Below are positions 1 to 64,000 of a stretch of DNA of 64,000 nucleotides, piece after piece; the stretch's first letter is position 1; the number at the start of each line of letters is the position of its first letter. This stretch comes from a virus. The stretch is from positions 5,347-69,346 of the IMG/VR virus record IMGVR_UViG_3300010430_000027; one strand, 5' to 3'. The notes beneath the pieces are model-generated. The model was not told where the DNA came from, ran no database searches, and saw only the letters and a list, made by a program, of their open reading frames with translations. Position numbers and translations under genes: made by a program.

Positions 1-360
1 ATTCGTGATATTTTTACGGGTGAAACTATATATGAAACAGACAATATAGGTGATTTTAAAGAATGGCATAACTCCTTATATAGCGTCGATCATGTGAACC
101 CTAAGCATTATAAGAACTTCTTCCAAGATTTTCAGTGGCTTGAGGTTCAACAACATATAAGCAAGGACATTGAAGCAGTGTGTGAAGGCATGCAGAGAAA
201 GTATGTGGACAGACGTGGTCAAAAAGATGATGAAATCCAAGAATTGAAGAAGTCACTTTGGTACTTGGGATTTTGGATAGCCTACAAAGCGAACGGCAAT
301 AAGCCGATACTCATAAAAGACATTCCCAGGTTAATTGATGTGGAAAATATGTGGAAATAA
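1..360 (+). CDS. DUF3310-family protein (T7 gp1.7-like putative nucleotide kinase), 5' end outside window
   Basis: Frame is open from base 1. Motifs DHVNPKHY and KY..R.G.K...QELKKSLWYL are typical of DUF3310. Confidence 0.7.
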   Translation: MRDIFTGETIYETDNIGDFKEWHNSLYSVDHVNPKHYKNFFQDFQWLEVQQHISKDIEAVCEGMQRKYVDRRGQKDDEIQELKKSLWYLGFWIAYKANGNKPILIKDIPRLIDVENMWK

Positions 361-375
361 TATAAGAGGTATGAA

Positions 376-2340
376 ATGAAAGTCTTGTATGATATAGAGA
401 CTGATGATTTGCTACCAGGTCTTACGAAAATGCATCTGTTGGTTGCACACGATTTGACAAATGACATCAGGTACGAATTTTTGGAGGGAGATGAAGGGTG
501 GCGAAAAATATTGGATAACGCCACAACTGTGATAGGACACAACATAATTAGTTTTGATAATATGGCTTTGAGGAAATTGTTCAACTACGAGTTCCCTAGA
601 TCTGTGAATTTCCACGATACCATGTTAATGTCTCAAATACTCGATTACATGAGATTCGGCTATGGAGGTCATAGTCTACAGGTATGGGGTGAGTATCTCA
701 ATTTTCCAAAAGGTGAGATAGATAGTTACGAAGTATACACAGAGGAGATGCGTGTGTACGGCAACAGAGATGTAGATTTGAACGCCATAGTATACCAAGT
801 GCTGTTGGATGAATTCAAGAGTCTATTCCAAAAAGTTCCTTATATAAAGACCTACATGCAAGCAGAGCACTATGCAGCCAGATGGCAGGCTGAAGCGCAG
901 TTTCATGGATGGCCTTTTGACAAAGAAGGAGCAGAAGTATTGTTCGCCGAACTGGACGTGAAATTGACGGAAATACGAGACAAGTTAGAGCCATTGCTTG
1001 GTTGGAAGTCTATAGTGATGGATAAGGAATTTGGAGAAGTGATTGTCAAGAGTCCCAAGTGGGTGAAGAGCGGTGTATATCATAGTCACACAGCAACATG
1101 GTTTGACATACCTCCAGAGTGTGGTTCGGATATACTGGAACCAGAAGAGATAGTTGACATACTGGAAAATGCTGAAGACTTTGAAGATTCTCCTCTGTTA
1201 CCCATTGCTGCAGCCATTGCAACATACGGTTACAGGCCCATAGAGGGTGACTTCTGTAGAGTGGACTTTGCACCCAGGAGTCTGTCTTCTCCAGCTGATG
1301 TGAAGGTATTTCTATTCAAGCATGGATGGGTACCATCAGAATGGAATACCAAGAAGGATGAAGAGACAGGCGAGATAAAGAATACTTCTCCGAAAATCAT
1401 AGACGAAGATCTTGAATTGTTGGGTGGAGACGGTCAGTTGTATAATGAGTTCAAATCCATGAGTTCCAGACACAGCATAGTTAATACATGGATAGAAGAG
1501 GTTGATGAGAATGGAATGTTACATGGTGAATCTATGCATGTGGGAACACCAAGTATGCGTGTGAGGCATCAGATCATTGTAAATGTACCCACTCCAGAGA
1601 AACCGTATGGAACTGAAATGAGGAAGCTGTTTAAGGCCATGCTTGGGTGGAAGCTCGTAGGTTGTGACTCTGCAGGTAATCAAGCAAGAGGCCTGGCATT
1701 TTATTTGAAGAATAAAGAGTTTCTCAATGTAATCCTCAATGAGGACATTCATGAGTACAATAAAGATAAACTGAATGAGGTCTTGGTCAATCTTGGTTTT
1801 GAACCTGTTTGCGAACGTCATATGGCTAAGAGGATACTGTATGCATTCTTATTCGGAGCTTCCGGAGGAAAGATATGGAGCTACATTTTTGATGTTGACG
1901 ACAGTGTAAATGGAAACATGCTCAAACATGGATTCACCCATGCGGTCCCTGGATTCAAGACACTACTAGACAAGTTGAAAGAGATTTACAAAGCCACCTC
2001 TAGACAGAAAAGAGGTTACGGTTATATACCAGGGATTTCTGGCAACAGAATTTATGTGGATAGTGCACATAAGCTTTTGGTGTATCTCTTACAGAGTCTA
2101 GAGAAGGCCACATGTAGTGCTTCAGTGATGTTGACCATGCAAGGGCTGGAAGATGCAGGGATTCCCTATGTACCATTAATATATTACCATGATGAAGAAG
2201 ATTTCATGGTACCAGAAGAGTACGCTGAAGAGGCAGCTAGAATAGGTAAACAAGCATTTGTTGATGGACCGCGCTTGTTTGACATTGAGATCATGGACGG
2301 TGATAGTAAGATCGGAGATACATGGTATGAAATACATTAG
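376..2340 (+). CDS. polA: Family A DNA polymerase (T7-like) with 3'-5' exonuclease
   Basis: Exonuclease motifs YDIETD, GHNIISFD and Y..RDV; polymerase motifs A (VGCDSAGNQAR), B (RHMAKRILYAFLFG) and C (YHDE). GAGG RBS upstream. Confidence 0.95.
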   Translation: MKVLYDIETDDLLPGLTKMHLLVAHDLTNDIRYEFLEGDEGWRKILDNATTVIGHNIISFDNMALRKLFNYEFPRSVNFHDTMLMSQILDYMRFGYGGHSLQVWGEYLNFPKGEIDSYEVYTEEMRVYGNRDVDLNAIVYQVLLDEFKSLFQKVPYIKTYMQAEHYAARWQAEAQFHGWPFDKEGAEVLFAELDVKLTEIRDKLEPLLGWKSIVMDKEFGEVIVKSPKWVKSGVYHSHTATWFDIPPECGSDILEPEEIVDILENAEDFEDSPLLPIAAAIATYGYRPIEGDFCRVDFAPRSLSSPADVKVFLFKHGWVPSEWNTKKDEETGEIKNTSPKIIDEDLELLGGDGQLYNEFKSMSSRHSIVNTWIEEVDENGMLHGESMHVGTPSMRVRHQIIVNVPTPEKPYGTEMRKLFKAMLGWKLVGCDSAGNQARGLAFYLKNKEFLNVILNEDIHEYNKDKLNEVLVNLGFEPVCERHMAKRILYAFLFGASGGKIWSYIFDVDDSVNGNMLKHGFTHAVPGFKTLLDKLKEIYKATSRQKRGYGYIPGISGNRIYVDSAHKLLVYLLQSLEKATCSASVMLTMQGLEDAGIPYVPLIYYHDEEDFMVPEEYAEEAARIGKQAFVDGPRLFDIEIMDGDSKIGDTWYEIH

Positions 2341-2349
2341 GAGATAACT

Positions 2350-2691
2350 ATGGAACGTATAATAGCAGACGGGAACGGCATGACGGATTATGGTTTACTA
2401 GATCACTTGTCAGAAGAACTTTGGGGAATGTACCAAAATTATCTTGGTGCGAAACCTTCGGAGATTCGAATGGATTACGAGCTATTTTCCGATGACCCGA
2501 AGTACGATGATGCGCGTGAGGACAATCAGTTGTGGGACATGCCGGAAAAGTTTGAAAAAGTAATAGAAATGGACAATGTTTTGATTCCGGGGATGTCGAT
2601 CGGCTACGTTGCATTTGGAAGATATGGAAATCATAAGGTGATCATGGAGTGCAACGCAAGTCCTTTCATGGTATATTGGAAGGAGGAATAA
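2350..2691 (+). CDS. Hypothetical protein
   Basis: 113-aa ORF with GGAG RBS, directly after the polymerase gene. Confidence 0.7.
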   Translation: MERIIADGNGMTDYGLLDHLSEELWGMYQNYLGAKPSEIRMDYELFSDDPKYDDAREDNQLWDMPEKFEKVIEMDNVLIPGMSIGYVAFGRYGNHKVIMECNASPFMVYWKEE

Positions 2692-2720
2692 GTAAAAATT
2701 AGTAAGATTGGAGATACGGT

Positions 2721-2930
2721 ATGAAATATGTTAGAATAGTCACGTTTCAAATTATTGCAATAGTAATACTATCGGGCTGTGACACCGATAGCGCACGAGC
2801 CGTACCCACCCCAGAAGAATTTTGTGAACATCGGGGTGGGGTTTCTTTCATCGAAGCTCATGAGGATTTTAATATTATCTTTTGTGGCAACGGTGAACAC
2901 ATACACGTATTATTGGAGGAAGTATTATGA
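2721..2930 (+). CDS. Small putative lipoprotein
   Basis: Basic N-terminus, hydrophobic stretch and lipobox LSGC; GGAG RBS. Confidence 0.6.
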   Translation: MKYVRIVTFQIIAIVILSGCDTDSARAVPTPEEFCEHRGGVSFIEAHEDFNIIFCGNGEHIHVLLEEVL

Positions 2931-3226
2931 AGTCTCCTAACATCTATATTATAGATGTTGAGTTGTATTCAAACGAAGGTCTCGCACTACCAGATATTCC
3001 AATATCCAAATTGGGTGCACCTTTAGAGACGATTCAAGTGATGGATTTAATTGTGGTGGCCGATTCTTCTGAGTTTTGTGTATTGAAGGATCGGCTATCT
3101 GGCTACAATGAGTTACACCCTATAGATGAACTTCCTGAGTTTCTCACAGACTTTATCAGTAGGTGGTATCTAATATATGAGGACGACGCCAACACAGACT
3201 TTGAGCTCCCTCCTGGGGACTATTAG
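2927..3226 (+). CDS. Hypothetical protein
   Basis: ATGA overlap with the previous stop; GGAGG RBS. Confidence 0.65.
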   Translation: MKSPNIYIIDVELYSNEGLALPDIPISKLGAPLETIQVMDLIVVADSSEFCVLKDRLSGYNELHPIDELPEFLTDFISRWYLIYEDDANTDFELPPGDY

Positions 3227-3233
3227 TAATAGA

Positions 3234-3536
3234 ATGGATGATTTGACAATTTCATTAGAAACCATATCAAAACTACTTCAGAAAGAGTATCCCTTTGAAG
3301 CAGCGGTAATAAAGAACGCCGTAGATCGTCTATCTACAAAAAGTGATTGGATGGTTTCTGCTAAGTACGCATTAGACAGTGAAGTGAACAGAAAGGTACT
3401 AGATGAGAAATCAGAAAAGATTGTTAATGATTTTCTCAATAGACACAAACCCAAAACCAATCGGAGTGGCGATGACCGACGAACATCTGATAGAAGAATT
3501 AAAGCAAAGAATTCAAAATTTACTGCTCAACATTGA
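3234..3536 (+). CDS. Hypothetical protein
   Basis: ORF 3177-3536; the internal ATG at 3234, just after the previous stop, is the likelier start. Confidence 0.5.
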   Translation: MDDLTISLETISKLLQKEYPFEAAVIKNAVDRLSTKSDWMVSAKYALDSEVNRKVLDEKSEKIVNDFLNRHKPKTNRSGDDRRTSDRRIKAKNSKFTAQH

Positions 3537-3672
3537 GTCCTTAGAGACTTCATTGGCTATAGAAGAAATTAAATCAAAGACTCTTGATTTAGCGCTATAT
3601 CAGATTGAAGGATACTCGATAACACACGAACAGGCTGTTGAAACAGCACGAAAAGCTAGAGAAATTAAATGA
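3472..3672 (+). CDS. Hypothetical coiled-coil protein
   Basis: GGAG RBS before ATG 3472; stop overlaps the next start (ATGA). Confidence 0.6.
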   Translation: MTDEHLIEELKQRIQNLLLNIESLETSLAIEEIKSKTLDLALYQIEGYSITHEQAVETARKAREIK

Positions 3673-4508
3673 CCTTATTATTGATAATAGACGGTGATCC
3701 CTTAGCTCATCTTGCATGTAGATATGATAGGTGGCAAGCTAAGTGCAAAAGAGAGGATGATAAACTTCTAGTAAATATTGGAGAAGATGGCACAAAAGAA
3801 CATTTAGAATACACCAAGGAAGAAAATAGAAAATATATGGAAGAATCTTGGGATAACTTTTTGAAGCTAGTAGAATCACTTCAAGAGAAGTTCTATACAA
3901 ATGACTATCTCATGGCAGTTAAGGGCGATGGGAACTTTAGAATGGAAATCTTTCCAGAGTATAAAGCCAACAGGCGAAGGGCCGCTATAGCGAGACCCGA
4001 TAACAGAAGGACATTTGTGGATGCGGTCACGCAATTGTCTGTCGAAGAAGGCATGTCTGAGCCAGCACACGGTAGAGAAGCTGATGATTTGGTCAGAATA
4101 TGGGCAGAGAATGCGATACGTGAAAAGAGGGATTTCATAGTGTGCACTATTGATAAAGATCTAAAATGCATACCAGGTAGGTTTTATGATCCTAAGAAAA
4201 AAGAGATGTTTGATATCTCTGAGGAAGAAGCTAAGCGTCACTATTATGAGCAAATTTTACAAGGGGATCAATCAGATGGGATTCCAGGTGTTCCCGGAAT
4301 GGGACCAATAACTGCTCAAAAAAGCTTAGAAGGTTGTGTAACAGATGCGGACTATCAAGAAACGATTGCAGGGCATTATATAGCTGCATACGACAAAGAG
4401 TGGGTGGAAATGCTAACGCTTAATGGCAGATTGATCCACATTCAAAAAACTCTCGACGATGTCTTCTCGGTGGAAGACTGGGCTATAGTGCAAGAGTTGG
4501 AGAGATAA
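3669..4508 (+). CDS. 5'-3' exonuclease / flap endonuclease (T7 gp6 / T5 D15-like)
   Basis: Motifs IDGD, NFR..IFPEYKANR, EADD, DKD and helix-3-turn-helix GDQSDGIPGVPGMG. Confidence 0.92.
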   Translation: MTLLLIIDGDPLAHLACRYDRWQAKCKREDDKLLVNIGEDGTKEHLEYTKEENRKYMEESWDNFLKLVESLQEKFYTNDYLMAVKGDGNFRMEIFPEYKANRRRAAIARPDNRRTFVDAVTQLSVEEGMSEPAHGREADDLVRIWAENAIREKRDFIVCTIDKDLKCIPGRFYDPKKKEMFDISEEEAKRHYYEQILQGDQSDGIPGVPGMGPITAQKSLEGCVTDADYQETIAGHYIAAYDKEWVEMLTLNGRLIHIQKTLDDVFSVEDWAIVQELER

Positions 4509-4531
4509 CATGAGACTACACAGGAGACACC

Positions 4532-4807
4532 ATGGTTGCGGTAAAGAAAACAGTAAAGAAGAAAGGACCACTCTCACCAAGAATTTCGCTTGGGAAAAGC
4601 GGGATATATGTTATGGAGCATTGGAAATCAAAGAGGCTCATGGAGTTGTTAATTTTCTATAGTTACAGTCAAGCTGTCTCTTATGCAGAAAAGATGAGTT
4701 TGAAAAACAAAGCCATCAAAATGAAAGGTGGTCTCAGATGTACAACCTGTAGTTCACCTTTCAATGCAGATGCATTTTGTCATATTATGAAGGCTAAGGA
4801 GTTCTAG
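4532..4807 (+). CDS. Hypothetical basic protein
   Basis: AGGAG RBS; CxxC near the C-terminus. Confidence 0.55.
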   Translation: MVAVKKTVKKKGPLSPRISLGKSGIYVMEHWKSKRLMELLIFYSYSQAVSYAEKMSLKNKAIKMKGGLRCTTCSSPFNADAFCHIMKAKEF

Positions 4808-5280
4808 TGAGAATTCCGCCAATTAAAAGAACGCTAATAGACTTAGATGACTTTGACAACGGTCATTGGAAATTCCCAGAACAGCTCATGATTGATTATT
4901 CGGGTTTCATCTATGTTATCCGTGACAATATTCTGAGAAGGTTTTATCTAGGTAAGAAGACGTTCAGGCATCAGCGAGGTCAAAACAAAGGCAAGGAAAT
5001 GCCAGGTTGGAGGAAATACAAATCTTCTTCACCTTTATTAAAGGAGCTGTTTGCTGTAAGACCTATTTATGATGAGTTTGAATTTATAGTCTTAGAACAA
5101 TATAAGACAAAAGGGACTCTTTCTTACGGTGAAACATGGACGTTATGCCATGTGGAGGCTCCAACAAATCTTACGTGGTATAACACACGTATAGAGAAAG
5201 TCTCGTGGCCAGTAAAGGAGGGGATATCAGAAAGACATAAAGATCGATTGTCAGATGTAATTAACATGAGGACAATGTAA
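4807..5280 (+). CDS. GIY-YIG (Seg-like) nuclease
   Basis: GFIYVIRD...FYLGKK, WRKYKSSS and C-terminal WYN are characteristic of phage GIY-YIG/Seg-like proteins. Confidence 0.7.
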   Translation: MRIPPIKRTLIDLDDFDNGHWKFPEQLMIDYSGFIYVIRDNILRRFYLGKKTFRHQRGQNKGKEMPGWRKYKSSSPLLKELFAVRPIYDEFEFIVLEQYKTKGTLSYGETWTLCHVEAPTNLTWYNTRIEKVSWPVKEGISERHKDRLSDVINMRTM

Positions 5281-5789
5281 TGCCAGTGACGTTCAATTGC
5301 AGTGATGTAGGAGAATCGTATAAAGATGACTTTACAGACGGTGGTCCTAAGGTAACCGTAATAGCATTTTGGCCTGTGGAAGAGCTATCGTCAAATTATG
5401 AGAAGCCAGAAGCAAAGTCTATCTCTTGTTGCTATTATAGAGCTGCTGCAATAACCTCTAAGTTTTCTTTACAAGTGATAACTAAACCAGAACAAGCCAG
5501 CATACCTGAAAGGATTCCGGTGGTGGCATTTGAAGAGTCAAGAAGAACAGACCAGTACGTATTTGATTTCGTAGAATTTCACCATTCAGTAAACATGACA
5601 TACGTCTTGGGAAATACGTATTATCAGTACCCGAGTGAGCATTTTGATGTAGATTATATTGTAAATGTAGAAGTGTATGGTAAGCCAGAAAATAGAAAAG
5701 CGCCATTCTACGGTTCACAAGTAATTCCATTAATATGGTATGATCGGGAATTACAATTCAGAGGTATACACGGCGGAAAAAATTTATGA
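5280..5789 (+). CDS. Hypothetical protein
   Basis: 169-aa ORF translationally coupled (TAATG) to the previous gene. Confidence 0.6.
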   Translation: MPVTFNCSDVGESYKDDFTDGGPKVTVIAFWPVEELSSNYEKPEAKSISCCYYRAAAITSKFSLQVITKPEQASIPERIPVVAFEESRRTDQYVFDFVEFHHSVNMTYVLGNTYYQYPSEHFDVDYIVNVEVYGKPENRKAPFYGSQVIPLIWYDRELQFRGIHGGKNL

Positions 5790-5980
5790 AGATGATCGTA
5801 TTTTTATTATCAGCGCTAGCTTCACTAGGGATCATAAGCGATGTTCTGTACGAATTAATAATAAAGATATTTGAAAGTGGATATATATCTTTAAGTATAG
5901 GAGAGCGTTTTATGCTTGGTGCGGCGATGCTTTGTATAGCCTTAGCTACAACCGAGAATAAGAAACCAGGAGTGATTTAA
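5786..5980 (+). CDS. Small membrane protein
   Basis: Two hydrophobic segments; overlaps neighbouring start and stop codons. Confidence 0.55.
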   Translation: MKMIVFLLSALASLGIISDVLYELIIKIFESGYISLSIGERFMLGAAMLCIALATTENKKPGVI

Positions 5981-7635
5981 TGAGTAAAGTAGTAACCAAG
6001 AATAAGCCTTGTTTGGACACCACAAAGTGTGGATCCAGCGATGCGAGGCAGATCTACGATAGTGGATCATCCTTCTGTTTCTCCTGTCAGACCTTTTTCC
6101 CAAAAGGTTACGGAGAGGCAAAAGAAAATACAGAACCTGCTGAAACGGAGTTCACGCCAACAACCAATGTGACACGAAAAGATTTGTTTGAAGAAATAAA
6201 AGGCTATCCAACAAAAGAGTTCGCTGACAGAAAAATCGATAAAGAGATCAATGAGCTATACGATGTTAAAGTCACACATGGTTCAAATGGAAAGATTGAC
6301 GCACATTATTATCCATATAAAGAAGGTTACAAGATAAGAACATTGCCCAAAACTTTTGAATGGCTGGGTAAGTCCGGTGGACTTTTCGGTAAAGATCTGT
6401 TTAACGGTGGAGGTAAGAGATTGACCATCTGTGAAGGAGAGATCGATACACTGTCTATGGCCCAGGCTAGTTATAATAAATACAAAAAGGCATATCCGAT
6501 CATTGGCTTGTCATCATCAGGGGCCACCAAAGAGCTTCTCAAGGAACGTGATTGGATCAGAACCTTTGATTCAGTTGTACTTTGTTTTGATAATGATGAG
6601 GCTGGAAAGAAGGCCACAAAAGAAGCAACAAAGATAATTGGAATTGACAAAGTATTGATAGCCAGGATGACGTCTGAGGATGTCAATGAGACATTCCTGC
6701 GTAAAGGTTGGCAGGAAGTTATGAGAAACACGTGGGATGCTCAACCCCATATACCTGATGGTATAGTAACAAAAGAGGCATTGTGGGATTCTCTGGTAGA
6801 GTACAACAACAAAGTATCATTTCCTTATCCCAATTGTCTAGAAGGTCTAAATACTAAGTTCAAAGGAATGAGAACAGGTGAAATCACGCTATTCGTGTCT
6901 GGAACAGGTTCAGGTAAGAGTACGTTGCTCAGAGAAGTAATGTTGCATATACTTGAGACGAGTGGTGATAAGATTGGTATAGTGGAACTTGAAGAATCTC
7001 CTGCAGAGACTGCCAGAAAGCTAGCAGGAATGTCATTGGAACGTAATCCAGCATATGAAGAAATCCCATTGGAAGAGCTAAAATCGGGGTTTGACAAAGT
7101 ATTCGGTGAAGACAAGATCATTCTATTAGACCACCAAGGTTCTATGAGTGACACTTCTATAGTGGATCAACTAGAATACATGGCACTGTCTGGTTGTAAA
7201 TATTTATTCATCGATCATATAACAATCCTAGTTTCAGAAGGTGTAGACAACTTACAAGGATTGGAAGCTCAAGACAGAGTAATGAATGATTTGCTGAGAC
7301 TGGTTAAGAGGCATGACGTATGGATTGGTCTTGTTTCGCATCTCAGAAAAGTCCAAGTAGGAGCGACATCATTCGAAGAAGGTAGATTACCTACATTGGA
7401 TGACATCAGAGGTTCAGGCTCATTGAAGCAAATAGCTTTCGATATTGTGGCCTTTGCTAGATCGATGTCAGCACCGAGCGAAGAGGAAAGAAATACGATA
7501 AAGATTCGTAGTCTCAAATGTCGTTTCAGTGGTCTTACAGGAGATACAAAGAGCGCGTTCTACAACTTCAAAACAGGCAGAGTCTTGCAAGCAGAGAAAG
7601 AGTTCTGTGACAAAACCTTCACACAAATCGGTTAG
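5980..7635 (+). CDS. Primase-helicase (T7 gp4-like)
   Basis: N-terminal Cys zinc finger (C..C...CFSC), TOPRIM motifs CEGEID and FDND, Walker A SGTGSGKS, IDHI, VSHLRK and DIRGSG. Confidence 0.95.
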   Translation: MSKVVTKNKPCLDTTKCGSSDARQIYDSGSSFCFSCQTFFPKGYGEAKENTEPAETEFTPTTNVTRKDLFEEIKGYPTKEFADRKIDKEINELYDVKVTHGSNGKIDAHYYPYKEGYKIRTLPKTFEWLGKSGGLFGKDLFNGGGKRLTICEGEIDTLSMAQASYNKYKKAYPIIGLSSSGATKELLKERDWIRTFDSVVLCFDNDEAGKKATKEATKIIGIDKVLIARMTSEDVNETFLRKGWQEVMRNTWDAQPHIPDGIVTKEALWDSLVEYNNKVSFPYPNCLEGLNTKFKGMRTGEITLFVSGTGSGKSTLLREVMLHILETSGDKIGIVELEESPAETARKLAGMSLERNPAYEEIPLEELKSGFDKVFGEDKIILLDHQGSMSDTSIVDQLEYMALSGCKYLFIDHITILVSEGVDNLQGLEAQDRVMNDLLRLVKRHDVWIGLVSHLRKVQVGATSFEEGRLPTLDDIRGSGSLKQIAFDIVAFARSMSAPSEEERNTIKIRSLKCRFSGLTGDTKSAFYNFKTGRVLQAEKEFCDKTFTQIG

Positions 7636-7645
7636 GAGCAAATTG

Positions 7646-9589
7646 ATGGAATACTTAGAATTACCTAGAATAGAAACTCCCTGGAGTTCAATAGGTTATT
7701 TAACATATAAGCGTACATACAGTCGTAAATTCGAGAATGAAGAAGAGGAGTTGTTAGCGCCTGAAGCGCCGACTGAAGAATTTGAAGATACCGTTCTAAG
7801 GGTCATAAATGCTTGTGATGAGCAATTTAATTGTAACTTTACGCGAGATGAAGAATATAGATTAGCTGGGTATTTCTTAGCGTTGAAAACATCTGTTGCA
7901 GGTAGATTCTGGTGGCAAGCCGGTACTGCAACGGTGGATAGATTAGGACTGGCTTCACTACAGAACTGTGCATTCGTCACAGTAGATTCACCTGTGAGAC
8001 CTTTTACTTGGTGTATGGATATGTTGGCACTGGGCTCCGGTGTTGGATATAACATACAAAATGAGCATATAGACAAGTTACCGAAGGTGAGACCTTGGTT
8101 CAAAGCACCGATACGCTTGGATGATGGTAGTGCGGATTTTATTGTACCAGACTCCAGAGAAGGCTGGGTCAAGCTGCTGGGTAAGACACTTAAAGCAGCG
8201 TTCTTGTCAGACCGACCAGAGCAAGGTACGTTCACGTATTCAACACAGATCATTCGAGGAAAGGGATCACCCATTAAGGGCTTTGGTGGCGTGGCTTCTG
8301 GCCCGGAAGATCTTGTGTGGGGCATAAATCAGATATCTTTGATACTGGAAGATAGAGGTGGCAAGAAGATTAAGCCAATACATGCGCTTGACATAATGAA
8401 CATTATTGGATATATAATTGTTGCTGGTAACGTTAGACGTTCAGCGCAGATAGCTATAGGAGATTGTGATGATGTCGAATTCTTATTGGCAAAAAGATGG
8501 GATATGGGTGGCATCCCCAAGTGGCGCTCAATGTCAAATAACAGTGTCGTCTGCAACGATCTCGCTGACTTACACCCATACTTCTGGGATGGGTATGACG
8601 GAAGAGGTGAGCCATATGGACTCATCAACCTTGAACTTTCACGTAGCTGTGGCAGATTGGGAGAAACTTGGTATGACGATCCAAATGTTGAAGGATATAA
8701 TCCATGCGCCGAGCAGAGTTTGGAACCTTACGAAACCTGTTGTTTAGCTGAAATATTCTTACCAAACATTGAATCTTTGGAAGAACTCATAGATGCAACT
8801 GAGCTGCTATATAGGATCAATAAACATGCTATGACACTCAATTCTCATTTAAAAGAGACTCAGGAAGTGGTTCATAACAACATGCGTATGGGAATAGGTG
8901 TCACAGGTTATTTACAGGCCAGTGACGAACAAAAGAATTGGTTGGATTATACGTACAGGTATCTCAGGAAGTTCGATAAGAAGTATTCTGCGTTACATGA
9001 TCTACCTGAATCTATAAAACTTACGACAGTGAAACCCAGTGGGACGCTATCATTACTACCAGGTGTAACTCCGGGATGCCATCCAGGCTATTCCCAGTAT
9101 ATGTATCGCAGGATAACCATAGCATCAGAGCATTCTTTAACACAGGTGTGTAGAGAGAAAGGTTATCCTGTTGAATTTAAAAAGAATTTAGACGGCACTG
9201 AAGATTATGGATCATGCGTTGTGACATTTCCTTACAGATACCCTGAGGGTACTGTGTTGGCGAAAGACATGACGGCATTGAAACAACTTGATACAGTGCG
9301 CGAATTGCAAACCAGGTGGTCGGATAACAGTGTAAGCTGCACCATATATTATAGAAAGGAGGAGATTCCAGAAATCAAACAATACTTGAGATTTAGATAT
9401 GCCACTTGTCATAAGAGTCTTTCATTCTTATTGCACAGTGAGCACGGCTTTGAACAAGCTCCTTATGAAGAGGTAACAAAGGAGAAATATGAAGAATTGG
9501 TGGCACAAGTTGAACCGATAACGGATATCGTGTCGGCTGAATTTGAGGCCATTGATGAATGCGCCGGAGGAATGTGTCCGGTGAAATGA
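7646..9589 (+). CDS. nrdJ: Class II (adenosylcobalamin-dependent) ribonucleotide reductase
   Basis: Motifs KRTYSR, NCAF, PDSREGW, AGNVRRSA, NPCAEQ, TTVKPSGT and C-terminal CAGGMCP. The start at ATG 7646 follows an AGGAG RBS. Confidence 0.93.
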   Translation: MEYLELPRIETPWSSIGYLTYKRTYSRKFENEEEELLAPEAPTEEFEDTVLRVINACDEQFNCNFTRDEEYRLAGYFLALKTSVAGRFWWQAGTATVDRLGLASLQNCAFVTVDSPVRPFTWCMDMLALGSGVGYNIQNEHIDKLPKVRPWFKAPIRLDDGSADFIVPDSREGWVKLLGKTLKAAFLSDRPEQGTFTYSTQIIRGKGSPIKGFGGVASGPEDLVWGINQISLILEDRGGKKIKPIHALDIMNIIGYIIVAGNVRRSAQIAIGDCDDVEFLLAKRWDMGGIPKWRSMSNNSVVCNDLADLHPYFWDGYDGRGEPYGLINLELSRSCGRLGETWYDDPNVEGYNPCAEQSLEPYETCCLAEIFLPNIESLEELIDATELLYRINKHAMTLNSHLKETQEVVHNNMRMGIGVTGYLQASDEQKNWLDYTYRYLRKFDKKYSALHDLPESIKLTTVKPSGTLSLLPGVTPGCHPGYSQYMYRRITIASEHSLTQVCREKGYPVEFKKNLDGTEDYGSCVVTFPYRYPEGTVLAKDMTALKQLDTVRELQTRWSDNSVSCTIYYRKEEIPEIKQYLRFRYATCHKSLSFLLHSEHGFEQAPYEEVTKEKYEELVAQVEPITDIVSAEFEAIDECAGGMCPVK

Positions 9590-9597
9590 GCACGTGC

Positions 9598-9665
9598 GCG
9601 CCCGATCCTGAAAGCTGATGGTTCCCTTGGGGGATAGGTTTAGTAGGGATGCGGGCGCATTTTAC
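9598..9665 (+). other. GC-rich stem-loop between nrdJ and the pentamer array (terminator or array leader)
   Basis: GCGCCCG (9598-9604) pairs with CGGGCGC (9652-9658), with inner ATCCT/AGGGAT; followed by ATTTT. Confidence 0.45.
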
Positions 9666-9693
9666 TTGTTGGCATACGAGTCTCCAATTTAAT

Positions 9694-9986
9694 GACATGG
9701 CAGGCATGGCGCGATAAGGCACGGCAAGGCAAGGCTCAGTGAGGATGGCATGGTGAGGCAGGCTTGGACTGGCGGGTAGGGGCCAGGCGGGGCTCGTCGG
9801 GGCAAGGCAGGGCGCGGCAGGCAGGGTATGGTAAGCTGTGGCGGATTATGGCAAGTTGTGGCACGGCAGGCGAGGCGCGTCCAGGCCTATCGCGGAACGT
9901 TGGGCGAGGACAGGCATGGTGAGGCAGGCTTGGACAGGCATGGCAAGGCCCGACTGATCAAGGCACGGCAGGACATTTCAAGACAA
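9694..9986 (+). repeat. GGY-NN pentamer array 1 (candidate guide-RNA array)
   Basis: Parses as about 55-60 units, mostly GGC/GGT plus two variable bases (GGCAT GGCGC GATAA GGCAC GGCAA GGCAA GGCTC ...). A 4-nt GGCA punctuation occurs at 9699, 9757, 9816, 9865 and 9923. Confidence 0.9.
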
Positions 9987-10058
9987 GATACAACAACTTC
10001 ATATGTCATCAGAGTCGGGGCATATGTAGTTTTCTAATTACGACTCAGGAGAAGTACA

Positions 10059-10658
10059 ATGGCAACTATTACAATGAAACCTATTAATGCACGGGTAATT
10101 CATTTTCACATCATTGGGACCACTTCAATGATTCATCACAATTGGTCTCAGAAGTCAATAGCGCAAATGCGTGACAAGCACGCAGGCAAAAAGACAGTTT
10201 CTCGTGAGATCAGAAACCCAAAAGAAGAGTTTCAAAACGCATGTTATCTCACGGAAAACAATGAATACGGATTTCCTCTGATGGCTTTTAAAACTGCGTT
10301 GATAACCGCAGCTCATAGGGATATCGGTATTGAGAAGACCTTAGTCAGAAAGGCTATTTTTGTGAAATCTGATGATTCTGGCCTAATCACAAAGATGAAA
10401 TGCAACAAACCCATTATGAGAGAAGATACTGTTAGGGTAGGTCAGGGTAAAACTGATTTGAGGTATCGCCCTGAATACAAGAAATGGTCTGCGGAAATTT
10501 TCATGGAAATCGACGGGGACCTTCTCACCGCTCAAGATGTTATTAACTTGACAAATCGTGCGGGTTTCGGTGTAGGTATCGGCGAATGGCGTCCAGAAAA
10601 AGGAGGCGAAATGGGTCGTTTCAAAGTTGATGAAACAAAGAAAGTGGAAATACTCTAA
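10059..10658 (+). CDS. Stand-alone RAMP/Cas7-like RNA-binding protein
   Basis: RAMP-like first strand IHFHIIGTTSMIHH, YGFPLMAFKTAL (cf. RAMP P.IP..s.Kg.l) and C-terminal Gly-rich loop AGFGVGIGEWRPEKGGEMGRF. AGGAG RBS. Confidence 0.75.
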   Translation: MATITMKPINARVIHFHIIGTTSMIHHNWSQKSIAQMRDKHAGKKTVSREIRNPKEEFQNACYLTENNEYGFPLMAFKTALITAAHRDIGIEKTLVRKAIFVKSDDSGLITKMKCNKPIMREDTVRVGQGKTDLRYRPEYKKWSAEIFMEIDGDLLTAQDVINLTNRAGFGVGIGEWRPEKGGEMGRFKVDETKKVEIL

Positions 10659-11137
10659 TGAAAGCATATTGGAAAAAAGGGTTTCATGCTAAGGTGAAAC
10701 CTGAAATAGCCGCTGAGGAATTCGAAAGAATTCGTCAACTCTATGGCGGTGATTTGACCGCCCCTATTATACATAAGGAGGTCATAAAGAAAAGGAATCC
10801 TTTACATGGAACTTTGGAATGGGATAATGAAGTGGCTGGTTATGAGCACCGTTTAGATCAAATCAGAAACATGGTTAGATCCATTGTTGTGATTTATAAC
10901 AATGACGGTAGGGAATTGAAATCAAGACTGTTTGAAGTGGTACAAGCGGATACATCTGAAGATGAACGTAAATATAATGTTTATAATACATTAGAAGATA
11001 TCCTGGCTGATCCACGAAAAAGGGCAGAATTCCTTTCAAGAGCCAAAAGAGAAGCTGCAACATATCGCAAAAGATATTCAAGTCTAACTGAATTGTCAAA
11101 AGTTTTTGATGAAATTGACAATCTTTTAATTGAATAG
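10658..11137 (+). CDS. Conserved-looking partner protein of the RAMP-like gene, function unknown
   Basis: TAATG coupling to the RAMP-like gene; motif NPLHGTLEWDNEVAGYEHRLDQIRNMVRSI; lies inside the repeat-flanked cassette. Confidence 0.8.
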   Translation: MKAYWKKGFHAKVKPEIAAEEFERIRQLYGGDLTAPIIHKEVIKKRNPLHGTLEWDNEVAGYEHRLDQIRNMVRSIVVIYNNDGRELKSRLFEVVQADTSEDERKYNVYNTLEDILADPRKRAEFLSRAKREAATYRKRYSSLTELSKVFDEIDNLLIE

Positions 11138-11148
11138 CGTCTTGATGT

Positions 11149-11288
11149 GGCGACAAGGACGTCGTCTACAAGGCTTGGCGAGCCAGGCATGGTATGGTAC
11201 GTCCAGCCCGAGCTAGGCGCGGCAAGGCAGGCATGGCAGGCAAGGCAAGACGTGTAGGGGCCCGACGTGAAAGGGCAAGGCAAGGCAT
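11149..11288 (+). repeat. GGY-NN pentamer array 2 (candidate guide-RNA array)
   Basis: GGCTT GGCGA GCCA GGCAT GGTAT GGTAC GTCCA GCCCG AGCTA GGCGC GGCAA GGCA GGCAT GGCA GGCAA GGCAA GACGT GTAGG GGCCC GACGT GAAAG GGCAA GGCAA GGCAT. Confidence 0.85.
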
Positions 11289-11295
11289 ACTAACA

Positions 11296-11388
11296 GGACG
11301 CGAGCTGAATATTGGCTTAAGTCAGCCCGGACTGTAAATCCGGAGTCGCCGCGAGCGGGTGATGGTTCGATTCCATCCGCGTCCACCA
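11296..11388 (+). tRNA. tRNA-Tyr (GTA)
   Basis: Acceptor stem GGACGCG/CGCGTCC plus A-CCA; anticodon arm CCGGA-CTGTAAA-TCCGG; long variable arm; T arm GATGG-TTCGATT-CCATC. Confidence 0.93.
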
Positions 11389-11488
11389 TCTAATAATAAG
11401 GCAAGTGGGTTCTGATAGCCCTTCCATTGGTACCTAGCCCAGCGGGTCATTGCCGAATATGCTGGGCAACCAACTTGAGGAAACAAAA

Positions 11489-11854
11489 ATGAGTGAAGAA
11501 GCTAAGTTTTTTACAGTATCAGGCATGGTCGTAGTTTTAGTAGTATTTGTGTTAATGGCGGGGATACCCCTGTGGAACGTTTGGAGGCAAGGCTTGTCAG
11601 GTGAAGCTCTGCTAGCCAAAGCCACACAGACTAGAAAGGTAATGATAGAAACAGCAAGAGCCGAAAAAGAATCGGCCCAATTGAGAGCGGACGCCATAGG
11701 TATTATGGGAGCAGCAGCCAAAGAGTTTCCTGAGTATCGACAGCAAGAATTCATCCAGGCGTTCGGCGAAGCACTTCGAGAAGGCACAATATCACAAATT
11801 ATCTATGTGCCCACCGAAGGAAACATTCCTATATTGGAAGCAGGAAAGAGATGA
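11489..11854 (+). CDS. Membrane-anchored coiled-coil protein (SPFH/band-7-like phage family)
   Basis: N-terminal TM helix, Ala/Glu-rich coil and C-terminal QIIYVPTEGNIPILEAG; GAGG RBS before ATG 11489. Confidence 0.7.
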   Translation: MSEEAKFFTVSGMVVVLVVFVLMAGIPLWNVWRQGLSGEALLAKATQTRKVMIETARAEKESAQLRADAIGIMGAAAKEFPEYRQQEFIQAFGEALREGTISQIIYVPTEGNIPILEAGKR

Positions 11855-11862
11855 GGTAATAC

Positions 11863-12132
11863 ATGAGTAGAAAAAATACTGAAGTAATCACACAATTGAT
11901 TCAGAGTGCAGCGGATCGAATGAGAGGCACAAGATTGACACGCAAAGAGGCAGATTTGATAATTCTTAAAGTCAGAGAGCTTGCGTTTGTATTCGAATGT
12001 ACTACGAGACATCAAAATAAAAGGAGCAATAATGGACAGTTACACGATATACAGCTGCCTAGAAATCATAGCAGGGGCGAACGGCAAGAAGGTAAAAGTG
12101 GCATTCTTGGAAGAGTTTTTAGAAGATCCTGA
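11863..12132 (+). CDS. Hypothetical protein
   Basis: GAGG RBS; its 3' part overlaps the ligase start, so the extent is uncertain. Confidence 0.4.
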   Translation: MSRKNTEVITQLIQSAADRMRGTRLTRKEADLIILKVRELAFVFECTTRHQNKRSNNGQLHDIQLPRNHSRGERQEGKSGILGRVFRRS

Positions 12133-13378
12133 ATTCACCAGAGTGATTAAACTGGCTTACGACCCCTTAGTAACATTCGGGGTGTTGAATGTGGTGATTC
12201 CTCTGGAAAAAGGGGAACACAACTTCGATGAAGAGACCTATGATATCTTTGCAGCACTATCCAGTCGTAGGCTGACAGGGAACAATGCCAGGGCTATTGT
12301 GGTTGAGCATATGTGTACATTGAATGATTTGTCCCAGATTTTGATGTTCAACATTCTCAAGAAAGATCTCAGGGCAGGATTCTCCATGCGCTCCATAAAC
12401 AAAGCTGTCCCGAATACAATAAAGTATCCTGCATATCTACGCTGTAGCACTATCAAGCAAGTGCCATTGTCAAGACTGAATTGGAAGAACGGTGTATATG
12501 CACAGATGAAAGCGGATGGGATGTTCTGTAATATAACAGTAAGTGGATCAACTACTTCATCAGGTATCACAGAGATCTCCACAAGGAACGGACAGAAATT
12601 TAACAAATATTTCAATGATAGGATCGCAGGAATGTTACTTCCCGGCTATCAGTATCACGGTGAAATTGTTGTGTACGACTATGGATCGCTTCTTCTGCCA
12701 CCTGTTCTTCTGGATAGGAAAACTGGCAACGGTCTGGTGAACAGTGTATTAAAAGGCGGAGATGCTGTATGGGACACTCGGTATGATTTCAGATTTATTC
12801 TATGGGATATGATAGAGCTGGCACATGTGGAAAATCGCTATTGTAGTGTGACTTACGAGAACCGATTTGAAGCTTTGAAAGTGGTACTGAGTGGGTTGTG
12901 GCCCAGGATACAATGGGTTAAAGGTGAGATACTCTATTCTGAAGATGAATCTGTTGAATACTTCAATTGGGTAACGCAAGTCGGTCATGAGGGTATCATC
13001 GTGAAAGACAGACAAGCCATTTGGAAAGATGGCACATCACAACTACAAGTGAAAATGAAAGCTGAAAAGGAATGTGAGATGATCATTACAGGTATACTTC
13101 CAGGTCTTGGCAAGTATGAGAACACCTGTGGATCTATTCAGTGTGAATCGCTCGATGGACTTGTGGAAACAAAAGTATCTGGATTTACGGATGACACCAG
13201 AGATGCTATATGGCGTTCCAAGGAGGATTGGTTAGACTCAATAGTGACCGTAAGGTTTAATGAGGTCACTGATAATAAACAATTCAAAAACTTATACTCT
13301 TTGTTTCTGCCGAGATTTATCGAACTACGTCAAGATAAAGATATAGCAGACACAACGGATTATATATTAAACCTCTAG
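12032..13378 (+). CDS. lig: ATP-dependent DNA ligase
   Basis: Motif I QMKADG, HGEIV, LWDMI, EGIIVK, KMK and OB-fold SLFLPRF. AAGGAG RBS before ATG 12032. Confidence 0.93.
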   Translation: MDSYTIYSCLEIIAGANGKKVKVAFLEEFLEDPEFTRVIKLAYDPLVTFGVLNVVIPLEKGEHNFDEETYDIFAALSSRRLTGNNARAIVVEHMCTLNDLSQILMFNILKKDLRAGFSMRSINKAVPNTIKYPAYLRCSTIKQVPLSRLNWKNGVYAQMKADGMFCNITVSGSTTSSGITEISTRNGQKFNKYFNDRIAGMLLPGYQYHGEIVVYDYGSLLLPPVLLDRKTGNGLVNSVLKGGDAVWDTRYDFRFILWDMIELAHVENRYCSVTYENRFEALKVVLSGLWPRIQWVKGEILYSEDESVEYFNWVTQVGHEGIIVKDRQAIWKDGTSQLQVKMKAEKECEMIITGILPGLGKYENTCGSIQCESLDGLVETKVSGFTDDTRDAIWRSKEDWLDSIVTVRFNEVTDNKQFKNLYSLFLPRFIELRQDKDIADTTDYILNL

Positions 13379-13385
13379 AGGAATT

Positions 13386-14333
13386 ATGAACGACATAAAA
13401 TACGGTCGAAAGCGCTCAGGTATAAAGCGTGAACTTAAGAAGAAAATCAATGAATGGTTGGAATCCATAGAAGATAAAGATGTCAGAAGTGTGGCCAGGA
13501 AGGGAGTCATAGTGACAGGAGGTTCTATAGCTTCCATGCTCCTGGGAGAACGAATAAACGATTTTGATATCTACTTCAAGTATAAGAGCACCACGGAAAT
13601 CGTGGCAAGATACTATGTAGAGAAGTTCAATGAATTGAACAAAGACCTAAAGTCCATTAATGCGTATAAGCCGGAAGTAAGAGCGGAAAGTATCATCAAC
13701 TGTAAAGGGAAAGCAGAAAACAGAGTAATCATTTGGCTACAATCTGCGGGTGTCATTGCAGAAAATCAAGATGAGTATAACTACTTTGAGACTTTGAGTG
13801 AAGACCAGACATTGGACTTTGCTGAGTCACTGCTGCACGATAGGACAAAAGATAGAGAATTACCTGAATACCGCCCAGTGTTTATGTCACAGAACGCTAT
13901 AACACTTTCAAACAGGGTACAAATAGTAATTAGGTTTTATGGGAATCCAGCAGAGATTCATGACAACTACGATTTCGTGCATGCAACGTGCTATTGGGAT
14001 CACGTAAATGAAGAATTGGTGATGCCCGCAGATGCAATGGAGAGTCTACTGAGTCGTGTGTTAATGTATCACGGCTCATTGTACCCTATCGCAAGTATCT
14101 TTAGAATGAAGAAGTTCCTGCAAAGAGGTTGGAGAATAACAGCAGGACAGCAATTGAAAATAATGTGGCAAATAAGCGAGCTAGATCTCACAGACCGTAC
14201 CATGTTGAGAGAACAGCTTACCGGTGTTGATATGGCGTATATGTATGAGTTAATACAAGCTATGCAAGGTATTGATCCTGAGAAAATTAATAGTACTTAT
14301 ATAGGTGGAATAATTGACAGAATCTTCGAATGA
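13386..14333 (+). CDS. Pol-beta-superfamily nucleotidyltransferase-like protein
   Basis: VTGGSIASMLLG...NDFDIYF (GG/GS...DxD) and later YDFVH. Confidence 0.65.
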   Translation: MNDIKYGRKRSGIKRELKKKINEWLESIEDKDVRSVARKGVIVTGGSIASMLLGERINDFDIYFKYKSTTEIVARYYVEKFNELNKDLKSINAYKPEVRAESIINCKGKAENRVIIWLQSAGVIAENQDEYNYFETLSEDQTLDFAESLLHDRTKDRELPEYRPVFMSQNAITLSNRVQIVIRFYGNPAEIHDNYDFVHATCYWDHVNEELVMPADAMESLLSRVLMYHGSLYPIASIFRMKKFLQRGWRITAGQQLKIMWQISELDLTDRTMLREQLTGVDMAYMYELIQAMQGIDPEKINSTYIGGIIDRIFE

Positions 14334-14634
14334 AAACTTAGAGGGATATTATACAGGTTCGTATTATATCAGAGCACAGATGATGCCCTCAATACGTGAG
14401 TACATAGAGAAAGGGAGGTTACCAGGTAGTTTTTTGACAGCAGTAATTTGCAATGACTTGTCACAAGCATGTCTTCATGCTGATCAGGAGAATCTTAGAA
14501 ACCTTCCCGCATTTGTGCACTACTTTTATTGGAACGCTCCCAGTCCCTGTTGGGGTTCTGCTGACAAGGTTAAAGACTGGATATCTATAAGGAGGCAAGA
14601 ACTTGAAGAACACGACAGAGAAGAAAGTCACTAA
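14314..14634 (+). CDS. Hypothetical protein
   Basis: 106-aa ORF with phage-like PGSFLTAVICNDL motif; start uncertain. Confidence 0.6.
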   Translation: MTESSNENLEGYYTGSYYIRAQMMPSIREYIEKGRLPGSFLTAVICNDLSQACLHADQENLRNLPAFVHYFYWNAPSPCWGSADKVKDWISIRRQELEEHDREESH

Positions 14635-14983
14635 TGTCGAATTTGTTACACATCTTATGGAATTTCATCCTAGTGGCGCATTGGTGCAAGCCTTTGTAAT
14701 CGAAGCCCTGAGGTTCTATTCGAGGATGGTTGGTCAACAAGATCCGGCTAATTTCGATCCAAGTAAAGAGTATTTTGTAAATCCACATGCGTGGCGTGCT
14801 ATTGGGGTTGATGTACTACAGCAAGTGGTTAATAGAACCGGCTCTACTGATGAAGATAAGGCTGCTCTGGAAATAATGAGCACCATAACTAATAGATTGA
14901 GAAAAGAATCGGCCGCAGCGGAAAAAGAAAATGCTCAAAAAGCAATTGACGAGAGGGAGAAACGTCCTAAGTATGAGCATTGA
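14603..14983 (+). CDS. Hypothetical protein
   Basis: AAGGAGG RBS before the TTG start. Confidence 0.6.
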   Translation: MKNTTEKKVTNVEFVTHLMEFHPSGALVQAFVIEALRFYSRMVGQQDPANFDPSKEYFVNPHAWRAIGVDVLQQVVNRTGSTDEDKAALEIMSTITNRLRKESAAAEKENAQKAIDEREKRPKYEH

Positions 14984-15032
14984 GTATTGATAACAGTCAT
15001 TGAGTATGTAATTTATAAATGTAATGTAGATA

Positions 15033-15041
15033 TGGTATAAT
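15033..15041 (+). promoter_or_regulatory. Sigma70-type extended -10 promoter (TGnTATAAT)
   Basis: TGGTATAAT in AT-rich intergenic DNA immediately upstream of a GC-rich structured segment. Confidence 0.6.
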
Positions 15042-15046
15042 AGGTA

Positions 15047-15199
15047 TGATGGGTGCTGACGAAGGGACACTCCAGGGTTATGGGACAGATCGCCGCGAGG
15101 GCACACCTCCTGGCGTCCTCCTGTGACTTTGGAGTCGTTTCCGGAGTCGCCCGAGCCGGAGAAAAACGCCCCAGAGGCATCAAATCTGGAGCACTCTCA
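15047..15199 (+). ncRNA. Candidate multi-branched structured ncRNA
   Basis: Closing helix GGGTGCT (15051-57)/AGCACTC (15190-96) encloses several hairpins: AGGAC/GTCCT-type plus CCAGG/CCTGG, GACT/AGTC, TCCGG/CCGGA and CCAGA/TCTGG. No ORF; promoter upstream. Confidence 0.55.
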
Positions 15200-15216
15200 A
15201 GGCGCGGGTTTGCAGT

Positions 15217-15235
15217 GACCCCGTTAAATTAACCC
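15217..15235 (+). promoter_or_regulatory. 19-bp conserved motif, copy 1 (candidate phage RNAP promoter)
   Basis: GACCCCGTTAAATTAACCC, identical at 23317 and 51128; all three copies are intergenic. Confidence 0.7.
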
Positions 15236-15340
15236 ATAAGGAATATAGTCACATATGTTGACACCAAGCTATTCTAGTAGGATATGCGAATATACCTAAT
15301 TGTGGGGGATAACCCACACATCTACTAGAGGAATCTATAA

Positions 15341-15925
15341 ATGACTGATGAACTAAAGCAAGTATTCGTAACTCCTGATGGCGTCCAACATGACACCAAA
15401 GCTGCAGCTACTGATCACTTGCGTCGACCAAAGATTAAAGAAGCACTGATGGCTATAACGGATAAGAACGTTGAGCTGTCTGATTGGCTGGTCGAACACA
15501 GAGAACTCGTAACGGATGCATTCAGCACCGGTACTATTCGACGCGTAACAAAAGCAGAAAAGAAGAAGCTCCATGCTGCCCTGGAAGCCATTGTGGCTGC
15601 AGACAACAAAGACTTCGCTTTTATTGCCGACAATCATGAAGCCATGGAAGAAACTTTCCGTTGGCCCACGGTTAAGCGTATGGATGAACACGAGAAAATG
15701 CAAGCAGCTCAAACCACAATCCAGGAAGCTTCAAACAACCCGGATCTCGCTGCTTGGTCTGTAGAGAATAAGGAAGGGATACTGAAAGCTTTTGAAGCCG
15801 GTAAAGTCAAACGTACCGTATCACCGAAAGCTCAAGAAGCCCTGGCAAAGTATCGTGAAGAGCTCAAAGAGAAGAAAGCTCAAGAAGCAGCAGCAGCCGA
15901 AGCAACACCGGAAGCAGCAGCCTGA
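15341..15925 (+). CDS. Hypothetical helical protein
   Basis: 194-aa ORF with GAGG RBS, first gene after motif copy 1. Confidence 0.8.
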   Translation: MTDELKQVFVTPDGVQHDTKAAATDHLRRPKIKEALMAITDKNVELSDWLVEHRELVTDAFSTGTIRRVTKAEKKKLHAALEAIVAADNKDFAFIADNHEAMEETFRWPTVKRMDEHEKMQAAQTTIQEASNNPDLAAWSVENKEGILKAFEAGKVKRTVSPKAQEALAKYREELKEKKAQEAAAAEATPEAAA

Positions 15926-16270
15926 GCTAAATAACACGCTGCAATACGTGTAGGGCAAGGGTCTAAACATTACCCGTTACCGCACTGTTGTCGCTGGGTG
16001 TGCCTGTATACAGTGGCAGTCTGATTGTCGTGGGTACTCTGGTTGTTCTCGGGAGTACTCACGCAGTCTTTCTAATTTAAAAAGTAAGGCATGTGCTAAT
16101 AACGCTACCGAACACGGCGTGTTTTAAATCGGATTCGATCACCGTCATGCCAGATCACTGAATTCACCGTACCAAACACAGGGTTAGAGTTCCCTCTCAA
16201 AAACTCGTCCTCCTTGGTTGGGAGTCTATTGTGGGACTGATCTCCTTAATAAAAGCAACCCACAACACTT

Positions 16271-16301
16271 TCCTCCGGATTTTCTTTCGGAGGATTTTTT
16301 T
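16271..16301 (+). terminator. Intrinsic terminator
   Basis: TCCTCCG-N10-CGGAGGA followed by T7. Confidence 0.75.
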
Positions 16302-16321
16302 CGTAAAACAGAGGAAGAATA

Positions 16322-16654
16322 ATGTTTAATTATTTAACAGAAGAACAAGATAACATCTTGAAACGAGCATCGGAGACGTGGGGCACTGGTTTTCAAAAAG
16401 ATATGTTACAAGAAGAGTGCGCAGAATTAGTGACTGCTGTAAGTCATTGGAAACGGGATAGAGTGCACATAAGCGCAATATTTGAAGAAGTGGCAGACGT
16501 GTTAATTGTGTGTAGACAACTTATGTTGGATCACGCTAACAGTGGAATTGAAATGTATTTACATAATATGATAGAGTCAAAGATGAATAGACTGGAAAAG
16601 AGAATCATATTGGGAGACGTTAACGCACCTATATTGTTGAGGGATGAGGAATGA
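16322..16654 (+). CDS. MazG-like NTP pyrophosphohydrolase
   Basis: EECAEL...EEVADV metal-binding pattern. Confidence 0.75.
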   Translation: MFNYLTEEQDNILKRASETWGTGFQKDMLQEECAELVTAVSHWKRDRVHISAIFEEVADVLIVCRQLMLDHANSGIEMYLHNMIESKMNRLEKRIILGDVNAPILLRDEE

Positions 16655-17022
16655 AGAAATACGACATACAAGAAATTACGTCTGCATTTATAAGAGCGCA
16701 AGATAAAGGTAGTGTAGCTCTGGTAAATGTCTTATTGGAACTGGAGATTGAGGAATGGTATCCAGCCGTGGATGAAATTGTGTGGAGCGAAGAGAGGAAT
16801 GCGTATGTATTGTATTCTATTACCAAAAATTCAAATGACGACGTTTCGCCTATATCTATAAGTAATACCCGTTTTGAACCAATGTTACATCTTCTGAGAA
16901 GGATAGCTGCCAATTTGGAAGCATTTCCAGATGTCGCTGCCAAGAAGTTTATTGAGACGCACTATAAGTCGATGGGGTTTCCTTTGAGATTGCACAATTT
17001 GGGAGAGAAATATGACACATAA
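16651..17022 (+). CDS. Hypothetical protein
   Basis: ATGA overlap with the MazG-like gene. Confidence 0.6.
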   Translation: MKKYDIQEITSAFIRAQDKGSVALVNVLLELEIEEWYPAVDEIVWSEERNAYVLYSITKNSNDDVSPISISNTRFEPMLHLLRRIAANLEAFPDVAAKKFIETHYKSMGFPLRLHNLGEKYDT

Positions 17023-17131
17023 TCGTTGGAAGTATGATAGTGTAAAACTTTTCAGCTGGACGGCAGTTATGATCAGCGGGGTGGTCTTTTGGGGGTTAGC
17101 TATATGGGGACTCCGTTGTGCATTCTCATGA
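17012..17131 (+). CDS. 39-aa membrane peptide (below the ORF-track cutoff)
   Basis: GGAG RBS; translates as MTHNRWKYDSVKLFSWTAVMISGVVFWGLAIWGLRCAFS*. Confidence 0.5.
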   Translation: MTHNRWKYDSVKLFSWTAVMISGVVFWGLAIWGLRCAFS

Positions 17132-17339
17132 TAAAATATACCTTCCTATATGTCCAGTGTGCAAGCTCTACCCTGTGGCGTCCAATAGGGAAGGTGGGGC
17201 TGTTTCCAGTACGTGTGGAGTGGAATGCAGTCAAATCAAAAATGCTTCTTCCACCGACAAAGACGCCAGAACCAAGTGGTTGAAGAAGAATGCCTGTAAT
17301 AAGTCATTCAATAAATTCCTATATGGGAAAGGAAGATGA
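17118..17339 (+). CDS. Small Cys-rich protein
   Basis: CPVC...CGVEC; stop overlaps the next ATG; start uncertain. Confidence 0.4.
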   Translation: MHSHDKIYLPICPVCKLYPVASNREGGAVSSTCGVECSQIKNASSTDKDARTKWLKKNACNKSFNKFLYGKGR

Positions 17340-17527
17340 CAATCTATCAAACTAATGTTTGGATTTGTGATGGTTGCGGTCGTATTGAAACCACAACAGA
17401 AAGAGTCTCAGCTTATAGCGACCCTGTAGTTGCCTTACCTGATCAAGAATGGGAGTGGGTAAAAACACTGGATATGCGCTACGAGGAATTTGTGTGTCCC
17501 AAATGCCAGGAGGGTTATTGTGAATAA
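17336..17527 (+). CDS. Small zinc-ribbon protein
   Basis: CDGCG...CPKC. Confidence 0.65.
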   Translation: MTIYQTNVWICDGCGRIETTTERVSAYSDPVVALPDQEWEWVKTLDMRYEEFVCPKCQEGYCE

Positions 17528-17843
17528 ACACGATGAATTGATAGCGCGGTTGGATTGGCGAGCCAATAAACTTGCTGGCCCCGGTTGGTTAATGCATAAC
17601 TGTGTCGCTGATTTGCGAGATGCACAGCAACTACTCCAACTCTACGGCGATGCGCTAGAAGCGATAGCAGCAGAGTCACAAATGAAAATACCTACTGGTA
17701 ATGGCTGGACATATACCTACTCCGAGATGGCAGCTAAAGCCCTAGCGGGCGAAACGATAGAGGGAGAAACCCTGGCTGACGCCCTAACTAAAGGTATTAA
17801 AGAGGGGTGGATAGAACCACCGACAACGGTAGAGGGAGAATGA
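17520..17843 (+). CDS. Hypothetical protein
   Basis: GGAGG RBS before GTG 17520. Confidence 0.6.
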   Translation: MNKHDELIARLDWRANKLAGPGWLMHNCVADLRDAQQLLQLYGDALEAIAAESQMKIPTGNGWTYTYSEMAAKALAGETIEGETLADALTKGIKEGWIEPPTTVEGE

Positions 17844-17844
17844 T

Positions 17845-18072
17845 ATGACTGTTAACGTAAATGGCGAGAGCCAGACACTAATAGAAGACCAGCAGAAGCG
17901 CATCGATGAGTTGGAAGCACAACAACGCACTAATGAAAGAAAGTTATTAGACGAAGGAACTGAAGTGGGATTACTCCAGGCACAGGTTAAGGAACGGGAC
18001 GAACGTATTAATCAGCTTGAAACTGCATTGGAAGGTAGTGTAGCTCTGGTAAATGTCTTACTGCACGATTAG
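17845..18072 (+). CDS. Hypothetical coiled-coil protein
   Basis: GGAG RBS; shares DQQKRI and LQAQVKE with downstream genes. Confidence 0.6.
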   Translation: MTVNVNGESQTLIEDQQKRIDELEAQQRTNERKLLDEGTEVGLLQAQVKERDERINQLETALEGSVALVNVLLHD

Positions 18073-18245
18073 TAGCCATAAAACAATTTCTGCAACGTGA
18101 GTTTGATAACGCCAAGGATATTGATGCGATTGATAAAGCCATCACCGCGCTACCCACAGTTGACCCACTACAGGCACAGGTTAAGGAACTGGAAAGGAAA
18201 GTCTTATGGTTGGAAAGCAACTGGGTTAACCCTACAGGAGAATGA
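18069..18245 (+). pseudogene. Start-less coiled-coil gene remnant
   Basis: Open frame LVAIKQFLQREFDN...LQAQVKELERKVLWLESNWVNPTGE* with no ATG/GTG/TTG at its 5' end after the upstream in-frame TAG. Confidence 0.4.
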
Positions 18246-18248
18246 ATT

Positions 18249-18623
18249 ATGAGTGACCTAACAGGATTATCACAAGCTGCGCTCTCAAAAATTATTGCAG
18301 ACCAGCAGAAGCGCATCGGGGAACAGCGCAAAGAATATGTAATCTTAGAACAGAAATACTTTGAGCTACAGGCACAGGTTGATGGTTATCGAAAAGACTA
18401 TGCATTGGTTGTTGAGGCCTGTGAGACGCAGCAAGCCCGTATCGAGGAACTGGAAGCTGATAAAGCAAACATATTAGCCAATACAGATAAATCAGCATTA
18501 AGGCTAGTTAACCTAAACAAAGAGCTACAGGCACAGGTTAAGGAACTGGAAGCTGATATTAAGTGGCTAACTTCTAATCGCCTGAAACTGGAAGCAGCCC
18601 TACAGGAGAATAATGATGAGTGA
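18249..18623 (+). CDS. Hypothetical coiled-coil protein
   Basis: CAGGAG RBS; repeated LQAQV and IEELEA. Confidence 0.65.
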   Translation: MSDLTGLSQAALSKIIADQQKRIGEQRKEYVILEQKYFELQAQVDGYRKDYALVVEACETQQARIEELEADKANILANTDKSALRLVNLNKELQAQVKELEADIKWLTSNRLKLEAALQENNDE

Positions 18624-18801
18624 TTTAACTGAAAAGCTAGAGTACTACGACTCAATTACTAAACAGGAAGCAGTCGATCGCATCGAGGAACTGGAAGCTG
18701 CGCTAAAAGGAATAGCCGCGAGAAGGCATTGTTTCAGTGATATAAACGGTTGCGGCGCAGCATCCACAGCCAGAGCAGCCCTACAGGAGAATGAATTATG
18801 A
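18613..18801 (+). CDS. Hypothetical protein
   Basis: CAGGAG RBS; paralogous C-terminus AALQEN. Confidence 0.6.
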   Translation: MMSDLTEKLEYYDSITKQEAVDRIEELEAALKGIAARRHCFSDINGCGAASTARAALQENEL

Positions 18802-18977
18802 GTGATAGAAGCCCGCGAGGTCGCAGAATGCCGGAAACAAGAGAGCAATTCGAGGAGATGGCTGATCTATGCGAGCAGGCGTTACTAAGGAAGGATACCG
18901 AAATAGCGTTACTCAAAGCCAGGGTTAACCGATTACAGCAGTGGAAGGATAAACACAATAGGCAGGTGACAATATGA
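18798..18977 (+). CDS. 59-aa hypothetical protein (below the ORF-track cutoff)
   Basis: CAGGAG RBS and ATGA overlap; MSDRSPRGRRMPETREQFEEMADLCEQALLRKDTEIALLKARVNRLQQWKDKHNRQVTI*. Confidence 0.55.
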   Translation: MSDRSPRGRRMPETREQFEEMADLCEQALLRKDTEIALLKARVNRLQQWKDKHNRQVTI

Positions 18978-19053
18978 GTGAATGCTTAATGACAGGCACG
19001 AAAGATTATCGAAATACAAAACTACAGAAGGCGAGAACTAGAAGGCGAAAACT

Positions 19054-19599
19054 ATGAACGAGACTGAAAAAATGGTAAAACCTACAATAGAACACCTCGC
19101 GGTGCTGGATCGTATGCACCCATCCGAAAAAGACGGACTAGCCGTTGATATCTTGGAAGATACAATAAGAAATTTGAAAGAACAACAAATATTGATTGAT
19201 TCGTTGAGGGCCTCCACAATCTATGCGAAATGGGAAAGTGCAATGGCGGAAATTGATGACTTACGGGATAAGATTGAAACTTATGAGAGTACTGTCAACG
19301 TCGTAGTGGATCAGAACAATCGCATCCACTGGTTGAAAGAAAGAAATGTCAAGTTAAAACGGGAAGTAAATAAACTAAGTACCACCGTAAACATGTATGA
19401 AGACGCACCACTGCAGATTGAAACCGATAAAGACGGTGTGACATGGCTGACCGCTGCAGCGTTCGGTACCACGTTTAGATTAAACTTACACGATCTCCTC
19501 TTTTGTTTTCCCTTTGAAGGTACAAAAAAGAAAACAGAGGCATTCGAACGCGCACTGGACCAAGCAGCTATGCTGGGATCTTACAGGAGTAAGAAATGA
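19054..19599 (+). CDS. Hypothetical coiled-coil protein
   Basis: 181-aa ORF in the co-oriented small-gene cluster. Confidence 0.65.
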   Translation: MNETEKMVKPTIEHLAVLDRMHPSEKDGLAVDILEDTIRNLKEQQILIDSLRASTIYAKWESAMAEIDDLRDKIETYESTVNVVVDQNNRIHWLKERNVKLKREVNKLSTTVNMYEDAPLQIETDKDGVTWLTAAAFGTTFRLNLHDLLFCFPFEGTKKKTEAFERALDQAAMLGSYRSKK

Positions 19600-19799
19600 A
19601 TTTAAATCAAATTGTAATGAGCCATGAGCAAATGCATCAGGCTGTGGAGTGTTACTTGAATGAGCACGTATTGAAGTCCAAGGTATACGTAAAAGGTGTG
19701 TCAATGGTCAGCCAAGGTGGTTCATTCGTCATCAAACTGGATAGCAAGCCGATTGGAATGCCCAGTGATACAGTGAAAGACTATCCGTTGGATACCTAA
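19596..19799 (+). CDS. Hypothetical protein
   Basis: AGGAG RBS; ATGA overlap. Confidence 0.6.
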   Translation: MNLNQIVMSHEQMHQAVECYLNEHVLKSKVYVKGVSMVSQGGSFVIKLDSKPIGMPSDTVKDYPLDT

Positions 19800-19814
19800 T
19801 ATTGAGGCTAAGAT

Positions 19815-20162
19815 ATGACGACTTTATTGATAACTTCAGCAGCCTTTATGTTGCTTGTGAGCATAGTGTTCACTACAAGAGTATTAGTATTACAAATCAG
19901 TCTGTATCGCTTAGAAGAGCACATGGAACACTTCTATTACGTGGGGGCTTCACTTGAAGATTTTATGGAAGATAGAGAGCACGAAACAACACATGTTGAA
20001 ATAGTGGACTTAGCGATAGAAGAAGAGCACGGCAATTTATATCAAGAGTATCTTCATTCGAAGACTCTGAAACGTTACGTCAGTGATTACAGCAATTGTA
20101 ATATAGTTGATAGCAAGATAGTAAACAAGGCATATAAAGCAGGAGATGATTGTGAAGCATAA
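19815..20162 (+). CDS. Hypothetical protein with N-terminal TM helix
   Basis: GAGG RBS; hydrophobic N-terminus. Confidence 0.6.
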   Translation: MTTLLITSAAFMLLVSIVFTTRVLVLQISLYRLEEHMEHFYYVGASLEDFMEDREHETTHVEIVDLAIEEEHGNLYQEYLHSKTLKRYVSDYSNCNIVDSKIVNKAYKAGDDCEA

Positions 20163-20331
20163 GTTCAAACCAAGGTATCGCAAGGGAGTACCGCCCAGAC
20201 ACTATTGCAGCGTATGCGGTGAAAAGAAGGAAGAGACTTTAAAACTCTTGGAAGCGATATCAATAAAGGATTACCATTATGTTGGCACTGCTCCATCTTT
20301 GGCTTTAGATGCATCCAAAATCAAAATCTAA
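20146..20331 (+). CDS. Small hypothetical protein
   Basis: AGGAG RBS; CSVCG motif. Confidence 0.45.
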   Translation: MIVKHKFKPRYRKGVPPRHYCSVCGEKKEETLKLLEAISIKDYHYVGTAPSLALDASKIKI

Positions 20332-20345
20332 CCCAGGAGAATACT

Positions 20346-20648
20346 GTGAATCGTAATGACAATGAAGATCTTTTGAATATCGAAGGCCTCGACAAGGCCG
20401 ATCTTTTGATAGCACTATACGAAAATGCCCATGTGCAAGGCGTGGGCATTCTTCAAGCCACGGATGAACCTCTCACACATAGCAAAGCAAAAGAATTACT
20501 GGAGGGTTACACATACTTTGACTATCTATATGGCAGAGTGATGAAGATTGATTTGGGCGAAAGTGTATTGAACCCTCATCTATATGACAGAGATAACGGT
20601 CATGGAGCCTGTGCAGCTGTGGTGCAGACAGTGAGGGACAACTCATGA
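20346..20648 (+). CDS. Conserved-looking hypothetical protein
   Basis: AGGAG RBS; motif YFDYLYGRVMKIDL...YDRDNG.GA. Confidence 0.7.
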   Translation: MNRNDNEDLLNIEGLDKADLLIALYENAHVQGVGILQATDEPLTHSKAKELLEGYTYFDYLYGRVMKIDLGESVLNPHLYDRDNGHGACAAVVQTVRDNS

Positions 20649-20848
20649 TTGTCAGGTACATTGGAACCAATCATAGAAAAAAGATAAGTAAGCGGAACAG
20701 GCAAAACGGTCAAATAAATGCTTACAAACAAGACATAATTGACCATGGTAGAAAGTCGGAAGAAAAGAACGGGCGTATATACTATGACCGAACAATGCCA
20801 AGTAGAGACAGAAAGAGGACAGTGCTGCAACGCGTAAGGGTGGCGTGA
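20645..20848 (+). CDS. Small basic hypothetical protein
   Basis: ATGA/GTGA overlaps with neighbours. Confidence 0.5.
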   Translation: MIVRYIGTNHRKKISKRNRQNGQINAYKQDIIDHGRKSEEKNGRIYYDRTMPSRDRKRTVLQRVRVA

Positions 20849-21081
20849 TGAGAGAATATAGAATAGTTATCGAGTATTCTGTCGACAAAACCCACAACCA
20901 AGTACGTGATGGAGTGAAGCAAGAGTTAATCAATCAAGACTATGAGGACGAAATAAACGAAGTGCATCTAGTGGACAAGATGCTGAGTTTATTGAATAAA
21001 GAAAAAGCACATGAACATGACTTCGCAGAATTATCAGAATTGGTAACAATGAAGAAGCCTGTTCTGGTGAAGGACTGGTGA
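20845..21081 (+). CDS. Hypothetical protein
   Basis: Coupled to neighbours by overlapping start and stop codons. Confidence 0.55.
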   Translation: MMREYRIVIEYSVDKTHNQVRDGVKQELINQDYEDEINEVHLVDKMLSLLNKEKAHEHDFAELSELVTMKKPVLVKDW

Positions 21082-21287
21082 TGACAACAGCCCCTCACAT
21101 AAAGATCGGGCCATCCGATCCGTATCCCTTGGACGTATTTACGAGGGCATGTCAATTGTTGTGGCTAGAAAGCAATCAACGATTTTCTATTAGAGATATT
21201 ATCTTCATATTGAAGAAGGAGTTTGGAAGAAGTGCGTATACTATCTGCGAAATATTATCCAAAGGAGAAGGAAGAGACAGCGATTGA
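21078..21287 (+). CDS. Hypothetical protein
   Basis: AAGGA RBS; overlap with the previous stop. Confidence 0.5.
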   Translation: MMTTAPHIKIGPSDPYPLDVFTRACQLLWLESNQRFSIRDIIFILKKEFGRSAYTICEILSKGEGRDSD

Positions 21288-21369
21288 GACAGTTATAAGC
21301 TCAATTATATTATTAATCATATTGGTGATGGTATTAGGACTGCTACTCATCTAGCTACGAGGACAACCA

Positions 21370-21777
21370 ATGAAAGAACAAACCAGGACAGGACATAGGT
21401 ACGAATTTGACGGTAGGAAATATATGGTCGTGGAGCCCACAGGAGAGCTTCTTAAAAGTACGCTATTGCGAGACAAACTGCAATCCACGAAAGATACAGT
21501 TGTGGTGGATCTCAGTAGTGGTCTGTTGCATATACATAAATACCCAGAGTCTAACTATAAGATTTGGTATCATTCGTTCAACACAGGAGTCAAGCACGGA
21601 GTAGCAGTGACAGATAGACTGAGTACGTTTCAGAGTATCCACGTCTTGTACAATAAATATGGAAAAGGTACAATCGTATGTCCAGAGATAGGACGGGCGT
21701 ATTGGTATGATGGCGACGACAGCATGCTGTTTGACTCTCTTAAAATGATATATACATTGTTGGAGGACAACACATGA
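21370..21777 (+). CDS. Hypothetical protein
   Basis: GAGGA RBS; 135 aa. Confidence 0.65.
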   Translation: MKEQTRTGHRYEFDGRKYMVVEPTGELLKSTLLRDKLQSTKDTVVVDLSSGLLHIHKYPESNYKIWYHSFNTGVKHGVAVTDRLSTFQSIHVLYNKYGKGTIVCPEIGRAYWYDGDDSMLFDSLKMIYTLLEDNT

Positions 21778-22142
21778 AGCTTTTACCGATAGTACAAGGT
21801 TGCAGTGCGCTGATTGTATATGGGACTTTCTCAGGAAATGAGGTGAAGGTATTGTCCCCACTTCCTTTGGAATTCTATGGAGACGTATATCCACCAGGTA
21901 AAGTGGGCTCAGACAAGCTATGGTGTATAGACATGGGTCCAATCAATCTTGTGTGGCCAGAATTGGGACGCATTGGAGAACATCTGAAAGTCGTGTCATA
22001 CGAGTCATGGTTGATGCGGTTGGACGGTGGCTTTGAGGAAGGTGATCGTAGAAGTGCTTATCTGGAAATATCAAAAGAAGTGGCAACAAGTGTGCCGAGA
22101 AAGAAGTTGAAATTAAAGCAAGTAAATCTAACCAAGAGGTAA
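21774..22142 (+). CDS. Hypothetical protein
   Basis: GGAGG RBS; ATGA overlap. Confidence 0.65.
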   Translation: MKLLPIVQGCSALIVYGTFSGNEVKVLSPLPLEFYGDVYPPGKVGSDKLWCIDMGPINLVWPELGRIGEHLKVVSYESWLMRLDGGFEEGDRRSAYLEISKEVATSVPRKKLKLKQVNLTKR

Positions 22143-22147
22143 CGAAA

Positions 22148-22570
22148 ATGAACAAAGTTAAGATAAGTTTGAAAGAAGCAGGTGATTTCCTACAAGCAGG
22201 TTTTGTTGTTGAATGTTACGTGTTGCCTATGCAAGCCAGGGCCATCAACACACCATCAGCTAAACCTAAGAGTACCAACGGTAGTGGTGGTACCATAACC
22301 AAGGCCAATAAGGGAAAGCCAAATAAGAACGAAACAATAATGCCTGGCACACTGTTGACGTTGTCAATGGAGGGTAGGCCACCGGTCAAAGGTATAATGG
22401 GAGCTGCATGGAGCAAGACTGTGAAGGAGCTATGGAAACAGGATATTACCAAGGCGTATACCAGAAAACAGATAGAAAGTGTAATGAAGAGACACAAATG
22501 TGAAGATACAAGCGCTATAGCTTATATCACAAATAAGCTCAAGTGTCTCAGACGTTCGGCGGCTGTTTGA
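22148..22570 (+). CDS. Hypothetical basic protein
   Basis: GAGG RBS; Lys-rich. Confidence 0.65.
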   Translation: MNKVKISLKEAGDFLQAGFVVECYVLPMQARAINTPSAKPKSTNGSGGTITKANKGKPNKNETIMPGTLLTLSMEGRPPVKGIMGAAWSKTVKELWKQDITKAYTRKQIESVMKRHKCEDTSAIAYITNKLKCLRRSAAV

Positions 22571-22908
22571 TGGGTAAGTATTTCTGGCCCACAGGTGATG
22601 GTGCTCTGGACTGGAGATGGAAACAAAAAGCCGTTCCCGCAATGATGGAAGACCCTGTTAACGGAGTGTTATCCGGAGTTGTATGGATGTTCTATTTGGA
22701 GGATATTTTGGTGGGACAGTTGTCTAAGTTTAGAGGTTCTTGGACAGCAGTGTCTTACATAAAGCCTTCATTGGTTCAAGGCTTTAAGACCAGGCATGCT
22801 GGAGCTATTTATCTGCTGGAGTTTAACGATATGGAAATCAGAGAAAGAGTCAAAAAGCAGAAGCAACATGATAAGCTTCTTTCAGCACTCGATGAAAGAG
22901 TTACCTGA
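22570..22908 (+). CDS. Hypothetical protein
   Basis: TGATG coupling at 22570; last gene before a terminator. Confidence 0.6.
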   Translation: MGKYFWPTGDGALDWRWKQKAVPAMMEDPVNGVLSGVVWMFYLEDILVGQLSKFRGSWTAVSYIKPSLVQGFKTRHAGAIYLLEFNDMEIRERVKKQKQHDKLLSALDERVT

Positions 22909-22927
22909 CCAGTACATAAGTAATCAA

Positions 22928-22979
22928 CCCCTCTCTCATCATCCTTCGGGGTGGTGGGAGGGGACAACCTTTATTTTTT
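22928..22979 (+). terminator. Intrinsic terminator
   Basis: Long hairpin CCCCTCTCTCATCATCC-TTCG-GGGTGGTGGGAGGGG (C-UUCG-G loop) followed by TTTATTTTTT. Confidence 0.7.
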
Positions 22980-22996
22980 CGCAATCGGAGTTAATA

Positions 22997-23272
22997 GTGA
23001 CAAATTCAACGGGCGGCACCTATGACATGTCAAACAGAAGTAGAACCTCAAATCAGAAAGGTGTACATTGGTGCACCAGAAGAAACAAGTGGATATCATA
23101 TGGATACCACAAATTGAGATGCATTTACTTAGGTCAATACGACACTGAGGAGGAAGCCATAGAAGCAAGATTGGCATGTGATAAGAACCCACCTGAGAAG
23201 AAGAAAATAGAGATAGACGCATCAAATATGCAAACATGTAGGTCATTCACTAGATGTGACGATGACTATTGA
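22997..23272 (+). CDS. Stand-alone AP2-domain DNA-binding protein
   Basis: SNQKGVHW..RRNKW.SY...IYLGQYDTEEEAIEAR matches the AP2 domain pattern. Start is GTG 22997 (after GGAG) or ATG 23027. Confidence 0.7.
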   Translation: MTNSTGGTYDMSNRSRTSNQKGVHWCTRRNKWISYGYHKLRCIYLGQYDTEEEAIEARLACDKNPPEKKKIEIDASNMQTCRSFTRCDDDY

Positions 23273-23316
23273 CCCCTCAAAACCGCTCTCTTGTGGATAC
23301 CACACAAACGTTGATA

Positions 23317-23335
23317 GACCCCGTTAAATTAACCC
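23317..23335 (+). promoter_or_regulatory. 19-bp conserved motif, copy 2 (candidate phage RNAP promoter)
   Basis: GACCCCGTTAAATTAACCC at the start of the non-coding region before the terminase genes. Confidence 0.7.
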
Positions 23336-23943
23336 GAGTTTAGCTTGGCAAGAGTGTTAATGAGGATCTGCTTTAAAGTCGCTAAAGGAAAAATCTTAGC
23401 CCATGTGGGCACTCTACGTGTAGTAGTGCTCGACGCAAGTCGTGCCTGTCGGCATGAGACAACTCAATAATTGTAATTATTCTTATTTCAAAAATGCTGA
23501 ACAGTATTCAAAGGTTCACATTTAATGTACAATAATATATTACACCCAATTCGCTTCTTATACTGAACTATATTATACAATATAGATAACTTATAAGAAG
23601 CCATAATATTGACTCTCCAATTCGGGTTGTGGGGTTGATGGCCTCGGGCTTGAGGCCCCGGCCACAACAAACAGACCACAATGTCTCTCTGAGAAACATT
23701 AAGGGCAATTCAGTATTAAAACGAGTGAGACACAATTAAGGGTTCTTATCAAATGGGCATTTAACCCATTGTAGTGCTGAGAGTCCATCGCTATCGTTAA
23801 TTCGTTGATGTATTTTCAATATGAACTTTGAGCGGTGCCCTAGGGTTCACTAAAACTTTTCATTTTCTGTGTTTAAAAGATCGCTTCTTAATGCAATTTT
23901 TGTATAACCAGAACATACCTTTGATATAATAATTAGGAGTGAT

Positions 23944-24408
23944 ATGAGCGACGACGATAAAAAGCTTCCAGCTGCCCCTCATGGCGGCTTTGGTGGTAAG
24001 AGATTTATGGCCGGTTCACAACGCTCTAAAAGGCGTCTCAAGTCACTTAAATTTGACCCTATAGAAAAGCTCACTAAATTGTATGCTAGAATGGAAGAAG
24101 AAGATGAGTATTATACTGAGCTGCGAAAGGAAACATATGTAGTCAATATGGACGAAGAAGGGCAGACATTTAAACACCGATACAGTGGTGTGGCTCATAT
24201 GGCTCTCTTTGCCAACATGGAGAAGGTTGGTAACGACCTATTGAGGTATGCTTATGGACGCGTTCCAGAAACCTCCAATTTAAACGATGTACCAGCGTCA
24301 CCAATGAAAATCATCTTAAGTGGTGATAGCGTAGAACCAGGCAGGGCCGCTATAGTCATCAATCCACGTCATGAAGAGATTGAAGATGCTGAGTACACAG
24401 AGTCCTGA
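23944..24408 (+). CDS. Probable terminase small subunit
   Basis: AGGAG RBS; position upstream of terL, size 154 aa, N-terminal G.RF..G and a helical core. Confidence 0.55.
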   Translation: MSDDDKKLPAAPHGGFGGKRFMAGSQRSKRRLKSLKFDPIEKLTKLYARMEEEDEYYTELRKETYVVNMDEEGQTFKHRYSGVAHMALFANMEKVGNDLLRYAYGRVPETSNLNDVPASPMKIILSGDSVEPGRAAIVINPRHEEIEDAEYTES

Positions 24409-24592
24409 TCACGGCAAAGCATGGAAGAATCTAGACGAAGGTGAGATGTACTGTCCGATTTGTGCCATGATTTTGCAACCCATCAATGCATATGAAGTAT
24501 CCGAAAACATCCACGAAGGATATATCTATAAGCATAAAAATATTGATCATCGCAGGGAAGATCTCGCTGCATTAATGTTAGGTATCCAATAG
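24386..24592 (+). CDS. Small zinc-finger-like protein
   Basis: CPIC...H; stop overlaps the terL GTG start. Confidence 0.5.
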   Translation: MLSTQSPDHGKAWKNLDEGEMYCPICAMILQPINAYEVSENIHEGYIYKHKNIDHRREDLAALMLGIQ

Positions 24593-25932
24593 TGGCTGAT
24601 ATAGTATTGCATCCAGGGCAATCTGAAGTATTTAAAGATATGTTCGTTAATCAGACCACTAGGTTCGGTGCTGTATGCGCAGCCAGAGGGTGGGGTAAGT
24701 CGTATTTCGCAGCAGCCACAGCAATGACAGCCGTACACGAGTTGATGGCGCTGGATGCCTCAATTCCCAATAAAAATGTATATATCATAGCTCCCACTTA
24801 CGAACAAGTGAGAGACATATACTGGCCCATATTGGCGTATGAGATGGGTGCCGAAGTCTTATCTGTTAGATCCAGACGCGATGTTGGCAGATTCATATTT
24901 CCAAACAATGTAGAATTACGTCTCGTGTCTTATGAAGCAGTTGAGAGACTCAGAGGTAAGGGTGCTTACTTTGTTGTGGGCGATGAGATATCGTCTTGGA
25001 AGAAAGGAATAGGCCCCAAAGAAGCTTGGGAAGGTATCATACAGCCTGCCATAGTCACACGTTGGGGCAGAGCCAGAGCCGCCTACTATGGTGCTCCCTC
25101 TCCAGGTAGAGCTTTAAACATATCCACTCCCAAAGGATATAATTTCTTCTATGATATGTACAATTATCAGGAGACCGATTCGGAGTGGGCATCATATCAT
25201 TATGATTATACCAAGTCGCCTTACATCGATGCCGATGAGATCGAAAGAATCAAGCACACCATCGATCCTATTGAGTTCGCATCGGAATACATGGCCTCAT
25301 TCGAGGACTCAGGTAATAACGTCTTTTACTGCTTCGATAGAAAGATCCATGTCAGGAAAGACCTTGATGATTTCGCAGAAGGTGAGAACGTCCATGCAAT
25401 GATCGACTTCAATGTCGGCATTATGGCCACATCGATAGGTGCCATTAGAGCAGGACAGCTACACATCTTATATGAAAAGATGGGGCATCCAGACACAGAG
25501 AATTTGGCGATATCTCTTGCAGCAGACTATAACAAAGAGCATAAAGTGTTTGTATATCCAGATCCCACAGGCAACTCACGTAAAACATCCGCTCCTGTGG
25601 GCATTACGGATTTCTCTATACTACGAGACCCCACTTATAAGTTCACTTTATTGTCCAGAAAGAAATCCCCGCCCATAGTGGACAGTGTTGCAGCGGTTAA
25701 CAGGAAGCTCATGACAGCGGCAGGAGAGGTCTCGTTCTTCATCCATCCCAGGTGTACCAATACAATAAAGTCATTGGAACGCACTCGGTGGATGGATAAC
25801 AATGTTAACACAGCCACAATTGATAAATCCGATAATATAGAGCATCATTCAGATGGCGTTCGTTACGGTGTAGAGTATGTATGGCCCATACGCAATCGTA
25901 AGGGTGTCATCCACAGAGGATTCAATTTCTAA
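24592..25932 (+). CDS. terL: Terminase large subunit
   Basis: LHPGQ, Walker A AARGWGKS, Walker B VVGDE, coupling motif ISTPKG, nuclease motifs IDFN and HHSDGVRY. Confidence 0.95.
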   Translation: MADIVLHPGQSEVFKDMFVNQTTRFGAVCAARGWGKSYFAAATAMTAVHELMALDASIPNKNVYIIAPTYEQVRDIYWPILAYEMGAEVLSVRSRRDVGRFIFPNNVELRLVSYEAVERLRGKGAYFVVGDEISSWKKGIGPKEAWEGIIQPAIVTRWGRARAAYYGAPSPGRALNISTPKGYNFFYDMYNYQETDSEWASYHYDYTKSPYIDADEIERIKHTIDPIEFASEYMASFEDSGNNVFYCFDRKIHVRKDLDDFAEGENVHAMIDFNVGIMATSIGAIRAGQLHILYEKMGHPDTENLAISLAADYNKEHKVFVYPDPTGNSRKTSAPVGITDFSILRDPTYKFTLLSRKKSPPIVDSVAAVNRKLMTAAGEVSFFIHPRCTNTIKSLERTRWMDNNVNTATIDKSDNIEHHSDGVRYGVEYVWPIRNRKGVIHRGFNF

Positions 25933-26414
25933 TGCCCACGTTAACGTTATTCCAAGCAGTAGAGACAGACACGGCTCGAAGATTCGATGGTTACACAGCC
26001 ATATTGGGCATAGCAATAGAGCAGTCATCTGGTCTAACTTTAACGATTCCCATGCTGCGACCGGCCACAGAAGTTCAATACGTTCTAGATGTGACACCTC
26101 TTATACCAGGCCTTGAGGGTGCGACTCTCTACTCGGCATTGGATACTCAGACTGCATTCAGCTTGTCACACGTATTGGAACAATTTACCAATCCTGTTGA
26201 TAGTCCCTCTCAGGTCGAAGTTTATACAGTCCGCTATATAAAAGATATAACAGACAACGTATCAGTCACCGAAAGCTTTGAAGAGATAACCACAAAATCC
26301 AAAGATCTAAGAGACATTCCGAATGTAAGTGAGGTCGTTACGGCGCGTATGGGTAACTACTTCGCAGAAGACTATGAAGCTGAAGATTACAACAGCACAA
26401 TATACACTTTTTAG
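25932..26414 (+). CDS. Putative virion protein containing the QAVETDT motif
   Basis: TAATG coupling to terL; shares repeat motif with 41880-44318. Confidence 0.6.
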   Translation: MPTLTLFQAVETDTARRFDGYTAILGIAIEQSSGLTLTIPMLRPATEVQYVLDVTPLIPGLEGATLYSALDTQTAFSLSHVLEQFTNPVDSPSQVEVYTVRYIKDITDNVSVTESFEEITTKSKDLRDIPNVSEVVTARMGNYFAEDYEAEDYNSTIYTF

Positions 26415-26422
26415 GAGATGAA

Positions 26423-26872
26423 ATGTTAGAAACCGTTTCAGTAAACGGCAAGATAACTGCCGATATATACAGAGAAGGTGTTCTTATAAATTCTCTTAAA
26501 CAAGACAATCTTGTTGTGGATGTAGGGTTGGCACTCATAACCAGTCGTATGGAGGGTGTGGTCAAAGGACCCATCACGCATATGTCTGTTGGAACTGATG
26601 TGACATTACCCGATCCCTTGGACGTTGACTTGATATCAATGTTGGGTACTCGTCTTGTTGTTAGCACCAGTAGACTGACCACCACTGTGGCGAACGACAC
26701 GATACAATATATTAGTACATTCGGTGCAGGCATCTCTACGGGAGCTTTGACGGAAGCGGGAATATTCAATGCTGCGTCGGGCGGAGACATGCTTTCCAGG
26801 GTCACATTCGCAGTGATCAATAAGGCTGCAGCGGACACAATGGTTATTACTTGGCAGATAGTGTTTAGCTGA
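26423..26872 (+). CDS. Putative tail/fibre-associated structural protein
   Basis: AGGAG RBS; GALTEAGIFNAASGGDMLSR..F..INK...DT..ITW pattern typical of phage tail-collar/fibre-like proteins. Confidence 0.7.
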   Translation: MLETVSVNGKITADIYREGVLINSLKQDNLVVDVGLALITSRMEGVVKGPITHMSVGTDVTLPDPLDVDLISMLGTRLVVSTSRLTTTVANDTIQYISTFGAGISTGALTEAGIFNAASGGDMLSRVTFAVINKAAADTMVITWQIVFS

Positions 26873-28875
26873 TGGTCACTGTAGCGCTATTACCTGCCAT
26901 AGAGACAGATTCCGCATTTACGATCGACATACCCACTCTAGGTATCGCCATAGAAACTGAAATTGCTCCCAGCATGACCATAGGCCTGGGCAGTGACAGG
27001 ATAGCTGGACTGTATGGCATAGAATTGATACATGGTTTGGAAGATGTTGATAATGAACTCTGGTTGAGGATGTCCGGTGTGAGCTCATCCTTCGCTTTAC
27101 AGAATGCTGTATTGGGTTCGAACACAATAACGGCCGAATTGGGCACTCTGGGTACTGCCAAAGACGGCAAGTTGGCGCTGTCTTCTGTTAGTGTTACTGC
27201 TACACCAGGAGACTTAAATGAAGCCCTGGGTACTGCCGGAGTATTGACCACTAGAGTATTGGGGCCGTCTCCAAAAGGCTCTCCTTTGACCAATGAAGAA
27301 GTGGACACAAACTTCCTCTCTTTGGAAGCTAATAAATTGAACAAAATCATCGGACACAATAAGCTTCTTTATACCGATGATACTGGAGCTGTTAAAGAGC
27401 TGATTCATGGGCCTGACGGTTACATATTGCACTCTAATGGTCCGAATCAAGTGCCTTCTTGGAAACCTAATCCAGGTGAAGGCTCAGGTATACCTCTCGT
27501 TCTTGAGATTGAAGGTGTGCCGTTCAGCACCAATGCCAGTAAGCTTAACTTTGAAGGTACCGGAGTAGTGGTCACTGAACCCACTCCCGATGAATTCACC
27601 ATAACAATTGCGGGGTCCGGTGTGGCAGAATCCGATTCAGAGTACTTTCCTGGTTACATGTATACATATATTAACACTACCACCTTTATGGTGGAAGGCA
27701 TAGACGTAACTCCACTATTCTATTATAATCGTCGTGTCATATTCATAAGCGAGGGTCTGACCCGTTATGGACACATTGCTGCCATAGATTACGATCTGAC
27801 TAACGCTGGTAGTACTACATTCACAATGGCCATGGAAAACGGTGCGGATCTGTTCACTGAAGAAGCCACTGAGTTCGGTCTCACCACAGATGCAAGAAGC
27901 TGGGCACCTTTAACTACCGTGCCTTTTGACGGTAATGACATGACTTGCATGGCTAGTGGTAAGATCGGTGCAACCAACTTTTGGGTTGTTTGCGGAGAGA
28001 ATGGAAGGCTTGCTTATTCGCCCAATCAAGGTGGTAGCTGGGTGGAAGTCAATACAGGTGAAATTGGTCGTTTCACCGATATTGCATTTGACCACTGGAA
28101 TAATGTATTCTGCGCAGTAGGTACAGATGGTTTAATCCTATTCAGCACTACAGGGACTTCATGGGCTGCTCCAGCGGTTGTGCCCACTGTTGGCATCGGT
28201 TCTCAAAACGATTACTTTTCTGTATGCTTTCAAGAGTCGCAGGGCGCGATTATGATTTTAAAGAACTACTCCGACACTTGGGCGAAGATGTGGTTTACCT
28301 TTGATCACGGTGCCAGTTGGGTGGAAGCTACCGCTGGAGGCGGGCAGATTATAAACCCTGGGAGCGCTGGCACCAAAATTATGCGCTCCTCTCTTCCAAG
28401 TGCTATCTTCTTTTTAACATCAACAAATAAGACTATCCAAGGTACTTCCTTAACTGATACTTCCTATTCAAGCTATAATACTTGTCCTACAGGCGGTTCC
28501 ATACAAGGTTTTGTGTCGTCCTTTGAAGCCACCATCTATAACGTGACTGTTCAAGATGACGGAACGATAACTCAATTTGAAAATACTCTTGAGTCGGCGA
28601 GTGATACGACAACATTTAGCAGCCCTCTGAGGTCTGTAGCATACTCAGGAGATCATGACAGGTATCTATGTGTGGGAGACAACGCGCAAATAGGGTATTT
28701 GGATGCCGCTGATTGGGCTGATGGACCCGCCGGTGATGATCAATGGACGTCTGTTCCAAATGGTTTCAATCCCACTTCGAATATAAATTGGGTGGTATAT
28801 GATGGTGTGGCAAATATGTTCTTGGCTTGCAGTAGCGCAGGTCAGATTTGCGTTTCAAACAGCGGTGTAATTTAA
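26872..28875 (+). CDS. Tail fibre / receptor-binding protein with beta-propeller (BNR-like) repeats
   Basis: KGSPLTNEEVDTNF fibre motif; repeated blades such as S.NQGGSW, STTGTSW and TFDHGASW. Confidence 0.7.
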   Translation: MVTVALLPAIETDSAFTIDIPTLGIAIETEIAPSMTIGLGSDRIAGLYGIELIHGLEDVDNELWLRMSGVSSSFALQNAVLGSNTITAELGTLGTAKDGKLALSSVSVTATPGDLNEALGTAGVLTTRVLGPSPKGSPLTNEEVDTNFLSLEANKLNKIIGHNKLLYTDDTGAVKELIHGPDGYILHSNGPNQVPSWKPNPGEGSGIPLVLEIEGVPFSTNASKLNFEGTGVVVTEPTPDEFTITIAGSGVAESDSEYFPGYMYTYINTTTFMVEGIDVTPLFYYNRRVIFISEGLTRYGHIAAIDYDLTNAGSTTFTMAMENGADLFTEEATEFGLTTDARSWAPLTTVPFDGNDMTCMASGKIGATNFWVVCGENGRLAYSPNQGGSWVEVNTGEIGRFTDIAFDHWNNVFCAVGTDGLILFSTTGTSWAAPAVVPTVGIGSQNDYFSVCFQESQGAIMILKNYSDTWAKMWFTFDHGASWVEATAGGGQIINPGSAGTKIMRSSLPSAIFFLTSTNKTIQGTSLTDTSYSSYNTCPTGGSIQGFVSSFEATIYNVTVQDDGTITQFENTLESASDTTTFSSPLRSVAYSGDHDRYLCVGDNAQIGYLDAADWADGPAGDDQWTSVPNGFNPTSNINWVVYDGVANMFLACSSAGQICVSNSGVI

Positions 28876-28895
28876 CAACGTAACAGGTGTAATCA

Positions 28896-29348
28896 ATGGG
28901 TAATTTGAGCAAGCGCTTCAGTAGATCAGAATTCGCATGTAAATGCAATTGCGGTGATAGTGCCGTGGATTACGAGTTGATATCCAACTTAGAAAAACTC
29001 GCGGATACTTTCGGGGAAAGATATCCCACAACTGCTAGGATAGCAGTCCATATCAATTCGGGTCATAGATGCTCAAGTTATGATAGAGCTCTAAAAATCC
29101 GTATAGCAAAGGCACAAGGGAGACCTATGCCTCGTTATAAGAAGACCTCGCAGCATCTCAAAGGTGTAGCGGCGGACTTTTGGATGGAACTTGTCTATAA
29201 GAATGGCAAGCGAAAGAAGATATCCGATGATGAAATAGCGGACGAGCTCGAGAAGACCTATGTAGCTAAACACGGTATTGGGCGCTATAAAGGTCGTACT
29301 CATTATGATACACGAACAAACGGGCCTGCCCGTTGGGATAATCGATAG
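28896..29348 (+). CDS. Endolysin, peptidase M15A (Zn D-Ala-D-Ala peptidase family)
   Basis: FSRSEFACKC, INSGHRC, SQHLKGVAADF and THYDTR. Confidence 0.88.
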   Translation: MGNLSKRFSRSEFACKCNCGDSAVDYELISNLEKLADTFGERYPTTARIAVHINSGHRCSSYDRALKIRIAKAQGRPMPRYKKTSQHLKGVAADFWMELVYKNGKRKKISDDEIADELEKTYVAKHGIGRYKGRTHYDTRTNGPARWDNR

Positions 29349-29551
29349 TGAAAAATACAGTAGTCAGTGGTTGCATTAATGGCCTCCTAGTTACATTTGG
29401 TGCGTACATGGCTGTGGCCACTCAACTTGGACCTGAAGCTTCTTTTTCGTCCATCAGCGACATCACCTGGTCAATCATCGCAGTAACAGGTATAGTTGCC
29501 GGTCTTAAAGATGCTCAAGCCAGTCGTACACAACCGGATGCGCTTGTATGA
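29348..29551 (+). CDS. Candidate holin
   Basis: 67 aa with two TM helices, directly after the endolysin. Confidence 0.55.
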   Translation: MKNTVVSGCINGLLVTFGAYMAVATQLGPEASFSSISDITWSIIAVTGIVAGLKDAQASRTQPDALV

Positions 29552-29904
29552 GAGCATTCCTGGGGATACTTCTATCTCTATCTATCGTTCTATCTGCGGG
29601 ATGCCTCGGTGGTGGTCTCCCGGCAGATACCAATGAAAAGAAGTTATATGCTGCTGAAATCATATGGCGCAACACACTACGGACTATTGACCTAAACGTT
29701 GATAGGTTGACACTCTCTCAGAAAGCTGTTGCAGCTTCTGCTTTGAAGAAAGGACAAGCGGCTATGGTCGCTGCCCGTACAGCTTCAGGTGTTAATTTTA
29801 GTAGTCAATTAGGTATCGTTAACAGCTCGATAGATATTCTTTTAACTATATTGGAAACCATGGAGGTGAGCTATGGTCGTTTCGAACACCATTCTTTTGC
29901 TTAA
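29548..29904 (+). CDS. Lipoprotein (possible spanin component)
   Basis: Signal peptide with lipobox LSAGC in the lysis cluster. Confidence 0.55.
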   Translation: MRAFLGILLSLSIVLSAGCLGGGLPADTNEKKLYAAEIIWRNTLRTIDLNVDRLTLSQKAVAASALKKGQAAMVAARTASGVNFSSQLGIVNSSIDILLTILETMEVSYGRFEHHSFA

Positions 29905-30061
29905 CCTGATTAAGTCAGGATTGGCAGTTAGTGCTGAGATCGACCTAGCATTTAGAAAGGCTGATACAGAAGGCCGCAATATAACCCCTGAAGAACTCAA
30001 CTCCATTGCAACTGAGAATGACCAGCTTTATGAGTCCTTGCTTGAGAAGCTAGAAGGATGA
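29873..30061 (+). CDS. Small hypothetical protein in lysis cluster
   Basis: GGAGG RBS. Confidence 0.55.
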   Translation: MVVSNTILLLNLIKSGLAVSAEIDLAFRKADTEGRNITPEELNSIATENDQLYESLLEKLEG

Positions 30062-30065
30062 TATT

Positions 30066-30404
30066 ATGGACATGGACGAAAAGCAGTTCGAGACCTTCAT
30101 AATAACATTACGGGAAGTATTAGTGCAAAGAACAAACGGCTGGGAACGACATGTGACCACCATACTTGTGGCGCTCGTCACGGTGGGTATCATTTGGGTG
30201 GGTTCCTCTATACAAGAGTTAAGAGGTGAATTAAATGAGACACGATCTGAGATTAGGATAACAAAATTTCAGGTAAGTCTGCTTGTTAAAAATAGTGAGA
30301 AGGATAGTATCAATCACGTCAATAAGTTTGAATATGATTTGTTAGAGGATCGTGTAATTAAATTGGAAGAGAAAGGAGAAAAGAGTGGAGATAAATTTCG
30401 GTAA
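30066..30404 (+). CDS. Single-TM coiled-coil membrane protein
   Basis: TM segment VTTILVALVTVGIIWVG followed by a coiled coil. Confidence 0.6.
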   Translation: MDMDEKQFETFIITLREVLVQRTNGWERHVTTILVALVTVGIIWVGSSIQELRGELNETRSEIRITKFQVSLLVKNSEKDSINHVNKFEYDLLEDRVIKLEEKGEKSGDKFR

Positions 30405-30657
30405 AGTCTCCGTAATTGCGGGAGCCATCGTTGGTACACTCACTGTCTTGAGTTTTCTCATGGGCGGTGCAGTGTGGGCCTTGGAACAGCATTTCGATAA
30501 TCGCTATTTATTAATAGCTGAATCACTTGAAGGTAAATTGTTGGACAGGAAAAGGGATTTACTCATAGAAAAGGATAAGGAAAATCCTAATAGAAGCTTA
30601 ATTGATTTGTATAAATTGCAAATACAGGAGCTTGAAGTCAAAATAGAGAACGATTAA
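30385..30657 (+). CDS. Single-TM membrane protein
   Basis: AAGGAG RBS; N-terminal TM helix. Confidence 0.6.
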   Translation: MEINFGKVSVIAGAIVGTLTVLSFLMGGAVWALEQHFDNRYLLIAESLEGKLLDRKRDLLIEKDKENPNRSLIDLYKLQIQELEVKIEND

Positions 30658-30673
30658 TGCAGGAGACAATATT

Positions 30674-30877
30674 GTGGCAATGATAAACACAATTGAAGGT
30701 CAAATGGATGAGGACCTTTTATGGAAAAGGGAAGGTACAGTGGAAGATGAGAACGAGTACACTACTTGGATTGAATACTGGAAAGGTTGGGGGACAGATG
30801 ATCAAGTTCTCATGCATCGTTCAGCCCATGTAACCGTCAAGAAAAACCCCATAGCGGGATTCGCAACTAACATTTAA
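30674..30877 (+). CDS. Hypothetical protein
   Basis: AGGAG RBS. Confidence 0.6.
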   Translation: MAMINTIEGQMDEDLLWKREGTVEDENEYTTWIEYWKGWGTDDQVLMHRSAHVTVKKNPIAGFATNI

Positions 30878-30887
30878 GAGGAGCCTT

Positions 30888-31349
30888 ATGGCCAATACAC
30901 AAGCATTCTGTGATTCCGCAAAGCCAGAATTCATGCGCGGATTGCATGCACTGGGCGCTTCCGTTGTTCGTGCGGACACCGGTGTTGATCAACTTAAGAT
31001 GGCACTATATCATGATACAGCGACCATTAACGCCAGCACAACAGCGTACACAACTATCGGTGAGATTACAGGAGGTGGTTACACTACTGCAGGTGAGATC
31101 GTTCCCAACACAGCCAACAATCCTTCCGTAACTAACGGAGTGGGGCACTGGACACCCAATGGTAGTATTGTGTATTCTGCTATTACTCAAGCCACGGCTT
31201 TTAATTGCGCACTACTATATAATGATGATCATGCTTCGGACGCTGCCATCGCAGTGTTCACTTTCGGTAGTCAAACGGTCACTGCTGGTGACTTCACTTT
31301 GACGATGCCCATCGATGACGATGTTACAGGTCTACTGAGACTTTCCTAG
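30888..31349 (+). CDS. Putative virion structural protein
   Basis: GAGGAG RBS; LKMALY...GEITGGGYT...FTFG..TVTAGDFT; beta-rich and similar in style to 37325-37801. Confidence 0.7.
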   Translation: MANTQAFCDSAKPEFMRGLHALGASVVRADTGVDQLKMALYHDTATINASTTAYTTIGEITGGGYTTAGEIVPNTANNPSVTNGVGHWTPNGSIVYSAITQATAFNCALLYNDDHASDAAIAVFTFGSQTVTAGDFTLTMPIDDDVTGLLRLS

Positions 31350-31630
31350 TGGGTATTAAATTTAGGTCCAGAAAGCCTGAAAAGGTTTTATTATATGAGC
31401 ACATTCATATAGACAGTGTGGAGATCACCAGCAGGCGTCTAAAGAATTTGAACAAAGTACCCACATACGATTGGTTCATTCGTTATAGACTCTACGCTAT
31501 AGATAAGAACAAGCCCATATACGGTAAAGAGAAAAGAGCACGAGCAACTAACTATTCTAGTGATTCCCTCGAAGTAAGCATCATGGACATTTTGAGGACC
31601 AAAGAAAACTTCGATCTAGTAAAGACATAG
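31349..31630 (+). CDS. Hypothetical basic protein
   Basis: TAGTG overlap. Confidence 0.5.
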   Translation: MGIKFRSRKPEKVLLYEHIHIDSVEITSRRLKNLNKVPTYDWFIRYRLYAIDKNKPIYGKEKRARATNYSSDSLEVSIMDILRTKENFDLVKT

Positions 31631-31640
31631 GAGACACTAA

Positions 31641-33653
31641 ATGGCCCTTTCATTCACTACGGGGATGACGAAGCACAACGATGCTGATGCCCTGGGGAGT
31701 GTTTGGGATGTTCCCAGATTTTCTGGATCGGGCCAAGCTCCCAGTGCTGCTCTGGACACCACAGTATTTCGCGAAGGTGCTGGTTCCATAGGTGGTAAGT
31801 TAGCAGGTAACAATTGGAACGCAGCCATAACATATTCTTACTACGCTGACAATGGTAGCACCACCTTGGATATGTCCGATACTAGCGGTGATGAGGTTGT
31901 GGCTATTTGGGTGCTGATGACCACGCCTGGTACTGCTTTAACACTTGCAGCAGACGGTGGATACATTATAGTATCTTCCTCCACAGAAGCATTTGATTCC
32001 AATCCTACAGTATATTCTGAATGGTCTGTGGCGGGTTCTGACAAAGGAACCAATGGCTGGAAATTGTTTGTATTGGATGTAAGAAAGACAGCTTCCAATA
32101 CTGTCGGTGGTGGTGTGGATTTAACTGCAGTCACGAAAATAGGCTTTGGTATACGCTCCACTGCTAGTGTGGGTAATGTTAAGGCCGACAACTGCTTTGT
32201 TGACGCTATTTATACAGGCAATCCTCTATACACTCTCAATGGTGATGGCACGCTAGTGGCTGATTGGGATGATTTTTTACAGCATTCTATAACAGACGAA
32301 AACGGATTAATAGAAGAAGTGCCTGGTGGTATTGCTATTTCTGCGGGTATCGCTTTCGGTACAGATGCTCAAACGGCCACCACCACATTCGATGACTCCA
32401 CTGGACAGTCGGTAATCTTCAAGCGTCATACTTACTATACTACGGCTGAAGTTGATGCAGTGGACTATGCTGACTTTTATAAGGTGAGTGCAGCAGGAGC
32501 GGCAAGTTTTAATACCAGTGTGACCATAGGTACCGTGGTGGGTACGGGTGATGATAGGCAAGGTGTTTTGGGCGGACAGATAAAGACCGCAGATCTTGTC
32601 AACATGACTTTCGATGTGGACTTTCAAACAGACATAGCCCATCTTTCTGCAATGCACCTTTATGGTGTTGCGTTTGCAGGTGCTCACGGTGGGATACTCT
32701 TGGATGGTAAAGCCACAGCAGCGGACAGTAACGCTATCTCTTGTTCATTTGTGAATAACGGTGAGATAGATCCAGGTGTCAATAGTAACGGTGCCGAAAT
32801 TTTAAACTGCTCTTTAATAGATCCTGAAGATAGCGGTGCAGGCGACAATCGAGGTTTACGCTTCCCAGGAGCCACAACAAGAATTAAAAATATCTCGTGT
32901 ATCACCTCTGGTACTCCAACAACCCAACATATGACACATTTGAATAACACAGGTACATACTCTATAGATTATGACAATATTCAGATGTTTGGTAGCTTTG
33001 CCACCGGTACATTGTGGCACGGTGAGAACAGCGCTAATAACACCAATGTAGCAACGGTGAACGCTATCAACGGTTCTAATGTCACCGAGGCTGAATTTGA
33101 CAACAGTGGTACAGGACCGCCCGTAACGACCGTGGTGTTGTCTCCTGTCACTACTCTCATAAGGGTTAAGCACGGCAATACGTTGGCTGTGATACAAGAT
33201 GTGGTTGTCTATTTACCGATGTCGGGAGCGGGTCCGTTCCCATATAATGCTTCGATCACTATATCACAGACAGCTGGCCTAGCCACTGTGGCTCACACTG
33301 CACACAACTTGATCACAGGAGATGAAGTGGTCATAAGTGGTGCCGTCCAAAATAATTACAATCGAATTAAGAATATTACCGTGACCAACGCCAATGCTTA
33401 CACATTCCCGATAGATTCCGGAACTGTGAGTCCAGCTACTGGTACTATAACGGCAACAATGGTTCTGTTGAACGGATTGACCGATACCAATGGTGAAATA
33501 AGTGATACCAGAACATTTTCTGCAAATCAGGCAGTAAGCGGAGATGCCGATAAAGGTCTTTCCGCTCCTGTATTTAATCCCGGTGTTGTTGCTGGTAATG
33601 TCGATAAAGACAACGGCTTAACAATTGAAGTATTCTTAAACCCAGACGATTGA
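31641..33653 (+). CDS. Large virion/fibre protein with C-terminal FCCH-like beta domain
   Basis: Thr/Gly/Asp-rich 670 aa; VAHTAHNLITGDEVVISGA..YN...ITV..ANAYTF segment. Confidence 0.7.
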   Translation: MALSFTTGMTKHNDADALGSVWDVPRFSGSGQAPSAALDTTVFREGAGSIGGKLAGNNWNAAITYSYYADNGSTTLDMSDTSGDEVVAIWVLMTTPGTALTLAADGGYIIVSSSTEAFDSNPTVYSEWSVAGSDKGTNGWKLFVLDVRKTASNTVGGGVDLTAVTKIGFGIRSTASVGNVKADNCFVDAIYTGNPLYTLNGDGTLVADWDDFLQHSITDENGLIEEVPGGIAISAGIAFGTDAQTATTTFDDSTGQSVIFKRHTYYTTAEVDAVDYADFYKVSAAGAASFNTSVTIGTVVGTGDDRQGVLGGQIKTADLVNMTFDVDFQTDIAHLSAMHLYGVAFAGAHGGILLDGKATAADSNAISCSFVNNGEIDPGVNSNGAEILNCSLIDPEDSGAGDNRGLRFPGATTRIKNISCITSGTPTTQHMTHLNNTGTYSIDYDNIQMFGSFATGTLWHGENSANNTNVATVNAINGSNVTEAEFDNSGTGPPVTTVVLSPVTTLIRVKHGNTLAVIQDVVVYLPMSGAGPFPYNASITISQTAGLATVAHTAHNLITGDEVVISGAVQNNYNRIKNITVTNANAYTFPIDSGTVSPATGTITATMVLLNGLTDTNGEISDTRTFSANQAVSGDADKGLSAPVFNPGVVAGNVDKDNGLTIEVFLNPDD

Positions 33654-33663
33654 GGAATTTTAA

Positions 33664-36060
33664 ATGACAGATTATTATCAGGCCCGCTACGACAATGAGG
33701 CTTCCGGCCCATTCGTAGCGGAAGGTGCTAACCTAACGTGGACCGCAAGCGTTGGCTTTATAGTTAAGGTCATAGATAACGGTACTACGGGCACGTTAAT
33801 ATATGCTCTTGTGTCAGGCGTTCCGGCCGATGACGGTGACGTCATTACGCAAGGTTCAACGACAGCTGATACTGATTTGGACTCTCAACTATTATTATAT
33901 CCTGCTTATTTTAGAGAGGATGTAACTGTACCTAGTACGGGGATTATGGTGTGGTCAGGACCGGCATTGGGTGCCACTCATTCGTTCTTCTTCGATGGGC
34001 AGACCGCCAATGTTGTGGCGGGTGAGATTCTCACATTCAGCCCTGGTGGTGAAACATGTGAAGTCATAACAGTGGAGTCTGACGCTGGTGTGTCCGGTGA
34101 ACTCTCTGTACGATTCATTTCCAATGTGGATCAGACCTTACCTGCTGACGATGACACCTTCACAGGTGATATTATTGGTGATGGTACGGTGAATGGTGTT
34201 ATACATGATCGGGCGTACACTCCATTGCATCTGCACAGGTTGCTATCTCATCTCTCTACGGAAGGTGATATTGCGGGTGATGATGATCTCTCTCGTGTGG
34301 ATGCAAGACCGTCATCCAAAGATACCGGCGACATCGTCAACCTATTGAGTACTATGGTAATTGACGATACAATTGCACAACATATGTACGGCGGTTCTGT
34401 CAAGCAAAACGGTTCTGACACACTCTTTTCGGGTGTTAACGTTCAGGTGACCTCACCGCTTGCTTCCACTCAACCCGTCTTGATTCAAGATGACGGCATC
34501 ATTACCGACTACTGGAAGAATGCTTTTATGCCGCATTCAGTACAGGGTAATATCCGTCTATTGAAGAAGACCCGAGATGAAGGTGTGGATATTGACGGTA
34601 AGCGTATTCGAGGCGGACTCTTGGAGTATGGTGAAGTATACTTCTTTGGTGGAACCACACTGGGTTCCGGCTTCACATCATTGGCACTGTTCTCTGGTCC
34701 TGATGGTAACAACAACACAGCTTCTGGCACTGTTGCGGGCGCTCCTTACAACACCATAGTTGAAACTGAAGGATTACAGTTGATCAACTATCTTGGTGGA
34801 CAAGGTCTTCAAGAGTTCGGTTACAGTCTTGAATTTGGTAGTGCTAGTAGTGCGCAGGCTTATGAGCGTACCAAGTATAATCAACGTCGTGGTACAGCGG
34901 AGACTTTATTCGGAAGAAACTGTCAATTACTCACAGGTGTAAATCTTAATTGGGCATTTGATACAGCCACAGGAACGTACACTGAAGATGAGATTCTTGC
35001 TTGGGGTACCATCATAACGTATTCCGGACAGACCACCAATTTCTCAATAGGAGAAGTTATTAACTTTGTAGGTACTGGAGCCAAAGGTCGTTTGTTATAC
35101 GATAATGACGCTGGTGCCACAGGACTTATGGTCTTGGATATGGAACCTGGTATTCTACCGTTGGCCACAGACACACTTACAGGTGTCACTTCAGGTGGTG
35201 ACGGTGATGTGGACACTGTAACCGATAATATTACTGCCGGTACTGCGCTTCTGATTGCCTATGACGATGACACAGGAACTGGTAATCTGTATACACAACA
35301 GCTTACAGGCCTTATCCCTGCTAATAATCAAGTCGTGTACGGTTCTTCTTCGGATGCTAATTCAGCTGTTAACGGTTCGGTCAATACTCGTAACATTAAC
35401 AGCCAGTATATAGGTAGTTATACCGGCTCGAACTACAACCCCACAAACTTCGGTTTCGCAATAGATGTTTCCGATTCCATCCTGGGCGACAAGCTGCTCG
35501 ATTTGGCCAACGTACTAGGTAGCCCACCTGACAATCAGACTGGTATTATACGTCAGTTGAAGAACGGTGATGCTGTTACTGTATACCCTTGGAATGGTTC
35601 CACTCTGGATGCCAATGGCGATCCCACTCCAACGTTTGCTGAAGCGACTCTCGATGTTGCATTGATTGCAGCCACCAGTACTGACGTTGATGTGGACGTT
35701 ATTCCGGATAACACTCCACAGACTGGTTGGTTGCGTGTTGAGAGAGATAGCGATAGCAATCTTGATCTATTGGAGTACGTATCCCACACAGGTACGGTGT
35801 ACACTCTAGGCGGTAGCACTCCTACAGCACTTAGTGCTTGCGGTATCGGCAATACAGTAATGAGAGCTCCTTTGGATCTCGTCAGAACTGCAGATGGCGA
35901 TTCTAGCTTCACGGCCATCAAAGCAGCCGGTACTACTCAGTATGTAGCCAGGATCACAAATGGTACGGCACTGAATGGGCCCATTAAGCCCAACATTCAG
36001 ACGCCCATCTTCGGTGCAACTGGTTTTGATATTAACGCTAGTAGAATCGACGACAGCTAA
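33664..36060 (+). CDS. Large acidic beta-rich virion protein
   Basis: 798 aa, GAGG RBS; repeated segments of the YDNEASG / FDGQTAN / FDTATGT / YSGQTTN type. Confidence 0.75.
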   Translation: MTDYYQARYDNEASGPFVAEGANLTWTASVGFIVKVIDNGTTGTLIYALVSGVPADDGDVITQGSTTADTDLDSQLLLYPAYFREDVTVPSTGIMVWSGPALGATHSFFFDGQTANVVAGEILTFSPGGETCEVITVESDAGVSGELSVRFISNVDQTLPADDDTFTGDIIGDGTVNGVIHDRAYTPLHLHRLLSHLSTEGDIAGDDDLSRVDARPSSKDTGDIVNLLSTMVIDDTIAQHMYGGSVKQNGSDTLFSGVNVQVTSPLASTQPVLIQDDGIITDYWKNAFMPHSVQGNIRLLKKTRDEGVDIDGKRIRGGLLEYGEVYFFGGTTLGSGFTSLALFSGPDGNNNTASGTVAGAPYNTIVETEGLQLINYLGGQGLQEFGYSLEFGSASSAQAYERTKYNQRRGTAETLFGRNCQLLTGVNLNWAFDTATGTYTEDEILAWGTIITYSGQTTNFSIGEVINFVGTGAKGRLLYDNDAGATGLMVLDMEPGILPLATDTLTGVTSGGDGDVDTVTDNITAGTALLIAYDDDTGTGNLYTQQLTGLIPANNQVVYGSSSDANSAVNGSVNTRNINSQYIGSYTGSNYNPTNFGFAIDVSDSILGDKLLDLANVLGSPPDNQTGIIRQLKNGDAVTVYPWNGSTLDANGDPTPTFAEATLDVALIAATSTDVDVDVIPDNTPQTGWLRVERDSDSNLDLLEYVSHTGTVYTLGGSTPTALSACGIGNTVMRAPLDLVRTADGDSSFTAIKAAGTTQYVARITNGTALNGPIKPNIQTPIFGATGFDINASRIDDS

Positions 36061-37322
36061 TGGCTACCACCGTCGATGGTGTTACAGGGGTAATATCTGT
36101 TCCAAGAGCGGATATGACCCTGATTCAAGCATCTCCAACTGAGATACGTGAATTAAATCTTAATCAGTGGCGCATTGAATTGAGAGACATTGAAGATGAT
36201 GAAAGTATGCGCCCATGGCCCAAGACTCACGACCACAATGCCGATGTAGTAGTCGGCGGCGTGGCTTTGGCTGATGTATTGATAATACTGCCGTACTACA
36301 CAGTTACATTTGAGGACGGTCAGTATGCTGTCAATTTAATAGGACTCAACTCCAATGTTGGAGATAGAGTAAACGTAAATCAAGTCTCCGTTAGAAGTGC
36401 AAATTCAGCCGGTCTCGTAAATTCTCGTGCTATTGAGTCTATAGAGTACAATAATGAAGTTACTATAGATCAATCCAATACGACAGGGAATGCGAAGTCC
36501 GGCTCTATTTCGCCCACAGGCACTTTTCGTGAACCGAGTGATAATGTTGATGATACTTTACTGATAGCCAGTGTTAACGGGTTTAATCAAATAAAGGTCA
36601 TTGAAAATGTTACCTTCGGTACAGGTGATATTATTGATAAATTTAAAGTTATTGGATCGAACATTCAGAGGAGTCTCATCACAGTGGATGCAGGCGCTGA
36701 TTGTCTAGATTGTGAATTCAGCAGTTGTAGATTAACAGGCACTTTGGATGGTGGCTCATTGCTCACTGATTGTGTTATACTAGGTCTAAACTACATAAAC
36801 GGTACTGTGCGTCATTGTCGTTTGGATCCAACCTTAGATATAGTACTAGGAGGTGGTCCCAGTAATCTTGCGTTCTTTGAGTTTTGTAACAGTGGACAAC
36901 CTGGCGTTGACACACCCACAATAGACTGCGGTGGAAATGGTCCCAGTCTGTTTATGGCCAGCTATTCTGGTGGAATAGAGCTAACGAATAAGACCGGTGC
37001 ATCAGCATGCACAATAGGTCTTTCGGAAGGACAAGTAATAATAGATTCAACTTGTACAAATGGCACTATTGTGTGCAGAGGAGATGGTAAAGTCGTAGAT
37101 GAACTCGGCAAACACATGGGAAGTGGCACTTACAATGGAAGTCTTACATTAGTAAATGAATGCATTTACGGTGAGCATATTCACGAGATGTGGCAGAGAA
37201 AAGATTTGGATCCTGATAATCCAAACGTATATGCTGATGATGCTAGTAGTATCGTTAGTCCTAAATTTAGTATCGTCCGTTCCGACAACGGCAACGGCAC
37301 CTTCACAACACAACGGAGCTAA
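36060..37322 (+). CDS. Putative virion protein with beta-helix-like region
   Basis: TAATG coupling; Cys/Gly-periodic central region. Confidence 0.7.
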   Translation: MATTVDGVTGVISVPRADMTLIQASPTEIRELNLNQWRIELRDIEDDESMRPWPKTHDHNADVVVGGVALADVLIILPYYTVTFEDGQYAVNLIGLNSNVGDRVNVNQVSVRSANSAGLVNSRAIESIEYNNEVTIDQSNTTGNAKSGSISPTGTFREPSDNVDDTLLIASVNGFNQIKVIENVTFGTGDIIDKFKVIGSNIQRSLITVDAGADCLDCEFSSCRLTGTLDGGSLLTDCVILGLNYINGTVRHCRLDPTLDIVLGGGPSNLAFFEFCNSGQPGVDTPTIDCGGNGPSLFMASYSGGIELTNKTGASACTIGLSEGQVIIDSTCTNGTIVCRGDGKVVDELGKHMGSGTYNGSLTLVNECIYGEHIHEMWQRKDLDPDNPNVYADDASSIVSPKFSIVRSDNGNGTFTTQRS

Positions 37323-37324
37323 AC

Positions 37325-37801
37325 ATGGCAAATCAAGTCTTTAACATCGCCAAAGGGCATGTTAACGAATACGTAGCAAGGGTTCTCGGAAATGATCCCG
37401 CAGCAGCTACACTGGTGGTTGTTCTTTTTAAGGTATCGGAAGCTGATGCCACACTAATCGACTACGATTTACTTTCAACTCTAATCGCAGGTTCCAATAC
37501 CGAATGTGATTTCGACAACTATACACGAACTCTTCTAACGGATTCAGGTGAAGGTCTGGCGGTTACGGTGGATGATACGAACGATCGCAAAGAAGCCGAC
37601 TTCAATGATATTACGATCACTAGTGCTGGCGGTGGTACCAATAACACTCTCACAAAGGCAGTCATATGCTACGATCCATCATCCTCTGGTGTGACCGATT
37701 CCGTTATGATCCCATTGACTCATCATGATTTCGTAGTAACCACCAACGGTAACGACCTTATTATTCAGGTGGATGCTGCCGGTTTTTACAGAGCTGCATA
37801 A
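37325..37801 (+). CDS. Putative virion structural protein
   Basis: GGAG RBS; beta-rich and acidic. Confidence 0.7.
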   Translation: MANQVFNIAKGHVNEYVARVLGNDPAAATLVVVLFKVSEADATLIDYDLLSTLIAGSNTECDFDNYTRTLLTDSGEGLAVTVDDTNDRKEADFNDITITSAGGGTNNTLTKAVICYDPSSSGVTDSVMIPLTHHDFVVTTNGNDLIIQVDAAGFYRAA

Positions 37802-37803
37802 TC

Positions 37804-38208
37804 ATGGATTACGTAGCTTTGAAAGCTGAGTTGGATGGCGCTCATCCTATAACAGGCGTATATGACGCAAATGATGCGTTGGCAAGAGATGAACTCAATG
37901 CCTTGAACATTGTTCGTATTAAAGCGAACATGACGGGTGCCGAGATAATCGAAGCTACGGATACTGCTGAGTATACTGCTCTATTGGATGATCAAAAGAA
38001 TCGTTTTCTGACTTTCACTTCAGGAAACGAAACCATCAATCCGGAACTGGGTGGTATCGCTCAAGAGATACTGGTTGACGTATTCGGTGGTGGTTCAAAC
38101 ACAATTGTCGCCCTGGGTGCACTCCGTAATGAGACGGTCAGTAGAGCTTCTGATATCGGTTTGGGGCCGGTCAATCTGGGTGACGTACAAAACGCGAGGG
38201 CCCTATAA
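37804..38208 (+). CDS. Hypothetical protein
   Basis: 134-aa ORF tightly packed in the operon. Confidence 0.7.
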   Translation: MDYVALKAELDGAHPITGVYDANDALARDELNALNIVRIKANMTGAEIIEATDTAEYTALLDDQKNRFLTFTSGNETINPELGGIAQEILVDVFGGGSNTIVALGALRNETVSRASDIGLGPVNLGDVQNARAL

Positions 38209-38669
38209 TGGTTGATAGTGTAAACAGCGGATATAAGTCCGCACTGCAAGCTGTTGTCTTCAGCGGTACTCAGACGTTCGCTTCTTTGACTGACGATGAA
38301 TGGACAAGTCTTTCGGATGAAATCGACAACAGTCTCAATAAATATCTCTTTATGGACCTTCGAATTGAGTTGGGTTCTGCTGCATTCACGGGTACAGATT
38401 CTGCGATCGAGGTGTATCTTCTGATTTCCATTGATGACAGTAACTATCCAGATTGGACAGACAATGTCACCACGGAAGAGCAGGAGAACAATCAGCACTT
38501 TATTGGAGCCGTCACGACCAGTGCCACTACAGCTGCTCAAGATCTTGTTATACGTAATGTGACTATGCCTCCTGGTAAGTTCAAGTTCGGTATAAGGAAT
38601 CGCAGTAATGTGACTCTTAACGCTACCAATACATTGAGTTGGCGTCCATGGCAGTACGCGAGTCAGTAA
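38208..38669 (+). CDS. Hypothetical beta-sandwich protein
   Basis: TAATG coupling. Confidence 0.7.
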   Translation: MVDSVNSGYKSALQAVVFSGTQTFASLTDDEWTSLSDEIDNSLNKYLFMDLRIELGSAAFTGTDSAIEVYLLISIDDSNYPDWTDNVTTEEQENNQHFIGAVTTSATTAAQDLVIRNVTMPPGKFKFGIRNRSNVTLNATNTLSWRPWQYASQ

Positions 38670-38670
38670 T

Positions 38671-39447
38671 ATGTCTCAGGATGGCGTGGGAATACCCAAT
38701 GGGAGATTGTTGACTCCGCAACTATTGGTACCTAACGTAAAGCCGACGTTTCCCGTTGCTGTGGATTGGTCTCATATTTTGGCTAGAGGCCTGCAATCAT
38801 TCATGTTGTTCAATGAGAATGGTTATAAGGACCTTGTCACTGGCAAGGTTAGAGGCCAAGAAGATGATATAACAGGTACCCCTGAATATAGTATTACTGG
38901 TGGTGAGAGTGGTTATGCTACTAAATCAGTAGTAGATGAGGATGGTATTTCTTTTGATGTAGGAGCCTCTGCTTCTGATTCTGAAACACTGTTCACAAGA
39001 ATAAAACCGGCTTTCGGTTCTTTATTCCAACGAGCCGTGTCTCTCGGAGACCCTAGTGCGGTTGCCAGTTCCACCTTGGTTATTTATTTAGGCAAGCCGA
39101 GATTTCAAAGACAAGACGATGTAGGTACAGATAAAGTCACAATATCTGGAGGCAGCTACATAGATGATGAATGGTTAAATATGTGTGGTGGCTATGATGG
39201 AGGTGTGCACCATTGGCTTGCTCACATGTCACGAAGACGCACTTGGCATGGTACGAGTGACAGTTCTGCTTATGGTGGGCAACCCACTTTGAGTAGATAC
39301 TCCATCGGAGGTAGATTCGCAAACGGTAGTTGGGGCGACATGTTTGCGGGTAATATAAGTATCACTGCTTACTGGAACAGATCACTATCGCTTCCTGAGG
39401 CATTTAGTATGAACAAAGATCCCTATCAATTCTTGGCTATGGTATAG
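38671..39447 (+). CDS. LamG/ConA-like lectin-domain protein
   Basis: VDWSH.LARGL...W..MCGGYDG...YSIGG...FAGNI...YWNRSLS...DPYQFL. Confidence 0.7.
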   Translation: MSQDGVGIPNGRLLTPQLLVPNVKPTFPVAVDWSHILARGLQSFMLFNENGYKDLVTGKVRGQEDDITGTPEYSITGGESGYATKSVVDEDGISFDVGASASDSETLFTRIKPAFGSLFQRAVSLGDPSAVASSTLVIYLGKPRFQRQDDVGTDKVTISGGSYIDDEWLNMCGGYDGGVHHWLAHMSRRRTWHGTSDSSAYGGQPTLSRYSIGGRFANGSWGDMFAGNISITAYWNRSLSLPEAFSMNKDPYQFLAMV

Positions 39448-39455
39448 GAGGCGCT

Positions 39456-41876
39456 ATGATCATACTTCCCGGCTACTCCGGAAATAGAGCCCATCTCAGT
39501 CACAGTCAGATAACACCCGAATATAAAGCGGCCGATCAGGGGCCACTTGAAGTGAATTGGGCGCACCCAATGTCCAAGAACCTGTATGCATATCTTCCTT
39601 TGACATCCAGACAAAATCGACAGGAATTGGTTCAGAATGTTCCATTTGTTCATGATCACAACCCTGTGCAGGACTCTGGTTTTCGAAACTTTCACGGTAG
39701 AGATTGCAAGTTTCAAACAAATACCAGTCTCGGTGCTCAGGGGCAGCATATGTCACCGCTTCGAAAGTTGTACAATACAGATACGCGAGATATTACCATG
39801 TCTGCTTGGATATATCCTGACCCCATACCAGGTTATCGTATCACCCACTGCATTGGTGGTTGGGGCGGGCGGACCACCGTTGGACAGTGTTATCTTGAAA
39901 TAACTGGTCTCACTCCCACCGTCACAGGAATTGGGGTCAAACTGCGATTGCCCGGTGTACAATCGCGTTACGCACTCTGGGTTATCGGGGCTGTTCCGAA
40001 GAGGTGGATACATGTTTGCGCAACCATTGTCAGGAGAGTCGCTGATGGTGACATACGTCTTTATATTGATGGTATATTCATGAATAGCCTCCTTGGGGAT
40101 TTACAGGTAAACAATTCTGATACGCAATCCACAGTTCCTTATCTGCACGTTGGATCCAGGGCCACAAACGCCGTAGACGGTTGGACAGATACTCCAATCC
40201 ATGTGTTCCGTGGCGGTATATCAGATTTCACTATATGGCGTAGGGCATTGGGATCCGGAGAGGTGAAGAGTTTACATGATAACTCAAGGCAATTCACGAA
40301 AAGTCTCTTTTCAAATATAGCTTTCAGCAATCCTGCAGCAACAGCCGGTATCTACATGCCGAACAGTGGGCTGGAGGCACCTGTAGTGTCTGTGTCGAAG
40401 ATCAAGCCGAAAAGAGATGCTGAAATCGATCGTAATAATCCAATCAGCAAGGGTCTCGTCAGCTGTATGCTATTTAACAATTATGGTAATAAGCGACTGG
40501 TCAAAGATCTTGTCAATGACGTTGTTCATCCCATTGTCGGTTCTGATGGTGACATCACTTGGTCAACTCATGATAATGATACTTGGTTGAAGCTCGACGG
40601 TTCGGGTACGTGGGCGGGTGCCAATATTGCTGACGACGATGATTTGGGTATAATGTCTGTTACAATGAAAGTGATACTACCGTCGTCCGGTTATAGTTCA
40701 TTTGCCAGTCTGTTCAGCAGTGGCTCAACAGAGATGGTGCTTTATAGAAATGGCAATGACAATAGGTGGCATTTGTCAATAGGCGGTACTGTCCTGGCAA
40801 ATTGGACTACCGTCACGGACATTTGGGACGACGGCGTACACATGATGACTGTAATATATGACGTAAACACTGATGACGCAGAATTGTGGATAGACGGTGT
40901 TTTGGAATCAGATCCTCCAACTCTTTCGGCAACAGACACTCCAGTTTTTACTTCTTTTAAATGGGGAGAGAGTCTGTCATTTCCCGCCAATGCTGAATTC
41001 TCTTGTGGCTATGTACATAAGAGATGGCTCGGTTCTGCTGAAATTATGTCGTTACACAAAGACCCTTTTCAAATAGTCAAAGAAAAGACGTCACCCGTAT
41101 TACGCATTCAAGACAAAGAGAATGCCAAAGCCGGATTCCTCATTCCGGAAGCCAAGGTGGAAATGCCCACATTGTTCATACCTAAGAGTAAGCCCACTGG
41201 ACCGGTAAAGATCGATTGGGGCAACCCACTCACTGAAGGTTTGAAGCATTACAGTATTTATACACCTTTGCAAACCGCGTGCCTTGTCACCGGCAATCCC
41301 ATGGAAATTGAATTCTCAACTTCAGATGAGCAAGTGTGGAGAGTTAGACAGGGTATCATGGGAAGAGGAAATAATGCCACTACTGGCCAGTCTTCAGGGC
41401 ATGCTTTGAATGAACAGTTGTCCACCTTCACATGGCTCGCTCAAGCGTGGCCTGGGCTCCTTTTCAATGCCAGATCTATACTTGGTGTGACCACCGGCGG
41501 TGCAGACGCTTTCAATGATCAGCACCCCATGTGTTTCAGGCATGGTGATATTTTTGCGTTGCGCCAAACCACAAGCCTAATTCAACAAGCCAGCGCCGCT
41601 GACATAGTTCCTTCTACTGCGCCTCAAATCTTTGGAGCCGACTGTACTGATGGAGTATATGATAAGGGTTGGTTGAACGGCATAGTCGATGTAACATTTA
41701 CGGCCACGAACAATGCCAACATGACTATGGATTATATGGTACAAGGCGTTGATTACACAGCTGGTTTGGACATAGCGACAACGACACATTGGACGGCGGC
41801 ATGGGATCGTGTACTCACATCCTCAGAGCATTTAACCATATCTAAGGATCCTTATCAATTTCTAATTCCGGAGTAA
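39456..41876 (+). CDS. Protein with three tandem LamG/ConA-like modules
   Basis: ITMSAWIYP, WIHVCAT, LYIDG, FRGGISDFTIWRRAL; three modules ending DNSRQF, DPFQI and DPYQFL. Confidence 0.75.
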   Translation: MIILPGYSGNRAHLSHSQITPEYKAADQGPLEVNWAHPMSKNLYAYLPLTSRQNRQELVQNVPFVHDHNPVQDSGFRNFHGRDCKFQTNTSLGAQGQHMSPLRKLYNTDTRDITMSAWIYPDPIPGYRITHCIGGWGGRTTVGQCYLEITGLTPTVTGIGVKLRLPGVQSRYALWVIGAVPKRWIHVCATIVRRVADGDIRLYIDGIFMNSLLGDLQVNNSDTQSTVPYLHVGSRATNAVDGWTDTPIHVFRGGISDFTIWRRALGSGEVKSLHDNSRQFTKSLFSNIAFSNPAATAGIYMPNSGLEAPVVSVSKIKPKRDAEIDRNNPISKGLVSCMLFNNYGNKRLVKDLVNDVVHPIVGSDGDITWSTHDNDTWLKLDGSGTWAGANIADDDDLGIMSVTMKVILPSSGYSSFASLFSSGSTEMVLYRNGNDNRWHLSIGGTVLANWTTVTDIWDDGVHMMTVIYDVNTDDAELWIDGVLESDPPTLSATDTPVFTSFKWGESLSFPANAEFSCGYVHKRWLGSAEIMSLHKDPFQIVKEKTSPVLRIQDKENAKAGFLIPEAKVEMPTLFIPKSKPTGPVKIDWGNPLTEGLKHYSIYTPLQTACLVTGNPMEIEFSTSDEQVWRVRQGIMGRGNNATTGQSSGHALNEQLSTFTWLAQAWPGLLFNARSILGVTTGGADAFNDQHPMCFRHGDIFALRQTTSLIQQASAADIVPSTAPQIFGADCTDGVYDKGWLNGIVDVTFTATNNANMTMDYMVQGVDYTAGLDIATTTHWTAAWDRVLTSSEHLTISKDPYQFLIPE

Positions 41877-41879
41877 TTA

Positions 41880-44318
41880 ATGTCTAAGATCTCCAGAATA
41901 TTTGTCGGCAATGTTCCACCACCTACTCCTTCGACGTATGCCCAGACGATTAATTTGTGGATGGCCGTAGATGAAGTAGATACAGCATCTTTTTTAGCTC
42001 CCTCTGTCTATCTATTGCAGGCACTCGAAACCGATACGGTGTTTACCTTAACGCCGATCACACCCGTTACGGGGACGTTGACACAAGCCGTAGAGACTGA
42101 TACGGCGTTCTCACTACCGCTCAATGCTTCTTTCTTACAAGCCGTTGAGACCGACACTGCGCTCGTACTATATGAACCTGAAACGTTGTTGCAGGCACTC
42201 GAAACCGATACGGCGTTCTCGTTACCTCTCAATGCTTCTTTCTTGCAAGCCGTTGAGACTGACACTGCATTTGTAATTGAAGGTTCCCTGGATATATCCG
42301 GTACCATCGGCATTGCGATAGACACTGAAAGTGGCTTAACACTGTATGAGCCGGAGACCATAGGCCAAGCACTCGAAACGGACACTGCGAATGTTCTATA
42401 CGAGCCTGAGACCATCGGTCAATCACTGGAAACCGATACAGTATTCGCATTAACACCTATAGCCGTTGTTGTGGGTACATTGGTCCAGGCGCTTGAAACA
42501 GATACCGCCAACATTATCTACACCCCAGAGACCATAGCTCAGGCGTTAGAAACTGATACTGCCATATCGTTGGCTTTGAATGCTTCAATACTGTTTGCAC
42601 CAGAAACCGATACAGCGTTACCCATACTCGGTTCATTGGACATTTCCGGTACTCTTGGGATAGCAATAGACACTGAAAGTGGTTTGGTTCTATATGAGCC
42701 GAATACTATAGGCCAAGTATTAGAAACAGATACAGTTGGGATAGTATACGCTCCAGAGACAATCTTACAAGCCCTGGAAACGGATACGGCTTTCATAGTA
42801 ACTCCTGTGGTTTCTGTGATAGGTACGTTGGTACAAGCCGTTGAGACGGATACAGCCAACTTATTATATTCTCCAGAGACCATAGCCCAAGCTCTTGAGA
42901 CTGACACCGCGTTCTCACTGCCGCTCAATGCTTCTATCTTGTATGCGTTGGAGACTGATACTGCATTACCGGTAACAGGTTCACTGGATATTTCTGGTAC
43001 CCTTGGTATTGCGATAGACACTGAAAGTGGCCTGCTCATTTTCAGTCCAGAAGAAATAGTGCAAGCGCTTGAGACAGATACCGGCTTTGTGTTGACGCCT
43101 TTGGCTGAAGTTACAGGGACACTTGTTCAAGCAATAGAGACGGATACAGCCAATTCACTGTATGAGCCTGAGACAATAGTACAGGCTTCGGAAACTGATA
43201 CTGCGACCATTTTAGAACCCATTTCAGACGTTGTGGGCATAGTAGTACAAGCCCTAGAAACGGACACTTCTGGTGAGATATCTGCTCCTGAGACAATTGG
43301 GCAGGCCTTGGAGACAGACATAGCGCTGCCAATACTTGGCTCATTGGATATTTCTGGAACACTCGGTGTAGCAATTGACAACGAGAGTGGTCTACCAATT
43401 ACGGGTTCGGTTGCCGTAGTGGGTACTACCGTTCAAGCAACAGAAACGGACACAGGTATTGAGCTTGTTCCTAAAACGGCTCTTTCGGTCGTGGTTGGAC
43501 AAGCGCTTGAGACCGATTCAGCTCTAACAGTATATGCACCGGAAACCATTCTTCAGGTAGTCGAGACAGATACAGCAGGTTTGTTGTACGGTTCAGAGAC
43601 ACTGGGTCAAGCCACTGAGACCGATCTCTCAGGAATAATGGTTCCAAGGATAGCCATAAGCGCTATTCTTCCTCAAGCCATTGAGACTGACACTGCTCAA
43701 GCCTTTACCGGAATCATTCTCGTAAAAGGTTTGCTGAGCACCGCTTCTGAAAACGATACTTCTCAAATATTGGTTCCGGTCACTGACGTTACAGGTTCCT
43801 TGGACTTAGCTGAAGAGACAGACAGCGCTTTGAACGTGACAGGCTCGTTGGCCATTGCGGGTCTGCTCCAGATTGCATCCGAGTCGGACACCGTGCAGCC
43901 GCTCTCAGGCGTTTTCGCGGTCTCCGTGGGTCTGGGCACCGAAACGGAAACGGCCCAGACGTTCACACCTGTGACTGCGGCAACGAGCACTATCCTTACT
44001 GCCGTTGAGAACGATACGGCCATAAACCTATCTTCACCCTCACAAAACATATCGGCTACAGTGGGTGCCATAACGGGTGGTCAAAGTCTAACGAATCTTA
44101 CTTACTGTGTATTTGATTCTTATGATCTATCGACCGCAAATATTGTTAAACAGGGTATAGGCGAAACTACAGATGGTAGTGGCAATCTTGTGGTAGACTT
44201 AAATGGAACTGGGTTATCACAAAGTGCACCGGTTACTATTGTTATAACAAATTATACAACAACACCGATCGGTAGCAGTCGCGCTGCCGTTTGTTTCACA
44301 ACCGTCTTGGTGGCTTAA
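41880..44318 (+). CDS. Highly repetitive acidic protein (QA[LV]ETDTA repeats), probable fibre/stalk
   Basis: Dozens of [QI]A.ETD[TS] repeats at ~16-22 aa spacing; very few basic residues. Confidence 0.85.
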   Translation: MSKISRIFVGNVPPPTPSTYAQTINLWMAVDEVDTASFLAPSVYLLQALETDTVFTLTPITPVTGTLTQAVETDTAFSLPLNASFLQAVETDTALVLYEPETLLQALETDTAFSLPLNASFLQAVETDTAFVIEGSLDISGTIGIAIDTESGLTLYEPETIGQALETDTANVLYEPETIGQSLETDTVFALTPIAVVVGTLVQALETDTANIIYTPETIAQALETDTAISLALNASILFAPETDTALPILGSLDISGTLGIAIDTESGLVLYEPNTIGQVLETDTVGIVYAPETILQALETDTAFIVTPVVSVIGTLVQAVETDTANLLYSPETIAQALETDTAFSLPLNASILYALETDTALPVTGSLDISGTLGIAIDTESGLLIFSPEEIVQALETDTGFVLTPLAEVTGTLVQAIETDTANSLYEPETIVQASETDTATILEPISDVVGIVVQALETDTSGEISAPETIGQALETDIALPILGSLDISGTLGVAIDNESGLPITGSVAVVGTTVQATETDTGIELVPKTALSVVVGQALETDSALTVYAPETILQVVETDTAGLLYGSETLGQATETDLSGIMVPRIAISAILPQAIETDTAQAFTGIILVKGLLSTASENDTSQILVPVTDVTGSLDLAEETDSALNVTGSLAIAGLLQIASESDTVQPLSGVFAVSVGLGTETETAQTFTPVTAATSTILTAVENDTAINLSSPSQNISATVGAITGGQSLTNLTYCVFDSYDLSTANIVKQGIGETTDGSGNLVVDLNGTGLSQSAPVTIVITNYTTTPIGSSRAAVCFTTVLVA

Positions 44319-44554
44319 TGTTACTAAATACTTGGGATAAACTCAACTCTTGGAAAGAAACCATCTTTACCGGTGGTGGAGGTTTTTGGGGTGAGAATAC
44401 TGGGTGGCCTAACAGTTGTGGTATAGAATTGTTTACAGATGGTTGGATACAATGTGGACAACAGACGCCTGGATTTATTTCAGAGCCAATTGAAAGAAGG
44501 GTGAACTTTTCTAGAATAAGAGCATTCCTGAAAAGACCCCGACTTAAACTTTAA
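44318..44554 (+). CDS. Hypothetical protein
   Basis: TAATG coupling at 44318; Trp/Gly-rich. Confidence 0.5.
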   Translation: MLLNTWDKLNSWKETIFTGGGGFWGENTGWPNSCGIELFTDGWIQCGQQTPGFISEPIERRVNFSRIRAFLKRPRLKL

Positions 44555-44565
44555 AAGAGGTTAAT

Positions 44566-44934
44566 ATGAACGATGTAGCAGAAAAAGAAACTCCTGTAGT
44601 TAAGGTTGAACCTGCCAAGGCAGCTCCTGCTCCTGCGGCTATTGCTCCCAAGGCTGAATCTATGTCTCCACCAGTACCTAAAGAATCAGCATTGGAAAGG
44701 ACATTGAAATCGAGTGTGGCAGCGAAGGATGAGGATGTATCCACTCACGTGAATCTTGCAGTACCGACGCCTGGTCTTATCAAAAAAGGTAAGGCTCGTG
44801 ATTTTGAGGGCAAAGACTTGATTCCTTCCAACTGGGTTATTCAGACTCACGGAAACGGTATTATCGCTAGAAGCGTTACTAATAACGTTTTTGAAGGAAG
44901 TCGTACCGAGTTTAACAAGAAGCTTAGGGGTTAA
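44566..44934 (+). CDS. Hypothetical protein
   Basis: GAGG RBS; Pro/Ala-rich N-terminus. Confidence 0.65.
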   Translation: MNDVAEKETPVVKVEPAKAAPAPAAIAPKAESMSPPVPKESALERTLKSSVAAKDEDVSTHVNLAVPTPGLIKKGKARDFEGKDLIPSNWVIQTHGNGIIARSVTNNVFEGSRTEFNKKLRG

Positions 44935-44938
44935 TTAA

Positions 44939-46504
44939 ATGGGTGTCGCAAACGCTGCGGACAAGACTAAGATAGTCGCGGATCCGAATGCAGAATACGA
45001 GTCTATGAAAGACATATGGCAAAGAAGCCGCGCTGTCTGTAGTGGTGAGCGATACGTGAAGAACTTAGATTACTATATAGATGTCCACTACTATACAAAT
45101 CTATTAATCCCTTTTTCGCCATCCATGTCAGATGCTCAGTATGCATTCTATAAAGCTGAGGCAGAGTTGCCAGGGATTGTGTCGCAATTCGCAAGGATGC
45201 TTGTCGGTGGTTTATTAAGGAAAGAACCTTTATTGGAATTACCTGATAGTGTTCCAGAAGGTACAATGGACTGGATAATGAATAATTTCACTCAGGACAA
45301 CTCCACCATAACTTCCTTTTTGGATGTGGGGTTGTGGGAAGAGATGCAGACCAGTCGTGCTTGGGTGTACGTTGACCATCCTGTATTGACAGATGAAGAA
45401 GCTGGTACGATAAGTCAAGAAGAGATGTTTGAAAGGGCTCCTTATCCTGTTCTTTGGAAGGCAGAGAATATTATTAATTGGAAGACTAAGACAGACGTAA
45501 AGGGTAATTCCATTCTTGAGCAGTTGATTGTGAAAGGGACAGTGGCAAGATATCCTGAAGATAATGAATTCCATCCAAACTACATAAGTACTGTATTTGT
45601 ACATGAGCTGGTTGGGGGTCTTTATCAGATCAGAGTATTTGAGAAAGTTGTGGAAGAGAGTAAAGTTCCTATGGTCAGTGGAACAAAGTTCGAAGACAAT
45701 TCGAAGACTATGGATAAGTACGTACTCACTGAAACTAAGACCAATATATTTGCCAATAATGAGCGTCTTACTATAATACCTGCATGGCCTCTAAACGGTA
45801 GTATCTCCATAACAGAGCCGATACTTTCTCCGATTATCGATAAAGAGGTTGCCTTATATAATAAGTTGAGTAGACGTAATCACCTGTTGTATGGTGCTTC
45901 TACATATACTCCCATAATACAATCAGATATGTCTCCTGAAGATTTCAAGAAAATCGTGGATGCTGGTCTTGGGACATGGTTGCATCTGGGTGTAGATGAC
46001 AAGGCCACTGTGTTGGAAACTCCCACAGCAGCTTTGAAAGACATGGAAACGGCCATAGCCAGTGCCATTGAAGAGATGGCTAAGTTGGGTATACGCATGT
46101 TGTCTCCTGAGAGTGCTCAATCTGGTGTTGCTTTGGAAATACGTAATGCGGCGCAAAATGCACAATTGGGCTCTTTGAATAATAAGATTAGTATGATAAT
46201 GTCTAAGGTCATTGCATTCATGATCGAATGGCGCACAGGTGAACAGATTAAAGATTCAGAAGTGAAGTTCATGTTATCAGCAGATTTCAACCCAATACCC
46301 TTGGGTGCTGATTGGCTAAGATTGGCCACTGAGTGGTATGAGACAGGGCTGATCCCACGTTCTATTTGGTTGCAAATTCTCAAGCAGAATGATATGATCG
46401 CTCCTGATTACGATGACGAAGAAGGTGTCAAGGAAATTGATGAAGACGAACTCATAAACAAGGAAGAAGAGGAAGATCCTGAGTTCTTTGAAAATGTCAA
46501 ATGA
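44939..46504 (+). CDS. Portal protein (DUF4055-like)
   Basis: 521 aa immediately before the MuF gene; Y..Y..AE..GIV, WVYVDHP, PYPVLWKAENIINW, SGVALEIR, acidic C-terminus. Confidence 0.85.
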   Translation: MGVANAADKTKIVADPNAEYESMKDIWQRSRAVCSGERYVKNLDYYIDVHYYTNLLIPFSPSMSDAQYAFYKAEAELPGIVSQFARMLVGGLLRKEPLLELPDSVPEGTMDWIMNNFTQDNSTITSFLDVGLWEEMQTSRAWVYVDHPVLTDEEAGTISQEEMFERAPYPVLWKAENIINWKTKTDVKGNSILEQLIVKGTVARYPEDNEFHPNYISTVFVHELVGGLYQIRVFEKVVEESKVPMVSGTKFEDNSKTMDKYVLTETKTNIFANNERLTIIPAWPLNGSISITEPILSPIIDKEVALYNKLSRRNHLLYGASTYTPIIQSDMSPEDFKKIVDAGLGTWLHLGVDDKATVLETPTAALKDMETAIASAIEEMAKLGIRMLSPESAQSGVALEIRNAAQNAQLGSLNNKISMIMSKVIAFMIEWRTGEQIKDSEVKFMLSADFNPIPLGADWLRLATEWYETGLIPRSIWLQILKQNDMIAPDYDDEEGVKEIDEDELINKEEEEDPEFFENVK

Positions 46505-49500
46505 TAAACAATGCTAATACAACTATTTACGATGGAAGGGTAGATAGGGCAGCATTACTGAGATTGTATGAGAAGAACACTATAGGGAAGGTTGAAGTGG
46601 TGTTAAATGGGCATGTTGTTAGATTGGACAAGATTATTAAGACTTCCAAATTGACATCTAGAAATTTTAAGACTTTCCAATTAACAGTGGACAGGGAACT
46701 GAAGAGAACTTTTAAAGAAGCATTCAATGTTTCCAAAAGATCTTTATTGGATCTTGCATCAGACCAAGTATCGTTTACGTTCCAAAACCTAGAAGCATCG
46801 GTCAGTAATGTGTGGCGTACTCGTAAACCACAGAGGCGTGTAGCTGAAGAACTCGTATTGAAAAATCCTTTGCATCAGAATAAGACTCTAGCATTGGGTT
46901 GGATAGACGTAAGTAATAATGAGAAAAAGCGAATAGTGGGTGTGATCCGGAAAGGTCTGGCCGATGGCGATACTCCAGAAGTCATTGCCAGGAATGTTAG
47001 GCGTGGCAGTGTTCACAAAATCACAAGAAATCAATCTAAAGCTTTAGTTACCACATCAATTACTAGCGTGTATGCTCAGGCTGACCACGCTGTTTATGAG
47101 GCCAATGCTAAGATGCTACGTGGGTGGCAATATGTGGCTGTACTGGATTCAAGAACTACTCAAATATGTACACATAGGGATGGTAAAATATATCCCGTAT
47201 CTGACACATCGCATCTACCTCCAGCGCATTGGCGCTGTAGATCTACAACGACTCCCATTGTAAAAAATTGGAATGATTTGGGTAAGTTGGAAGGTGTTAA
47301 TCAGGTACGTAAGAGAAATTTAAAGAAGTTGACTCCTGCCCAAATAGCATTCTATGATGGTCAAACGCCACTTAAGGAGTCTTACAATGCATGGTTACTG
47401 AGGCAACCTAGCGATGTTCAATTACGACATCTAGGAGATCACCAAAAGGTAGAACTCTTTAACAATGGTAAATTAGAGGTCAGTAAGTTCACTGCTCCAA
47501 GTGGTGCCGAATTAGGAATACGGCAGTTACGTCAATTGACAGACTCTGACTATTCTACCCCCAATGACACCAAGAAATTCGCATTGGCCAAACAAAAATT
47601 GGATGCAATGCAGTTAGGAGCCAGTGCTCCAGAGGATTTCCTAGATAGTATTAAGCTCACAAATACCTTGAAAGAATACTATATCTTACAATCTCGTGAG
47701 TTGGGCGGCACGTTGTCCTTAACAAACTATCGTGGTAACTTAATTGGTAGCAAGACCAGGACTAAGAATTTGGTTCTCAATAGATTGCCCAGAGATGATC
47801 AACTGCTTTTCAATCCCATAACAGGTAGATATGAAGACAGTAGATTGTTTCAACCTTCTCCGGCCATCTTACAAAACAATCTAAGACTGGTGAATGAGAG
47901 CACAGTATTGAAAGCAGCTGATAAGACATATATTAATAAGTTCATAAAGAGTCTAGAAGACCATATGAGTGTTAATGAAAGAGCTGTTGTATCAGACAAT
48001 CTCAGAATCCTTTTCACAAGATATAGAAAGAATCCATCTGCATGGGCCAATTTTAAGGCCGTATCACAAGCACAAGTTAAATTTGATGTAATGAACGTTT
48101 CAGATGCAATTGAAACACAACTGAGAAAAGATGCTGACTTTTTAAAGAAGTTAAAATTAGACAATTATATTGATCCGATTCTGGGTCCTGTACAATTTAA
48201 AGATCTATCTGACAAGTTTGTAGCTAATATTCTCGCTAGAAATAAGTGGGAAGATAGGGTGGCTCCTAAGCTTGCTAGACAGCTCAGAGATGTATTTGAT
48301 GTACGCATCCCAATTAAGATAAAAAGACGCGTTCCAGATGATAAGTTACAGCAATTCTACCTAAGGTTCGCCCATAGATTGAGTCTAGCAGACAGTCCCG
48401 ATTTGGATAATTTTGCTGTGGCTCTGGGCAGAGATCTCTATAACATGGCCAATATAAACGGTACCAGAACTCAATGGTTGAATCTGGGAAAGCGACTGGT
48501 GGAGTCAAATAACAAATTCTATAGTCTAGAGACTTTTGGTGTTCAAAAACGTAGGATGAAGAGCAAATTGAGTGGTCAATACTTTGGACCATACTATGAC
48601 ACTTTCTCGCATAATATAAGAATTACCGATCCCAGGATTCAGCGGTACGCCAAGTTGAATCGTAGCATAGATGTTGGCTTGCGCGTGGGCGTTATAGACC
48701 CCAAGAACCAATTAATCTTTAGGGAAGGCGCTAAGACGTATTATGTTAGAAACAACATAGGATTGTTGACTGACACAAGGATACCGATTACCTCCACTTC
48801 CAGTTTCACAAATTTTCCTGAAAAGTTCTTAGACAAAGATATGATAGATTCCCTGAATTGGGCATCCAAAAGTAAATTCAAAGTAGATAGAGATTATCAT
48901 GATTTTGTTGTAAAGCTGTTGAACTTCAGTGATGACCGAGGTAAAGCCGCGTTCTATGACAACTTGAACACGTACAAACAATACATCATTTCGAGAGGAG
49001 ATTCTTATGAACGTTTCAAAGCTATGGAGTGGTTTTCGAAAAATGACATTGCCTTCAGCAATCACGCGTTTATTGACAGCCGTGCTAGGATTTATGAAAG
49101 AGGATTTATTGGGCCTCAAGCCGGAGAAACCTTCAGACCGTTCTTAAATACTGCCTATGAACGTAACTTCAGTCCAAGGGACTTTCAAAACTTTCAAGAT
49201 CAGATAGGTTCTTTTCTTGGTGGTTTGGATGACTTCTTCGAAGGTAGATTCAACTCATTGAGTGTTCTTGGTAGACAGCGTTTGGCAGACAAATGGCGTC
49301 CTGAGATTGTAAAGATAGGGCACCAGATGCTCAGAGGTAAACCCAGAGATATTAGAGCCATTCTGAGTTCTGAATTTGTATCTAAAATAGAAGGCGAAGA
49401 ATTGGGTAAATTTTTCAGGCTGGCTATGGAGTCAGCGAAGATAGATGATTTCTTGGGTGGTGTTTATACTCGTAAGTCTGTGGCCAACCTAAGTAAATAT

Positions 49501-51123
49501 AGAACTGCATTAGCGCTTGAACAAGATGCTTCATCTTCCGGTGCACAGATCATTGCATTGACTACTAAGAATAAGCAATTGGCTGAACTCAGTAACGTCA
49601 TTCCAACCAACCAAAAGAAGAGACTCTATGACGAGATTGCCGGTCTGACTTTCAATGATCCCAGATTTAAGAGACTCAACATGCGTCTAGGATTGAATGA
49701 GAGAGATCTCAGAAAGGCCGCTAAAGCTCAGAACATGGTAACATTCTATGGTGCTGGAGAAAGAACCGGTGTACTGAATGTTGAAAAGAAGTTGGCCAAG
49801 ATACTCGAAGAAGACGGTGAGACCCTTGTGGTCAGGGCGTCTCAGAGAGATGAGGTATTGAGTGAGATCTCGGCGAGAGTGGCACGATTTGAAAGATTTG
49901 ACCCTGAGACAGCGAGAGAGTTGACAGTACTGAGAGCTAATATAAGAGATCTTTTCAACAAAGGTCTCAATCCCGGTCAGGATATGATGGAAGAATTGTT
50001 CTTTTTGACGCCAACCACAAAAGAGTTCTTGGAGAAGATGTCCAAAAGTTATAATAAAGTTGTAACACCGAACGACTTTAAAGAGATAGCTTCTATAATG
50101 AGTGAGCATCTTGCTATACAAACGCCTATACTAAAGTCTTTCACGAAATTCATGGGGAGATTGGCTTCAGACTTTCTAGATAATGCCAAGCCATCTAAAG
50201 CTGATTTCGATTGGACGTCTGTATTCAAGCAGACATTAGTAGGTACACGCAAGGATGGTTACAAGTTGCCTCCCAGAGTGGGCGAAATCCTGGGAGTCAG
50301 CACAAAGAAGTCTGTGTCTGAAAGCTTTCTGAATCGTTTTGGATTTTGGAAACCCAATGGCACTTTGGATGAGATACTGTATGGTCCCAGGGCTCCCAAC
50401 AATAGACGTACAGGTGCCAAGTATTTCAAGACAAGTGTATTCAAGGTAAAGAAGCTATTTGAATTGGAAATATTTAAAGCCAACGTATTACCGAAGAGAT
50501 GGACAAGCGCCCCTTGGGTTAACTTTGATGGCAAGATACTTGAACAAAATTTCACATCCAGAATTGAACAGAGATTGTTTTATAGAGACAGAGATGGAAA
50601 TCCTATAAACAACATTATTCAAATTGATAATAAGACTGAAGCCACTTGGTGGGAACAGTTTGTCAATGATTCTGGCAATATAAATGATATTGCAGATACA
50701 GCTAAGGCTAAGACTTCATTTGCCGTAAATGGCACTCACTCTAATGATGCTGTATTGGTAAAAAGATTCCATCTTTGGGGAAGAGATAATAAAGTAAACA
50801 CTGCAACTGTTCATGATGCGTTTTTCACTAATGCAGCTGAGATGTTACAAGCCAAAGATGCACTGAGAGGTATATATGCGAAGGCTGTAGACTCGAATGT
50901 AATAAAACAAACATTGGATGAGATGCTCTCTAGAGGATTTCCCAGACATTTATATGATCAGTATTTAAGAGAAGCCATTGAGACTGGACTTATCCCAGTT
51001 CCAGGTAAATCGAGAATAGACGGAAGACTTCTGACTGATACAGACATACTAGGTCGCGAAGATATTTTAAGAAACATTGAAGAAGTATTTGAAGACGATT
51101 TAGCTTGGTATGGTATCGGGTAG
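46501..51123 (+). CDS. MuF (SPP1 gp7-like) head protein fused to a T7-type single-subunit RNA polymerase
   Basis: MuF motif WQYVAVLDSRTTQIC..RDG...PPAHWRCRST. RNAP motifs DSRARIY...PQ, motif A QDASSSGAQ, motif B RKAAKAQNMVTFYG, HSNDA and motif C VHDAF. Confidence 0.9.
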   Translation: MINNANTTIYDGRVDRAALLRLYEKNTIGKVEVVLNGHVVRLDKIIKTSKLTSRNFKTFQLTVDRELKRTFKEAFNVSKRSLLDLASDQVSFTFQNLEASVSNVWRTRKPQRRVAEELVLKNPLHQNKTLALGWIDVSNNEKKRIVGVIRKGLADGDTPEVIARNVRRGSVHKITRNQSKALVTTSITSVYAQADHAVYEANAKMLRGWQYVAVLDSRTTQICTHRDGKIYPVSDTSHLPPAHWRCRSTTTPIVKNWNDLGKLEGVNQVRKRNLKKLTPAQIAFYDGQTPLKESYNAWLLRQPSDVQLRHLGDHQKVELFNNGKLEVSKFTAPSGAELGIRQLRQLTDSDYSTPNDTKKFALAKQKLDAMQLGASAPEDFLDSIKLTNTLKEYYILQSRELGGTLSLTNYRGNLIGSKTRTKNLVLNRLPRDDQLLFNPITGRYEDSRLFQPSPAILQNNLRLVNESTVLKAADKTYINKFIKSLEDHMSVNERAVVSDNLRILFTRYRKNPSAWANFKAVSQAQVKFDVMNVSDAIETQLRKDADFLKKLKLDNYIDPILGPVQFKDLSDKFVANILARNKWEDRVAPKLARQLRDVFDVRIPIKIKRRVPDDKLQQFYLRFAHRLSLADSPDLDNFAVALGRDLYNMANINGTRTQWLNLGKRLVESNNKFYSLETFGVQKRRMKSKLSGQYFGPYYDTFSHNIRITDPRIQRYAKLNRSIDVGLRVGVIDPKNQLIFREGAKTYYVRNNIGLLTDTRIPITSTSSFTNFPEKFLDKDMIDSLNWASKSKFKVDRDYHDFVVKLLNFSDDRGKAAFYDNLNTYKQYIISRGDSYERFKAMEWFSKNDIAFSNHAFIDSRARIYERGFIGPQAGETFRPFLNTAYERNFSPRDFQNFQDQIGSFLGGLDDFFEGRFNSLSVLGRQRLADKWRPEIVKIGHQMLRGKPRDIRAILSSEFVSKIEGEELGKFFRLAMESAKIDDFLGGVYTRKSVANLSKYRTALALEQDASSSGAQIIALTTKNKQLAELSNVIPTNQKKRLYDEIAGLTFNDPRFKRLNMRLGLNERDLRKAAKAQNMVTFYGAGERTGVLNVEKKLAKILEEDGETLVVRASQRDEVLSEISARVARFERFDPETARELTVLRANIRDLFNKGLNPGQDMMEELFFLTPTTKEFLEKMSKSYNKVVTPNDFKEIASIMSEHLAIQTPILKSFTKFMGRLASDFLDNAKPSKADFDWTSVFKQTLVGTRKDGYKLPPRVGEILGVSTKKSVSESFLNRFGFWKPNGTLDEILYGPRAPNNRRTGAKYFKTSVFKVKKLFELEIFKANVLPKRWTSAPWVNFDGKILEQNFTSRIEQRLFYRDRDGNPINNIIQIDNKTEATWWEQFVNDSGNINDIADTAKAKTSFAVNGTHSNDAVLVKRFHLWGRDNKVNTATVHDAFFTNAAEMLQAKDALRGIYAKAVDSNVIKQTLDEMLSRGFPRHLYDQYLREAIETGLIPVPGKSRIDGRLLTDTDILGREDILRNIEEVFEDDLAWYGIG

Positions 51124-51127
51124 TTAT

Positions 51128-51146
51128 GACCCCGTTAAATTAACCC
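51128..51146 (+). promoter_or_regulatory. 19-bp conserved motif, copy 3 (candidate phage RNAP promoter)
   Basis: GACCCCGTTAAATTAACCC between the RNAP stop and the scaffold gene. Confidence 0.7.
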
Positions 51147-51230
51147 TTGAGCTATGGTTTTATAGCTTACATTTTTTAATTTGTAATATTGTATATTACG
51201 TCATTAAGTTGTACTTGAGGATAAATAGTT

Positions 51231-51905
51231 ATGCCGCCTAAAAAAGATGATGAAGACAAGAAAGATGATTTAGATGCTAAAGACATCAAAATCGACGACG
51301 ATAAAGATTCAGACGAAGGTACTAAAACACTGGAAGAACAAATTCAAGCAGGTATTGATGAAGCGTTAAAGCCAATTAAAGAGAAATTGGACGGTGCTTA
51401 CGATGCTCGTGACGAAGCTATTGCCAAAGTTAAAGACTTTGAAAGGAAAGAACGCGAAGCAGAACTTGCTCGTCTCGAAGAGGAAGGTAAGCACAAAGAA
51501 GCTTACGAATCGAGGCTTGCTGAAGAGAAAGCTGAAACGGAAGCTCTTAAAAAAGAAAATGTTAAGCTTACACGCGACATTTCTGTTAAAAATGAGCTGG
51601 CCAAATACGAATTCAGGAATGGCACCGCCAGTGAGATGGCATTCCGAAATGTTGCTGATAGTCTAGTACAAGACGATAAAGGGACATGGGTTCACAAATC
51701 TGGAGACAATATCGAAACTACAGTAAAAGACTTCTTGGAAAATTCCGACAATTCCTTCCTACTGAAAGTTAAAACATCATCTGGTTCAGGCAATGATACT
51801 GAAATTCTACCCGACACCTCAGGTACAGAGTCGAAATCTCTTTTTACAAAACCTATAGCTGAGGTACTTAAATTAGCTGGCGAGGGAAAACTTCGCAAAA
51901 AATAG
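51231..51905 (+). CDS. Capsid scaffolding protein
   Basis: Highly charged coiled coil directly upstream of the capsid gene; GAGG RBS. Confidence 0.75.
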   Translation: MPPKKDDEDKKDDLDAKDIKIDDDKDSDEGTKTLEEQIQAGIDEALKPIKEKLDGAYDARDEAIAKVKDFERKEREAELARLEEEGKHKEAYESRLAEEKAETEALKKENVKLTRDISVKNELAKYEFRNGTASEMAFRNVADSLVQDDKGTWVHKSGDNIETTVKDFLENSDNSFLLKVKTSSGSGNDTEILPDTSGTESKSLFTKPIAEVLKLAGEGKLRKK

Positions 51906-51917
51906 AGGAAGTTATAA

Positions 51918-53117
51918 ATGACTTTACGTACGGACGTTGCTGGTGCAACTGAGTTTGCACTACAAGAAGCACTCGGAGCGTACTCCGATGAGGCTTATAC
52001 TAACGCCAGGAAACTGTCAAGTACTGGAATTGTAAGCGGAAATCCAGAGATTGATACGAGTTCAGAGACCTATATCGGTCAGATGCGCTGGTTTCAACCT
52101 CTGAATCCTGTTATCAATGTAGCATCGTTGACAGTTAGCACAGCTGGTACTCCTACCACTTATGGTTCAGAATACCTGAACTACGTTAAGACGGCTCGTA
52201 CACACGGTGCTGAAAAGGTCAACTTGCAGACTCTTGTAACTCAACAAGACGGTCTTGCAAAAGTTGGTCGTGACTTCGGTGAAACTAAAGCGCAAGACGA
52301 GCACAATGCTGTTCTTTCTTTGCTGAAAGGTGTTTGTATTGCGGAAGCATTGCACGGTGCAGGTTCAGCCGGTGGTGGTGCTGGTCTAGGTGGACAATCC
52401 TGGGATAACGATCCCAAAGATCCACTGTACGGCTTTTACGTAGATCTCGGAGCTGCTCTTTTGGTTACTGCTCCCGCAGCTGCCAATATGGGTGCACAAC
52501 GTGCAGCTGGCTTTCTTGATGCTGTTGGGATGGCTTTCAAAGATTACGAGCCTTCTTTCTTCTATCTGGTCACAAGTCCAGAAGTTCTTGCATCTCTGCG
52601 CTCCGCAAATCTGGTTGATGAGACTACAGTTGTCGATGGCAACGTTGAATTCAATACAATCTTCCAAGGCAAGTTCCGTTTGATTCAGAGCCGTGCAAAT
52701 CAAAATCTGACTCCCGCAGAATTGGATCTTTTTGATGCAACCAATGCTACAAAGGCTGGTGTAGATATTCTTGGTCCTAAGACTACTTATATTGTTGTCC
52801 CTGGTGCTATCGCAATGGAATCTCTGCAGATCGCTGAAGATGTCGAGATCGATCGTGATGCTGCTGCCTACTTAGGTGGTGGTACTACTCAGATCTGGTA
52901 TCGTTGGGGTTATGTCGCTCATCCGGCTGGTTACAATTGGGCCGGTTCTCAGGATAAGTTCCCGAGTGATGCTGAGTATCAGTATGTTGTAGAAGCTGGA
53001 ACTCCTGGCCCATTGGATGCTGCAGCAGTGGCGCTTCCCGCAACAACTACCGGTACTTGGGTTCGTAAGACTGAATCAGTACTTTCACTTGGAATCCTTC
53101 CTGTATTCCATAGCTAA
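51918..53117 (+). CDS. Major capsid protein
   Basis: 399 aa after scaffold; C-terminal VEIDRD...GG....YRWGYVAHPAGYNW pattern of siphovirus coat proteins. Confidence 0.85.
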   Translation: MTLRTDVAGATEFALQEALGAYSDEAYTNARKLSSTGIVSGNPEIDTSSETYIGQMRWFQPLNPVINVASLTVSTAGTPTTYGSEYLNYVKTARTHGAEKVNLQTLVTQQDGLAKVGRDFGETKAQDEHNAVLSLLKGVCIAEALHGAGSAGGGAGLGGQSWDNDPKDPLYGFYVDLGAALLVTAPAAANMGAQRAAGFLDAVGMAFKDYEPSFFYLVTSPEVLASLRSANLVDETTVVDGNVEFNTIFQGKFRLIQSRANQNLTPAELDLFDATNATKAGVDILGPKTTYIVVPGAIAMESLQIAEDVEIDRDAAAYLGGGTTQIWYRWGYVAHPAGYNWAGSQDKFPSDAEYQYVVEAGTPGPLDAAAVALPATTTGTWVRKTESVLSLGILPVFHS

Positions 53118-53129
53118 TCGGAACGAATT

Positions 53130-53612
53130 ATGACTCTCGCCAAAGACACAAATTCTTATGTGACTAGGGCAGAGGCAGATACATATCTCGCAGACCGTTT
53201 GGATGTTCCTGCTTGGGTTGCTGCCACTGATCCTTCAAAAGATCAAGCACTTATCACAGCTACATCGCTTCTAGATCTTCAAAGCTACACTGGGTATGCT
53301 ACTTCAAATACCCAGCCTCTGGCATTTCCTCGTGTAGGTGAATACTTCGATGCTCGGGTTGGTGCAATAGTTATCTTAGACAGTGCTGTTGTTCCAAACC
53401 GAATCTTAGTTGCCACGTACGAATTAGCTGTACACTTATTAAACAATACAGGTGTGTTGGATGATACAGGTACGGTGAAAAACATTACAGTTGGTGAAAT
53501 TGAACTGCAGAATATAAGGAATCCCAACAAGATTCCCGGCTTTGTGGATCAATATATAAGGCCGCTGTTTAGTGTTACTGCACGTACGAATGCGTGGTGG
53601 AGAGCGAACTAG
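53130..53612 (+). CDS. Head-tail adaptor (DnaT-like phage family)
   Basis: NSYVTRAEAD.Y, ALITAT and QPLAFPR motifs. Confidence 0.8.
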   Translation: MTLAKDTNSYVTRAEADTYLADRLDVPAWVAATDPSKDQALITATSLLDLQSYTGYATSNTQPLAFPRVGEYFDARVGAIVILDSAVVPNRILVATYELAVHLLNNTGVLDDTGTVKNITVGEIELQNIRNPNKIPGFVDQYIRPLFSVTARTNAWWRAN

Positions 53613-53983
53613 TGAGCTACGTCAATCTTATCAACAAGAATGTAAACTTTGCATTCAACGCTGTTAAAGACTTAGCTACCACTGTTGTTCTAACAAAGAA
53701 GAACGTTACTGGATATGACTTCGGAACGAAATCGAACATCGAAAACGCGGACACTGTCATCAGCACCAAGGTTGTGGTCATAAATGCAACTAAGGGCAAC
53801 AGAGAAGACCGTAAGGCTAGTGAAAGGAATACTCAAAAGCAAGCTATTATGTTAAAGAAAGAAGACGTGGGTGATGTCTCTTTTTACGAAACGGTTACGA
53901 TAGACTCTGCCATTTTTCAATTGGGTAGAACAATTAAAGATGATGGTTTCATTGTGACTGTGGAAGCTTATAAGGAGATTTGA
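53612..53983 (+). CDS. Putative head-closure/stopper protein
   Basis: Position after the adaptor; GTG start overlaps the previous TAG. Confidence 0.6.
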   Translation: MSYVNLINKNVNFAFNAVKDLATTVVLTKKNVTGYDFGTKSNIENADTVISTKVVVINATKGNREDRKASERNTQKQAIMLKKEDVGDVSFYETVTIDSAIFQLGRTIKDDGFIVTVEAYKEI

Positions 53984-53984
53984 T

Positions 53985-54392
53985 ATGGGAAAATATGCAG
54001 ATGTGCAAAATGATATATTCTCTGTATTTGATGCCGCTGGTTGGGCCACAGAGAGTATCAAGACATATCCTCAGAATCACATACCAATCAACCCTGGAAC
54101 TGAATTTATCAGAGTATCGATAGTTCCTTCTAGTTTTCTTTCTACGCTAGATTCACTTTCAGGTCAATTAATTATAGATATATTTACGTCTGCTGGAAAC
54201 GGACCACTGCGTCCTTTCGAAATTGCAGATATCTTGGATCAATACTTGACAGGACAATACTTGGAAACGAGTGGCAATGGTGCTACACAGTTCCTCAACA
54301 GTACGGTGGGAGCTGGTCAGTTGGACATTGATGATCCTTCTTTGTATCGATCTATTTACACAATTTCTTTTAATTACACTGGAGTACAATAA
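53985..54392 (+). CDS. Putative tail terminator protein
   Basis: SGQLIIDIFTSAGNG...IADIL pattern; position before the tail tube gene. Confidence 0.7.
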   Translation: MGKYADVQNDIFSVFDAAGWATESIKTYPQNHIPINPGTEFIRVSIVPSSFLSTLDSLSGQLIIDIFTSAGNGPLRPFEIADILDQYLTGQYLETSGNGATQFLNSTVGAGQLDIDDPSLYRSIYTISFNYTGVQ

Positions 54393-55006
54393 TGGCTAAT
54401 ATTGCCTCAATTGGTGCAGGTCTTTTCTCAGACATGTCTATTTGTGTTGACGTTGGAGTTGGTAGTGATACTCAGGCGCTTATCGATGCCATCGCAGGCG
54501 GCACTCAAACTGAAACAAATTTCAAAGATTGTTTTGCGATAACTGGTGAAATCGCCAACGGTACCACCCCTGGTGTCGCTGGTAGTGGTGAATTTGTTCG
54601 TATTAAAAACATTCGCGAATTCCCAGCGATCGGTACACCACCTAACGTCGTGAACGTCCCTGTTTACGGCTCCAAGACTTCTCAGCAAATCCAGGGTCAG
54701 GCTGACGCTCCTTCCGTTGAGTTGTCACTTAACTTTGTTGGTGAAGATTGGCAGGATACCGCTGATTGGCTCGGTTCCAAAGTCGGAGACGGTCTTCAGT
54801 ATTGTTTTCGTTTTGCATTGCTGAATGCGGAGCCGACAGGTGGTTACGGTTCAGTCGCGGGTGAAATTGGTACTGTGGAAAACAGTCAGTATTTCTGGAT
54901 CGGCAAGATGGAAGCCCTTCTGGTAAATCCGCAGTTGACTGATGCTAACACTGCAACAGTAACCATTACTGTTCAATCAGACTTCTACGGTGCATTTACC
55001 GACTAG
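54392..55006 (+). CDS. Major tail (tube) protein
   Basis: IREFPAIGTPPNVVNVP.YG...QIQGQADAP.VELSLNF; followed by a terminator and chaperone genes. Confidence 0.8.
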   Translation: MANIASIGAGLFSDMSICVDVGVGSDTQALIDAIAGGTQTETNFKDCFAITGEIANGTTPGVAGSGEFVRIKNIREFPAIGTPPNVVNVPVYGSKTSQQIQGQADAPSVELSLNFVGEDWQDTADWLGSKVGDGLQYCFRFALLNAEPTGGYGSVAGEIGTVENSQYFWIGKMEALLVNPQLTDANTATVTITVQSDFYGAFTD

Positions 55007-55014
55007 TAACTAAT

Positions 55015-55044
55015 GGGGGCCTCATCATGGGGTCCCCTTTATTT
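55015..55044 (+). terminator. Intrinsic terminator after the tail tube gene
   Basis: GGGGGCCTCA-TCA-TGGGGTCCCC followed by TTTATTT. Confidence 0.65.
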
Positions 55045-55056
55045 CAGAAGAATATT

Positions 55057-55290
55057 ATGACAGAAGATGAAAAGCCATTTAGCCAAGCATACGTTCTTAG
55101 AACGACTGCAAAGCATATGAGAAAGAGTATTGATATCAGTATTCGTAAGACATTCGACAGGGTGTCTGAGTTTGCTGAAAATAGAGCGAAATCCGAAGAG
55201 GTCTTTTTGACCTTATCATTGTTACATCAAATGAGGAAACAATTGGATGACTTCCAATATGAAAATTCCGAAAATTTCAAAGGAGAATAG
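55057..55290 (+). CDS. Hypothetical protein
   Basis: ATG 55057 downstream of the terminator; 77 aa helical. Confidence 0.6.
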   Translation: MTEDEKPFSQAYVLRTTAKHMRKSIDISIRKTFDRVSEFAENRAKSEEVFLTLSLLHQMRKQLDDFQYENSENFKGE

Positions 55291-55291
55291 A

Positions 55292-55609
55292 GTGGGAAAT
55301 CAGGCAGAAAATTTATTAGCTTTGGTCGGTACAACCATGACTAAGTCTGTATCTTTTATGAATACCAAAGTTGATATTAAAAAATTAAGCGTGGCCCAGG
55401 TTCTGGAAATACAAGAACTTGCCAAAGATGCCGCCGAAGAGACTTCCGACAATTTCGCGTTGCTTAGGTTTGTTATGAATCAAGCCGTTGAAGGCGCAGA
55501 AGATCTTACAGACGAACAATTCCAAACTTTTCCCATGGATGAGTTATCAAGCTTGTCTGGTGAAATCATGAAGTTTTCCGGTATGGGAGAAGATAAGAAG
55601 GGAAAGTAG
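55292..55609 (+). CDS. Tail assembly chaperone (lambda gpG-like)
   Basis: AAGGAG RBS before GTG 55292; ends in the slippery site G GGA AAG TAG. Confidence 0.8.
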   Translation: MGNQAENLLALVGTTMTKSVSFMNTKVDIKKLSVAQVLEIQELAKDAAEETSDNFALLRFVMNQAVEGAEDLTDEQFQTFPMDELSSLSGEIMKFSGMGEDKKGK

Positions 55610-55947
55610 AGCTGTCATCTGGAGAGCTCGTCATTTATGAAATAGCGCATTGTTTGCAACTTCCGATTTATAAACTCATTCATGAAATGCCTTATACAGA
55701 GTTTGTTGGGTGGTTGAGATACTTTGAAATGCGTCCCGAAGGCTGGCGAGAAGATGACAGGACTTTCAAGTTACTTCAAGCACAGGGTGTTAAGGCTAAG
55801 CCTGAGACAATATTTTCTTCCTTGCGTGCAATATATGGCGCACACGAAGATAAGAAAGAAGGACAATTGAATGTTAATTCTTTTAGAGGTTCTGCGTTAT
55901 ATAGCAAGATAACACAGGCCAAAGGAGGTGAGAAGATTGGTTCTTAA
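55600..55947 (+). CDS. Tail assembly chaperone -1 frameshift extension (gpGT-like)
   Basis: The -1 frame from GGGAAAG reads GKVELSSGELVIYEIAHCLQLPIYKL..EMPYTEFVGWLRYF and is continuous with ORF 55654-55947. Confidence 0.8.
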   Translation, partial: GKVELSSGELVIYEIAHCLQLPIYKLIHEMPYTEFVGWLRYFEMRPEGWREDDRTFKLLQAQGVKAKPETIFSSLRAIYGAHEDKKEGQLNVNSFRGSALYSKITQAKGGEKIGS

Positions 55948-56263
55948 GGTCAGTATTGGTGGCATTCAAGCTGCCGTTAAAAAGATGAAACAACAAATTG
56001 AAGATGCAGAGAAAGCTGCAGCTTTTGTAGAAAAGCAAAAACTTGTGGAAGCTCTCAGGGTTGTTACTCCCATTGACACTGGAGAAGCCAGAGCTGGGTG
56101 GCATGTTGAAAATGATGCGGTTGTCAACCGTGTAGATCATATATCAAAGCTCAATCAGGGTTCTTCTAAACAAGCTCCCACTTTCTTTGTAGAACGAACA
56201 GTATTGAATAACACGAAGTTACGCCCTAAAGGCGTGATTGTCAAAAACATACCCTCATCATAA
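55937..56263 (+). CDS. HK97 gp10-like neck/tail-completion protein
   Basis: TPIDTGEARAGW and LNQGSSKQAP motifs; GGAGG RBS before TTG. Confidence 0.75.
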   Translation: MVLKVSIGGIQAAVKKMKQQIEDAEKAAAFVEKQKLVEALRVVTPIDTGEARAGWHVENDAVVNRVDHISKLNQGSSKQAPTFFVERTVLNNTKLRPKGVIVKNIPSS

Positions 56264-56297
56264 ATATATGGTGGGGGTTTTAAATTAGAGGTACACA

Positions 56298-59200
56298 ATG
56301 TCAGGTGTAAGTATAGATTTTGAAGCTAATGCGACATCTGCCAGAAAAGAACTTGCCTTAATCAATAGGCAACTGGCGGAGTTGATACGCAACTCTGTCA
56401 AAACCAATCAATCTCTTGGGGCTATTAGTGGCAATAAGCTGAGAGCAGTAAATAAGGCAGTAGGTGATACCACCAAGCAAGTAGGTAAATACAAGACTGC
56501 CTCTCTTGATACAAATAAGAAAATAGTGGCATCAAACAAAAAAGTTGCCAGTAGCTTTTTCAGTATAAAGAATGCTGTAATTGGCCTTGCTGCTGCTTTC
56601 GCAACCGTTACTGGCGTGAATGCTATAAACCGTTCTGCAGACGCGCTCGTCAATCTGGACAATAGATTACGTCTGGTAATAGACAGCACAGACGAACTGA
56701 TTATAAGGCAGAATTCTTTATACCGTGTTGCCAGAAGAGCTCGTGCCGAATTCAGAACCACTGTGGAATTGTATTCAGATTTTGCGTTCGCTTTAAAGAA
56801 CACAAGTAAAAGCGCTGACCAGATAGAACGTTTGACAGAGACCTTGCAGAAGATGGCCGTACTGTCTGGAGGTACCGCACAGACAATAAGAGCCGCTTTT
56901 GTGCAGCTCAAACAGGGTATCGCCTCAGGTACACTCAGAGGTGAAGAATTGAATTCTGTTCTTGAGCAGCTACCTTTCCTGGGTAACGCCTTGAAGGAAT
57001 CTCTGAAGCTGGACGCGGGAGCATTACGCAAGTTCGCTGAAGAAGGCAAGCTCACGACCAATCTTGTGGTGAAGGTTCTGGAAGACTACCGAAAGCGCAC
57101 TGATGATAAATTTAATAAGACATCCATAACGGCACAACAAGCTGTCGGACAGCTGACCACATCCATATCCAGATTCTTTGGTACACTCAGTTTGGACTTT
57201 GGATTTGCTGAAGGATTCGCCACACGCATAATTGCTATGACAGATGCAGTGGATGGGTTTGCTAAGAATCTTCTATTGTCTAGCGTGATAGTGAAGCTTG
57301 CTGCAAGGAATTTCGCAACAGACTTTCTCGAAGGTAATTTCTTCAATTTGGTAAAAGAAGCCGTGCTTAATGGAGATGTACTGTTGAGCAGATCTTTTAA
57401 GCTATATTCATTTTATCAGGATATGCATGAGAAGATTACCGGTCTATTGGCTATCTTTATTACTCAAAAGAAGAAGTTAGAAGAGGCTATAACAGGTCCC
57501 ACCCTTAGAGTCAGAGCTGAGACAGCCAGAGAAGAGTTCACCTTGGATGAAGGGAAGATACCATCATTTGGACAGTTGCTGGAAAAGAATCCTTTTTCCG
57601 AAGTGAAAGACAGTTCCAAGGGCCTGCTTCTTGAATTTGCGATACTGCTAAAGAATATCGGCGTTTTGATATTTAGCACGTTGTCGGGTATTGCAGGATT
57701 GTTTCCCAAACTATTGGGACCACCGATAACCGTAGTTACTAACTTGTTTGTTGAGTTAAATATATTAGTCACTCGATTCTCTGCCAATGTATTTAAAGCT
57801 TCATTTCCGATAAGAGCCTTTGTGGAGTCCATGAATGACACGTTATCGGTATTCAGGAGAGGTAGAAACGTAGGTAGGGCTTTCACAGAGGTCTTTAGAT
57901 CTACCAGTATATCTGATCTAAATGACAATCTTGAAGATCTGAACAGAGAGTTCATAAGAGGTCCAACCAGAAATTGGCCCGTTGTATGGGAACGTGTTAC
58001 GAATTCCATACGTACAGCTCTGACGCCTTTACAAGACATGCTAATATCTCTGGGCCTGATCGATAGCAAGCTTCTGAGAATACGCAACAGACGTTTGGAA
58101 CGAGCCAAAGAAGTTATAATCTCAACGGCGGAATCCATAACCAGGGCATTCACTGAAATTCTGGAGCCTGTATTGCAAGTACTATTGGCCAGGCTTGTAG
58201 GCTTTGTAACTGTTTGGGCTGAATCATACAGACGTGCAATAACGGATACATTCAGTGATGCCGGTGGAAGATCTTTGGCTTCAGCCCTTGTCAGACAAGT
58301 TAAGGCAATCGTCAAAGTAGTCAGAGACTTAGCATCTGAAGCATTTGAAGGTGTGTTTGATGTACAGCTTTTTGATGCTAACAACTTTAAAGAGATAGCT
58401 TCAACCATATTAACTGTATTTAGAGAAGTATTCTTTAGACTTTTCAGTTTCATATCTGGTTTCTTTTCGGAGTTGTCTACTCTGGTGTGGGAATCTGTGA
58501 GAGATTCTTTTGGTAACGGTATAGATGCCTTCCTGGCGTTTGCTGGAGATGCATTAAAAACTATCTCATCAACAATTTCATCGCCGCTGCAAACTGTTGC
58601 AAATGCTTTGTCTGATATAGACTTCGATTTCAGCTTTAACATAGATATTCCGGAATTCAATATAGGGGACACGTTAACGGATACGTTCGAACGTGTATAT
58701 GAAATAACAAGAGATAGATTGAGTGACACTTTGGATATCATTTCAGAGTTTGCCTCAAGTGCTGTGGGCTATTTTGCAGATATATTTGATAAGATCGTGG
58801 GGAGGTCTTTTTGGCCAGATACAATAGACGGTATAAACGAATATACCAGAAATATATTTGAAAGTGAGAGTATATTGGAAGGTTTTTCAAGTAGAATCTC
58901 AGGAATATTTCAGGGTATCCAAAAGCGATTGTCCTCTGTGGGTCTTGATTTTTCTGACACGTTTTTGGACGCCTTTAAGTCTTTGGAAAATATAGATTTT
59001 GCAGCAGTTGTGGACAGTATTCTGTCGTCAATCATAGGAGAAGTTGCATCTGCTGTGCTGTTCATATTTGGTGGGTTCAAGTTAAAGCTCATTGCATTGG
59101 TATCAACTTTAGGTTCAATAAGTAATGTCGTTGATGGCGTATTTGAATCTTCTGGAGAAGTGATTGGAAGCGTCTTGGCAAGAATTGGAACGGACTTTGG

Positions 59201-62200
59201 TAAGACTCTAGTAGATGGCATGATTGCTGTAGTAAATGGCGCTGTGAGGGCAATACCTTCATTTATTAAGAGTCTTTTTGAAGGCATCTTCGGTCCATTG
59301 GGTGGCTTTTTGGTATCTCTCGCTAATGATTTGGCTGTTACTTTGGCCGCTGTTCTTACGTTATTTGCAGTATTTACAAAGAAAGGCATGGCCACCGCCA
59401 GGGCAGTTATACATACTGCAACTCTCGGTCTGTTTGAAGGCGTAGCCATCAAGAGTGCTGCTACGAAAGCGGGGCTTACGGCAGGTGGTCTATTTATGTT
59501 GGGTTTGTTCGATTCTGTCGGATTCTTCTCATCTGCCGTTATAGCTGCACCTTTTCTATTAGAGGCCATCTTCGGTAAAGGAGGGGTGGCTCGGTTAGTT
59601 GATAGCGCAAAGATAAGCTTAATTACAGTCTTTAATAGTCTTATTGGTTTTATGTCATTACAGGCACGAAAGTTTTCATTTTTTAGACAACTGTTCGGCC
59701 AAATAGATGATATCTCAAAAGTAGCAAGCCCTATTAAAGCCGCATTAAGCAGCTTACTATTTGATATAGGCACCATTTTCAAAAACATAGGCGCAAATAA
59801 AGGTCTTTTTGCTGCAGGTAAAATAGGTATTGCGGATTTCTTTTTCAAGTCTTTCTTAATAGACACAGATAAAGCCGGTAACATTAAACGCTTTATGCAG
59901 ATATATGTAACTGATGTATTTGGTCAGCTGAAGAGGTTGATCTCTTCTGCACTTTCCAGCATTTTGGGTACTGATGCATTCTTGTCTCTCAGAAACTTAT
60001 TTGATGGTATTTTTCAAAGCGTCTCTGATGCCATTTCTCTTGTTATACCTAAGATACGTCGTTCCTTTAGAAATCTAACTAGGTTATTTGTAAACATCAC
60101 AGCTGCCCTTACTAACTTTGCTGCCAAGGTTCTATCTATTTCCCTTGATCTTTTTCTTTCTTTCACTCATTTGGGTAGGGCATTCTTATTTATAGGCTTT
60201 GCATTATTCTCTGGAACGGCAAGTGCAAGTAGCGGCTTAGCAGATTTCGGTGCAGAAGTCGGAACCTTGGCTTTGACTGTGGCAGGTTTGGCTGCTACGT
60301 TGTATGCAGCTGTCAAGGCATTCAAAGCGTTTCAGATAGGTGCTGCTACAGCCGCCACTCCTGTGCCTGTGGCGCAAGCTTTCGCAGATGCTCTCACCGC
60401 TAGGCAGACGTTCGTAAGGCGCGCTGTGGCTTCAGGGGTGGGCGTCAATCAAGCAAACGTTGCAGGCGAGGCTCTTTTCAAGAAGAAGACAGCCGAAGCA
60501 GAGGCAACTCTGAGACGTGTAAGAAGGGCAGCCGGTTTCGAAGCGGTGTTCGGTAACATAAGTAGACTAGCGAGCGTGGCTATTTTGAAGGTCAAGGAAC
60601 TAGGGACAGCGCTATTAGGTGTGTTTACTGTAGCCAGAGTGGGGGCTGTTGCCACTGCAGGTCTAACTGCCCTATCAACTATATTCCCCACACTTATTGC
60701 AGGGGCCGTCACCTTGGCTTTTCAAATGAAAGCAGTAAGTGCAGCATTTCGATCTACTGAGGCCGTATCAGCTGCAGTGAAATTCAGAGGATTGCGTTTT
60801 GCATTGGCTGGATTGATAGACGGTTTCGGTGCCTTTGCCAAAGGTCTCTTAGTTGCGCCCATAGAAGCTACTAAAGCAGCTATAAAAGGTTTAATAACCT
60901 TGGTTAGCGTTTTGAGAAACAACCTTCTGCTCTTGAAAGCAGTAGATATTACAATCGGCGGACTGAGCGCTGTTGGTGGTCTAGGCAAGTTGGCTGTCGG
61001 TGGAGTGTTGGGAAGTATCAAATCAGTATACAAAAAGGCCTTCAGTACTATTTCCACTGACCCTGATTTTGTGGGTCCTGCTATTGGCTTGGGTAGGGTA
61101 CTTGTTAGAAGTATTGCCAAAGGTCTTGCAAAAACACTTCCAGGTGCTGTTATAACTGCGGGTGTAGGTTTATTAAGTGTTATGTTCTTTGGTGAAGGCG
61201 AGGGCTTCATAAATCAATTCAATTCAGTCATCGATAAGCTACGATCTTTTATCGGTTTGGGACCTATAACTTTTCAAGGAAGACTGGACTCAATAAATGA
61301 GAACCTTAAAAGACAGACAATAGGCGATACTACTTTAGATTTCTCTTTCTTACTGGAAAGAATAGATCTTGGGGAGCTGTCTCCTAAAGAATTTGAAAGG
61401 ATTGAAGAGTTCTCAAAGCAACAAGCAGACAGTCTCAAAAAGATTCAAAAGGATATTTTCGAGCAAGGTTTCACTACAGATTCTCAGAAAGACGAATTAG
61501 AGAAGATTGAAGAACATACAAGAAAGGTCCTGGCTAGACAAACACAAAGACCTGGATCAGAACTTCCCACATTTGCGGACATAGCCAATCGTGAACTGTT
61601 TCCCGATGATTTAAGGCTGGCATTGTCCCGCGGACTACAGCCGCTGTCAAATATACCCGAAGTCGGACCCGTAAACGCCAGAGATCGTGACTTTGGATTC
61701 ACGGCTGATACGGTAGATTTTGTGGGAGACGTGTTCTCAGACAATCCGGAAGCAGGCTTTTTCGATGTGTCCATAAATGCTTTGAATGATTCGTTCGGAG
61801 ATCTTAATGATGCAATCTCAGAAGGTTATGAAGGTCTTGATAATATCACTACGCAAGGTCTTCAGATACTTGCAGATACATATGTAAAAGCTGCCAAGGG
61901 TCTTGGTTTTGTTTTTAGCGAGTTATTTGTTCCTGATAAACCACCGGAGTTGACTTTCGACGAACAATTTTTGAAAAACGTGACAGACAACTCGGCAAAA
62001 TTTATAGGAGAGAACATAGAATTAGTAAGTGCAGAGAGCAAACAGAGCATTATCGATACAGGTAATGCATTGAAAGAGTTGAATGACCAACAAAACGAGC
62101 TTATTAAAGGCCGATTAGAGATCGAACAATTACTTAGATCTGAAGCCACTTCGCATAAAGTCCTGGGACAGCAAAAAGACATTCAGTATTCCAGAGAGCT

Positions 62201-64000
62201 TCAGATATTGGAAGCTAAAAGAGAGCAATTGGAAGTTGATTTACAGCAAGCAGGATCGAGAGCCAGTAGAGAAATTGTTCTTGCAAAGGTTAATCAAGAT
62301 GTGGTGACAGAACTCACAGAGTTTCAAAAGAGTGTTAAGGGTGTTCTTAAAGAAGATATTGGGGTTGCAGCTAGTAAGTTCTATGGAAGTTTAATAGATG
62401 TAGAGCTCCTTGAAAAGCTCGTGAAAGAAGGTGGATTGATAGCAGCAAGATTGCCACAATCTTTTGAGGAAGCTCTCAAGAAAAACATTGATCTGAAGGC
62501 TATCGAGGACACTGGTAAGTCTCTAATCAAGTTGGCCGAGACTTTCTCATTTCTCGAAAGTGCCATAACGGCAGTAGGGAAGACTTCTGGGTTGGATGAT
62601 GTTGATAACAAGCTCAGAAGGATATTGGGTGACGCTAATACACCGTTGAGTAGAAAGAGCTTCTTATTAGAGACCGGTAAGAAGATAGAAAGGTTGGAGG
62701 AAGAGCTTAAGAGACTTACAACGGCCGGTCTGGGAACGGGCATTGAAGCCGTAAATCTCAGAGGTAGAATAGATGTACAAAGAAAACTCCTAGTAAGTTT
62801 GATCAATACAGTAGATTCCACGGTATTTGAGATAAATGCCAAGTTGAAAAAGATAGGTGAAGATCCGATTTCGCTTGAGTTTGTGGCAACGACCTCCGAT
62901 ACCAGTCGTAGTAATATCGATCAGGCTATCGACAATTTAAATAGTGCAGTTACAGCCAGGTCTGCGCTACAAGACAAACCCAACGTCTCATCCGAAGCTC
63001 AAAATAAGGCAATTCAGGATGTGATTGATAAGACTAAAATTCTGTCTCAAGTGTTGGCCACAGTTAAAGGGGTCAACATAGATGCTCTTGCCGGTTCCAC
63101 TGAATCTTTAAACAGACGCTTGGATACTGCAGCAGAAAACTTGGGTGAAGAGATTCCTGATAATCTTCGTGATAGTGTTGCTCTTTCAGAAGAATGGCTA
63201 CGATTGACATTGGAGATTGCTAAGCTAGGAGCTGATATAGAGTCTGGTCAAATTGTGGGAGACGATGACGTTGCCAGAGCCCATGACATCAGTCAAAATC
63301 TGAGAGAGAGTAAAGAGATACTTTCAGAAAAGCTTACAATAGAAGATTTCGCTTCAGTCCTTTCTGACAGCGGTATTGAAATTGATGTAAGTTCGTTATT
63401 GAGCTTCGAAGGAGATGTATTTAAAGGTCTCAAAGTAAAGTTTCAAGAGATAACAAGATTGCGAGACGCCTTTCAAAAATCTTCAGACAAGTTTAAAGGC
63501 GAAAGCTTTGCATCTAGCGATCTACGTATTTCTGACGAACTTAGGAAGAGTACTCAGGAACAATTGAAATCTATAGTTGACAGAGAGAAAGAGCTTCTAA
63601 TACAAGTTAGACAAACGATAAAAAGTGCTGTATTCGATACTGGTGAGAAAGCAATTGAAGGTATAACTTCTGCCGGTGTTTCCAATGACGCCGTGCTTCG
63701 TTTGGACGATACTGAATTTAATAAGATTCTGGATTTGCAAACAAAGCTTATTTTGAACCAGCTCAAGCTCAGTGATTTGAGAGTTAAAGGTAATAAAGAT
63801 ACTGTGAAGGCGCGTGAGATTTTAGCAGACACAGTAGATTTACAAGACCAGCTTAATGATGCTGCCACAAGAGGTAATCTTGACTTCGCTAAAGGTTTGC
63901 AGTTCGTAAATGAACAACTGGGATCGTCTCTCACAGAGAGGCAATTTGCGGATCTTCCGAAGATGCTCAGAGAAGGGCTCGTGGCAGCTGCTGCAGATTA
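56298..64000 (+). CDS. Tape measure protein (very long, 3' end outside window)
   Basis: GAGG RBS and ATG 56298 (MSGVSIDFEANATSARKEL); tape-measure motif QLKQGIASGTLRGEELNSVLEQLP. The same frame is open at the window end and the track lists no closed + ORFs here. Confidence 0.88.
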   Translation, partial: MSGVSIDFEANATSARKELALINRQLAELIRNSVKTNQSLGAISGNKLRAVNKAVGDTTKQVGKYKTASLDTNKKIVASNKKVASSFFSIKNAVIGLAAAFATVTGVNAINRSADALVNLDNRLRLVIDSTDELIIRQNSLYRVARRARAEFRTTVELYSDFAFALKNTSKSADQIERLTETLQKMAVLSGGTAQTIRAAFVQLKQGIASGTLRGEELNSVLEQLPFLGNALKESLKLDAGALRKFAEEGKLTTNLVVKVLEDYRKRTDDKFNKTSITAQQAVGQLTTSISRFFGTLSLDFGFAEGFATRIIAMTDAVDGFAKNLLLSSVIVKLAARNFATDFLEGNFFNLVKEAVLNGDVLLSRSFKLYSFYQDMHEKITGLLAIFITQKKKLEEAITGPTLRVRAETAREEFTLDEGKIPSFGQLLEKNPFSEVKDSSKGLLLEFAILLKNIGVLIFSTLSGIAGLFPKLLGPPITVVTNLFVELNILVTRFSANVFKASFPIRAFVESMNDTLSVFRRGRNVGRAFTEVFRSTSISDLNDNLEDLNREFIRGPTRNWPVVWERVTNSIRTALTPLQDMLISLGLIDSKLLRIRNRRLERAKEVIISTAESITRAFTEILEPVLQVLLARLVGFVTVWAESYRRAITDTFSDAGGRSLASALVRQVKAIVKVVRDLASEAFEGVFDVQLFDANNFKEIASTILTVFREVFFRLFSFISGFFSELSTLVWESVRDSFGNGIDAFLAFAGDALKTISSTISSPLQTVANALSDIDFDFSFNIDIPEFNIGDTLTDTFERVYEITRDRLSDTLDIISEFASSAVGYFADIFDKIVGRSFWPDTIDGINEYTRNIFESESILEGFSSRISGIFQGIQKRLSSVGLDFSDTFLDAFKSLENIDFAAVVDSILSSIIGEVASAVLFIFGGFKLKLIALVSTLGSISNVVDGVFESSGEVIGSVLARIGTDFGKTLVDGMIAVVNGAVRAIPSFIKSLFEGIFGPLGGFLVSLANDLAVTLAAVLTLFAVFTKKGMATARAVIHTATLGLFEGVAIKSAATKAGLTAGGLFMLGLFDSVGFFSSAVIAAPFLLEAIFGKGGVARLVDSAKISLITVFNSLIGFMSLQARKFSFFRQLFGQIDDISKVASPIKAALSSLLFDIGTIFKNIGANKGLFAAGKIGIADFFFKSFLIDTDKAGNIKRFMQIYVTDVFGQLKRLISSALSSILGTDAFLSLRNLFDGIFQSVSDAISLVIPKIRRSFRNLTRLFVNITAALTNFAAKVLSISLDLFLSFTHLGRAFLFIGFALFSGTASASSGLADFGAEVGTLALTVAGLAATLYAAVKAFKAFQIGAATAATPVPVAQAFADALTARQTFVRRAVASGVGVNQANVAGEALFKKKTAEAEATLRRVRRAAGFEAVFGNISRLASVAILKVKELGTALLGVFTVARVGAVATAGLTALSTIFPTLIAGAVTLAFQMKAVSAAFRSTEAVSAAVKFRGLRFALAGLIDGFGAFAKGLLVAPIEATKAAIKGLITLVSVLRNNLLLLKAVDITIGGLSAVGGLGKLAVGGVLGSIKSVYKKAFSTISTDPDFVGPAIGLGRVLVRSIAKGLAKTLPGAVITAGVGLLSVMFFGEGEGFINQFNSVIDKLRSFIGLGPITFQGRLDSINENLKRQTIGDTTLDFSFLLERIDLGELSPKEFERIEEFSKQQADSLKKIQKDIFEQGFTTDSQKDELEKIEEHTRKVLARQTQRPGSELPTFADIANRELFPDDLRLALSRGLQPLSNIPEVGPVNARDRDFGFTADTVDFVGDVFSDNPEAGFFDVSINALNDSFGDLNDAISEGYEGLDNITTQGLQILADTYVKAAKGLGFVFSELFVPDKPPELTFDEQFLKNVTDNSAKFIGENIELVSAESKQSIIDTGNALKELNDQQNELIKGRLEIEQLLRSEATSHKVLGQQKDIQYSRELQILEAKREQLEVDLQQAGSRASREIVLAKVNQDVVTELTEFQKSVKGVLKEDIGVAASKFYGSLIDVELLEKLVKEGGLIAARLPQSFEEALKKNIDLKAIEDTGKSLIKLAETFSFLESAITAVGKTSGLDDVDNKLRRILGDANTPLSRKSFLLETGKKIERLEEELKRLTTAGLGTGIEAVNLRGRIDVQRKLLVSLINTVDSTVFEINAKLKKIGEDPISLEFVATTSDTSRSNIDQAIDNLNSAVTARSALQDKPNVSSEAQNKAIQDVIDKTKILSQVLATVKGVNIDALAGSTESLNRRLDTAAENLGEEIPDNLRDSVALSEEWLRLTLEIAKLGADIESGQIVGDDDVARAHDISQNLRESKEILSEKLTIEDFASVLSDSGIEIDVSSLLSFEGDVFKGLKVKFQEITRLRDAFQKSSDKFKGESFASSDLRISDELRKSTQEQLKSIVDREKELLIQVRQTIKSAVFDTGEKAIEGITSAGVSNDAVLRLDDTEFNKILDLQTKLILNQLKLSDLRVKGNKDTVKAREILADTVDLQDQLNDAATRGNLDFAKGLQFVNEQLGSSLTERQFADLPKMLREGLVAAAAD

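Follow-up and report, generated by a model that had tools for sequence, protein, structure and literature searches.

A predicted VIPR cassette with staggered guide arrays in an uncultured marine sediment phage

The window analysed here is a stretch of 64,000 nucleotides, bases 5,347-69,346 of a viral record of 69,346 bases with 43% GC (IMGVR_UViG_3300010430_000027). It carries a cassette of two genes bracketed by tracts of GGY/NN pentamers, and we are nearly certain that this cassette belongs to VIPR. VIPR (Viral Interference Programmable Repeat) is described in the text of the 2026 preprints as a small CRISPR-related, RNA-guided DNA silencer (10.64898/2026.04.26.720920, 10.64898/2026.04.26.720927, 10.64898/2026.10.15.759431, 10.64898/2026.10.21.760802). 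Very probably the cassette is a VIPR with staggered arrays, in which guide-directed gapped pairing would block the transcription of rivals and the partner protein Vap would strengthen the repression. The locus adds to the known VIPR family and is not a new kind of system.

The cassette and its two proteins

The open reading frames of the window are those of a tailed phage. Among the 60 ORFs compared with PHROGs are polymerase, primase-helicase, ribonucleotide reductase, ligase, terminase, portal and capsid genes. Of the deposited capsids, those of EBPR siphovirus 1 (54%) and DSS3_VP1 (39%) come nearest. All six listed runs which contain the region are marine sediment metagenomes. Elsewhere in the window a 25-nt motif (family D11) has three intergenic copies (15216-15240, 23316-23340 and 51127-51151) and is possibly a phage promoter or operator. 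Several near-identical repeats of 22-38 nt lie among short ORFs at 16706-18805, which suggests a recombining small-gene cluster. An 812-aa ORF without PHROGs family (41880-44318) has many internal repeats at 54-, 120- and 174-base spacing, and a 1540-aa protein (46501-51123) matches head-morphogenesis families with its first 350 residues.

The first-pass annotation had placed a two-gene operon between nrdJ and a tRNA, and the two ORFs, the reductase and the tRNA-Tyr are all confirmed in place. The class II ribonucleotide reductase gene (nrdJ) ends at 9589, upstream of the cassette, and the two ORFs overlap by one base. The features outside the arrays are as follows.

9598..9658, + strand: long hairpin after nrdJ (folding z -2.36; 3 of 200 shuffles fold equally well)
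10059..10658, + strand: vipr, a 199-aa single-RRM RAMP with thumb and C-terminal G-loop
10658..11137, + strand: vap, 159 aa, phrog_15946; helical N-terminal part, beta hairpin and long C-terminal helix
11296..11388, + strand: tRNA-Tyr(GTA), starting 7 bases past the last array unit

The hairpin after nrdJ was not called by the terminator scan; we regard it as a probable terminator which would separate the cassette from the upstream operon. A search of the region with Rfam gave the tRNA and one chance match only, and no ribozyme. A sister phage (G001, 77.5 kb) with about 65-71% nucleotide identity in long conserved blocks carries the cassette at the corresponding position, with other NN dinucleotides in its arrays. 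A stretch of 45 bases ahead of vipr (10013-10058) is strongly conserved in this phage and can form a hairpin beside the ribosome-binding site. Its tRNA-Tyr is located elsewhere, and in none of 48 related loci does a tRNA directly follow the array. The tRNA-Tyr thus appears, from this comparison of loci, to be a neighbour and no conserved part of the cassette. A tRNA-based processing of the last guide was rejected because the adjacency of tRNA and array is not conserved.

The only sequence match of the 199-aa protein in the PDB is the Vipr of Escherichia phage SUSP1 (36PP, E 1.5e-6). Pfam has no family for this or the 159-aa protein, and in PHROGs the 199-aa protein matches the unnamed phrog_4652. 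Scanning viral sequences with the single Vipr sequence found no relative; the alignment-based scan did. Of 708 candidates, 664 are Vipr homologues. The four bacterial assemblies with a homologue (39-54% identity) are MAG contigs of Planctomycetota and Chloroflexota. The AlphaFold model, built on 119 sequences, has a pLDDT of 88 and matches Csm3, type VII Cas7 and Cmr subunits (best Foldseek E 3.1e-6, TM 0.54; best structural match Z 10.2, rmsd 4.1 over 155 aligned residues) in fold libraries which listed no Vipr structure. The RAMP/Cas7-like fold proposed from the sequence alone is thereby supported by the model (E 3e-6, Z 10) as well as by the match to 36PP. With the RAMPs of Class 1 CRISPR systems (Csm3, Cmr, type VII Cas7, Csf2) Vipr has the RRM fold, the thumb and the G-loop in common, but the identity is only 7-18%, there is no CRISPR array and no cas neighbour among the 60 ORFs scanned, and the guide is non-contiguous. 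The absence of cas genes and CRISPR repeats noted before agrees with the PHROGs scan of these 60 window ORFs, and out of 30 repeat families the 20 largest include no CRISPR-like one.

In SUSP1 Vipr the residues H17, R138, D177, W178 and R179 read the GGY, according to the text of the structural preprint (10.64898/2026.04.26.720927). By alignment they correspond to H27, R137, E176, W177 and R178 of the 199-aa protein, which are kept in 119, 119, 117, 107 and 119 of 119 homologues, respectively. The alignment is gapped at the DNA clamp and pyrimidine pocket of SUSP1 (K33, R39, E71, M72, K82, G87, K88); in this gapped alignment K33 falls on H41, R39 on V47 and K82 on H86, and the remaining four lie in gaps. 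Near these positions the 199-aa protein has the invariant or near-invariant basic residues K40, K45, R49, K78 and K87. The VIPR-type identity, which the first-pass annotation had put forward, stands on the 36PP match, the conserved GGY-reading residues and the flanking GGY arrays.

A homologue of the partner protein is found at 39 of the 48 related viral vipr loci. Its model is of good quality (pLDDT 90), and the fold matches are not significant (best Foldseek E 0.1 with none at E 0.001, best Z 6.1); many winged-helix proteins are among these best, non-significant matches. No sequence alignment is obtained with Vap1 of SUSP1. The Vaps of VIPR types II, VI and VII are predicted DNA-binding proteins (10.64898/2026.04.26.720920), and DNA binding by the window Vap, which would agree with this, may serve as a lead.

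Staggered arrays and their boundaries

The upstream tract (9694-9975) has 66% GC and contains 40 GGY. Twenty pairs of GGY are spaced at lag 5, while shuffled sequences have 2.0 on average and 8 at most. The downstream tract (11145-11290) contains 17 GGY with nine lag-5 pairs (shuffle mean 0.75, maximum 5). The proposed 5-nt periodicity is therefore real in both tracts, as 0 of 2000 shuffles reach either lag-5 count; the lag-10 count of the downstream tract is weaker and is reached by 65 of 2000 shuffles. Over the whole genome of 69,346 bases, all 60-base windows with at least five in-phase GGY lie within the two tracts, which extends to the genome the earlier remark that no comparable tract occurs elsewhere. 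On the minus strand the number of in-phase GGY per 60 bases never exceeds four, and there is one stray run of three units at 27614. Contigs from public DNA runs span the upstream tract once and the downstream tract twice with no difference inside (four of six runs, one of them maybe the source sample). Since these contigs span the tracts without internal difference, the tracts are no assembly artefact. Lower depth at the arrays in one DNA run was considered as a sign of a second allele and rejected, the coverage being too low.

The tracts had been read as plain arrays. We find, however, that one-base slips interrupt the register, mostly at the sequence GGCA/GG (the slash marks the junction), namely at five places upstream and two downstream, with three slips at other places. 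Because of these slips each tract holds several guides, and the tracts are staggered multi-guide arrays. In total there are about seven guides of 8-11 units and 44-59 nt, with no spacer and no structured tail.

9699..9971, + strand: upstream staggered vrRNA array with five predicted guides U1-U5, from periodicity and phase slips
9699/9703, 9757/9761, 9816/9820, 9865/9869 and 9923/9927, + strand: upstream GGCA/GG boundaries
9703..9760, + strand: guide U1, 58 nt, 11 units, one of them a 4-nt unit near 9743 (placement ambiguous), then a boundary
9761..9819, + strand: guide U2, 11 regular units
9820..9868, + strand: guide U3, 9 units
9869..9926, + strand: guide U4, 58 nt, 11 units, one of them short near 9899
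9927..9971, + strand: guide U5, 9 units, 3' end without boundary mark
11147..11170, + strand: small hairpin with AAGGAC loop, preceding the downstream array, also present there in the sister phage
11172..11288, + strand: downstream staggered array, beginning with two units and a degenerate boundary
11186-11229, + strand: guide D1, 8 units
11230-11238, + strand: 9-nt stub between D1 and D3
11239-11288, + strand: guide D3, 10 units

The segments thus measure 58, 59, 49 and 58 nt upstream, followed by an open end of nine units, and downstream 44 nt, the 9-nt stub and an open end of ten units. Many units have degenerate scaffolds, and two units are short. A 27-nt repeat (family D7, 96% identical) is found at the U1/U2 junction (9747-9773) and at the end of U4 (9913-9939) and covers two boundaries; part of it recurs in the downstream array of the sister phage. 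It may trace a duplication or recombination during guide renewal. The folding of the small hairpin before the downstream array is not significant against shuffles (z -1.45). A hairpin with an AAGGA(C/T) loop occurs once in the window and three times in the sister phage (L005:2142, 3591, 3807), before arrays, and was not found in the other related loci searched. The motif presumably resembles the CsrA/RsmA binding consensus.

Arrays and homologues occur together: GGY arrays were found at 42 of the 48 related viral vipr loci. Of the six loci without an array, three end close to the gene and the other three are flanked in full. The latter (L035, L039 and L040) have vipr-vap and no GGY array by the criterion used, and may use a different repeat unit; in L035 a tRNA-Met lies just after vap. 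Another locus (L011:3113-5590) has three very long staggered arrays with about 290 linked units. Over 53 loci 283 of 328 slips are at GGCA/GGY, and none is present in the SUSP1 arrays. The segments between boundaries have a length of 4 mod 5 in 214 of 241 distinct cases (mode 54 nt) and of 3 mod 5 in 15. In these loci, too, degenerate scaffolds and short units are frequent. The NN frequencies of 175 homologous guides track codon positions 1-2 (r 0.72) and not positions 2-3 (-0.12) or 3-1 (-0.19); neither of two strand tests made guide by guide reached significance (p 0.10 and 0.053).

Staggered vrRNA arrays, in which successive guides overlap by one base, are described in the text and the legend of fig. 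S18 of the discovery preprint and stand outside the experimentally confirmed VIPR layouts (10.64898/2026.04.26.720920). The text of this preprint, figures and data aside, names no boundary motif, short internal unit or target for them, and in its main text 'Gordonia', 'Mycobacter', 'GGCA' and 'Walker' do not occur. It is also the only paper found with 'staggered' and 'vrRNA' in a literature search outside subscription journals. The window shares with staggered VIPR the genes vipr and vap, the GGY/NN units, the one-base overlap of guides and the location in a phage. VIPR guides have about 9-16 GGY/NN units each, the window guides 8-11. Type II VIPR of SUSP1 has a homologous Vipr (22% identity) with conserved GGY-reading residues and, like the window, has a two-gene operon flanked by arrays on either side and no nuclease. 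Its guides, however, do not touch one another, carry a structured 3' tail each and show no register slips, whereas the window guides abut and are tail-less.

The targeting code and the search for targets

The Gordonia phages Pipp and Ecliptus and the Mycobacterium phage Quico carry unannotated VIPR loci whose Viprs are 33-40% identical to the window protein over the full length. They have the Vap family and the GGCA/GG boundaries in common with the window, but they are actinobacterial phages with one array each, where the window has two. In Pipp, whose Vipr is 40% identical, the vrRNA array (L001:2617-2886; MN234179.1 33093-33362) is annotated as hypothetical gene 43.

We scanned viral contigs with nine of the ten units of one Pipp guide, using a one-base skip and withholding the tenth unit. 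There were eleven hits, four of them in contigs of 66-68% GC which carry one gene family; the withheld unit was matched in all four of these, which include Gordonia phage Frokostdame, and in none of the other seven. This first guide matches Gordonia phages Frokostdame and JuJu at 20 of 20 positions with the wobble base skipped, the site lying antisense in a small gene which follows an antirepressor. Pipp's own copy of the target, which directly follows vap, has diverged; it scores 12/20, and the best site anywhere in Pipp 13/20. The second guide contains one 4-nt unit. If two bases of this short unit are taken as scaffold and the other two as NN, a reading chosen after seven gap sizes had been tried, the guide matches the HTH gene 41 of Frokostdame at 19 of 20 positions, again with the wobble base skipped. 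The two matches in Frokostdame are in genes 48 and 41. Shuffled guides reached at most 17/20 in 500, and skips other than one base at most 15/20. In the three Gordonia genomes no match was obtained for two of the four Pipp guides or for any guide of Ecliptus and Quico, and comparing 149 homologous guides all-against-all on fetched DNA gave a zero-mismatch match for Pipp only.

On sequence matches, a one-base-skip code leaving out the wobble base is demonstrated for a relative with the same layout. The gapped NN code proposed before thus holds for the Pipp guides (20/20 and 19/20), with a skip of one base, while for the window guides no target is established. Because a Pipp guide matches across a one-base slip, such a slip by itself cannot act as boundary signal. 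The sequence GGCA/GG is probably this signal; the boundary unit of Pipp is unmatched by the target.

These matches also bear on the idea that the tracts serve as binding sites on DNA, or are simply of low complexity, instead of being guide RNAs. The region is indeed present in no listed RNA run, and the promoter scan at the locus gave 6 sites against 3.6 expected, none of them convincing. Such tracts would, however, have to be strand-fixed beside 42 of 48 homologues with a fixed boundary and variable NN, and to match sister phages in codon phase as the Pipp guides do. Moreover, an RNA pull-down is reported for the homologous protein of SUSP1 (10.64898/2026.04.26.720920). We find this idea hardly credible and continue with the reading of the tracts as guides.

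In the window the guides U2, U3, U5 and D3 were scanned in public collections, and U1, U4 and D1 against the fetched loci. With a one-base skip the NN series of U2 reads (F/L)-L-G-G-(Q/H)-G-S-G-(K/N)-(S/R)-A, which we recognised post hoc as a Walker A motif. Such a reading arises in 42 of 2,000,000 random 11-unit guides and in 0 of 198 homologous guides. An exact match of U2 was found neither in viral contigs (10 units) nor in metagenomes and genomes (11 units). With nine units there were 14 metagenome matches, three of them in-frame Walker A sites in long ORFs. The best match in a phage (20/22) is in a terminase large subunit gene. The top score of 21/22 (L072) is out of the wobble register in a non-phage-like gene, presumably a sigma-54 activator, and in a collection of this size chance alone therefore produces scores of about 21/22. 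Among 120 relatives of the terminase the Walker A could be parsed in 111; its usual form is FLAGQGSGK(T/S)H, and 10 of the 11 codon classes of U2 are reached by the query terminase only. A second terminase match (L081) was rejected as it is the same contig as the first (L068). In 80 loci (870 kb) of the terminase-bearing phage family no other guide converged above controls, and the Walker A of the phage's own helicase scores 16/22, within controls. We consider a P-loop ATPase gene, for example a rival's terminase or helicase, the likely target class of U2, as judged from its codon reading.

The other guides gave less. The eight viral matches of U3 fall into two gene families, have the skip on the first codon position and were judged to be chance; D3 had one match whose tenth unit fails, at chance level, as was the single viral match of U5. 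For U1 no target was found in the fetched loci. In neither the phage's own genome nor that of the sister did any window guide score above shuffled controls, and for all seven guide blocks the best own-genome scores are within these controls, which gives no sign of self-targeting.

The main targets could instead be host genes or host repeats, in a takeover or decoy role, and not rival phages. Many cellular ATPases have a Walker A motif, two of the three in-frame U2 sites among the 14 metagenome matches are not in terminases, and solo vrRNAs against host REP elements are described in the text of a preprint (10.64898/2026.10.15.759431). But U2 has no exact match in 185,579 species genomes, which may not include the host, both Pipp targets are phage genes, and the published natural VIPR targets are mostly mobile elements (10.64898/2026.04.26.720920). 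We therefore think host targets very unlikely and prefer targets in competing phages.

It is also conceivable that the cassette is decaying or outdated, with intact genes and guides which match no current rival. The degenerate scaffolds, the two short units, the 9-nt stub and the degenerate boundary would fit this, as would the failure to find a target for the window guides. Yet both reading frames are intact, with the conserved residues retained, degenerate scaffolds and short units are also frequent in the relatives, and one Pipp guide reaches 19/20 despite its short unit. The rivals of an uncultured sediment phage may moreover be unsampled. Decay is in our view unlikely, and we favour a working system.

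Proposed mode of action and significance

For the systems of SUSP1 and P. fulva the text of the preprints describes a filament with one subunit per pentamer which buries the GGY and presents the NN. VIPR forms a gapped R-loop triplex and silences without cutting, and both Vipr and Vap1 are needed against a satellite (10.64898/2026.04.26.720920, 10.64898/2026.04.26.720927, 10.64898/2026.10.15.759431).

We suggest that the window cassette works in the following steps. The arrays would be transcribed and then divided at GGCA/GG into guides of 8-11 pentamers. Vipr would polymerise on each guide with one subunit per pentamer and, as the conserved residues suggest, bury the GGY and present the NN. 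The NN series could then pair with double-stranded DNA at two bases in three, skipping the wobble base of the codon, as the sequence matches of the relative indicate. Binding would keep genes of phages or satellites that compete for the host from being transcribed, and these genes might include one for a P-loop ATPase (a terminase or helicase, for instance). Vap, by analogy, could be a DNA-binding helper which strengthens the repression. The system thus probably silences competing phages.

More tentatively, and we would rather doubt than assert it, staggered VIPR could be a mechanistically distinct branch. Its tail-less guides would be punctuated only by GGCA/GG, recognised by Vipr or Vap to end or cut the filament, and other internal one-base slips would be read through. 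Recombination at boundary repeats would renew the guides, whose targets would be conserved motifs (here Walker A) as well as the sister-phage versions of genes of which the phage's own copy has diverged.

The window offers a compact example, with a 199-aa protein and guides of 44-59 nt, of a VIPR layout which was untested in the discovery preprint. The sequence test on Pipp gives a rule for the segmentation of such arrays, demonstrates tolerance of a short internal unit and names pairs of cultured phages on Gordonia terrae in which the targeting of kin can be tested directly. The staggered layout is a good handle on how guides are cut and how new guides are written.

What the first reader, a model, noticed from the sequence alone, without database searches (positions are those of the whole stretch)
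9694..9986. Array 1 is punctuated into five ~50-60 nt units, each with a distinct dinucleotide code
Seen: the pentamer phase slips at a 4-nt GGCA at 9699, 9757, 9816, 9865 and 9923 (spacings 58, 59, 49, 58). NN strings: unit 1 AT GC AA AC AA AA TC GA - AT GA; unit 2 TT CT GG GG CA GG TC GG AA AG GC; unit 3 AG AT AA GT GG AT AA GT AC; unit 4 GA GC CA CT GC AC - GA CA AT GA; unit 5 TT CA AT AA CC TG AA AC AG. Degenerate triplets (GAT, AGT, GTC, ATT, GTT, ATC) fall mostly mid-unit, while unit ends are near-perfect GGY. Inference: GGCAGGC junctions are processing sites or unit boundaries yielding individual guides of 9-11 pentamers. A simple slippage satellite would homogenise the NN positions rather than keep them diverse.
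Basis: partly seen in the sequence, partly recalled or inferred. Interest (0 to 1): 0.85.

Follow-up and report, generated by a model that had tools for sequence, protein, structure and literature searches.

The report
VIPR guide-RNA array in a phage

Summary
Window 9699-9971 parses exactly into five runs of GGYNN pentamers, each preceded by a one-base-short unit GGCA (9699, 9757, 9816, 9865, 9923). The 5-nt periodicity is far above shuffles, and positions 4-5 vary much more than positions 1-3.

The gene 73 nt downstream (10059-10658) is a Vipr protein. It matches the solved SUSP1 Vipr (phmmer E 1.5e-6; profile 98.3%), keeps its GGY-contact residues and has a Cas7-like RAMP fold. A second conserved gene (10658-11137) and a second array (11172-11288) complete the locus. 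This is a VIPR system (Viral Interference Programmable Repeat; three bioRxiv preprints, 2026). In VIPR, Vipr protomers polymerise on GGY/NN repeats and the NN dinucleotides read double-stranded DNA, skipping every third base.

The tail-less layout with GGCA slips fits the "staggered vrRNA arrays" named in one figure legend of the first preprint, which that paper did not confirm by RNA sequencing. In 120 array-bearing IMG/VR loci, GGCA is by far the commonest 4-nt unit. 106 of 142 GGCA-to-GGCA intervals hold 7-13 pentamers.

No natural target rose above chance and no RNA data exist. Verdict: a new member of a known kind; the role of the junction is inferred, not shown.

The parts
9699..9986 (+). 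vrRNA array 1: five runs of GGYNN pentamers, each preceded by a 4-nt GGCA unit. Clean parse to 9971; three degenerate pentamers follow to 9986.
9699..9702 (+). 4-nt unit GGCA (phase slip) at the head of unit 1. The same unit lies at 9757-9760, 9816-9819, 9865-9868 and 9923-9926.
   Evidence: family statistics
9703..9756 (+). unit 1: 10 pentamers plus an internal 4-nt GGAT at 9743. NN = AT GC AA AC AA AA TC GA / AT GA.
9761..9815 (+). unit 2: 11 pentamers. NN = TT CT GG GG CA GG TC GG AA AG GC.
9820..9864 (+). unit 3: 9 pentamers. NN = AG AT AA GT GG AT AA GT AC.
9869..9922 (+). unit 4: 10 pentamers plus one internal 4-nt unit near 9894.
9927..9971 (+). unit 5: 9 pentamers. NN = TT CA AT AA CC TG AA AC AG.
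10059..10658 (+). vipr gene, 199 aa: a RAMP (Cas7-like) protein that should polymerise on the GGY/NN repeats.
10658..11137 (+). conserved second gene, 159 aa (phrog_15946), in the position of a vipr-accessory (vap) gene. No match to SUSP1 vap1. Weak winged-helix-like fold resemblance only.
11172..11288 (+). vrRNA array 2: GGYNN pentamers with GGCA units at 11226 and 11235. About two guides.
11296..11388 (+). tRNA-Tyr (GTA) starting 8 nt after the last pentamer of array 2. Whether it belongs to the system is open.

Best explanation
Window 9590-11400 is a VIPR locus: array 1, then vipr, then a vap-like gene, then array 2. It is carried as an accessory cassette by an uncultured 69-kb phage from marine sediment.

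The arrays are transcribed on the + strand. Vipr protomers bind one per pentamer, holding each GGY triplet and exposing each NN. The filament then reads double-stranded DNA as NNxNNx, skipping one base in three, and silences a competing mobile element.

Array 1 has the tail-less 'staggered' layout. The one-base-short unit GGCA breaks the 5-nt register and marks where one guide ends and the next begins, giving about five guides of 9-11 repeats. Array 2 gives about two more.

Shown here: the anatomy, the homology and fold of Vipr, and the family-wide statistics of the GGCA unit. Taken from the preprints: the binding and targeting mechanism, which was worked out on SUSP1 and P. fulva type II systems. 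Inferred: transcription, the role of GGCA as a boundary, and the kind of target.
For: 1. Vipr membership. phmmer against PDB chains gives one hit, 36pp_D 'SUSP1 Vipr protein', E 1.5e-6. A profile of 29 homologues against SUSP1 Vipr gives hhalign probability 98.3%, E 1.2e-14, over 164 columns.

2. RNA-contact residues. The residues that the structure preprint names as GGY contacts (H17, R138, D177, W178, R179) align with H27, R137, E176, W177 and R178 of the window protein. R137 and R178 are invariant in the 29-sequence alignment.

3. Fold. The AF2 model has pLDDT 93.6. The best Foldseek PDB matches are Csm3/Cas7 subunits of type III and type VII CRISPR complexes, probability 1.00, TM about 0.5.

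4. Array properties: see the observation check.

5. Linkage. 61 of the 120 encode a homologue of the window's Vipr at E <= 1e-3. All 100 arrays in those loci lie on the vipr strand. 20 of the 61 have arrays on both sides of vipr, as in the window.

6. Same module in cultured phages. Cheoctovirus mycobacteriophages have it: DRBy19 carries an array with GGCAGGC slips followed by a 199-aa protein 32% identical to the window's (E 2e-33). SUSP1 itself has the same gene order with GGT-type repeats.

7. The GGCA unit. Among non-5-nt units it occurs 193 times, against GGCG 36, CGCA 10 and GGCT 7. 106 of 142 GGCA-to-GGCA intervals hold 7-13 pentamers. This fits the published 9-16 repeats per vrRNA and the Fig. 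S18 legend on staggered arrays.

8. Accessory nature. 0 of 34 loci of phages with a 54-74% identical ribonucleotide reductase carry vipr or arrays. In L129 and L130 the ligase gene follows the reductase gene directly.
Against: - No RNA evidence: no RNA run holds the stretch.
- No natural target. In 1.39 Mb of held DNA, including the phage's own genome, the best matches equal the shuffled-guide null.
- Exact 1-nt-skip patterns gave nothing for unit 2 in viral, metagenome or genome collections.
- The array-2 guide gave nothing in viral contigs and 3 metagenome loci that make 2 independent sites.
- Unit 3 gave 8 viral loci that make 2 independent sites. Unit 5 gave 1 locus. A shuffled unit-3 control gave 0. 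These numbers are of the order expected by chance, and no other guide converges on any of those contigs.
- The array is more degenerate than its family. 34 of 51 repeats are perfect GGY, below the 70% cut I used for the family statistics. Units 1 and 4 hold an extra internal 4-nt unit that would split them into short pieces.
- There is no conserved 3' tail or significant fold after the array: z = -1.09 for 9960-10058. The type II cap is therefore absent, and how the filament ends is unknown.
- The second gene has no similarity to SUSP1 vap1.
- No sigma-70-like promoter was found just upstream of array 1 on the + strand.
Confidence: 0.78

Rival explanations
1. It is a VIPR array, but the GGCA units are not guide boundaries. 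The array would be one long Vipr-coated RNA, or it would be cut elsewhere, and the 4-nt units would be tolerated indels or serve another role, such as nucleating the filament.
For: The first preprint did not confirm staggered arrays by sRNA-seq; only the ribozyme-interspersed and single-vrRNA layouts were confirmed. The pentamers flanking GGCA show no conserved handle: NN entropy there is 1.6-2.0 bits. Other 4-nt units occur inside units 1 and 4. GGCA units only 9 nt apart occur in array 2 and in other loci.
Against: The fourth base of the short unit is strongly non-random: GGCA 193 against GGCG 36 and GGCT 7, whereas A makes up 32% of position 4 in ordinary pentamers. The intervals cluster at 7-13 pentamers, within or close to the published vrRNA length. 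The Fig. S18 legend describes vrRNAs that abut with a 1-nt overlap.
Confidence: 0.17
2. The arrays are decoys rather than weapons. The RNAs would soak up or redirect the Vipr of a competing phage, as described for satellite-borne and orphan solo vrRNAs.
For: The October 2026 preprint reports solo vrRNAs that redirect a phage's Vipr to decoy sites, and orphan vrRNAs aimed at rival vipr genes (abstract and Discussion). No target was found for the window's guides.
Against: The window carries its own intact vipr with conserved RNA-contact residues, directly between the arrays. None of the guides matches any of the 61 vipr-bearing loci above the shuffled null.
Confidence: 0.03
3. It is a DNA-level or structure-level G-rich element unrelated to guide RNAs: an R-loop-prone origin, a two-tetrad G-quadruplex tract, or an RNA bound by a TRAP-like ring protein. 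I held this reading before the protein was identified.
For: The array is 43% G and 22% C on the + strand in a 43% GC genome. It lies in the replication module between the reductase and ligase genes.
Against: It does not explain the strict link to a RAMP protein on the same strand in 61 of 120 loci. It does not explain the high-entropy NN positions. Related phages with the same replication genes lack the element.
Confidence: 0.01
4. It is a neutral slippage microsatellite.
For: Tandem Repeats Finder reports only short, low-scoring period-5 and period-10 rows here.
Against: A slippage repeat would be homogeneous, whereas positions 4-5 are near maximal entropy and positions 1-3 are conserved. The element is conserved with its protein partner from mycobacteriophages to this marine phage.
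Confidence: 0.01

Closest known systems
VIPR systems with 'staggered vrRNA arrays' (preprint 10.64898/2026.04.26.720920, Results and Fig. S18 legend; passages read, figure not visible)
   Same: A Vipr RAMP gene plus a second gene, flanked by GGY/NN pentamer arrays on the same strand. Guides abut without tails, and a one-base offset occurs between successive guides.
   Different: The window's locus comes from an uncultured marine-sediment phage that is not among the records I could see. I cannot say which of the seven published types it belongs to, because the type tables and figures are supplements or images that I could not open. The preprint did not verify staggered arrays by RNA sequencing.
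Type II VIPR of Escherichia phage SUSP1 (KT454805.2; PDB 36pp)
   Same: Gene order array - vipr - second gene - array, next to a DNA ligase gene. Vipr is homologous, with the thumb arginine and the D/E-W-R G-loop motif conserved. The 5-nt GGY/NN repeats are the same kind.
   Different: SUSP1 repeats are mostly GGT. Each SUSP1 vrRNA has its own leader and a roughly 40-nt 3' tail with a pseudoknot. The window has GGC repeats, no tails and GGCA slips. Sequence identity is 29% over the C-terminal 76 residues only. The second genes are unrelated in sequence.
Cheoctovirus (Che8-like) mycobacteriophages such as DRBy19, and Gordonia phages UmaThurman and ODay
   Same: DRBy19 has a GGCNN array with GGCAGGC slips directly upstream of a 199-aa Vipr homologue (32% identity, E 2e-33), followed by a homologue of the second gene. 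The Gordonia proteins are 39-40% identical.
   Different: These are temperate actinobacteriophages, and the locus sits in the early lytic region between the antirepressor and excise genes. In the GenBank records the proteins are 'hypothetical', and a 54-aa ORF (gene 51) is annotated over the array.
Class 1 CRISPR-Cas backbone (Cas7/Csm3 filament on crRNA)
   Same: RAMP fold with an RRM core, a glycine-rich loop and a thumb. One protomer binds per fixed-length RNA segment, with periodic interruption of guide-target pairing.
   Different: There is no CRISPR repeat-spacer array and there are no other cas genes. The period is 5 nt with three bases sequestered, not 6 nt with one base flipped. According to the preprints the target is double-stranded DNA read with a one-in-three skip.

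Membership tests
VIPR system | A Vipr protein, homologous to the described Vipr family, encoded next to the repeats | tested here: met
   phmmer to PDB 36pp_D 'SUSP1 Vipr protein' E 1.5e-6. hhalign of profile A1 against SUSP1 Vipr gives 98.3%, E 1.2e-14, over 164 columns.
VIPR system | RAMP architecture of Vipr: RRM core, glycine-rich loop, thumb | tested here: met
   AF2 model with pLDDT 93.6. Foldseek PDB top hits are Csm3/Cas7 subunits, probability 1.00, TM 0.45-0.58. The G-loop reads GFGVGIGEWRP, with G169, G173 and R178 invariant in 29 homologues.
VIPR system | Residues that hold the GGY triplet in the SUSP1 structure (H17, R138, D177, W178, R179) | tested here: met
   They align with H27, R137, E176, W177 and R178: four identical and one conservative. 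The W position varies (W/G/F/H) and the H position is not invariant across the 29 homologues.
VIPR system | vrRNA repeats: tandem 5-nt units with conserved GGY and hypervariable NN, 9-16 per vrRNA | tested here: met
   Entropy is 0.66/1.12/1.07 bits at positions 1-3 and 1.79/1.95 bits at positions 4-5. The units hold 9-11 repeats. Periodicity is 20 pairs against 2.0 in shuffles.
VIPR system | Arrays in the intergenic regions flanking vipr, in a minimal two-gene locus, mostly on viral genomes | tested here: met
   Array 1 ends 73-88 nt before vipr. Array 2 starts 35 nt after the second gene. All parts are on the + strand. The record is a 69,346-base virus record.
VIPR system | A vipr-accessory (vap) gene of one of the six described families | tested here: inconclusive
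   A conserved second gene follows vipr in 19 of the 25 loci where tblastn finds it. It has no similarity to SUSP1 vap1, no Pfam or NCBIfam family and no significant fold match; the best is E 0.39, among winged-helix proteins. I could not see vap2-6.
VIPR system | vrRNAs are expressed and co-purify with Vipr | not testable with these tools
   No RNA run holds the stretch. The DNA contigs of four runs only confirm the sequence.
VIPR system | Guides match natural targets by the 1-nt-skip rule (at least 80% NN match) and do not match their own genome | tested here: inconclusive
   There is no self-match above shuffles. Exact-pattern scans gave 0 hits or chance-level hits. Mismatch-tolerant scans of the large collections were not possible.
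Type II VIPR (SUSP1 / P. fulva clade) | Each vrRNA ends in a conserved 3' tail; in the SUSP1 clade the tail forms a pseudoknot | tested here: not met
   The units abut through GGCA alone. The sequence after the array folds no better than shuffles, z = -1.09. SUSP1's own arrays show the tails.
CRISPR-Cas | Repeat-spacer array of about 60-79 nt period plus cas genes | tested here: not met
   No such repeats were found, and there was no Rfam hit. The only RAMP-like gene is vipr (for its neighbours).

The most novel reading that the evidence does not exclude
In tail-less staggered VIPR arrays, the one-base-short GGCR unit would be the whole punctuation. By breaking the 5-nt register on which Vipr protomers polymerise, it would set guide length through filament phase, with the exposed joint trimmed by host RNases. 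No dedicated processing enzyme, ribozyme or 3' pseudoknot cap would be needed. In this phage the last guide of array 2 would get its 3' end from RNase P cleavage of the abutting tRNA-Tyr. This would be a new, protein-templated way of measuring out guide RNAs.
Probability: 0.3. Interest if true: 0.6.

Novelty: new member of a known kind. Interest (0 to 1): 0.35.

Why it matters
That speaks for the scan, but the biology is already in print.

What this locus adds is modest.
- It is a clean natural example of the staggered, tail-less array layout, which the discovery paper describes only in a supplementary legend and did not verify by RNA sequencing.
- The family-wide numbers collected here make the boundary idea directly testable: GGCA is the dominant 4-nt unit, 7-13 pentamers lie between most of them, and the flanks carry no conserved handle.
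- The same layout sits unannotated in cultured Mycobacterium and Gordonia phages. Those phages are easy to grow and would be convenient models.

Tried and rejected
- Rfam gave nothing, at gathering scores on the whole window and at E <= 10 on 9550-11450; the only relevant row was the tRNA.
- Before the protein was identified I considered a TRAP-like ring protein, a Rho-related element, an R-loop origin, a G-quadruplex tract and Chi-like decoys. I dropped them once the link to a RAMP gene appeared.
- No RNA holder is listed for the stretch. Laying the contigs of four DNA runs showed no variation in the arrays, so unit turnover could not be read from them.
- Relatives found through the ribonucleotide reductase lack the cassette altogether, so they give no array to compare.
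- Target searches rose no higher than chance. See the Against line for the counts.
- The unit-3 site shared by 7 related viral contigs lies in a glycosyltransferase-like gene on the opposite strand, with the skipped base at codon position 1, not the wobble position.
- The array-2 guide matches a DUF349 gene in wobble register in one metagenome element, seen twice. This is a single site, made of lysine- and asparagine-type codons, among about two hits expected by chance.
- tRNA genes next to arrays are not a family feature. 1 of 40 vipr-bearing loci has any tRNA, and that one is far from the array.
- RNA folds of the array pieces are not better than shuffles, z from -1.74 to +0.15.

Full report
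**Observation.** GGCAGGC occurs at 9699, 9757, 9816, 9865 and 9923. Units 1 and 4 each contain one more 4-nt unit.

GGY triplets spaced 5 nt apart occur 20 times in 9694-9986, against 2.0 +/- 1.4 (maximum 8) in 1000 dinucleotide-preserving shuffles. Entropy is 0.66, 1.12 and 1.07 bits at pentamer positions 1-3, and 1.79 and 1.95 bits at positions 4-5. A second, shorter array lies at 11172-11288 and is followed after 7 nt by a tRNA-Tyr gene. Nothing like these arrays occurs elsewhere in the window or on the minus strand.

Contigs of two other public DNA runs from marine sediment carry array 1 without a single difference. It is also not seen family-wide.

**What it is.** No ORF spans the arrays and Rfam has no match. 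The first lead came from blastn of the region against phage records. It hit Che8-like mycobacteriophages at a stretch that is the same kind of GGCNN array, GGCAGGC slips included. In both phages the next gene encodes a 199-aa protein, and the two proteins are 32% identical (E 2e-33).

61 of the 120 encode a homologue of this protein, and 25 encode a homologue of the next gene. All 100 arrays in the 61 loci lie on the strand of the protein gene.

The protein matches one solved structure by sequence, chain 36pp_D, named 'SUSP1 Vipr protein' (E 1.5e-6). That name led to three bioRxiv preprints of 2026 on VIPR (Viral Interference Programmable Repeat) systems. I read their abstracts and the following parts:
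- 10.64898/2026.04.26.720920: Results, Discussion and several Methods sections.
- 10.64898/2026.04.26.720927: two Results sections and passages.
- 10.64898/2026.10.15.759431: one Methods section, the Discussion and passages.

A fourth preprint, 10.64898/2026.10.21.760802 (passages only), recovers 99 VIPR-like clusters from 5-nt entropy periodicity.

**How it works.** This mechanism comes from the preprints and was worked out on type II systems. Vipr is a minimal RAMP protein. One protomer binds per pentamer and the protomers form a helical filament on the vrRNA. Each GGY triplet is flipped out and held by two neighbouring protomers, while the NN bases are presented for pairing. The target is double-stranded DNA read as NNx, with one base skipped in three, usually the codon wobble position. 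Binding silences transcription. Natural guides mostly aim at competing satellites and prophages.

**Membership.** The window's protein aligns with SUSP1 Vipr over nearly its whole length when a profile of 29 homologues is used (98.3%, E 1.2e-14). The named GGY-contact residues H17, R138, D177, W178 and R179 correspond to H27, R137, E176, W177 and R178. R137, R178 and the G-loop glycines are invariant in the 29 homologues. The AF2 model is confident (pLDDT 93.6). Its best structural matches are Csm3/Cas7 subunits (probability 1.00, TM about 0.5).

SUSP1 has the same locus order: array, vipr, second gene, arrays, beside a ligase gene. I therefore file the locus as a VIPR system.

It is not of the SUSP1 (type II) architecture. 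The repeats are GGC rather than GGT. There are no leaders or 3' tails between guides, and the stretch after the array folds no better than shuffles. The second gene has no similarity to SUSP1 vap1. That gene has no Pfam or NCBIfam family. Its confident model (pLDDT 91.4) has no significant PDB match, and winged-helix proteins fill the weak list (best E 0.39). I cannot assign one of the seven published types, because the type tables and figures are images or supplements that I could not open.

**The GGCA junctions.** The first preprint mentions 'staggered arrays with overlapping vrRNAs'. The legend of its Fig. S18 says that individual vrRNAs derive from positions overlapping by 1 nt, so that the end of one marks the start of the next. 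The text adds that only the ribozyme-interspersed and single-vrRNA layouts were confirmed by sRNA-seq. A search for 'vrRNA' together with 'staggered' returned only that work.

A 4-nt unit between 5-nt units is the same thing as two pentamer registers overlapping by one base. I therefore read the window's array as such a staggered array, but this is my inference because the figure is not visible to me.

I parsed 177 arrays from the 120 loci, 5,468 pentamers in all. The window itself was left out, because only 34 of its 51 repeats are perfect GGY, below my 70% cut.
- Entropies are 0.46, 0.50, 0.81, 1.92 and 2.00 bits.
- Units that are not 5 nt long are GGCA 193 times, GGCG 36, CGCA 10 and GGCT 7, then rarer ones.
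- 106 of 142 intervals between successive GGCA units hold 7-13 pentamers.
- The pentamers next to GGCA keep high NN entropy (1.6-2.0 bits), so there is no conserved handle beyond the short unit itself.

They do not show cleavage.

**Genomic setting.** The record is a 69,346-base virus record rated complete. The cassette lies between the ribonucleotide reductase and DNA ligase genes of a replication module that also holds the primase-helicase, polymerase and exonuclease genes. None of 34 loci from phages with a 54-74% identical reductase has vipr or arrays. In two of them the ligase gene follows the reductase gene directly. The VIPR locus, with the tRNA and a small gene (11450-11854), is therefore an insertion in a variable spot.

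**Targets.** I applied the published 1-nt-skip rule.
- In 1.39 Mb of held DNA (own genome, 120 array loci, 34 relatives), no guide beat 40 shuffled versions of itself, and there is no self-target.
- The large collections can only be scanned for exact matches.
- Unit 2 (22 informative bases): 0 hits in viral, metagenome and genome collections.
- The second guide of array 2 (20 bases): 0 hits in viral contigs. 3 metagenome loci, which are 2 independent sites.
- Unit 3 (18 bases): 8 viral loci. 7 are one related family sharing an identical 26-mer, and 1 is unrelated.
- Unit 5 (18 bases): 1 locus.
- A shuffled unit-3 control: 0 hits.
- No second guide converges on any of these contigs.

The unit-3 family site is not in wobble register. 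The array-2 site, in a DUF349 gene, is in wobble register, but it is one lysine-rich site among about two hits expected by chance. I count the target question as open.

**Verdict.** This locus is a new member of that known kind, in the less studied staggered layout. The open points are the expression of the arrays, the role of the GGCA unit, the identity of the second gene and the targets.

Noticed in passing
window 11296-11388: A 93-nt tRNA-Tyr (GTA) gene starts 8 nt after the last pentamer of array 2, on the same strand. tRNA genes are not a general neighbour of such arrays: 1 of 40 vipr-bearing loci has any tRNA, and that one is far from the array. The tRNA could still supply a processing site here.
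   Followed up: partly
window 9747-9773 and 9913-9939: The junction of units 1 and 2 and the junction of units 4 and 5 share a 27-nt direct repeat, 96% identical. The last two repeats of units 1 and 4 and the first two repeats of units 2 and 5 are therefore nearly the same. This hints at growth of the array by duplication or recombination.
   Followed up: no
L001 (NC_051650.1) 1440-1700; also Florinda, Brocalys, Saal, Philus, James, Gorge, and Gordonia phages UmaThurman and ODay: Cultured Mycobacterium and Gordonia phages carry the same array-plus-Vipr module, but the proteins are annotated 'hypothetical'. In DRBy19 a 54-aa ORF (gene 51) is annotated over the array itself and is probably not a gene.
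   Followed up: partly
window 9590-11980 compared with L129, L130: In related phages the ligase gene directly follows the ribonucleotide reductase gene. In this phage about 2.4 kb (VIPR locus, tRNA-Tyr and a 134-aa 'protease'-family gene) is inserted between them.
   Followed up: partly
window 11450-11854: This 134-aa ORF (phrog_11227, 'protease') has a stretch 78% identical in DNA to a gene of Shewanella phage vB_SbaS_Y11. It is the only nucleotide-level link to a cultured phage outside the array, and a weak hint at a gammaproteobacterial host.
   Followed up: no
window 56298-63998: A single ORF of more than 2,567 aa runs off the end of the window. All large ORFs of the window lie on the + strand. 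The product was not examined.
   Followed up: no
L171 4495-4523 (and the 99.4% identical L173): The second guide of array 2 matches 20 of 20 informative bases in a DUF349 gene of a metagenome contig, with the skipped bases at codon wobble positions. It is a single site within chance expectation, but it is the one candidate target worth a second look.
   Followed up: partly
GU169904.1 (Staphylococcus phage SA1) 91700-91912: A record labelled as a Staphylococcus phage gives the same Vipr match (28.9% identity, query 116-191) as the Felixounavirus phages of E. coli and Salmonella. This suggests that part of the record is of that kind.
   Followed up: no

What the first reader, a model, noticed from the sequence alone, without database searches (positions are those of the whole stretch)
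46501..51123. Head protein MuF fused to a complete T7-type RNA polymerase
Seen: one 1540-aa ORF between portal and scaffold, with an N-terminal MuF domain, a ~550-aa unassigned linker region, and C-terminal RNAP motifs DxRxRxY, A, B and C with both catalytic Asp intact. Established: MuF/SPP1 gp7 proteins bind portal and are packaged in low copy, and MuF C-terminal extensions are known mainly as toxin domains. T7-type RNAPs are normally non-virion early genes; N4 packages a much larger vRNAP. Inference: MuF acts as a capsid-loading and ejection tag that delivers an RNAP with the DNA in a siphovirus.
Basis: partly seen in the sequence, partly recalled or inferred. Interest (0 to 1): 0.8.

Follow-up and report, generated by a model that had tools for sequence, protein, structure and literature searches.

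The report
Head protein fused to RNA polymerase
A long-tailed phage joins its only portal-associated head protein (MuF) to a complete, apparently active T7-type RNA polymerase, so it probably carries its own transcription enzyme in the capsid, as phage N4 does by a different route.

Summary
The 1540-aa ORF at 46501-51123 is real. It lies between portal and scaffold. Residues 1-350 are a MuF/SPP1-gp7 domain. A fold model places a complete T7-type RNA polymerase at residues ~564-1540 (Z 29.4 to T7 RNAP), so the truly unassigned stretch is ~210 aa, not ~550.

The catalytic residues of motifs A, B and C are invariant in 30 divergent homologs. The fusion is not an artefact:
- 112 of 120 listed homolog clusters carry both domains.
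- 32 of 41 full-length viral loci are one open frame. The other 9 are interrupted, with group I introns detected in 5 of the 8 interrupted loci scanned.
- Relatives include the roseophages DSS3_VP1/PM1 (Naomiviridae) and EBPR siphovirus 1.

Several indirect results favour a capsid-borne, N4-like "starter" polymerase:
- The phage also has a canonical 768-aa T7-like RNAP just outside the window.
- The fused protein holds the genome's only MuF domain.
- Its polymerase part has no cysteine, like N4 gp50 and this phage's virion proteins, whereas the phage's intracellular enzymes have normal cysteine content.

Packaging and ejection remain untested. I found no paper describing the fusion. This scan had already noted the same architecture on other DNA.

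The parts
44939..46504 (+). Portal protein gene. Its TGA stop overlaps the ATG of the fused gene (ATGA).
   Evidence: phrog_145 E 1.6e-60 and DUF4055. The overlap is read.
46501..51123 (+). MuF-RNA polymerase fusion gene (1540 aa, P0001).
46501..47550 (+). MuF / SPP1 gp7-type head morphogenesis domain (residues 1-350; Pfam core 146-250 = 46936-47250). It contains the protein's only two cysteines, C223 and C246.
   Evidence: C223, H243 and C246 are invariant in A2.
47551..48189 (+). Conserved, mostly helical connecting region (residues ~351-563) with no family or fold assignment.
   Evidence: Models. It has no Pfam/PHROG assignment beyond weak MuF-family tails. Fold searches gave only generic helical matches.
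48190..51120 (+). Complete T7-type single-subunit RNA polymerase module, including the N-terminal domain (residues ~564-1540). The free C-terminus ends in a conserved WYG(I/V)G.
   Evidence: VIA-align gives Z 29.4, rmsd 3.4 and 528 aligned positions to T7 RNAP 8dh5_E, with model 219..1190 matching chain 38..883. Foldseek gives E 3.6e-18 to 9.8e-18. W1536, Y1537 and G1538 are invariant in A4.
49075..49095 (+). DxRxRxY motif (DSRARIY, residues 859-865).
   Evidence: R863 is invariant.
49516..49548 (+). Motif A with catalytic D1009.
49714..49758 (+). Motif B (K1072, K1075, Y1083, G1084). In relatives this is a recurrent insertion site for group I introns.
50809..50826 (+). Motif C with catalytic D1439.
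51128..51146 (+). Promoter-like 19-nt motif GACCCCGTTAAATTAACCC, 5 nt after the stop codon of the fused gene and upstream of the scaffold gene.
   Evidence: There are 3 exact copies in the window against 0.01 expected by chance. It is conserved at the same place in relatives.
23317..23335 (+). Second copy of the promoter-like motif, heading the terminase / tail-fibre / portal / fused-gene block.
15217..15235 (+). Third copy of the promoter-like motif, heading a block of small genes.
51231..51905 (+). Scaffolding protein gene.
   Evidence: phrog_206 E 2.9e-5. It is syntenic in 40 of 73 related loci.
51918..53117 (+). Major head protein gene.
   Evidence: phrog_247 E 1.6e-18.

Best explanation
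The gene encodes a virion-borne 'starter' RNA polymerase. Shown: it is a single polypeptide with three parts, namely an N-terminal MuF/SPP1-gp7 head domain, a ~210-aa conserved connector, and a complete, catalytically intact T7-type RNA polymerase whose C-terminus is free. It sits in the head module, starts inside the portal gene's stop codon, and is the only MuF in the genome. The phage also has a separate canonical T7-like RNAP. Inferred: during head assembly the MuF part docks a few copies onto the portal/procapsid, as SPP1 gp7 does. The cysteine-free polymerase is then enclosed with the DNA. At infection it leaves through the portal and tail with the leading DNA end, refolds, and begins transcribing phage DNA without host RNA polymerase, possibly helping to draw the genome in. 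It makes the early products, including the canonical RNAP, which then carries the bulk of transcription. This is the logic of the N4 vRNAP-to-RNAPII relay. Here it is reached with a different carrier (MuF at the N-terminus rather than N4's flanking domains), a polymerase closer to T7 than to N4, and a siphovirus body plan.
For: (1) Domains and fold: (Z 29.4 to T7 RNAP, 27.1 to yeast mtRNAP, 18.8 to N4 mini-vRNAP). (2) Catalytic residues are invariant across 30 sequences down to 18% identity. (3) The fusion is conserved. 112 of 120 listed clusters carry PF00940 plus PF04233, out of 458 hits, and the 8 without MuF are N-terminally truncated. 24 of 24 distant homologs carry MuF. 32 of 41 full-length viral loci are one continuous frame. 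A portal lies upstream in 60 of 73 loci, and a scaffold and MCP lie downstream in 40 and 39 of 73. (4) It is the sole PF04233 match in the 69-kb record. (5) A second, canonical RNAP (768 aa, PF00940 219 bits) lies at G000:C1:1291-3597. Both polymerases are present in 6 of the 8 records searched, including DSS3_VP1. (6) Cysteine: there are 0 Cys in residues 301-1540, and the only two Cys are in MuF. This compares with 11 in the canonical RNAP and 5-18 in the replication enzymes. TMP has 0 of 2567, the portal 1 and the MCP 1. 122 of 129 homologs of at least 1400 aa have none after residue 300. N4 gp50 has 0 Cys in 3500 aa. (7) MuF as a head-packaged carrier of C-terminal enzymes, and SPP1 gp7 as a portal-bound protein present in 1-2 copies per capsid, are stated in PMC5512222, PMC9503650 and PMC5576092 (passages read).
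Against: There is no direct evidence that the protein is in virions or is ejected, either here or for any relative. The Naomiviridae papers I searched do not mention an RNA polymerase and report no virion proteomics. Only one promoter-like motif class was found. In two complete relatives it heads every gene block, including the one that contains the canonical RNAP gene, so a separate early promoter class for the fused enzyme was not identified. Host-RNAP-driven early transcription is not excluded. Low cysteine is shared by all virion proteins of this phage, so it argues for 'virion protein' and not specifically for 'ejected'. The contig ends inside the tape-measure gene, so the region upstream of the canonical RNAP is incomplete.
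Confidence: 0.6

Rival explanations
1. Packaging-coupled polymerase. The portal-tethered RNAP works in the infected cell late in infection and links transcription (or a paused transcription complex) on concatemeric DNA to procapsid recruitment and the start of packaging. It need not be ejected or act early. T7 RNAP has a reported role in concatemer processing and packaging (recalled, not checked here).
For: The gene is translationally coupled to the portal and lies in the late block headed by the motif at 23317. That motif is followed by a 671-nt non-coding stretch just upstream of the terminase region. No small terminase was recognised by homology.
Against: The cysteine-free composition matches N4's injected polymerase and this phage's virion proteins. 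The presence of a second, ordinary RNAP makes a dedicated late polymerase less necessary. No sequence feature ties the enzyme to a pac or cos site.
Confidence: 0.12
2. Intracellular late or middle RNAP that only happens to be fused. The fusion gives co-expression with head genes. The polymerase is released by proteolysis or acts as the full-length protein in the cytoplasm, and only the MuF part (if anything) ends up in capsids.
For: One promoter-like class serves all blocks, so two polymerases might divide the work by time or amount rather than by delivery. The pLDDT dip at residues ~350-358 could be a flexible cleavage-prone hinge.
Against: The fusion is kept across lineages at 18-36% identity. 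No unfused complete form appeared in a length-independent HMMER search of 1.84 billion representatives. No prohead protease was recognised in the head module. The cysteine loss is specific to this polymerase and absent from the canonical one.
Confidence: 0.1
3. The polymerase fold is kept as a DNA-binding or structural 'pilot' domain without catalysis.
For: The match to PF00940 is weak (47.6 bits). phmmer matches to solved RNAPs have E of about 0.3.
Against: Both catalytic Asp, the motif B Lys/Tyr and the DxRxRxY Arg are invariant in 30 divergent sequences. Group I introns sit in motifs B and C, as is typical for essential catalytic sites.
Confidence: 0.04
4. Assembly or frameshift artefact joining two genes.
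For: None found.
Against: The same single frame appears in 32 of 41 independent full-length viral loci, in isolates DSS3_VP1/PM1 and in over a hundred protein clusters.
Confidence: 0.01

Closest known systems
Coliphage N4 virion RNA polymerase gp50 and the N4 polymerase relay (Schitoviridae)
   Same: Both are single-subunit T7-superfamily polymerases encoded among late/virion genes. Both have a complete lack of cysteine (N4 gp50 has 0 of 3500). In both phages a second, ordinary T7-like polymerase is encoded elsewhere in the genome. The fold is related (Z 18.8 to mini-vRNAP 3c2p_B).
   Different: N4 gp50 is ~3500 aa, with the polymerase in the middle and large flanking domains for injection and encapsidation. 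It is reported as almost always fused to a zincin-like peptidase domain (PMC5512222, passages). Here the protein is 1540 aa, the carrier is an N-terminal MuF domain, the polymerase C-terminus is free, no peptidase domain was found, the fold is closer to T7 and mitochondrial RNAP (Z 27-29) than to N4, and the virus is a siphovirus with a tape measure of more than 2567 aa.
MuF (SPP1 gp7 / Mu gpF) proteins with C-terminal effector domains (MuF polymorphic toxins; polyvalent/head-packaged effectors)
   Same: The N-terminal MuF domain, a gene directly downstream of the portal, and the published idea that MuF carries a C-terminal enzyme into the head for injection (PMC5576092, PMC5512222, PMC9503650; passages).
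   Different: The described cargos are toxins or host-modifying enzymes (ART, RelA/SpoT, RNases, 2H, Nudix, PRTase), mostly in temperate phages. 'Polymerase' occurs 0 times in PMC5576092. In the passages I read of PMC5512222, virion RNAP modules are said to occur only in N4-like phages. Here the cargo is a ~980-aa RNA polymerase in a phage with its own replication module.
T7 RNA polymerase and T7-like early phage RNAPs
   Same: A full-length fold match that includes the N-terminal domain and the C-terminal end (model 219..1190 against T7 38..883, Z 29.4), with motifs A, B and C and DxRxRxY.
   Different: The sequence is far diverged (16% identity in the structural alignment, and BLASTP E 0.015 to the phage's own canonical RNAP). 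It has ~350 aa between motifs B and C with a low-confidence insert at residues ~1238-1329, it is N-terminally fused to a head protein, and it has no cysteine.
Roseophage DSS3_VP1/PM1 'head morphogenesis / minor head protein-like' protein (Naomiviridae) and EBPR siphovirus 1 gp47+gp49
   Same: These are homologs over the full length (29.6% identity with 94% coverage, and 57.5% with 100%). The gene order is the same: portal, fused gene, scaffold, MCP ... TMP ... canonical RNAP ... DNA polymerase I.
   Different: They are annotated only as head proteins. The Naomiviridae papers searched contain no mention of an RNA polymerase. DSS3 phages have dU-DNA genes (Dcd, Dtm), which this record lacks. The EBPR gene is split inside motif B by an 850-nt insert with an HNH gene.
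Other virion-packaged phage RNAPs: multisubunit vRNAPs of jumbo phages (abstract of PMC7598289 seen) and the crAss-like phage virion RNAP (recalled, not checked)
   Same: The strategy of bringing a polymerase in the particle to become independent of host RNAP.
   Different: These are unrelated polymerase families and unrelated packaging signals.

Membership tests
MuF / SPP1 gp7 head morphogenesis family (PF04233) | Match to the family profile above the curated threshold | tested here: met
   PF04233 scores 51.7 bits against a cut-off of 29.6, at residues 146-250. phrog_241 has E 7e-60 over residues 5-349.
MuF / SPP1 gp7 head morphogenesis family (PF04233) | Gene immediately downstream of the portal gene in the head/packaging module | tested here: met
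   The portal gene 44939-46504 overlaps the start at 46501. A portal lies upstream in 60 of 73 related loci.
MuF / SPP1 gp7 head morphogenesis family (PF04233) | Physical association with the portal and presence in capsids in low copy | not testable with these tools
   This needs virion proteomics or cryo-EM.
T7-like single-subunit DNA-dependent RNA polymerase (PF00940) | Profile match above threshold | tested here: met
   47.6 bits against a cut-off of 22. The same frame is hit in the genome search.
T7-like single-subunit DNA-dependent RNA polymerase (PF00940) | Right-hand polymerase fold plus the RNAP-specific N-terminal domain | tested here: met
   Z 29.4, rmsd 3.4, 528 aligned positions, with model 219..1190 against T7 38..883. 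Foldseek E is about 1e-17.
T7-like single-subunit DNA-dependent RNA polymerase (PF00940) | Catalytic Asp of motifs A and C, and Lys/Tyr of motif B | tested here: met
   D1009, D1439, K1072/K1075 and Y1083 are invariant in 30 sequences. The correspondence to T7 residue numbers is recalled, not computed.
T7-like single-subunit DNA-dependent RNA polymerase (PF00940) | Promoter-specific RNA synthesis | not testable with these tools
   A conserved promoter-like motif exists, but which polymerase reads it is unknown.
N4-like virion RNA polymerase (Schitoviridae gp50 type) | ~3400-3500-aa protein with a central polymerase flanked by injection and encapsidation regions, usually with a zincin-like peptidase domain | tested here: not met
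   The protein is 1540 aa, the polymerase is C-terminal, and the only other Pfam domain is MuF.
N4-like virion RNA polymerase (Schitoviridae gp50 type) | Closest fold relative is N4 mini-vRNAP | tested here: not met
   N4 chains score Z 13.9-18.8, below T7 and mitochondrial RNAPs at Z 20-29.
N4-like virion RNA polymerase (Schitoviridae gp50 type) | Hairpin-type early promoters | tested here: inconclusive
   There is no recurrent hairpin class upstream of the canonical RNAP in this phage and three relatives. The contig is incomplete there.
N4-like virion RNA polymerase (Schitoviridae gp50 type) | Packaged in the virion and injected | not testable with these tools
   The only evidence is indirect: the cysteine-free composition shared with N4 gp50.
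MuF polymorphic toxins (Jamet et al. 2017) | C-terminal toxin domain | tested here: not met
   The C-terminal module is an RNA polymerase. The downstream gene is a scaffold, not a small immunity-type gene.
Naomiviridae (Noahvirus-like dU-DNA siphoviruses) | Shared gene order and homologous hallmark genes | tested here: inconclusive
   Synteny holds and there is a 29.6%-identity homolog of the fused gene. No proteome-wide classification was done.
Naomiviridae (Noahvirus-like dU-DNA siphoviruses) | dU-DNA pathway genes (Dcd of the PF00383 type, Dtm of the PF12917 type; PMC12697855) | tested here: not met
   There is no match to either family in the 69-kb record. The record may be incomplete.

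The most novel reading that the evidence does not exclude
A whole, widespread lineage of siphoviruses starts infection with a MuF-delivered RNA polymerase. The lineage spans lake, sludge and marine phages and includes the dU-DNA Naomiviridae, which are reported to be abundant in seawater. The delivered polymerase may read the same single conserved promoter class as the phage's free polymerase. Under this reading a few injected molecules start, and perhaps pull in, the genome, and the free enzyme amplifies transcription. That would be a second, independent invention of virion-borne single-subunit transcription, simpler than N4's three-polymerase and three-promoter cascade, and it would make the lineage independent of host RNA polymerase.
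Probability: 0.3. Interest if true: 0.85.

Novelty: new variant of a known kind. Interest (0 to 1): 0.7.

Why it matters
If the polymerase is delivered in the particle, virion-borne single-subunit transcription is not a peculiarity of N4-like podoviruses. It would have arisen at least twice. It would also show that the MuF carrier, known for small toxins and host-modifying enzymes, can load a ~1200-aa polymerase (about 135 kDa by rough estimate) through a siphovirus tail. The idea is directly testable, because homologs exist in cultured roseophages (DSS3_VP1/PM1). It would help explain how dU-DNA Naomiviridae and their relatives express genes independently of the host. It also offers a compact, cysteine-free T7-type polymerase paired with a sharply conserved 17-19-nt promoter-like motif as a possible orthogonal transcription tool. 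Finally, current annotations ('head morphogenesis', 'minor head protein') hide the polymerase.

Tried and rejected
- **Portal-MuF complex prediction** (portal alignment A3 with MuF residues 1-350 of A2): no verdict, score 0.00. It counts neither for nor against binding.
- **Fold of residues 1-600**: Foldseek against PDB gave no match with E of 0.001 or better. The VIA-align wide search gave only generic helical-bundle matches, best Z 10.8 over 100 residues, which is within the noise for helical models. The MuF domain and the connector therefore have no informative solved relative.
- **phmmer against PDB sequences**: only marginal matches (E about 0.3) to mitochondrial RNAPs. Fold comparison was needed.
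- **Search for an N4-like hairpin promoter class.** The three CCC-TTCG-GGG hairpins upstream of the canonical RNAP gene (outside the window) look like terminators: two are followed by T-runs, and one was called by the scan. No equivalent recurs in three relatives.
- **TGT-loop hairpins** are not enriched genome-wide (7, which is typical of any triloop).
- **Sigma-70-like promoters** are not above chance.
- **Second promoter class**: k-mers repeated in two complete relatives gave only the one known motif.
- **Host and lifestyle from bacterial genomes.** One search failed because the alignment was too divergent. with the single protein found nothing. with the closer alignment A4 found 3 loci, in a Gammaproteobacteria MAG (on a 74-kb contig about the size of a phage genome) and a Beijerinckiaceae MAG. 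These are binned phage contigs and give no firm host.
- **Megablast of 44000-54000 against the phage collection**: no match.
- **dU-DNA genes** are absent, so I dropped the idea that the fusion is tied to uracil DNA.
- **The 148-aa insert of P0018-type homologs** does not look like an intein by its end residues.
- **Apparently unfused shorter homologs** (8 of the 120 listed) are N-terminally truncated fragments, not free polymerases.

Full report
**Observation**

The window holds one uninterrupted ORF at 46501..51123 on the + strand (1540 aa, P0001).
- Pfam finds Phage_Mu_F at residues 146-250 (51.7 bits, cut-off 29.6) and RNA_pol PF00940 (47.6 bits, cut-off 22).
- PHROGs assign residues 5-349 to head morphogenesis family 241 (E 7e-60) and residues ~996-1113 to RNA polymerase families.
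- The gene before it is a portal (phrog_145). The genes after it are a scaffold and the major head protein.
- The portal's TGA overlaps the ATG of the fused gene (ATGA).

**Anatomy**

An AlphaFold model of residues 351-1540, built on a 30-sequence alignment, has mean pLDDT 81.1 and pTM 0.76.
- Foldseek's best PDB matches are mitochondrial and T7 RNA polymerases (E 3.6e-18 to 1e-17).
- VIA-align gives Z 29.4 (rmsd 3.4, 528 aligned) to T7 RNAP 8dh5_E, with model 219..1190 on T7 38..883. It gives Z 27.1 to yeast mtRNAP and Z 18.8 to N4 mini-vRNAP.
- The polymerase module therefore spans about residues 564-1540. It includes the counterpart of the T7 N-terminal domain and runs to the very last residue.
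- The unassigned part is about 351-563, not ~550 aa. It is conserved and mostly helical. It has no informative solved relative, and neither does the MuF domain.
- Across 30 sequences down to 18% identity, R863, D1009, K1072, K1075, Y1083, G1084, D1416 and D1439 are invariant. The C-terminal W-Y-G is invariant among closer relatives.
- About 350 residues separate motifs B and C, with a low-confidence insert at ~1238-1329.

**Not an artefact**

- A word-indexed search with residues 860-1540 found 458 protein clusters. Of the 120 listed, 112 carry both PF00940 and PF04233 and are ~1520-1700 aa. The other 8 are N-terminally truncated fragments.
- A length-independent HMMER search of 1.84 billion representatives with residues 351-1540 found only 164 proteins (85 at E of 1e-30 or better). 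The full-length ones all have ~330-790 residues ahead of the match.
- All 24 distant homologs I scanned carry MuF, and 17 of the 24 reach PF00940 at E of 0.001 or better.
- In IMG/VR, 73 loci encode the protein. 41 cover it end to end, and 32 of those are one continuous frame.
- A portal lies upstream in 60 of 73 loci. A scaffold lies downstream in 40 and an MCP in 39 of 73. Most of the rest are cut by contig ends.
- Among named phages, only EBPR siphovirus 1 (57.5% identity) and the roseophages DSS3_VP1/PM1 (29.6%) have it over the full length.

**Context that bears on function**

- The window is part of a 69,346-bp viral record.
- Just outside the window, at G000:C1:1291-3597, lies a canonical T7-like RNAP of 768 aa (PF00940 219 bits). 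Only motifs A and C align with the fused enzyme.
- Both polymerases are present in 6 of the 8 records searched: this one, G001, G002, G003, G005 and DSS3_VP1. The 54-kb partial EBPR record and G004 show only the fused one.
- DSS3_VP1 has the same gene order.
- The fused gene is the only MuF match in the record.
- The rest of the window is a siphovirus with its own replication module: family A DNA polymerase, exonuclease, primase-helicase, RNR and ligase. It also has a terminase, a major tail protein, and a tape measure longer than 2567 aa that runs off the contig end. The CheckV figure of 100% is therefore probably generous.

**Cysteine**

- P0001 has two cysteines, both in the MuF motif, and none in residues 301-1540.
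- The canonical RNAP has 11. DNA polymerase, exonuclease, primase-helicase, RNR and ligase have 5-18.
- Virion proteins are cysteine-poor: TMP 0 of 2567, portal 1, MCP 1, scaffold 0.
- At the pooled frequency of those enzymes (57 of 3403 residues, my arithmetic), about 20 cysteines would be expected in the polymerase part.
- 122 of 129 homologs of at least 1400 aa have none after residue 300.
- N4 gp50 has 0 in 3500 aa, and N4 virion proteins gp51 and gp52 also have 0. DSS3_VP1 shows the same split: 2 in the fused protein, both in MuF, against 7 in the canonical RNAP.

So, although it is an enzyme, the fused polymerase has the composition of the particle's proteins.

**Promoters**

A 19-nt motif, GACCCCGTTAAATTAACCC, occurs three times in the window, always on the + strand and between genes, against 0.01 copies expected by chance.
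- The copies lie at 15217, at 23317 (heading the terminase-to-fused-gene block), and at 51128 (5 nt after the fused gene's stop, ahead of the scaffold).
- Its core is present within ~130 nt after the stop in 14 of 44 relatives.
- It is identical in two complete relatives whose proteins are only ~55-62% identical. There, 7 copies each head every gene block, including the block that contains the canonical RNAP gene.
- I found no second conserved motif class and no recurrent hairpin promoters.

Which polymerase reads the motif is open. Its presence upstream of the canonical RNAP gene is compatible with the delivered enzyme reading it, but it does not prove that.

**Mobile elements**

Nine of the 41 full-length loci are interrupted at recurrent sites: ~878, ~985, 1076-1082 (motif B), ~1104-1108, 1411-1413 and 1439/1440 (motif C).
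- Rfam finds 7 group I introns in 5 of the 8 interrupted loci scanned.
- EBPR siphovirus 1 is split between residues 1080 and 1081 by 850 nt that carry an HNH gene. No intron model reached threshold there.
- Homing elements at catalytic motifs fit an essential, conserved enzyme.
- The window's own copy has none.

**Literature**

I searched the full-text library with nine term sets and read passages, not whole texts, of the following papers.
- PMC5512222 treats MuF as a carrier of injected effectors and treats N4 vRNAP separately. It says vRNAP modules occur only in N4-like phages.
- PMC5576092 covers MuF toxins and contains the word 'polymerase' 0 times.
- PMC9503650 was read.
- PMC8323127, PMC12669031 and PMC12697855 cover Naomiviridae and contain 'RNA polymerase' 0 times in each main text.

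None describes a MuF-RNAP fusion. Supplements were not examined, and subscription journals are outside the library. Earlier notes of this scan report the same architecture in three other genomes.

**Mechanism**

Shown: the architecture, the intact catalytic site, conservation, head-module position, sole MuF, a second polymerase, and the cysteine-free composition.

Inferred: MuF-mediated docking to the portal and enclosure in the capsid, by analogy with SPP1 gp7. The papers cited above report gp7 as portal-bound at 1-2 copies per capsid. Also inferred are exit with the DNA, early transcription, and hand-over to the canonical RNAP. I put this at about 0.6. The rivals are a packaging-coupled late role (0.12), an intracellular polymerase that is merely co-expressed or cleaved off (0.10), a non-catalytic DNA-binding role (0.04), and an artefact (0.01).

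**Comparison and novelty**

It works like N4 gp50 but is not a member of that family. The size, domain order, carrier and nearest fold relatives all differ. It is a member of both the MuF and the T7-like RNAP families by profile and fold. I class it as a new variant of a known kind: a virion-delivered polymerase with MuF as the effector carrier. The lineage is broad enough, and close enough to cultured phages, to be tested directly.

Noticed in passing
outside the window: G000:C1:1291-3597 (+), 1.75 kb upstream of window base 1: A canonical T7-like RNA polymerase gene (768 aa, PF00940 219 bits, 11 Cys).
   Followed up: yes
window 15217-15235, 23317-23335, 51128-51146: Three exact copies of GACCCCGTTAAATTAACCC, all on the + strand and intergenic. 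The core is identical in relatives with ~55-60% protein identity, where 7 copies head every gene block. It is a candidate phage-polymerase promoter, but which polymerase reads it is unknown.
   Followed up: partly
window 51183-51199 and 51206-51216: Two hairpins with a TGT triloop (GTAATAT-TGT-ATATTAC and AAGT-TGT-ACTT) just before the scaffold ribosome-binding site. Relatives have TGT-loop hairpins at the same place with different, complementary stems (GAGT-TGT-ACTC, GGC-TGT-GCC, AGAT-TGT-ATCT). They are not enriched elsewhere in the genome. This may be a leader element of the head operon.
   Followed up: partly
related loci L011, L047, L055, L008, L065 (and L005 = EBPR siphovirus 1, 9187-10036): Group I introns (Rfam RF00028, 53-93 bits), some with homing endonuclease genes, inside motifs B and C and near H1413 of the fused polymerase gene in relatives. 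The EBPR siphovirus 1 gene is split at residues 1080|1081 with HNH gene gp48.
   Followed up: partly
homologs P0018-type (1689 aa) and loci L015, L017, L020 (1775-aa continuous frames): In-frame insertions of ~148 aa after residue ~985 and ~233 aa at ~1104-1108 of the polymerase. The first does not look like an intein by its ends, and the second was not examined.
   Followed up: no
window 56298-63998 (runs off the end): The tape-measure ORF is longer than 2567 aa, has no cysteine and is cut by the contig end. Its frame does not continue into the contig start, so the record is probably incomplete despite the CheckV estimate of 100%.
   Followed up: partly
window 23273-23943: A 671-nt non-coding, partly AT-rich stretch with inverted repeats, lying between the second promoter-like motif and the terminase region. 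It could be a packaging or replication site.
   Followed up: no
window 4807-5280 and 22796-23272: Free-standing homing-endonuclease-type genes: SegE-like GIY-YIG (E 4e-14) and HNH (E 3.8e-11).
   Followed up: no
window 11296-11388: ARAGORN calls a 93-nt tRNA-Tyr (anticodon gta). Rfam reported nothing at gathering threshold anywhere in the window.
   Followed up: no
whole record G000: Gene order matches the dU-DNA Naomiviridae, but there is no match to the deaminase (PF00383) or YfbR-like HD hydrolase (PF12917) families used by DSS3_VP1 for dU-DNA. A MazG-like pyrophosphohydrolase lies at window 16322-16654.
   Followed up: partly
outside the window: G000:C1 ~822-841, ~1013-1032, ~1262-1278: Three GC-rich hairpins with a TTCG loop upstream of the canonical RNAP gene. 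Two are followed by T-runs and look like terminators that close the preceding (tail) operon.
   Followed up: partly
window 17977-18779 and 42027-43681: Internally repeated 11-13-mers, inside a run of small ORFs and inside the 812-aa ORF 41880-44318 (a repeated domain).
   Followed up: no
G001 (78.7-kb relative), both contig ends: An array of 105-nt tandem repeats spans the ends that IMG/VR labels 'direct terminal repeats', so that label may reflect a repeat array at a circular junction and not true termini.
   Followed up: no
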